From IMG/VR virus record IMGVR_UViG_3300045996_000972: a stretch of 20,000 nucleotides of DNA, one strand, 5' to 3'. A program made the position numbers and the translations under genes. The stretch is from an uncultured virus (IMG/VR IMGVR_UViG_3300045996_000972) (taxonomy: Duplodnaviria > Heunggongvirae > Uroviricota > Caudoviricetes). This document shows positions 1-20,000 of the stretch, piece by piece. Each line of letters opens with the position of its first letter. Positions within the stretch are counted from its first letter, which is position 1. Under the pieces are notes generated by a model. That model had not been told where the DNA came from and made no database searches. It saw only the letters and a list, made by a program, of their open reading frames with translations.

Positions 1-5
1 CTGAA

Positions 6-3000
6 ATGCTAAGTGTATCGTGTTTGCTTAACAATACTCAACTGGCGCAAGATCTCCGGACACTGGTAGAGTACATCGCTTATCAACGGGCTGCCGATAT
101 GGGGAGAGCTCCGTTGACTTCGGTGTTCAATGATATTAGAAAAGCCGGGATTGAAATTGACCTCAAAACGATCGGGTACATATACGCTGACGTTCTCCCG
201 TTACAGGAAGAAGCGTTCGACAGCCTTGCGGAAATTGAAAAGACGGTAGGAAAGAAATTTTCGGACCTAACAAGGGCACTGATCACCATGCAGCCCAAGT
301 CTGGAGAGAAAACCATCGATACAGCGTCACCCGAGGAATTTGTCGCGCAAGGTATTGCCAGACCGTTTTATCATGCGATGCGCCCGGATGATAGTACGGA
401 ATCCGTAATGGTGCAAATGCAAAAGGCGTTACTCCGTGGTGCCCAACGGATGCTGAACAAAGAAGGTTTCCCTTCCAAGGCAACCACCAGAAAGGACTAC
501 GAGCAATTGATCAGCCAGGCACTAGCCTTGGAGACTACCGGATATACGGACCTTAACGGGTACATGAACAACATCGAGGATCTGTTTTCGGCAGCACAGG
601 AAGAATTGCAGAAGATCGCCAATGAATATACCCTGAAGGGCATGAGCCAAGCGGATATTGCTCAATTCCATGAGTATATCAAAGGGTTTAAAAGTGCCAC
701 ATACAGCCTCCTTTTCACAAAGCAGGAAGCCAACCAGGTGCTTACCGGCGCACTCCGGGATGCCGGTTTTGCCAAAACACTGGCCAACGGGAAAGAGATC
801 ACCGACTGGCATAAGCTGGCCGGCCAGGTAAACAGCGTTCAGGATCTTCGGAACAACGTTGAAAAGGCTTTACTTTCCAAAGGGTTCAGCCAGCGCGCCA
901 CCGATTCGATAAAAAACGCCTTGGAGGTAGAGTTCAACGAGCTATTCGCGAAGGTGCTTCAGCGGTCCGCCAACATTCTCGCGCAAAAACACAAACGCCA
1001 AACTACCGGCAACAAAATATCGAAAACCGATATGGAACGGCTGGCCGAATTGTACAACCTTGGGATATTCAACAGCACACACGATCAGGTGCTATACAAG
1101 CTCCTTGGGGTGGATTCAATGGCCGCGCACGACATGATGGAAATAAAGGATCTGGCCAAAAGCGTGGCGGGGCTGGCCCGGCACCTGGACGACAAGGACA
1201 TTTTCGCCTCTTATGCGTTTCAGGACCTGCAGCAGAAGATCAACTACATCGTTTCCCGGAATATTAGCAACAAAACCAAGTTGATTAAGGTTGTATCAAC
1301 GGCACATAAATTCATATCCGTAATGAACGGTGGCCGTATTGCCAATGCGTTCAATGCACTTGAAAACAACCTGTCAGCGGTAAAAGAACTATTCGCCACC
1401 AATATTCAGATGATAAAGCAGATGGGGTGGGGGGAAGCTACGCGCGAATGGAAGTTATTCAGCAATGTGTGGTGGGATGTGTTCAGGCATGGCGGGATCC
1501 GGTACGGCGAGGATCATACCCATTTCAGCAACAGGGAAAACGTTGAATACAATGTCAGCCGGAAAGACACCAAGTTCCGGAAGTTCATGTTTGTGGTCAC
1601 TTCGCCTGGTCGCGCGTTCTTAACAGCATCGGATAACGCTTTCAAAGCGGTCCTGCACAAGAAGATATTCATGATGGCCATTCACAAGGCACTGCGTCAA
1701 AATGGAATGACCAAGGAGGAGGCGAACAATTTTCTGAACGAGGCGTTGTATGGTAAGAACTTCGAGGCCGCCAAGGCACAGGCTGAAAAAATACTCCAGC
1801 TATACAACCTGAAAGCTACCCCGCAAACGATCGTAAGGCTGGCCAATGACCTTGTAGTGGCAAACCTTAACACCGGGGGCGTCGTTTCCATGGAGCTGAT
1901 CAAAGCGGCCAAGAAAAGCTCCTTCAATGTTGCAGCGATCGGGTTGGGCCATAGGGCCCAGGACAAAAACTTTCTGGCGAAGCGTATCGAAAACCACAAG
2001 CAAGCCGTTGCCAAAGAGGAACAAGAGTTGGCCAATAAAAAGGACTGGAACGCACTGGCCAGGGCCCGGGCGACAAACATGGTTTGGAATGATCTGATAT
2101 TCCCGTTCATGAGCGGTATCACCAACTGGATATACCTGAAAGTGCAATCCGGGTTCGGCGTAGGTATCGCCAGCGGGTTAATGGGTAAGTGGAAAACCGA
2201 CATAGATTTCAGTTCAGAAAAGGCGATCGAGGAAAGCATATTCAACATGCGCAATGACAGCCAGAAGATCGCAAGGGGTATCATTGGCCTTTCATACGCC
2301 AGTGTATTCTACGCTACGGTGGCGGCATTGGCTGGCGGCGGGGATGATGAAGAAGAAAAATCCGCGATGGAAAAAGCCTTTGCCGCGGTCAAGGGCGATT
2401 ATGTGTTAAATAAGTTCTTCAAAAAAGGTGCACCAGATATCATGCTGATGCACTACATGATGAGTACGAACTGGTATCACAAGAAAAACCCTAATGATCC
2501 GTCGATCGGGAATACTCTTGGAGCACTGGAATACGTTCAAAACCTTTTCAACTTGGGTTCCAGCTACACCATGGAGGGGCAAATCATGGCGGCTGGTCAA
2601 GACTTGGGAAAGGGAAAATCAGAGGCGGCAGCCGGTGATTTAGGCAATGCGCTTGGTAGCCGGGTTGACTTCCCGCTTTGGAGAGCTTACAAGGGATATT
2701 GGCAAGTTATTCAATGGGGGGCAGGCCAAGACGTAGAGAGCGATTATAAAAAGCCTCTTACGTTTACTGACGGCCTATTCGCTGGCGGGTTTTTGGAAGA
2801 TATGGGCATCTGGAACCGGGAAGTACCGATCGGCGCGGTGCCAGGCGTAGGAGACGCAACGCTGCAACAACTGCAAAAGCAAGGGATCAATACTTTCGAG
2901 CAGTTAAAAGGCATGAAGCTGGACGAGATCAGGAACGAAAAGGGGCACCGGATATTCGGCAAGAATGAGATTGAACGTTTCAATAAGTTTGTAGAACAAG

Positions 3001-3011
3001 AGAGCAAATGA
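6..3011 (+). CDS. Large phage protein (probable virion/ejected internal protein) with C-terminal helix-hairpin-helix motif
   Basis: 1001-aa ORF with helical, Ala/Lys-rich composition, a hydrophobic segment (IIGLSYASVFYATVAALAGGG) and an HhH-like C-terminus (IGAVPGVGDATLQQLQKQGINTFEQL). Co-oriented with TerL. The frame is open to the window edge, so the true start may lie upstream. Confidence 0.6.
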   Translation: MLSVSCLLNNTQLAQDLRTLVEYIAYQRAADMGRAPLTSVFNDIRKAGIEIDLKTIGYIYADVLPLQEEAFDSLAEIEKTVGKKFSDLTRALITMQPKSGEKTIDTASPEEFVAQGIARPFYHAMRPDDSTESVMVQMQKALLRGAQRMLNKEGFPSKATTRKDYEQLISQALALETTGYTDLNGYMNNIEDLFSAAQEELQKIANEYTLKGMSQADIAQFHEYIKGFKSATYSLLFTKQEANQVLTGALRDAGFAKTLANGKEITDWHKLAGQVNSVQDLRNNVEKALLSKGFSQRATDSIKNALEVEFNELFAKVLQRSANILAQKHKRQTTGNKISKTDMERLAELYNLGIFNSTHDQVLYKLLGVDSMAAHDMMEIKDLAKSVAGLARHLDDKDIFASYAFQDLQQKINYIVSRNISNKTKLIKVVSTAHKFISVMNGGRIANAFNALENNLSAVKELFATNIQMIKQMGWGEATREWKLFSNVWWDVFRHGGIRYGEDHTHFSNRENVEYNVSRKDTKFRKFMFVVTSPGRAFLTASDNAFKAVLHKKIFMMAIHKALRQNGMTKEEANNFLNEALYGKNFEAAKAQAEKILQLYNLKATPQTIVRLANDLVVANLNTGGVVSMELIKAAKKSSFNVAAIGLGHRAQDKNFLAKRIENHKQAVAKEEQELANKKDWNALARARATNMVWNDLIFPFMSGITNWIYLKVQSGFGVGIASGLMGKWKTDIDFSSEKAIEESIFNMRNDSQKIARGIIGLSYASVFYATVAALAGGGDDEEEKSAMEKAFAAVKGDYVLNKFFKKGAPDIMLMHYMMSTNWYHKKNPNDPSIGNTLGALEYVQNLFNLGSSYTMEGQIMAAGQDLGKGKSEAAAGDLGNALGSRVDFPLWRAYKGYWQVIQWGAGQDVESDYKKPLTFTDGLFAGGFLEDMGIWNREVPIGAVPGVGDATLQQLQKQGINTFEQLKGMKLDEIRNEKGHRIFGKNEIERFNKFVEQESK

Positions 3012-3607
3012 TCGCGAATATTTACCAACGATTAAAGGACGAGCAGGATCCTGAAGAAATCAAGTCGTTACTGGAAAGTTCCGGCCGGATTGAAATTTTC
3101 GAACGAGTAATATCTTCCTACGAAAATTGGGTGCCGGTGTTCAAGTTCATCCTATTTAGCTATTCGATAGAGAGTGATCACATTCAAAATGGCGACAATT
3201 GGGAGCAAACCCGGAAGGAGATCGCCAACCTGGTCGGCATCCAACTGGACGATCGGTTAAACTTCGAGGAGATTGTTTATTTAAAAGCTGAACCGGTTTG
3301 GAAAACCGTTGACCAGTACCTCAAATTCCAGCAAAGCCGGGAGTTCCGGCACCTGATGGGGTTGCGCGCTGCGTATGAACGAATGATATCTTCGCTGTTT
3401 GCCGAAATGGACTTTGATCAGCAAGCCAAGAATACTGTTCACGCGCAGAACATATGGGATAAAATAGGCGAATATGAGCAGATGGTGAGGCAGAGATATG
3501 GCGAAGCATTTATGAAGGTGCTGAAAGACACCACACCAGATATAAGGGAAAGGAAGAAAGCGAAGGGCGGGTTGACACTGGAAGATTCCCCTTATATTGG
3601 GACCTGA
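3008..3607 (+). CDS. Hypothetical phage protein (helical; possible terminase small subunit by position only)
   Basis: 199-aa ORF with ATGA overlap with the upstream gene; two genes before TerL. Confidence 0.6.
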   Translation: MIANIYQRLKDEQDPEEIKSLLESSGRIEIFERVISSYENWVPVFKFILFSYSIESDHIQNGDNWEQTRKEIANLVGIQLDDRLNFEEIVYLKAEPVWKTVDQYLKFQQSREFRHLMGLRAAYERMISSLFAEMDFDQQAKNTVHAQNIWDKIGEYEQMVRQRYGEAFMKVLKDTTPDIRERKKAKGGLTLEDSPYIGT

Positions 3608-3633
3608 TACATCACATAAAACCCCAAAGAGCA

Positions 3634-3984
3634 ATGAAAGAACTTTATAGCTCCCATGCCGACGAGCTGAAGGTGGCCGAAGAACGGCCAATCAGGAAAG
3701 CTGCCGAGTTTCGCGGCCGCACCCCACTCCGCAAAGGACAAACCTGCTACGAGCTGAACCTGGCTACCGGCGAAATAAAGCCAGCAGAGTACGAGACTGT
3801 AACCGCGCCATACATGAGCAAGGCAAGCCAGATCGGCTTCCTAATGAGCGGAGGGACCGTTATCGCGGCCGGCAGTACTCACCGGAAGCTGATGATCCGG
3901 GAGGGATGCCTGTATGAGATCGCATTGAACGACACAAATGCCAAGCGAAAGTTTGAAAATCGTCTGGCTCCTTTCAAAAAATAA
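3634..3984 (+). CDS. Hypothetical phage protein
   Basis: 116-aa ORF after an A-rich leader; KGQTCYELNLATGEI...LYEIALN pattern resembles small Bacteroidota phage proteins (recollection, not searched). Confidence 0.65.
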   Translation: MKELYSSHADELKVAEERPIRKAAEFRGRTPLRKGQTCYELNLATGEIKPAEYETVTAPYMSKASQIGFLMSGGTVIAAGSTHRKLMIREGCLYEIALNDTNAKRKFENRLAPFKK

Positions 3985-3997
3985 GGCTCCACCCCCA

Positions 3998-6163
3998 ATG
4001 GCCATTATACGCATTGATCAGGAACACGTTTACGAGTTACCTGCAGCACCAAAAAAGCAGGCTGATGTTCTTTTCGTGAATGAAAAGAAGGAAAATCAGT
4101 ACTGGCGACGCCAGCGCGACTTCCCCCAGGAATGGTCTAAGTTCATCCCCGGCTTCACCCGGATCAACCAAGAGGCAACCGTTTACAATGGTGACGATAT
4201 GCTTATATCGTTGTCGTTTGATGATACCCAAAACCTGATAAGACTCCGGGACCGGGAATTGATGCGCAGGAAACACGGCGTATGGTTCATGAACAACGGG
4301 GAGCTGAACTACATTACCGGGAACCACTACTTTGCCTTGCAGTGGGGTGAGATGCATGGTTACACCAACCCGGAAACGAACGAGAGCTTCGGAGAGTACC
4401 GGGAGTTCCAGAGGGATATATGCTACTTCTTGGATATAGTCGAAACCGAAAAGAATTGTCAGGGCGGGTTTATCGCGAAAGCCAAAAAAACAGGCGTTAC
4501 GCAGCTCGTCTCGTTGGCGTTCCTGAACGAATCCACCATGATCCGGGAGAAGCGTTTCTCCATGATGAGTAAAAGCCATGAGGACGCGAAGGGCACGAAC
4601 ATGATGCTTTTCCAACACGCATTGGAACGGCTGCCGATGATCCTGAAACCAAGGATCAAGAACATCACCCAATCAAAGGTTATTTTCGATAAGCCCAAGG
4701 CCAACACCGTTACCGGGAGCATGAAGCAAATGTTATCGGCCGGGACCGATGGTTTTAAAACTTTCGTGGAGGCGGTGGCCACCAAAGAGGATGCCTTTGA
4801 CGGACCCAAGATATGGCGCGGCTGGTGCGATGAATTTCCCAAGTATAAAAGTCCATTCCCGCAGCAGGTATTTGACAAATCTTCCGAAGCTGTAAAACTC
4901 CAACAGGAGATATACGGGAAGATATTTTTCACTTCCTATCCCCCGGAGGACGACACCCAAGGATTTTTCGAGGCAAAAAAGATATACGCCAATTCATCCC
5001 TGTCTACCAGAAACGCATTGGGCCAAACTTCGACCGGTCTATACAAGCACTTCGTTTCCGCGCTGAACGCCACTGAAGGGACATTCAACAAGTATGGCAA
5101 GGCTGACCAGGCGAAAGCCTTTTACCTGAACGACACGGACCGTAAATCATCGGAACACGATCGAAGGGCATTGCAGCGGAAGAAACGTCAATACCCCAGG
5201 AATGAGAAAGAATGTTGGGAATCGGGCGGATCTGGCTCAACCTTCGACAATATCCGGCTATCGCAGCGACTCACCGTGATCGAGGAGGAGGCCAATGCGG
5301 GAGCTACGCACTTCCGAGAAGCAAACATTGATTGGACTAACGGATTTTTGAGCACCGTTGTCATTACCGATATCACTGCCGAGGAAAAGGCGCAAGGGAA
5401 AGATGGCAACTGGCGGTTCTATAAGACACTGCGCCCGGAGGAGCTGAACGTGCCTTTCCGTCAAGATCTGCGCGATCATCTTGGCAACTTCACCCCGGAC
5501 GAGAACACTATTGCTTGCGGCGCGGTGGATCCCACCGACTACAAGGAAAAGAAGGACGTTGCGCAAGGTTCCAAAAACTCCATTCACGTGGGCCTGGCTG
5601 AAGATACAATCCGGAACACGGCTTTCGGGGAGGTAGCTTCAAACGTACTGTTTGCGGAGTATTTTGGCCGCCCGGAAGACCCGGAGGAGCTATTCGACGA
5701 GGTATGCAAGGCGATCATGCTTTTTGGCATGTACATCATAATCGAGGCAAACAAGGGCTGGTTGGTCACAAAGATCAAAAAGGTAGGGCTTCAGAACTTC
5801 CTACTATTGAAGGATAAGAAAACCGGCGTGATCCGGCCCTACATAGAAGGAGACGAGCTGACGCTGATCAACACCACCGATGAAATGATTAACGAGTACT
5901 GCAGAGCAATCGCCAGGTACTTGCGGAAGCCGAATGACGGAGAAATCGACTGGCTGGATTATATCAATTCTGCCAGGCTGATCGAGCAGCTTATGAACTT
6001 TGACCCGATGAACACCAAAATATACGACTTGGTTGTATCCTTCGGCTACTGGCGGCTGGCGGTGGAGGCACTGGCCTATGTGAAGCATCAACGTGAAAAG
6101 GAACGGGGATATTATTCTGCCGATATGATGCAAGGCATAATGGAGCGAATAATTGATTTATGA
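3998..6163 (+). CDS. terL: Terminase large subunit
   Basis: GVWFMNNG..YITGNHYFALQW N-terminal motif of long Bacteroidota-phage TerL; Walker A-like KAKKTGVT; Walker B GWCDEFPK; RNase H-like nuclease motifs GAVDPTD, IIIEANKG and YDLVVSFG. Start 3998 (MAIIRID) is preferred over 3938, which overlaps the previous gene. Confidence 0.92.
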   Translation: MAIIRIDQEHVYELPAAPKKQADVLFVNEKKENQYWRRQRDFPQEWSKFIPGFTRINQEATVYNGDDMLISLSFDDTQNLIRLRDRELMRRKHGVWFMNNGELNYITGNHYFALQWGEMHGYTNPETNESFGEYREFQRDICYFLDIVETEKNCQGGFIAKAKKTGVTQLVSLAFLNESTMIREKRFSMMSKSHEDAKGTNMMLFQHALERLPMILKPRIKNITQSKVIFDKPKANTVTGSMKQMLSAGTDGFKTFVEAVATKEDAFDGPKIWRGWCDEFPKYKSPFPQQVFDKSSEAVKLQQEIYGKIFFTSYPPEDDTQGFFEAKKIYANSSLSTRNALGQTSTGLYKHFVSALNATEGTFNKYGKADQAKAFYLNDTDRKSSEHDRRALQRKKRQYPRNEKECWESGGSGSTFDNIRLSQRLTVIEEEANAGATHFREANIDWTNGFLSTVVITDITAEEKAQGKDGNWRFYKTLRPEELNVPFRQDLRDHLGNFTPDENTIACGAVDPTDYKEKKDVAQGSKNSIHVGLAEDTIRNTAFGEVASNVLFAEYFGRPEDPEELFDEVCKAIMLFGMYIIIEANKGWLVTKIKKVGLQNFLLLKDKKTGVIRPYIEGDELTLINTTDEMINEYCRAIARYLRKPNDGEIDWLDYINSARLIEQLMNFDPMNTKIYDLVVSFGYWRLAVEALAYVKHQREKERGYYSADMMQGIMERIIDL

Positions 6164-6519
6164 TATACCCAACAAAAATTGAAGGAATCGTAGCAGCCAA
6201 TGATAGCTGCCAAGAGATAATTAGTGTGGACCACTGCTTTATTGAGCTTCACCAAGACCATATCAAGTACAAGCACAAATTTCTCGTATCGGAAAAAAAT
6301 CCTCAAACAGAACTATTCGAGGAAAAAAAGTGCATTACGGAGGTGGTTTTCAAACGAGCAATATTAGCTGGATACGAAGAATACAGGAATGTAGAGGGAC
6401 GATGCTGGTCCATAATTGTCATTACCATTGGCGGGAGCCAGTTCACCATTTCTTTCAAGAAGAAAGAGGAGGCTAATGTGCTCAAAGAAAAAATGCACAA
6501 CTACATATTTGAATTGTAA
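6160..6519 (+). CDS. Hypothetical protein
   Basis: 119-aa ORF, ATGA-coupled to the terL stop. Confidence 0.65.
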   Translation: MIYPTKIEGIVAANDSCQEIISVDHCFIELHQDHIKYKHKFLVSEKNPQTELFEEKKCITEVVFKRAILAGYEEYRNVEGRCWSIIVITIGGSQFTISFKKKEEANVLKEKMHNYIFEL

Positions 6520-6560
6520 AAAAATCATATATTGTTGTCCTATTAACTATTAACCAAAAA

Positions 6561-6932
6561 ATGTCCACTATGCGAAAACTTGCAATTCTGCTCGCGTTTT
6601 CCTTGCTGGCGCTTTCTGTCTCTGCTTCGGCAAACAGTTCGCCCCCCGGCTTGGATGAACGAACGACCATTGAGGTCAATTATGAGGTCAATGAAAGCAC
6701 TCCTTCGATCCCGTTCGTACAGGTAAAAGGTTTGGAAGTGAACCAGGTGATTTCTTCCGATGCTCCGGCACCGGCCGATGTTTCTGCTTTGGCAGATGCC
6801 CACCAGGTCATCACTGCGCCAGCCAGACCGGAAGGGAGGTATCGTTGGCGAACGGCCGACAAACTACGATCGATACATGGCCGACTGGATCAACCGATAT
6901 TACACAAACCGGACAAGCCACTAAGAGAATAA
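6561..6932 (+). CDS. Putative secreted protein
   Basis: Sec-type signal peptide MRKLAILLAFSLLALSVSASA; A-rich leader; ends just before the terminator. Alternative start at 6570. Confidence 0.6.
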   Translation: MSTMRKLAILLAFSLLALSVSASANSSPPGLDERTTIEVNYEVNESTPSIPFVQVKGLEVNQVISSDAPAPADVSALADAHQVITAPARPEGRYRWRTADKLRSIHGRLDQPILHKPDKPLRE

Positions 6933-6937
6933 GGTAG

Positions 6938-6965
6938 AAAAGCCTCTCGAATTGAGAGGCTTTTT
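6938..6965. terminator. Bidirectional intrinsic terminator
   Basis: AAAAGCCTCTC-GAATT-GAGAGGCTTTTT: perfect stem flanked by A and T runs, between convergent stops at 6932 and 6973. Confidence 0.9.
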
Positions 6966-6972
6966 GTTTGGG

Positions 6973-7380
6973 TTAATCTTGTTCGGATCTCCATTCATCA
7001 AATGATTTCGGGATCTGCCGTTCGCTCATTGCAAGCGAAAGATTGGTTTTGATGAATTTGTTCAAATATTCGATGTACCCTTTTTGATAGTAGGCTTCAC
7101 TTCGCTTCCCGTCAATGTATCGATCGGTTACTTCCCCGAGGATAGCTTCGTACTTTTTTTTGTATGCCAGCCTTGCTATTCTTCCCATGGCAGTATAGCT
7201 TTCCCGCTCATTGTAATATGCCACATAGAAAAGGTCTTTGATGCTCTTTCCAACATCTTCACTTACGATTTCAAACTCCCCAAAACAGCGTTCCACACAA
7301 AGGGAGCTTTCAAATATTGTCTTCCCTGTCTCTTTTGTAGCTTCTGCTTCTAGCAGTACTTCTAAATCGCTTTTTGTCAT
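6973..7380 (-). CDS. Hypothetical protein
   Basis: 135-aa ORF; AACTGATACA lies immediately before the ATG. Confidence 0.75.
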   Translation of the reverse strand: MTKSDLEVLLEAEATKETGKTIFESSLCVERCFGEFEIVSEDVGKSIKDLFYVAYYNERESYTAMGRIARLAYKKKYEAILGEVTDRYIDGKRSEAYYQKGYIEYLNKFIKTNLSLAMSERQIPKSFDEWRSEQD

Positions 7381-7409
7381 TGTATCAGTTTTGTTCGCTG
7401 TTGCGAAGA

Positions 7410-7697
7410 TTAATTATTATGTTTCTTTTTTTCACCGCAAAAGGGACAGTAGCTACAATAAACATTTATCGAAGCATCTGTTTGTCGCTTTTCCGGAGAT
7501 CCGTCTTTTTTCAGAGCAACATACTTGAACTCGAACTTCATGAACGGCTCCCACCCGTTCGCTAATCCGGTCAGAGACATTCCCTTGTTCTTGAATTGTT
7601 GTTCCACCACTTCATGAACTTTTACGCCACGTTCTTTTAGGGCAGCCATGATATGCCGTGACGTTTTTTCTTCGATCTTGTTAATGCAATTACACAT
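7410..7697 (-). CDS. Small Cys-rich putative Zn-binding protein
   Basis: MCNC at the N-terminus and CSYCPFCG at the C-terminus; start 7697 is preceded by AACTGATACC-TAAA. Confidence 0.75.
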   Translation of the reverse strand: MCNCINKIEEKTSRHIMAALKERGVKVHEVVEQQFKNKGMSLTGLANGWEPFMKFEFKYVALKKDGSPEKRQTDASINVYCSYCPFCGEKKKHNN

Positions 7698-7723
7698 TTT
7701 AGGTATCAGTTTTGGGTTATGAA

Positions 7724-7966
7724 TTATGGTCGGTATGTTCCGTCTCCGGAGTTGAGAGATTCGCTGATATGTTCTTTGTAGGCCCATCCGTTTAACACTT
7801 CCTGCTTCATTACGGCCACAATCTCCTCCACGCTATTCCAGCAGTCTTGTATTGCACCTGGGTCGTTGTGGCTTTGCATTGGGATTGTTTCTGAACGCAG
7901 GGTTTTAATGATATGCTGAACGTCATTCATCCATTGTTCCTGCAAGGGAGCTTTATAGACCGGCAT
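7724..7966 (-). CDS. Hypothetical protein
   Basis: 80-aa ORF filling the gap; variant motif AACTGAATA before the ATG. Confidence 0.65.
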   Translation of the reverse strand: MPVYKAPLQEQWMNDVQHIIKTLRSETIPMQSHNDPGAIQDCWNSVEEIVAVMKQEVLNGWAYKEHISESLNSGDGTYRP

Positions 7967-7984
7967 TATTCAGTTTTGTTTTGT

Positions 7985-8545
7985 TTAGTAACTTATTTTA
8001 TCGTTCCAGCAAATAATTTGACCATTAAAGCCTTGCTGCTTTGCTTTTGGATGAATAGAAAACCACGAATCAAAATCTTCCGGCACCAGGCCATCATTAG
8101 CCGCAAGTTCCCTTATCTGCCTTTCCGTCCGTAGCACATTGCGATTGATAAATATGAATTTCCTTCTGATCTTAAAATCGAATACTTTCTTTATTTCAAT
8201 CGGTGGCGCAAATTCAAGCTGCTTACTTCTATACGGCACACCGGTCCATACGCGGGGGGAAAACAATTCTCCGGCCCGGAACCGATTACCGGCTCTGATC
8301 GTGTGGTATTTTGGCTCGTATTCGTCAAATGGAGAATAAACCTTGTGTTGCGGGGCAGCCATTTCTATGTATGCTTTTATGTACCCGTTGCGTTCATGAT
8401 TCATTACTGGTTCTTCGCCAGATATAGCCACCTTTAACGATTCATACCACCACAATCCCTTCCATATTTTTTCTACGAAATGGGTGGGCTGCCCGGCCTT
8501 GGGGTGTTTGATTGGAAACTGGCGGCTAAAGGTTATCACTTTCAT
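7985..8545 (-). CDS. Phage protein with putative ASCH/PUA-like fold
   Basis: 186 aa; KYHTIRAG and LAANDGL...FDSWF resemble ASCH-like K.xTIR and A..DG motifs; ATGA overlap with the upstream gene. Confidence 0.55.
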   Translation of the reverse strand: MKVITFSRQFPIKHPKAGQPTHFVEKIWKGLWWYESLKVAISGEEPVMNHERNGYIKAYIEMAAPQHKVYSPFDEYEPKYHTIRAGNRFRAGELFSPRVWTGVPYRSKQLEFAPPIEIKKVFDFKIRRKFIFINRNVLRTERQIRELAANDGLVPEDFDSWFSIHPKAKQQGFNGQIICWNDKISY

Positions 8546-8844
8546 AGCTCAACCTCCAGTTCCGTGTCAAAATCCGATTGGGGCAAAGAGGCTATGTACT
8601 TTCGCTTAAATTCCTGATAGTTGAATGGCAGTGGTCCGAACTTTCTTTCCTTAAAGTTCACACCAGCCAGTTCAATACAGATAGCCAATGCCAGTTGCGC
8701 GGGTCCGCTGCCAGCATATCCCCAATTAAAGCCATCGGGAGAATGGTTGCTAATCCGCAAGCTCTTTGCCGGAGAAAGTTTTTTACCGTTCAGCCAAACC
8801 TGTTTGGATGACCAGTTGCCTTTTAAATTGATAGTCGTATTCAT
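8542..8844 (-). CDS. DUF6166-like protein
   Basis: Signature NHSPDGFNWGYAGSGPAQLALAI. Confidence 0.75.
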   Translation of the reverse strand: MNTTINLKGNWSSKQVWLNGKKLSPAKSLRISNHSPDGFNWGYAGSGPAQLALAICIELAGVNFKERKFGPLPFNYQEFKRKYIASLPQSDFDTELEVEL

Positions 8845-9149
8845 TTGATTTTCTTTTTCATTAGCACTCGCTCACCCTGCCTAGCATACAATTCCAGTCC
8901 TATGCTCCAGGCGAAGTTGTATTCTTTCGGGAAGCGATATGTCCCTGTCGATCGTAGGAACTTTAGTTCTTCCATTACCCACCGTTCCAATCGGTATTCT
9001 CTTTCTCGAACGTAGAAGTAGTGGTGAACTTCAAGCATTGCGTCTATGGGGTGTTCTCCCCCAAAAAGGTGTAGATAACCGTCGTGCATACCTTCCTGCC
9101 AATTAACGGGCAATGGGGGGATAGCGGAAAGGTCTATTTCTATTGGCAT
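8841..9149 (-). CDS. Hypothetical protein
   Basis: ORF starting at MPIEIDL, 2 nt after the upstream stop; ATGA overlap downstream. Confidence 0.6.
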   Translation of the reverse strand: MPIEIDLSAIPPLPVNWQEGMHDGYLHLFGGEHPIDAMLEVHHYFYVREREYRLERWVMEELKFLRSTGTYRFPKEYNFAWSIGLELYARQGERVLMKKKIK

Positions 9150-9151
9150 AA

Positions 9152-9346
9152 TCAATGAAATTTTCTTACCGTAGACGCACACCTGAGACGATCGTAGTCC
9201 TCCTTGGTGAATTTCGGGTAGTTGAATGAAGCAATCTTTTTTCTTCTTTTGCCCAATAAGGTCACACTCGTTGCATCCGATTCATAATCTACAACGTCAT
9301 TCCATTCATTAAAGGATTCAATAGTGTTATTCTTTTGCTTCGGCAT
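9152..9346 (-). CDS. Hypothetical protein
   Basis: 64-aa ORF, TAATG-coupled to the upstream gene. Confidence 0.6.
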   Translation of the reverse strand: MPKQKNNTIESFNEWNDVVDYESDATSVTLLGKRRKKIASFNYPKFTKEDYDRLRCASTVRKFH

Positions 9347-9768
9347 TACCTTACAGTTATAGTGTGGTTTTTGAAATCGATCTCTACGGTATCGATAGAG
9401 AAGCCGCCATCCTTCCTGAAGTGCAATTCGTCTTTGATGATCGTCCAGTCCTCTCCACTGTTGATCGTGACTTCGCCTTGGATCGTTTCGTTGAAGTACT
9501 CTGTCCCGTTGTTTTGCAGGTATTTTAGCCTATCGGCTTGCGACAGATCTTCCGTATCAACGGACCAGCTAAAGGACGCTATAACGTCTGTTATTTCGAT
9601 CCAGATGCTATCCAGGCCATGTTTGCGGGGCTGCGGCGTCAAGGTGAAATTCACCTTCGCTAATTGACTGGAAACGCTACCATCCCAATCGGTGCCAAAA
9701 AAGGCTTCCAGTCCGTCAATAGATACTTCTCTCTTATCGCATACTGCGGTGAAAGTTTCAGGGTTCAT
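9346..9768 (-). CDS. Hypothetical acidic protein
   Basis: 140 aa; AACTGATACC-AA before the ATG. Confidence 0.75.
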   Translation of the reverse strand: MNPETFTAVCDKREVSIDGLEAFFGTDWDGSVSSQLAKVNFTLTPQPRKHGLDSIWIEITDVIASFSWSVDTEDLSQADRLKYLQNNGTEYFNETIQGEVTINSGEDWTIIKDELHFRKDGGFSIDTVEIDFKNHTITVR

Positions 9769-9784
9769 TTGGTATCAGTTTATT

Positions 9785-10006
9785 TTATATACTACTAAGC
9801 TCTTGGTATGCTGTGTTAAGGCATTTGCAGCACTCTTTCATTTTCTTTACTGCCATTTCGGAATCCCGGTGCCAGATACTTGTTGGCGATGCTATTACTC
9901 TTTTCTGCGCTAGTTCTTCCTCCTCTATGACTTGGCGAATGTGGCTCAACAGTTCATTGACCCGGAAAGACAGTTCCGTTATTTCGTATCGTCTAGCCTT
10001 ATTCAT
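9785..10006 (-). CDS. Small helical phage protein
   Basis: MNKARR...IEEEE start pattern typical of small coiled-coil phage proteins; ATG at 10006 overlaps the upstream stop region. Confidence 0.6.
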   Translation of the reverse strand: MNKARRYEITELSFRVNELLSHIRQVIEEEELAQKRVIASPTSIWHRDSEMAVKKMKECCKCLNTAYQELSSI

Positions 10007-10253
10007 TTTCGAGGCTGTCTGTTCGTTCCTGCATATACTCTTGGAGCTGGTGCCGCAAGAATGAAGGACTAAGCAATGGCTTGTCGCTGGTGGTGAATCC
10101 GTGAAGCCCATCAGTAATTTCGTACTGGACCCCCAATATCTTTTCTTTGAACTTGATCTCTTTCACCATCATTCTACCTGCCTGGAAGATGATCCTTGTC
10201 GTCGGCTTATTAAAGTCGAACAAATCTTTTACTAACCTCAATAGCTTAATCAT
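9999..10253 (-). CDS. Hypothetical protein
   Basis: 84-aa ORF packed within the operon. Confidence 0.55.
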   Translation of the reverse strand: MIKLLRLVKDLFDFNKPTTRIIFQAGRMMVKEIKFKEKILGVQYEITDGLHGFTTSDKPLLSPSFLRHQLQEYMQERTDSLENE

Positions 10254-10263
10254 AGCTGGCCTT

Positions 10264-10956
10264 TTAGTGTCCGTAAATTTTTGTTGGTTTTCGGCTCTTT
10301 AGCTGCCAACCTTTGTTAGCAGCCTCCGAATACGGTGGCAGAAGTTTAGAAAACTTCTTTTTCAGCACCAGTCCTTCGTACATATCTATTGTCGCGAGAT
10401 CGTGGTACAGGGTGCGGAAGTTGTTCTCGTAGGAACAAACACGCCAAATATTGTCTAATGGGGTAGTATATAAATATTCCTTGCTGACAATTCCATCAGG
10501 TGTGCTTTTCATCAGTGTATCACCGTATAGATCTCGTAACAGGAATATTCTATCGAGGGTGGTACTGCCGGTGAGAACCTGGCCATTGAAAACAAGAATA
10601 TCAAAGATTATGAAATTTCCATTGAAGTTGGCACCTGATTCGTCCTTTTTGCTTTTCTCCATCCATTCGCCATTGAGAACCATGTAGCCTGTGCCCCGGT
10701 GAAGGGCTGCGAAGTTGATCCGGCTGGCGATATCGCCGGTCTTGTCTTGGTTGTGGCGGTTCATGACCTTGTTGGTAGTGCCATCCATGAATATGAGGGT
10801 ATTTGCTCCGTTCAGCTTTGGTTGAGCAATAAACGTTCCATCATCGTATTTGTCAAGGCTTTCCGGTGGCGTTTTCTGTTCTGGCCGTGGGCTATACAGG
10901 TAGCGGTACTGGTTGTACGGTGTGGCCATTGGTGCTATCAGTTTGGTATCAATCAT
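10264..10956 (-). CDS. Minimal ATP-dependent polynucleotide ligase (nucleotidyltransferase domain only; DNA or RNA substrate unresolved)
   Basis: Motif I AQPKLNGAN, Ia MNRH, III LNGEW, IIIa IIFDIL, IV YEGLVLKK, V WQLKSR; no room for an OB domain. Start is 10956 (ATGA overlap) or 10929 (motif-associated). Confidence 0.8.
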   Translation of the reverse strand: MIDTKLIAPMATPYNQYRYLYSPRPEQKTPPESLDKYDDGTFIAQPKLNGANTLIFMDGTTNKVMNRHNQDKTGDIASRINFAALHRGTGYMVLNGEWMEKSKKDESGANFNGNFIIFDILVFNGQVLTGSTTLDRIFLLRDLYGDTLMKSTPDGIVSKEYLYTTPLDNIWRVCSYENNFRTLYHDLATIDMYEGLVLKKKFSKLLPPYSEAANKGWQLKSRKPTKIYGH

Positions 10957-11123
10957 CTTGCTAAAAATTCAAAGTGTTTTAATTGGTTGAGATCGTTTTT
11001 AAGAACCTTCACTTTATTATGGGCTTTCCATACATTCTTCACCTGCCCGGTCCTGATACGCGCCTCTATTGCGGCAATTTGCGCCTCAATGCTGGCGACG
11101 TTCTGCTTCTTCCGTTGCATCAT
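10953..11123 (-). CDS. Small basic hypothetical protein (56 aa, not in ORF track)
   Basis: MMQRKKQNVASIEAQIAAIEARIRTGQVKNVWKAHNKVKVLKNDLNQLKHFEFLAR fills the gap and ends in an ATGA overlap with the ligase. Confidence 0.55.
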   Translation of the reverse strand: MMQRKKQNVASIEAQIAAIEARIRTGQVKNVWKAHNKVKVLKNDLNQLKHFEFLAR

Positions 11124-11367
11124 CTATTTCTTTTTGGCGTTTAGCAATGTCAATTACTTTGGCACCTGCGACAAATGCCATGTTCTCCCGGTGTTGCTCC
11201 GGGGTAATGATCCCGGCCTCTATCATCACCTTGCCGTATTCGCTGGCCCATTTCCGCCAATGGGATATGTGCCCCCAGGTAACAACCATTTCCATGACGT
11301 ACCTGTTCTGGTATGCGTCCAGATGATGCTGATACATTTGTTTCGCGAAGTCGTCGTAAGGGATCAT
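11086..11367 (-). CDS. Hypothetical protein
   Basis: 93 aa, ATGA-coupled. Confidence 0.6.
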   Translation of the reverse strand: MIPYDDFAKQMYQHHLDAYQNRYVMEMVVTWGHISHWRKWASEYGKVMIEAGIITPEQHRENMAFVAGAKVIDIAKRQKEIDDATEEAERRQH

Positions 11368-11552
11368 GCTGCTAGTGCTTTAATCAGTTGTGCGCTGGTT
11401 TCAGCAATAATTACCGCGATCTCGGTAGCCTGGCCGGCTGGCTGCGGCTGGCCGTCAACCATTCGCCATTTGTTACCTCTGTGGTCAATTCCTTCGTTGC
11501 CGTTCCATTCAACATGGAACCAAAAGCCTGATATATGGAATGAAGTTTTCAT
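11364..11552 (-). CDS. Hypothetical protein
   Basis: 62 aa, ATGA overlaps at both ends. Confidence 0.6.
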   Translation of the reverse strand: MKTSFHISGFWFHVEWNGNEGIDHRGNKWRMVDGQPQPAGQATEIAVIIAETSAQLIKALAA

Positions 11553-11806
11553 AAGTTCGAGTTTATGTATTCTCTGACAATAAGAACTTGTTCTTTTAAG
11601 CCTACAATAACCAGCACATCGTATGTGCCATCTATACCTACCGAAGTTTTCTCATAGTATTTTTTATGCTGCGGATCATAGTGCATTTCCTTCACCTTAA
11701 TAGGCATCTTCTTGTTTCGTGATGCCATCCATTCCAGTAGCAATCGCGGGGCCATACCTTCGGCTGGTATAACTAGGCTATCGTATGCTATGTGTGATTT
11801 TTCCAT
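11549..11806 (-). CDS. Hypothetical protein
   Basis: Start at MEKSHIAY avoids overlap with the upstream gene. Confidence 0.6.
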   Translation of the reverse strand: MEKSHIAYDSLVIPAEGMAPRLLLEWMASRNKKMPIKVKEMHYDPQHKKYYEKTSVGIDGTYDVLVIVGLKEQVLIVREYINSNL

Positions 11807-11809
11807 GAT

Positions 11810-11838
11810 AAAAAAAGTGCCGGAGTATGCCGTCCGGC
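11810..11838 (-). terminator. Putative intrinsic terminator/attenuator inside the minus-strand gene array
   Basis: Minus strand GCCGGA-CGGCATAC-TCCGGC-AC-TTTTTTT, just after the stop at 11850. Confidence 0.6.
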
Positions 11839-11849
11839 TCGGCTGGTTT

Positions 11850-12212
11850 TCAGCTTTCTTGTAATAGTTCCGGTTCTTCGCTGTCGGCGGCATGGTCAAC
11901 ATCGAAGTCCAACAGTCCACCCAGGTAGATCAGGTGTGCCGCTTTCCGGTAGCAAATGATAACGTTGGTCCTGTTGGTCCCCGATATCGGCTTCCGTTCT
12001 TTGATATAAACATCCGGGAATTGCGTCAAGGCATCTTCCAGTTTCTCTATCTCTGCATCATTCAGGATGATGCCATGCGTCTGGTCAACGCTTTGCAATT
12101 CTTTCTGGCAGTTTGCAATCGCCACCTTCAGATTATCCTGCAATGGCTTACTGGTGGGGTTACTAAGCAGGTTTGAGGCTGCGGCTAATAACGCTCTGGC
12201 TGTCCCTCTCAT
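11850..12212 (-). CDS. Hypothetical protein
   Basis: 120-aa ORF with an A-rich leader. Confidence 0.65.
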   Translation of the reverse strand: MRGTARALLAAASNLLSNPTSKPLQDNLKVAIANCQKELQSVDQTHGIILNDAEIEKLEDALTQFPDVYIKERKPISGTNRTNVIICYRKAAHLIYLGGLLDFDVDHAADSEEPELLQES

Positions 12213-12245
12213 GGTTGAGTTTTTTATAGTGGTTAATGGGGTGGC

Positions 12246-12878
12246 TTACTTGTCTTCCTTGTACTTGAGCTGGCACACGGGCTGGATATTGTAGAAAAAT
12301 CCTTCCCTGCTTTCGGCCGGAACCTGCATCAGCCTGTTGATCGCGCCTTTTGCTACGGCGTACTTTATTTCCTGTATTAACAGGTCGGCTTTGTCACCAT
12401 CAGGAATGGAAGGGCAATTCATAATGGCTTCGCTCAACGCTTCCATGTGCTTTTCCAACAGATCCGCGTTAAAGGAAAACGTTGTGTTCTCCGAAACAAT
12501 ATCTTCTCCGTACCAGTTGCGCAGCTCGGCAGCTCTTTCTGCATCCTTGATGCTTATGTAGCGGTCCATGACGATCATCATGAACTTTCCGCCATGCTCG
12601 CCTTTCAGGATGAAGCTGCCTGGGTTTGTCTTTTGTGTTTGGTACAGGGAAAGGAAACGGCTCTGTCCTTCCTGCTTAATGTCGTTCTCCAGTGATTTTG
12701 CCTCCGCTTCATGTTCCTCCATCAGCTTCTTTATTTCTGCCAGTCTTTTCAGCTTGGTAGAAAAGCCTTGGTGTTCGGATTCCTTCACCAGTACTTCCAG
12801 TTTGTCGTCTTTCTTTACTGGTGTTTCTTTCTTTTTGGCAGCCGCGAATAGGTTCGGCTTGGTAGTCGTTGTGTCCAT
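12246..12878 (-). CDS. Hypothetical protein with coiled-coil segment
   Basis: 210 aa; LKRLAEIKKLMEEHEAEAKSLENDIK is coiled-coil-like; first gene downstream of the promoter at 12911-12941. Confidence 0.8.
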   Translation of the reverse strand: MDTTTTKPNLFAAAKKKETPVKKDDKLEVLVKESEHQGFSTKLKRLAEIKKLMEEHEAEAKSLENDIKQEGQSRFLSLYQTQKTNPGSFILKGEHGGKFMMIVMDRYISIKDAERAAELRNWYGEDIVSENTTFSFNADLLEKHMEALSEAIMNCPSIPDGDKADLLIQEIKYAVAKGAINRLMQVPAESREGFFYNIQPVCQLKYKEDK

Positions 12879-12910
12879 TGTGTTATTGTTTTTGTTATCA
12901 GTTTAGAATA

Positions 12911-12941
12911 CTAAGTTATACAAGTTCCAGATAATTACAAA
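12911..12941 (-). promoter_or_regulatory. Bacteroidota sigmaA-type promoter
   Basis: TTTG-19 nt-TAACTTAG (consensus TTTG-N19-21-TAnnTTTG, one mismatch). Confidence 0.75.
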
Positions 12942-13138
12942 TTTATTTTGTTCTTTTTCCTGAACTCTATGTGCAGGAACCGGGGATCGATCAGGGCAAT
13001 CCGGCTCTTGCCTACATAGACCGCGCATATTCTTTTGTCCTCTAATGCGTTATAGACAGTCGTTGTTGATACGCCTTTTATTTTGGCATATTCCGGGACG
13101 GTAAGATGCTTTGCTAACTGGAAGGAATGATTTCGCAT
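12935..13138 (-). CDS. Small HTH DNA-binding protein (excisionase/HTH_17-like)
   Basis: LTVPEYAKIKGVSTTTVYNALEDKRI followed by a wing-like beta segment; 67 aa from MRNHSF. Confidence 0.75.
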   Translation of the reverse strand: MRNHSFQLAKHLTVPEYAKIKGVSTTTVYNALEDKRICAVYVGKSRIALIDPRFLHIEFRKKNKINL

Positions 13139-13145
13139 GGTAATT

Positions 13146-13643
13146 TTATTTTGATACAGCGGCCTTTGTTTCTTCAATGGTTTTGAGCATATCCGCCTCT
13201 GTCTCGATCTCAACCTCCAGTTCATTCACATTCACTTCTTCGCCTGGATCGGCAAATTCATTTTCTTCTGTCAGGAGAATAGCTTTGATCGGGCTGGTAG
13301 CGGTAACGCTTTCTACCCTGTCGTCTTGAACGTGGATCAGGACGGTGGCCACTGGTGCCGGCTCCACCTTCGGTATGTCCTTTTCTTTCGCCAGCTTGTG
13401 GCTCTTTTCGTTGTAGTATTCATATCCCGGTTCGCCCTTGCGGAAAAACTCTATTATTTCGCTACCATGATAAACATGGGTTGGTGCGCGCAATTCGTAG
13501 ATGGTTTCCTGTACTTCTTCCTTTTCATCTGCCCATGACAATTCTTCTCTGGCAATGCGGATGGCATCTTCCGGGCTGTTAGCTTCTACCAGCTTTGTCG
13601 CAACAGTAGTGCAGTAAGAGGCAACTTCAAATACTTTTTTCAT
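13146..13643 (-). CDS. Hypothetical acidic protein
   Basis: 165 aa, Glu-rich; contains VEANSPEDAIRIARE. Confidence 0.7.
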   Translation of the reverse strand: MKKVFEVASYCTTVATKLVEANSPEDAIRIAREELSWADEKEEVQETIYELRAPTHVYHGSEIIEFFRKGEPGYEYYNEKSHKLAKEKDIPKVEPAPVATVLIHVQDDRVESVTATSPIKAILLTEENEFADPGEEVNVNELEVEIETEADMLKTIEETKAAVSK

Positions 13644-13912
13644 AAATGGTTTTTAAGTTTTTGTAATAGATCATTCCAGTACAGTCTATGCTTTTCGGGG
13701 ATAGGATGCGTTATGCCGTCGCTGATCTGGTGAGTATACCCGGCCATTTCCTCCGCCTGTGCTATGGCTCCCGGTAGGTCCGTCACCTCAATACTCTTGC
13801 CGTCTATATCGGTCACTCGCAAGGGACCGGCTGGCCTGGCGGCTGGCGGCGGCGTGGCGAAAAGGCTTTGCTGCGTTCCTCTGAACAGGTCCATTTGTGG
13901 GGCTGGTATCAT
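13640..13912 (-). CDS. Hypothetical protein
   Basis: TDIDGKSIEVTDLPGAIAQA...YWNDLLQKL resembles a small Bacteroidota mobile-element family (recollection, not searched); ATGA overlaps. Confidence 0.65.
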   Translation of the reverse strand: MIPAPQMDLFRGTQQSLFATPPPAARPAGPLRVTDIDGKSIEVTDLPGAIAQAEEMAGYTHQISDGITHPIPEKHRLYWNDLLQKLKNHL

Positions 13913-14121
13913 GGGTTTATAGCTTTTGAGATCAAAAATCGGGCAACGCCAACAGACTCCGGGCACACGTCAACCCATGCGGCGCAATCATCATTCCCGG
14001 AAACGGGCATAGACTTGTATGCGAATCCGGCCGCATCTAAGGCTTTACAAACCGCAGGGTGTAGTTTCCAGTCATACTTTACATAAAGCCGGAACCGTTC
14101 GTTAAGTGCTATTGTTTTCAT
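13909..14121 (-). CDS. Hypothetical protein
   Basis: 70 aa, ATGA overlaps. Confidence 0.6.
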   Translation of the reverse strand: MKTIALNERFRLYVKYDWKLHPAVCKALDAAGFAYKSMPVSGNDDCAAWVDVCPESVGVARFLISKAINP

Positions 14122-14246
14122 TTGACAAGGAGTATTGCGTAGGCCAGTATCAGCAATACAGCGATAAAGGCATACTTGTTTCTTTGGCGAGATCTCGCCT
14201 CTAGTTTTTCGGTCAGGTGCTTTACAACTTCTTCTCCGTAGTTCAT
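14118..14246 (-). CDS. Small membrane protein
   Basis: 42 aa from MNYGEEV with a C-terminal hydrophobic helix YAFIAVLLILAYAILLV. Confidence 0.55.
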   Translation of the reverse strand: MNYGEEVVKHLTEKLEARSRQRNKYAFIAVLLILAYAILLVK

Positions 14247-14251
14247 AAGGG

Positions 14252-14548
14252 TTAATCTAAATGAATGAAAACTCCTGTTTCTAAAAATGTGTTGTGAACG
14301 TTCAGCAGTTCTTTGATGTCGTCGGTAGTTGTCCAAAATGTATACTCGTTAAATGTATCTTCATCTTCAATTCGCAGGGTAAGAAATTCGTCCGTTTCTA
14401 GCGCGCCTAACGCCCACTTGGTATACTTAATAACAGCCTTTCTAATGTATTCTTTATTCCCCTTTTCAATTACGCAGACTTCCGCGCTTCTCATGCCTGT
14501 CTTTCTGAACATTTGCAGGCTATCCTTAATGTGCTTTGAAGTTATCAT
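14252..14548 (-). CDS. Hypothetical protein
   Basis: 98-aa packed ORF. Confidence 0.6.
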   Translation of the reverse strand: MITSKHIKDSLQMFRKTGMRSAEVCVIEKGNKEYIRKAVIKYTKWALGALETDEFLTLRIEDEDTFNEYTFWTTTDDIKELLNVHNTFLETGVFIHLD

Positions 14549-14559
14549 GCCGTGGTGGT

Positions 14560-14784
14560 TTAGAATGTTTGCTTGTCTCGATATACTTGGTTCATTTTAA
14601 TATCCACTATTGAATAACCTCCACCATCCACGATCCCCAACAGGAAATTAAGATCGGCTCCGGTTTGCTTTGCGTGTTTACGCATAGCAGCTTTCAGCAG
14701 CTTTTCAATATCCTTTACCGATGACGACTGCTTTACAGCTAAATGGAATGTGTAGTTGGCGGTTTCAAGTATAACCAGTTTCAT
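14560..14784 (-). CDS. Hypothetical protein
   Basis: 74 aa, TGATG-coupled. Confidence 0.65.
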   Translation of the reverse strand: MKLVILETANYTFHLAVKQSSSVKDIEKLLKAAMRKHAKQTGADLNFLLGIVDGGGYSIVDIKMNQVYRDKQTF

Positions 14785-15056
14785 CAGTCGTTATTTATCG
14801 TTAATAATTTAGTGGCCTGGTCCTGTTGATCCTTCCGGTAACTGTTGCGGATCATTATTTCAAAGTCGTTGTCGAATACTGCCAGATACCAGTCGTACCC
14901 TTCCGCGCTTTTCCATTGGTGGTCAAACTTGCTCACTGGTTGTCGGCTATATCCGATAGCGGTGTTATTTACTTTTGTCAGCAGGTCGCGAACGTCCTTA
15001 AAGCTGGCATAGATGCTAACACTATGCTTTCTCATTTGTGGGGTATTGGTATTCAT
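14784..15056 (-). CDS. Hypothetical protein
   Basis: 90-aa packed ORF. Confidence 0.65.
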   Translation of the reverse strand: MNTNTPQMRKHSVSIYASFKDVRDLLTKVNNTAIGYSRQPVSKFDHQWKSAEGYDWYLAVFDNDFEIMIRNSYRKDQQDQATKLLTINND

Positions 15057-15069
15057 AAGCAGTATATTG

Positions 15070-15119
15070 AGAAGTGGGACGGCTCGAACGTCCCGGCTTC
15101 GCCTTTACGATTCACTTCT
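15070..15119 (-). ncRNA. tRNA-like element lacking an anticodon arm
   Basis: AGAAGTG-AA-TCG(TAAAGG)CGA-AGCCG-GGACG(TTCGAGC)CGTCC-CACTTCT: 7-bp acceptor-like stem, D-like hairpin, 5-bp T stem with a 7-nt TTCGA loop. Confidence 0.55.
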
Positions 15120-15243
15120 GTTGAAAAAAGAAATTCGGGTTGTTTGTCGGGCAATTACTCTTGCTAGGCATCTTCGCGCAGCTCGCGAACAGTAGCGCGA
15201 CAATTCCGATAAGGATGATCCGCAGATCGATAGATTTTTTCAT
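15112..15243 (-). CDS. Small lipoprotein (43 aa, not in ORF track)
   Basis: MKKSIDLRIILIGIVALLFAS-C-AKMPSKSNCPTNNPNFFFQQK: basic N-terminus, hydrophobic core, lipobox Cys22; directly downstream of a promoter and leader. Confidence 0.75.
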   Translation of the reverse strand: MKKSIDLRIILIGIVALLFASCAKMPSKSNCPTNNPNFFFQQK

Positions 15244-15278
15244 GGTGTGTTATTGTTTTTGGTTATCAGTTTGAAATG

Positions 15279-15309
15279 CTAAGTTATACAGATACAAGAT
15301 AATTCCAAA
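15279..15309 (-). promoter_or_regulatory. Bacteroidota sigmaA-type promoter
   Basis: TTTG-19 nt-TAACTTAG; near-copy of 12911-12941. Confidence 0.75.
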
Positions 15310-15311
15310 TT

Positions 15312-15641
15312 TTATTTTCTGCTATGCATACGATTGAATTTGTCAATCATTTGCATCCCATAAGCCGCAACCACGTCCATTTGTTTAGGCGTAGGGACGA
15401 ATTGTAGCAGGTATTCCCGGTAGCTGGTGGTGTAGTCATAAGATAGGCGAATAGCTTCGCTTCCGGGATTGGAACGGTTTACTTTATCCAACTCTAGTAG
15501 CAGATCGATCGCTTTCCGCGATACCTTTTCGCCTTGCTCTGCAAACTCGCGTGTGCTGGTGAACTCCGGGACCCGTCCCGCTTGCGCGGCAGCCTGGGCG
15601 ATCCATTTCGCTATTTCCTTTGCTTTCTTCTCTTGTATCAT
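15312..15641 (-). CDS. Hypothetical protein
   Basis: 109 aa; start abuts the upstream stop. Confidence 0.7.
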   Translation of the reverse strand: MIQEKKAKEIAKWIAQAAAQAGRVPEFTSTREFAEQGEKVSRKAIDLLLELDKVNRSNPGSEAIRLSYDYTTSYREYLLQFVPTPKQMDVVAAYGMQMIDKFNRMHSRK

Positions 15642-15839
15642 TCAACTTGGTTTTTGTGTTAACTGGTTTACGGCATCATCGCACCACTCGCTAATTTGTA
15701 GTGCCAGTTCGTCAAACGATTTGCTGAAAGGGTAATGTTCGGCAAATGTTAGCGGTCCTTCGTACTGGTCCCACTCTTTGCTCAATTCGTTGGCGGCTTG
15801 TTTGAAAGCTGACAGTGCCCTAATAAAGTGACTGTTCAT
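15642..15839 (-). CDS. Hypothetical protein
   Basis: 65 aa containing YPFSKSFDEL; ATGA overlap. Confidence 0.65.
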   Translation of the reverse strand: MNSHFIRALSAFKQAANELSKEWDQYEGPLTFAEHYPFSKSFDELALQISEWCDDAVNQLTQKPS

Positions 15840-16066
15840 GGTTTTGTTTTTGGGTATTGTGAATGTGATTTTCCAGTGTGATGATACAGGCCATTGTTCA
15901 CTCGCGGATGATCCGTTGTGTATTTGGAGTATGCGCAGGCGCTAATTACAGTGCTGAACAGGTGGTTTATATTTAGCGCGTTTCGCATCTGTCGTTCGTT
16001 TATGCGCTGGTGAATGTTCAGCCGGAAATATGGCGCGTACATTTGTTTTAGCATTGTCTTTTTCAT
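15836..16066 (-). CDS. Hypothetical basic protein
   Basis: 76 aa from MKKTMLKQ, ATGA overlaps on both sides. Confidence 0.5.
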   Translation of the reverse strand: MKKTMLKQMYAPYFRLNIHQRINERQMRNALNINHLFSTVISACAYSKYTTDHPRVNNGLYHHTGKSHSQYPKTKP

Positions 16067-16485
16067 GGTAGCTCTTGATATTGGGTGGTTAAGGCTTTTA
16101 TCAGTCTTTCGCCTATGCTCTGAACAAAAGAGAAAGCATTGGCTTTTGTGTAGGTGAGGCTGCCAACCTCTACCTTGCCTTCGCTGAACAGCAATATATC
16201 GTCTGTTATTTGTTGAAGGCTGCATCTTTGCTCCAGTCTATTGGGGATGATAGACAGGCAACCAAGGAAACCCTTCTCCCATGCGTAATAGGCTTTCATG
16301 CAATCCACAAACGCCAGGGTTTCGCCGTAGTCCTTACCATTGGTCCGGGTGCTGTCGTATTTCTCAATATAGACTCCATCATTTCTTCCGGCAGCGTTTA
16401 GCCTGAACTTAACACCGTACAGGTCCAATCGCCTGTTCACGTGTTTTATTTCTTCTCTTATCTTGTCTTTAGAGTGCTGGTTCAT
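16063..16485 (-). CDS. Hypothetical protein
   Basis: 140 aa, ATGA-coupled. Confidence 0.65.
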   Translation of the reverse strand: MNQHSKDKIREEIKHVNRRLDLYGVKFRLNAAGRNDGVYIEKYDSTRTNGKDYGETLAFVDCMKAYYAWEKGFLGCLSIIPNRLEQRCSLQQITDDILLFSEGKVEVGSLTYTKANAFSFVQSIGERLIKALTTQYQELP

Positions 16486-16667
16486 TTTACCAATTTTGAG
16501 ATTATGAAAAGTTCACCCATTAGAACGGCTCCGGCTCCGCAGGCGATAACAAGTCGCTCGTTTGAGGTAGGGTGAAATGGCTGACAAATTACAGCGTATG
16601 CAGCACCAGCAACCAGTAAGAGGCAGGTGAGCAATAGCATCGTAGGAAATACATTTTTGTTGAGCAT
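16482..16667 (-). CDS. Small membrane protein (two hydrophobic segments)
   Basis: 61 aa with two hydrophobic stretches. Confidence 0.6.
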   Translation of the reverse strand: MLNKNVFPTMLLLTCLLLVAGAAYAVICQPFHPTSNERLVIACGAGAVLMGELFIISKLVK

Positions 16668-16670
16668 GGC

Positions 16671-16871
16671 TTATGAATTTATGCAGGTGTAAATATTTGT
16701 ATCATCTTCCCACTTGTCACCCTCCTCCGCTTCCTTCGCCCATTCGCCTAACTCCTCATCATGCCAGCTAAGGGTTGGCGGTTCGGTTTCGGCGGCAGAT
16801 ACAATAGCATCCAGTGTAATGCGCTCCCTAAAGCCTCTACCGGATTTGTCTTTCCATAAGAACATTTTCAT
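16671..16871 (-). CDS. Small acidic hypothetical protein
   Basis: 66 aa containing LGEWAKEAEEGDKWE. Confidence 0.65.
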   Translation of the reverse strand: MKMFLWKDKSGRGFRERITLDAIVSAAETEPPTLSWHDEELGEWAKEAEEGDKWEDDTNIYTCINS

Positions 16872-16900
16872 AAAAAGTATTTTTAGTAGTGAATGGATGA

Positions 16901-17143
16901 TTATTTCCGTAACGGTTCGGTGGAATGGTTCAGTAATTCCATGATCGCGCCATCCGCCGTGGCTGCGTCAATGTGTTTATTCAACCAGTCGGCATCGGTT
17001 ACTATCAATGTATCTTGGTGAACATGGTCGGGTAGTAGTATCTGGCCATTATAGAACCCCTGCGGGGCACTGTTCATTGAACTCCACAATAACAGGATGA
17101 TAAGAACAAAACCCAATACTGAGCAAGACATTAGCTTTTTCAT
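16901..17143 (-). CDS. Small protein with N-terminal signal/TM segment
   Basis: MKKLMSCSVLGFVLIILLLW; upstream GACTGATACC. Confidence 0.65.
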   Translation of the reverse strand: MKKLMSCSVLGFVLIILLLWSSMNSAPQGFYNGQILLPDHVHQDTLIVTDADWLNKHIDAATADGAIMELLNHSTEPLRK

Positions 17144-17181
17144 GTTACAATTTTTGTGTTATGGTATCAGTCGCCAGGCGT

Positions 17182-17919
17182 TTATACACACGCTCCCCGG
17201 CTGGCGATACGCTTACATTCGGCAGCAGCATTGGTCAACAGTTTCTCCCGATCTTGTCCGGCCATGGCGCGCCACTGATCCGGCGTAACATCAGCGAACA
17301 AGTGTTTTGCTTTATCCGCGCCCACCAGCTTGTTAAGGTAATATTGAACCTTCCACAATGCGTTATCCAGATCATCAATATTAACGGCCAGCGCAATGTG
17401 CCCTTCCACCTCAATTTCTCTTATGCGCTGTTCGTCAAAATTGATTTCATGGAAAAGGTTTTCTCCGGTCTTGATGATCTTAACCAGCACCTTCACCGTA
17501 TCATTAGCGGCGTCTGTGAGCAGCTTAACGTCTTTAGCTTGCGTATATGTCAAACTGATTTTAAGCAGCCCTAATAGCCCCGCAGCAACGTCTTGATACA
17601 TTTCAGGTGTCATTTGCAGTTCGGCAGCATTGGCCGCAATGAAAGAGGATAGCTTATTGATGGCGGCGTAGTCATTCCCGCCGACTGTCTTTGTTTCGTA
17701 GTGGCCGTTATCAGTGTTTAGCACCAGATACAAAAAGGGTGAATAGGTGCTTTTCTTTTCGGCGTTCAGTCGTCCGTTCTTCGGGTTGATCGTTTGGAAA
17801 ACGCTTCTAAACCCTTTTCCCTTTACGAACTCAATCGAAAAGTAGGCAGTGGTGCGTAGTCGCCCGTATGGGTAGTTATCTACACTTTGCTTTTCTCTAA
17901 TTGGTAAAATCTTCAACAT
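17182..17919 (-). CDS. Hypothetical protein
   Basis: 245 aa containing VDNYPYGRLRT and QTINPKNGRLNAEKKSTY; ATG at 17919 follows AACTGATACC-A and avoids overlap with the upstream gene. Confidence 0.8.
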   Translation of the reverse strand: MLKILPIREKQSVDNYPYGRLRTTAYFSIEFVKGKGFRSVFQTINPKNGRLNAEKKSTYSPFLYLVLNTDNGHYETKTVGGNDYAAINKLSSFIAANAAELQMTPEMYQDVAAGLLGLLKISLTYTQAKDVKLLTDAANDTVKVLVKIIKTGENLFHEINFDEQRIREIEVEGHIALAVNIDDLDNALWKVQYYLNKLVGADKAKHLFADVTPDQWRAMAGQDREKLLTNAAAECKRIASRGACV

Positions 17920-17929
17920 TGGTATCAGT

Positions 17930-18172
17930 TTATGTGGTTTGAAAATATCCTTCACCTATCGCCCATTCATACAATTCCGCCTCCAGCTTGGCAAGGTCTT
18001 TTGAAACGTCACACCAGTTGCCAATCTCTAAACAATAATCTCCCTCAGCGGTGAATGTTATAAATAATTCGGAAGGGTATATATAGGCGGGTATTCCCTT
18101 GTCTTCTGGATAGCCCGTTGCAACGTCCAGTGTTTTCAACTGCTTGCCAGCTTGGAATTGTGATAGCGTCAT
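17930..18172 (-). CDS. Hypothetical protein
   Basis: 80 aa; the stop codon overlaps the motif at 17921-17930. Confidence 0.7.
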   Translation of the reverse strand: MTLSQFQAGKQLKTLDVATGYPEDKGIPAYIYPSELFITFTAEGDYCLEIGNWCDVSKDLAKLEAELYEWAIGEGYFQTT

Positions 18173-18175
18173 GGG

Positions 18176-18418
18176 TTATAGGTTTATCATTATCCCGAAA
18201 TGGTGAAATGGTACATAGCGATACAGGACATTCAATCGCAGCATCATCCGTATGCTATGCTTGTTCATGTAGCGGAACTCCTGATCGGCTCGGAACAATC
18301 GCATAAACTCCGCTTTCGCTTCGTTTGCTGTGTAGTCATAATACTCTGGTGTGCCTTGCTTTTTCTTTATACTGGCAACCAGTCGTTTTATATCTCTGTT
18401 TAATTCTTGCGTGGTCAT
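18176..18418 (-). CDS. Hypothetical protein
   Basis: 80 aa; AACTGATACA-ATG. Confidence 0.7.
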   Translation of the reverse strand: MTTQELNRDIKRLVASIKKKQGTPEYYDYTANEAKAEFMRLFRADQEFRYMNKHSIRMMLRLNVLYRYVPFHHFGIMINL

Positions 18419-18443
18419 TGTATCAGTTTATAATGTGATTGAA

Positions 18444-18764
18444 TTAGCGCATACTACTGAGCTGAATTTTGGCGGCCTGTTCATCCGTCAATCCAAATAT
18501 CAACCGGTTCAGTTCTTCAAGTATATCCTGCGACTCGTCATAGGTCACGGTTTCATTGAAACAAACCCATGTAGGGAAATATCCCGATTCATCCATTTCA
18601 GCTATGCCTATCATGTGGCCGTTCTTGTTGTAGTTACTTACGAACGCAACCCGCTTGCCTTTGAACCTTTGGTCCATAACAATGCGCCATAACAAGGAAT
18701 GGAACAGACCGTTTACTTTGTCTTTGAATTGGTCGTATGCCTTGTTCATATTATCTATGTTCAT
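18444..18764 (-). CDS. Hypothetical protein
   Basis: 106 aa containing IGIAEMDESGYFP and LNRLIFGLTDEQAAKIQLSSM. Confidence 0.7.
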   Translation of the reverse strand: MNIDNMNKAYDQFKDKVNGLFHSLLWRIVMDQRFKGKRVAFVSNYNKNGHMIGIAEMDESGYFPTWVCFNETVTYDESQDILEELNRLIFGLTDEQAAKIQLSSMR

Positions 18765-18798
18765 AGTGATGATTTTAGTGTGTTATTGAATTGACTGG

Positions 18799-19020
18799 TT
18801 AAATATTGTTGCGCTTGCGGTGTTCAGAATACGCCCAATTACTAGCGAACGCATCCATATCCTGACCGCGAAAAACATCATAGGCGCTCTTATATCCATT
18901 GGTGTTACGCTTCTCAACTTCGGCCTCTAATACAGCGTAGGCGGCATCTGATAGTTTAATTTTAAGTTCTTCCAGTTGACGGGCTTGTACTTCTAAAGCA
19001 TCTTTAATTGTGAATGACAT
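18799..19020 (-). CDS. Hypothetical protein
   Basis: 73 aa; AACTGATACC-ATG. Confidence 0.7.
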   Translation of the reverse strand: MSFTIKDALEVQARQLEELKIKLSDAAYAVLEAEVEKRNTNGYKSAYDVFRGQDMDAFASNWAYSEHRKRNNI

Positions 19021-19067
19021 GGTATCAGTTTTACAAATTAATTAATACAGTGTGCAGTCTATTTGCA

Positions 19068-19574
19068 TCATAGCAAACCTTCATCCGCGAAGGAATAATA
19101 ACCAGCATCGGAGATTATAACATGGTCCAATACTTGAATATCAAAGTATCGCGCAGCCTCTTTTATTTTCCATGTTAAATCTTGATCGGCTTGACTTGGT
19201 TTAAGGCTTCCGGATGGGTGATTGTGTGATAAAACGATGGCAGTAGCAGCGCAGTCTAATGCAGCCTTGATAATTATTCGCGGGTCGGCCACTGTGCCAG
19301 TAATGCCACCCTTACTTACAGAAAAGAAACCAACGACTTTGTTTGAACGGTTGAGGCAAAAGAGTAGAAATTCCTCTTGATAGCCTACCGTGTTTTCGTC
19401 ATAGCACTCCTTGATGATGTTCGCGAAATCGGCTGAATAAGTGACTTGAAACATTTCAGTGGATGGCACTTTGTGGGAATACTTCATTTGCCACTCAATT
19501 TTGGGAATCCTTGCGCTATTGATAGGCGATAATGCAAGGCTTAACTGTTGAATTTCTTGCTGTCTTTTGTTCAT
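19068..19574 (-). CDS. radC: RadC-family JAB/MPN domain protein
   Basis: QEEFLLFCLNRSNKVVG, SKGGITGTVADPRII, SHNHPSGSLKPSQAD, VLDHVII and YYSFADEGLL; no N-terminal HhH. Confidence 0.93.
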   Translation of the reverse strand: MNKRQQEIQQLSLALSPINSARIPKIEWQMKYSHKVPSTEMFQVTYSADFANIIKECYDENTVGYQEEFLLFCLNRSNKVVGFFSVSKGGITGTVADPRIIIKAALDCAATAIVLSHNHPSGSLKPSQADQDLTWKIKEAARYFDIQVLDHVIISDAGYYSFADEGLL

Positions 19575-19660
19575 GGTATCAGTTTTTTAAAACAACAACG
19601 GTCGGTGTTTAGCGGCTCAGCCTGTTGGCGTTTGGCGATCTTTCCGCCGTTGTTGCACAA

Positions 19661-19685
19661 CAAAGTTATACATATACAACATAAT
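19661..19685 (-). promoter_or_regulatory. Bacteroidota-type promoter for the first minus-arm gene
   Basis: Perfect -7 box TAACTTTG preceded by ATTATGTTGTATATGTA, similar to the spacers of the other two promoters; no clear TTTG -33 box. Confidence 0.7.
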
Positions 19686-19706
19686 ATTCCTACGGTTTTA
19701 GGGACG

Positions 19707-19754
19707 AACGGTAATAACCAGTGATAAACGGTAAAATAGAATGGATGAACGGTA
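19707..19754 (+). repeat. Three phased AACGGTA direct repeats
   Basis: Copies start at 19707, 19727 and 19748. Confidence 0.6.
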
Positions 19755-20000
19755 TAAATGAAAGGATAAAAGGAGTGATATATGTGCAATATGTAGGGAT
19801 GCTAATAATAGCAATAGCAATATTGCGCAATGCAAAAACCACATATACCAAGGCAAACCCATATCATGCGCGCACCATGACCACCGCAATACATTGTACC
19901 CACCAGACAGGGGAAGGGAAACAGCGTGACGGGTACGGGGCTGGCGGCCCGGCTGGCGGCCGGGGCGGACCGGCCGGGGCGTGGCACCGGCTGGCGGGGG

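Follow-up and report, generated by a model that had tools for sequence, protein, structure and literature searches.

A 12-nt sequence tag precedes the starts of 11 of the ~37 early genes in the 20-kb stretch of soil-phage DNA analysed here (the window). The tag is real and phage-specific. Our preferred reading, held tentatively and with less than even confidence, is that it may serve as a leader element on the RNA, much as the start-associated sequences (SAS) in Cluster K mycobacteriophages might; a single sequence-specific factor made by the phage would recognise it.

A minus-strand tag confined to the early arm

In the 20-kb window the 8-mer AACTGATA has ten perfect matches on the minus strand (0.57 expected, sd 0.76; 0/200 shuffles reach ten) and none on the plus strand. 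Allowing up to two mismatches, AAACTGATACC yields 13 matches, again restricted to the minus strand (5.42 expected; 1/200 shuffles reaches 13). Eleven are tag sites noted in a first-pass annotation, including the variant CGACTGATACC at 17163-17173; the remaining two, 8532-8542 and 17707-17717, fall within coding sequence. The 11 tag copies all lie within 7381-19585, with none in 1-6932 and none among the plus-strand packaging and late genes (7 kb). What that annotation claimed is therefore borne out: ten minus-strand copies plus one variant, a chance expectation below one per strand, no plus-strand copy and none before late genes.

The conserved block, AA-ACTGATA-CC-A, ends abruptly at 12 nt. 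Flanks are not conserved, and neither they nor the coding starts are related between sites, a sharp border that argues for selection on a recognition site rather than recent duplication. We found no consensus RNA structure across the tag sites and no consistent hairpin at them (folding z from −1.39 to +1.30). These borders bear on the idea that the tag is no more than microhomology that cassette exchange left behind or anchors to, with no role in expression. Units of small accessory genes are indeed flanked by the tag, and the PeSL cassettes of T4-type phages show repeated regulatory elements that mediate shuffling, according to PMC2839356. Yet 11–12 nt is very short for homologous exchange, base composition does not jump at the tags, and exact conservation, sharp borders and dissimilar flanks argue for direct selection; we regard this as the least probable of the readings weighed here.

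Position relative to start codons

Every tag-associated ATG opens an ORF. In four cases the tag adjoins the ATG: site 1 (19575..19585, AAACTGATACC) before a RadC-like gene (19574-19068; RadC PF04002, E = 1.2e-37), site 2 (19021..19031, AAACTGATACC) before a 73-aa gene (19020-18799), site 3 (18419..18429, AAACTGATACA) before gene 18418-18176, and site 11 (7381..7391, AAACTGATACA) before gene 7380-6973, the last of the early arm. Four more lie within 4 nt, bringing the 0–4-nt class to 8/11. Site 4 (17921..17931, AAACTGATACC) is 1 nt from the ATG of gene 17919-17182 and overlaps the TAA stop of the preceding gene; site 9 (9771..9781, AAACTGATACC) is 2 nt from the ATG of gene 9768-9346. Sites 8 (10934..10944, AAACTGATAGC) and 10 (7702..7712, AAACTGATACC) each lie 4 nt away, the former from ATG 10929 of a ligase-like gene, which is not the first ATG of its frame (10956), the latter from ATG 7697, whose product matches phrog_7033 from its residue 1.

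The other three (3/11) stand 15–19 nt upstream, and a complete A-rich leader of its own follows the tag at each. These are site 5 (17163..17173, the variant CGACTGATACC), 19 nt from the ATG of gene 17143-16901 and with a hairpin immediately before it, site 6 (15262..15272, AAACTGATAAC), 18 nt from the ATG of a 43-aa lipoprotein-like ORF (15243-15112), and site 7 (12894..12904, AAACTGATAAC), 15 nt from the ATG of gene 12878-12246. Two possible degenerate copies, also on the minus strand, adjoin ATG 7966 (7967..7977, AAAACTGAATA) and ATG 12212 (12213..12225, AAAAAACTCAACC). Within its intergenic gap the tag is found on the ATG side more often than it would be if placed uniformly (Fisher p = 0.0097, 10 sites; 17921 was excluded, its 10-nt gap being shorter than the tag). 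On rechecking, the coordinates and ATG distances first given for the 11 sites proved correct.

Neither Shine–Dalgarno sequence, host promoter nor host signal

We rejected a Shine–Dalgarno (SD) identity, as the tag has no G-rich core. SD-like words precede 1/37 early starts, G is depleted from −15 to −9, and A occupies −12 in 29/37 and −11 in 28/37 starts, a Bacteroidota signature when compared with the start contexts in PMC6847099. The phage host is probably a member of the Bacteroidota. Where the tag adjoins its ATG, the A residues at −11 to −9 and −3 come from the tag itself.

A Bacteroidota sigma-A promoter (−33 TTTG/−7 TAnnTTTG) was likewise rejected. Its determinants T-12, A-11, T-8, T-7, T-6 and G-5 are nearly invariant, with TTTG ~19 nt upstream; of the −7 determinants the tag retains A-11 and T-7 alone, lacking T-8, T-6 and G-5 and carrying T-12 in 4/11 sites, and neither a −33 TTTG nor a −35 element was found at a fixed distance upstream of the tag sites. 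The original view that the tag is neither SD nor −7 box thus holds.

Pairing with host rRNA, which had been raised as a check, is not supported: the duplex between the tag and the 3′ 40 nt of Chitinophagaceae 16S rRNA (−5.9 kcal/mol) is no better than controls, 28% of shuffled tags equalling it. Nor is the tag linked to starts in three genomes of the candidate host family, where 9/120 copies have an ATG within 0–4 nt (~9.4 expected), so it is no general signal of the host. The tag 9-mer is dispersed at 10–20 per Mb in five candidate host-family genomes, versus ~350 per Mb in the window. Strand specificity, start association and confinement to the early arm, as first proposed, stand.

Predicted transcription of the early arm

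Upstream of tag sites 1, 6 and 7, and likewise on the minus strand, are three promoters of the canonical host type (GTATAACTT[T/A]G). P0 (19661..19668), ~81 nt before ATG 19574, matches the Bacteroidota −7 box perfectly (TAACTTTG; 6/6 positions of the consensus given in PMC6847099). P1 (15279..15309) and P2 (12911..12941) read TTTG-N19-TAACTTAG, each matching 5/6 box positions with TTTG 19 nt upstream, and are homologous copies (~75 nt alike). Between P0 and tag site 1, CAACAACGG...CCGTTGTTG followed by TTTT forms a leader hairpin on the minus strand (19589..19655; −23.6 kcal/mol, z = −1.6), possibly an attenuator.

At sites 6 and 7 the ACTGATA core begins 8 nt past the −7 box of P1 and P2, respectively, which puts the tag at the extreme 5′ end of the predicted transcripts. 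Because host-type promoters sit upstream, sites 1, 6 and 7 are predicted to lie inside transcripts and the tag should be transcribed there. No canonical promoter was found upstream of the other 8/11 sites, and transcription through them is assumed; the first-pass argument that the tag lies downstream of promoters, and so is transcribed, accordingly stands for the three sites served by P0–P2. Within the early arm, an internal terminator-like hairpin (11809..11838, minus strand) is followed by a run of seven T. A 13-bp hairpin with T runs (6937..6965) sits where the late and early arms converge, and the early arm ends there.

A possible phage-specific promoter core

The tag could instead be a phage-specific promoter core of the −10 type, without a −35/−33 partner, the main rival to the leader reading but one we consider doubtful. 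Host RNA polymerase with a phage-encoded or phage-modified specificity factor would start transcription ~7 nt past ACT; eight genes would be leaderless or have leaders of 1–4 nt, three would have leaders of ~15–20 nt, and where P1 and P2 supply a host-type early promoter, the tag would add a second, middle one in tandem. A promoter core did not figure in the first-pass annotation.

With the A of an adjoining ATG taken as +1, A-11 is present in 10/11 sites and T-7 in 11/11, the two universal −10 determinants, and +1 itself is A in 9/11. Scored as TAnnnT at −12 to −7 from the ATG A, all four adjoining sites fit at A-11 and T-7 with no −35, but T-12 is found in just one of them (4/11 overall). 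A promoter leaves the distance to the ATG free, which fits the three far sites, and the terminator-like hairpin inside the arm implies that genes downstream need readthrough or promoters of their own; the four genes directly past it, however, carry no tag.

In G001, a contig from an unrelated T4-like phage, an identical TAAACTGATACC-ATG is among the variants of an element present in 82 copies. Its copies at modal spacing, and hence at a fixed ATG distance (n = 47), show T-12 in 44/47, A-11 in 47/47 and T-7 in 46/47, the pattern of a sigma-70-type leaderless promoter array. The G001 host uses TTGACA −35 boxes and is therefore not a Bacteroidota, and the common 11-mer may be coincidence. Further points count against a promoter: the tag lacks the Bacteroidota T-8, T-6 and G-5 and any conserved upstream element, a sigma-70-type scan returned 18 sites (fewer than the 23.4 in shuffles), the window yielded no recognisable gene for a sigma factor or an RNA polymerase, and a tag promoter at P1/P2 would overlap the host-type promoter core. 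Leaders in Flavobacterium johnsoniae exceed 10 nt in 87% of predicted transcripts, as reported in PMC6847099. Were the tag a promoter, it would define a class that the main sigma factor of the host does not recognise, and a Bacteroidota phage would be shown to use leaderless expression.

Possible RNA processing or repressor sites

RNA processing, which we judge improbable, would have a sequence-specific phage or host endoribonuclease cleave polycistronic early transcripts at the tag or next to it, every gene unit gaining a defined 5′ end like that of the P1/P2 primary transcripts. The tag lies at the predicted primary 5′ end at P1/P2 and elsewhere within long transcription units; it is single-stranded, and its distance to the ATG would be free. 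The intergenic processing sites known from phages, for instance those cut by RNase III in T7, are hairpins, and the tag sites have none. No nuclease candidate was recognised among the window proteins, and no sequence feature specifically favours cleavage.

Stoperators are asymmetric sites of ~12–13 bp, intergenic and oriented with transcription, some at promoters; they occur in both arms and have no tie to start codons. By analogy with the 13-bp stoperators of mycobacteriophage L5 (L5/Cluster A stoperators are mentioned in PMC3203893), the tag could be an orientation-dependent repressor site acting at the DNA level, to which we give very little credence. A DNA-binding protein would shut P1/P2, where the tag spans ~+1 to +12, and block elongation at internal sites. 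The tag is likewise asymmetric, ~12 bp, intergenic and in one orientation to transcription, with two copies in an operator-like position over the transcription start, and a gene just upstream of P2 codes for a weakly HTH_17/excisionase-like protein (Pfam E = 0.0018, NCBIfam E = 0.00074, both below curated cut-offs). Such a site would not be expected to hug the ATG beyond the gap effect (p = 0.0097), though, nor to be absent from the late arm in view, and the window shows neither a repressor nor an integrase.

A proposed RNA-level leader element

Under the preferred leader reading, AAACTGATAC(C)A would be a transcribed element, specific to the phage, that marks the translation-initiation regions of 11 of the ~37 early genes in a non-SD host. 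On the mRNA it would offer a shared, unstructured binding site to one trans-acting phage factor, either a small antisense RNA or an RNA-binding protein, acting like an antisense regulator or T4 RegA and switching the translation or stability of the tagged genes jointly. That the tag acts on RNA through a trans-acting factor is something we purely infer. Speaking for it are the closeness to the ATG, the sharp borders, the lack of structure, the absence of late-gene copies, a signature that is not that of a host promoter, host-type promoters upstream of sites 1, 6 and 7, the Bacteroidota-like composition of the gene starts and the lack of start linkage in candidate hosts; a lack of consensus RNA structure is what a linear binding site would lead one to expect. 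Against it, no complementary sequence, RNA family or factor is recognised in the 20 kb, the three sites 15–19 nt upstream of the ATG are poorly placed for a translational operator, and the terminator-like hairpin at 11838-11809 interrupts the arm.

The c4-type leader tags of P1/P7 involve a phage-encoded antisense RNA with an exposed complementary stretch. Here, the only matches to GUAUCAGUU in the 20 kb are the tag's own complement, and the GUAUCAGUU-containing sRNA suggested at first was not found within them. Neither the leader hairpin nor the terminators contain a stretch complementary to the tag, and comparison with known RNA families gave no match. PHROG matches cover 5/42 window proteins, none of them regulators, and neither an RNA-binding, RegA-like nor other candidate factor was recognised among the 42 (PHROGs, Pfam), the window being part of the genome. 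Searches turned up no relative whose early region is comparable; the two runs that contain the phage carry sequence identical to the window.

On a broader view, which we think rather unlikely, phages of SD-less Bacteroidota would label some of their early mRNAs with a strict 12-nt single-stranded 'address' of their own by the AUG, read by a phage-encoded RNA or protein; it would control translation initiation gene by gene in place of the SD handle. How Bacteroidota choose start codons without SD pairing is unsettled, and a 12-nt element beside 11 starts is a compact, mutable handle, usable as a translation-signal, operator or promoter test in existing Flavobacterium/Chitinophaga reporter systems.

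Comparison with known systems

The closest parallel is the Cluster K SAS (Pope et al. 2011, PMC3203893). As described in that paper, SAS are short, asymmetric repeats in a single orientation, in the non-structural arm only and before unrelated genes, all of which applies to the tag. There, SAS lie 3–7 nt from the start codon, mostly ATG, compared with 0–4 nt at 8/11 tag sites and 15–19 nt at 3/11. They are also described there as rare in their host; the corresponding figure for the tag 9-mer, 10–20 per Mb, is for a candidate host family. SAS (GGGATAGGAGCCC) hold the SD core AGGAG and can pair with 16S rRNA, whereas the tag has neither SD nor rRNA complementarity and belongs to a phage whose host is of the SD-less Bacteroidota type. 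The sequences are unrelated, AAACTGATACC failing to match GGGATAGGAGCCC at up to two deviations, and ESAS-like inverted repeats are absent at the tag. A 2025 survey (PMC12699233) still asks for experiments on SAS function. The tag would extend this unexplained 'start-associated sequence' phenomenon from actinobacteriophages, with their SD core, to an SD-less phylum.

In T4-type phages, arrays of leaderless early promoters and PeSL cassettes (Arbiol et al. 2010, PMC2839356) likewise repeat an element ahead of numerous small early genes on a single strand, as does G001. PeSL are sigma-70-like promoters joined to terminator stem-loops, whereas the tag has no consistent hairpin. The G001 elements are 26–28 nt long with near-invariant T-12, A-11 and T-7; the tag is 12 nt, does not conserve T-12 and lacks an upstream box. 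G001 and the window phage have no protein in common.

In many early mRNAs of T4, RegA acts on unstructured, A/U-rich RNA sites located at the AUG or next to it; these are degenerate in sequence and include the AUG itself. The tag resembles them in being unstructured, A/U-rich and at or beside the AUG, with one putative phage protein as binder. It differs in being near-invariant and in lying up to 15–19 nt from the AUG.

A strand-specific tag at early-gene starts

Eleven of the ~37 early genes of the window are preceded by a repeated element of about 12 nt, AAACTGATACCA (the tag; core ACTGATA). The first-pass annotation had described a strand-specific start-associated motif, and this is borne out in every particular. 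The 8-mer AACTGATA occurs 10 times, on the minus strand only (0.57 copies expected), and a search with AAACTGATACC at up to two mismatches returns 13 matches, again confined to the minus strand: the 11 sites originally noticed (sites 1–11, at 19575, 19021, 18419, 17921, 17163, 15262, 12894, 10934, 9771, 7702 and 7381) and two intragenic copies. Alignment on the tag defines a conserved block, AA-ACTGATA-CC-A, wherein ACTGATA is invariant (11/11), each of the preceding two A is present at 10/11 sites, the following two C at 8/11 and 9/11, and the next A at 9/11. Neither flank of the 11 aligned sites is conserved, and the tags precede unrelated coding starts. No common secondary structure was found among the sites, the 60 nt upstream of the tags folding no better than shuffles (z from −1.39 to +1.30).

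Spacing between tag and ATG is 0 nt at four sites, 1, 2, 4 and 4 nt at four others, and 15, 18 and 19 nt at the remaining three (sites 5, 6 and 7, the far sites). Every tagged gene is preceded by a gap of 10–68 nt; under uniform placement within these gaps, the observed distances have a combined probability of 0.0097 (10 sites; 17921 was omitted, its 10-nt gap being shorter than the tag), so nearness to the ATG is not merely a by-product of short gaps. Decayed look-alikes are present at five further early starts, among them AAAACTGAATA-ATG (7977–7964) and AAAAAACTCAACC-ATG (12225–12210). On this single genome fragment, the tag is statistically well supported as a genuine start-codon element, specific to the phage, in a system lacking Shine-Dalgarno (SD) sequences.

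Genome layout and probable host

The window is a portion of a phage genome. Its plus-strand late arm (1–6932) comprises an ORF of >1000 aa, TerL (phrog_6681, E = 5.8e-62) and small genes, closed by a 13-bp hairpin with T runs (6937–6965). Convergent to this, the minus-strand early arm (19690 down to 6973) holds ~37 small genes and is interrupted by a terminator-like hairpin with a seven-T run (11838–11809). Known families are rare among the early genes (a RadC-like JAB protein, a ligase-like protein, DUF6166, phrog_8581 and phrog_7033). Two soil-metagenome DNA runs contain the window, with the listed contig pieces identical and the early arm free of joints or variants; among the sequencing runs listed, none containing it is an RNA run.

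Judged by its genes, its start signature and three promoters of the phylum's type (P0–P2, below), the phage probably infects Bacteroidota of the family Chitinophagaceae. The RadC-like protein shows 60–70% identity to genes at 26 loci in genome bins of Ferruginibacter, Chitinophagaceae and Chitinophagales. Among 401 genomes sampled from the family around Ferruginibacter, one contains a contig to which TerL is 38% identical; terminases of Flavobacterium and Cellulophaga podophages are distant (~28% identity). SD-like words occur at only 1/37 early starts, in agreement with the initial view that the tag is not an SD sequence, and A is strongly enriched upstream (−12 in 29/37, −11 in 28/37). The same A-enriched, SD-poor signature is described for Flavobacterium johnsoniae starts (PMC6847099).

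The large ORF (3–3011, plus strand) is open at the window edge. An HhH-like C terminus is a weak lead, as are matches to the large polyvalent protein domains LPD38/LPD39 (scores 0.87–0.88, below 0.9); a search for a solved relative found none. The opposite end of the window (19900–20000) is a very G+C-rich GCCGG/CCGCC repeat tract, touched by many unrelated metagenome contigs with loose ends. An octamer, GCCAGCCG (mostly GCCAGCCGG), is likewise strand-specific: its 10 copies (0.51 expected) are confined to the minus strand (1038, 6053, 10721, 11435, 11445, 13828, 13840, 17198, 19950 and 19988). Two copies fall within plus-strand late genes, and the bias thus tracks DNA strand and not transcription direction; the octamer could serve as a Chi-like or packaging-oriented signal, or its frequency may in part reflect Pro-Ala-Gly codons.

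Position of the tag relative to host-type promoters

Three canonical phylum-type promoters with the common sequence GTATAACTT(T/A)G lie on the minus strand upstream of sites 1, 6 and 7: P0 (−7 box TAACTTTG, 19668–19661), P1 (15279–15309; −7 box 15286–15279) and P2 (12911–12941; −7 box 12918–12911), the latter two reading TTTG-N19-TAACTTAG. P1 and P2 are ~75-nt copies of one another, leader and tag included, and were therefore counted as one event. At both, the ACTGATA core starts 8 nt behind the −7 box. Transcription in F. johnsoniae starts 4–5 nt behind this box (PMC6847099), hence the tag is predicted to form the extreme 5′ end of the P1 and P2 primary transcripts; behind it stands a complete A-rich leader (…AATAACACA…) before the ATG. 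At P0, the tag is ~81 nt downstream of the promoter, directly behind a hairpin (CAACAACGG…CCGTTGTTG plus TTTT; −23.6 kcal/mol, z = −1.6). The earlier placement of the tag downstream of promoters is supported at these three sites. For the other eight, a search covering 40 nt gave no persuasive host-type promoter, and those tags would be internal to long transcripts if host polymerase makes the RNAs.

Several minor features accompany these promoters. The leader word AATAACACA recurs at 18779–18787, 15246–15254 and 12879–12887 (minus strand), each time in an A/C-rich leader and in two of the three cases behind a far tag site, with a near copy, ATAACACAA, in the leader behind site 5 (17144–17162, minus strand). 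The first ORF behind P1 (15112–15243, minus strand) codes for a peptide of 43 aa that carries a lipoprotein-like signal (MKKSIDLRIILIGIVALLFASC...). Directly upstream of P0 are three iterated ACCGTT(C/T)(A/G)T units, ~20 nt apart (19704–19753, minus strand), possibly operator or origin iterons. Immediately upstream of P2, a gene for a small protein (12935–13225, minus strand) gives weak HTH_17/excisionase-type DNA-binding hits that stay below the curated cut-offs (E = 0.0018 and 0.00074). On the plus strand, a weak −7-like box at 19005 faces site 2; it lacks a terminator behind it and is probably due to chance.

The tag itself does not read as a host promoter. As first proposed, it is not a −7 box: of the six near-invariant positions of that box, the tag has only A−11 and T−7, T−12 being present at 4/11 sites, and no TTTG or TTGACA keeps a fixed distance from it. 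Readings of the tag as a host sigma-A or sigma-70 promoter were rejected on these grounds.

Possible RNA-level control

We tentatively favour a role for the tag at the RNA level, where it would be read by a trans-acting factor. Such a role would suit the tight link between tag and ATG, the single-stranded state of the tag, its predicted transcription from P0, P1 and P2, and the lack of a promoter signature legible to the host's main sigma factor; where the tag abuts the ATG, its A residues also suit the Bacteroidota initiation context. The three far sites fit less well, having leaders of their own, and no candidate partner RNA or protein was found in the 20 kb. An RNA complementary to the tag had been suggested, but the sole match within the window, with G–U pairs allowed, is the tag's own opposite strand; the window contains no Rfam families or tRNA genes.

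Six Chitinophagaceae 16S genes give no support for pairing with host rRNA, also raised initially. Without gaps, the best match (10/11, with several G–U pairs) lies in a conserved internal helix near position 1072. The duplex with whole 16S (−8.7 kcal/mol) compares with a shuffled-tag mean of −8.98, 55% of shuffles being as good, and that with the 3′ 40 nt (−5.9 kcal/mol) is equalled by 28% of shuffles. A general host start signal was likewise rejected: in three candidate-host genome bins, 9 of 120 copies of AACTGATAC have an ATG within 0–4 nt (~9.4 expected), and copies are dispersed in two further genomes (13–16 per Mb, versus ~350 per Mb in the window). The tag might alternatively mark an RNA processing site, which we consider unlikely.

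Other carriers of the tag and a promoter-like analogue

No close relatives of the phage were found among INPHARED phages or in genome contigs, and in IMG/VR TerL identity reached at most 28%. The best metagenome matches (59–62% identical) come from contigs of 2.3 kb that contain no early genes; a 90-kb metagenome contig at 33% identity lacks the tag. At the 8 loci with relatives of the phrog_8581 gene, neither tag enrichment nor synteny was seen.

Scanning IMG/VR with AAACTGATACCATG gave, among the matches listed, one contig with several copies: G001 (L198–L200), an unrelated T4-like phage contig of 59 kb and 37% G+C, whose T4-like major capsid protein is 32–33% identical to those of cyanomyophages. 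Two complete 15-mer scans of IMG/VR returned 70 contigs with a single copy each (chance level), and 52 stretches, of which 44 are single (chance level) and 8 fall in three G001-family contigs; several copies per contig were seen in only two G001-family contigs. A promoter-plus-tag pattern matched 11 stretches, approximately chance level. Six of these belong to one family of related small viral contigs (L389, L390, L392, L393, L395 and L399; 35–37% G+C), each with one copy of GTATAACTTTG-AAAA-AACTGATA, a perfect −7 box and then the tag core at the predicted transcription start; this may be chance.

In G001 the tag 11-mer represents one version of an element present in 82 copies, TTAAAAACTAG-nn-TAnnnT-nnnnnn-ATG, which precedes nearly every small early gene (1–24800, plus strand) and is common to four further contigs. 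Copies with modal spacing (n = 47) have T−12 in 44, A−11 in 47 and T−7 in 46, with variable positions between, indicating a sigma-70-type −10 box with transcription starting on the ATG. Other G001 genes carry TTGACA-N16–17-TAnnnT-N6-ATG or TAAATAATA-ATG, the latter before late genes. From its sequence, G001 looks near-universally leaderless, and its TTGACA-type promoters imply a host that uses sigma-70-type promoters and is not one of the Bacteroidota. G001 and the window phage have no proteins in common at E ≤ 1e-3. The common 11-mer is an informative analogy, not evidence of common descent; it is quite possibly coincidence, given the many G001 variants and the finding of this contig by searching for that very string.

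The tag could be a phage-specific promoter, a possibility we rate as doubtful yet substantial. A−11, T−7 and A+1 would be consistent with it, as would the G001 analogy, the free distance to the ATG and the internal terminator of the early arm. However, T−12 and an upstream element are missing, such a promoter would overlap the P1 and P2 cores, and no sigma or polymerase gene is recognizable within the window. Short leaders are moreover rare in F. johnsoniae, the only species of Bacteroidota examined in this respect, where 87% of predicted transcripts have leaders over 10 nt (PMC6847099). A stoperator-like DNA site is improbable, slightly more so than a processing site. RNA-level control and a promoter of non-canonical type are the two leading candidates for the mechanism, and whatever probability the named readings leave falls to some other mechanism.

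Comparison with known start-associated elements

By phenomenon, the nearest system is the start-associated sequences (SAS) of Cluster K mycobacteriophages. Both SAS and tag are asymmetric, keep one orientation and are restricted to the non-structural arm, before unrelated genes; SAS are described as lying a few nucleotides from mostly ATG starts and as rare in the host (PMC3203893). The tag falls outside the SAS family, having no SD core, rRNA pairing or extended inverted repeats and being unrelated in sequence. Nor is it one of the PeSL (promoter plus stem-loop) cassettes of T4-type phages (PMC2839356), as the sigma-70-like promoter and the stem-loop are both lacking. The tag is an SAS-like phenomenon in a new form, in an SD-less system. 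SAS function is described as still awaiting experiments (PMC12699233). The term start-associated sequence is rare in the literature, a full-text search giving 7 papers, of which those listed deal with mycobacteriophages apart from one Citrobacter myophage genome note; the tag letters themselves retrieve, among the matches listed, unrelated primers and the like. That the tag is only a recombination scar is the least probable of the readings named, though a secondary function as microhomology in gene exchange would fit with any of them.
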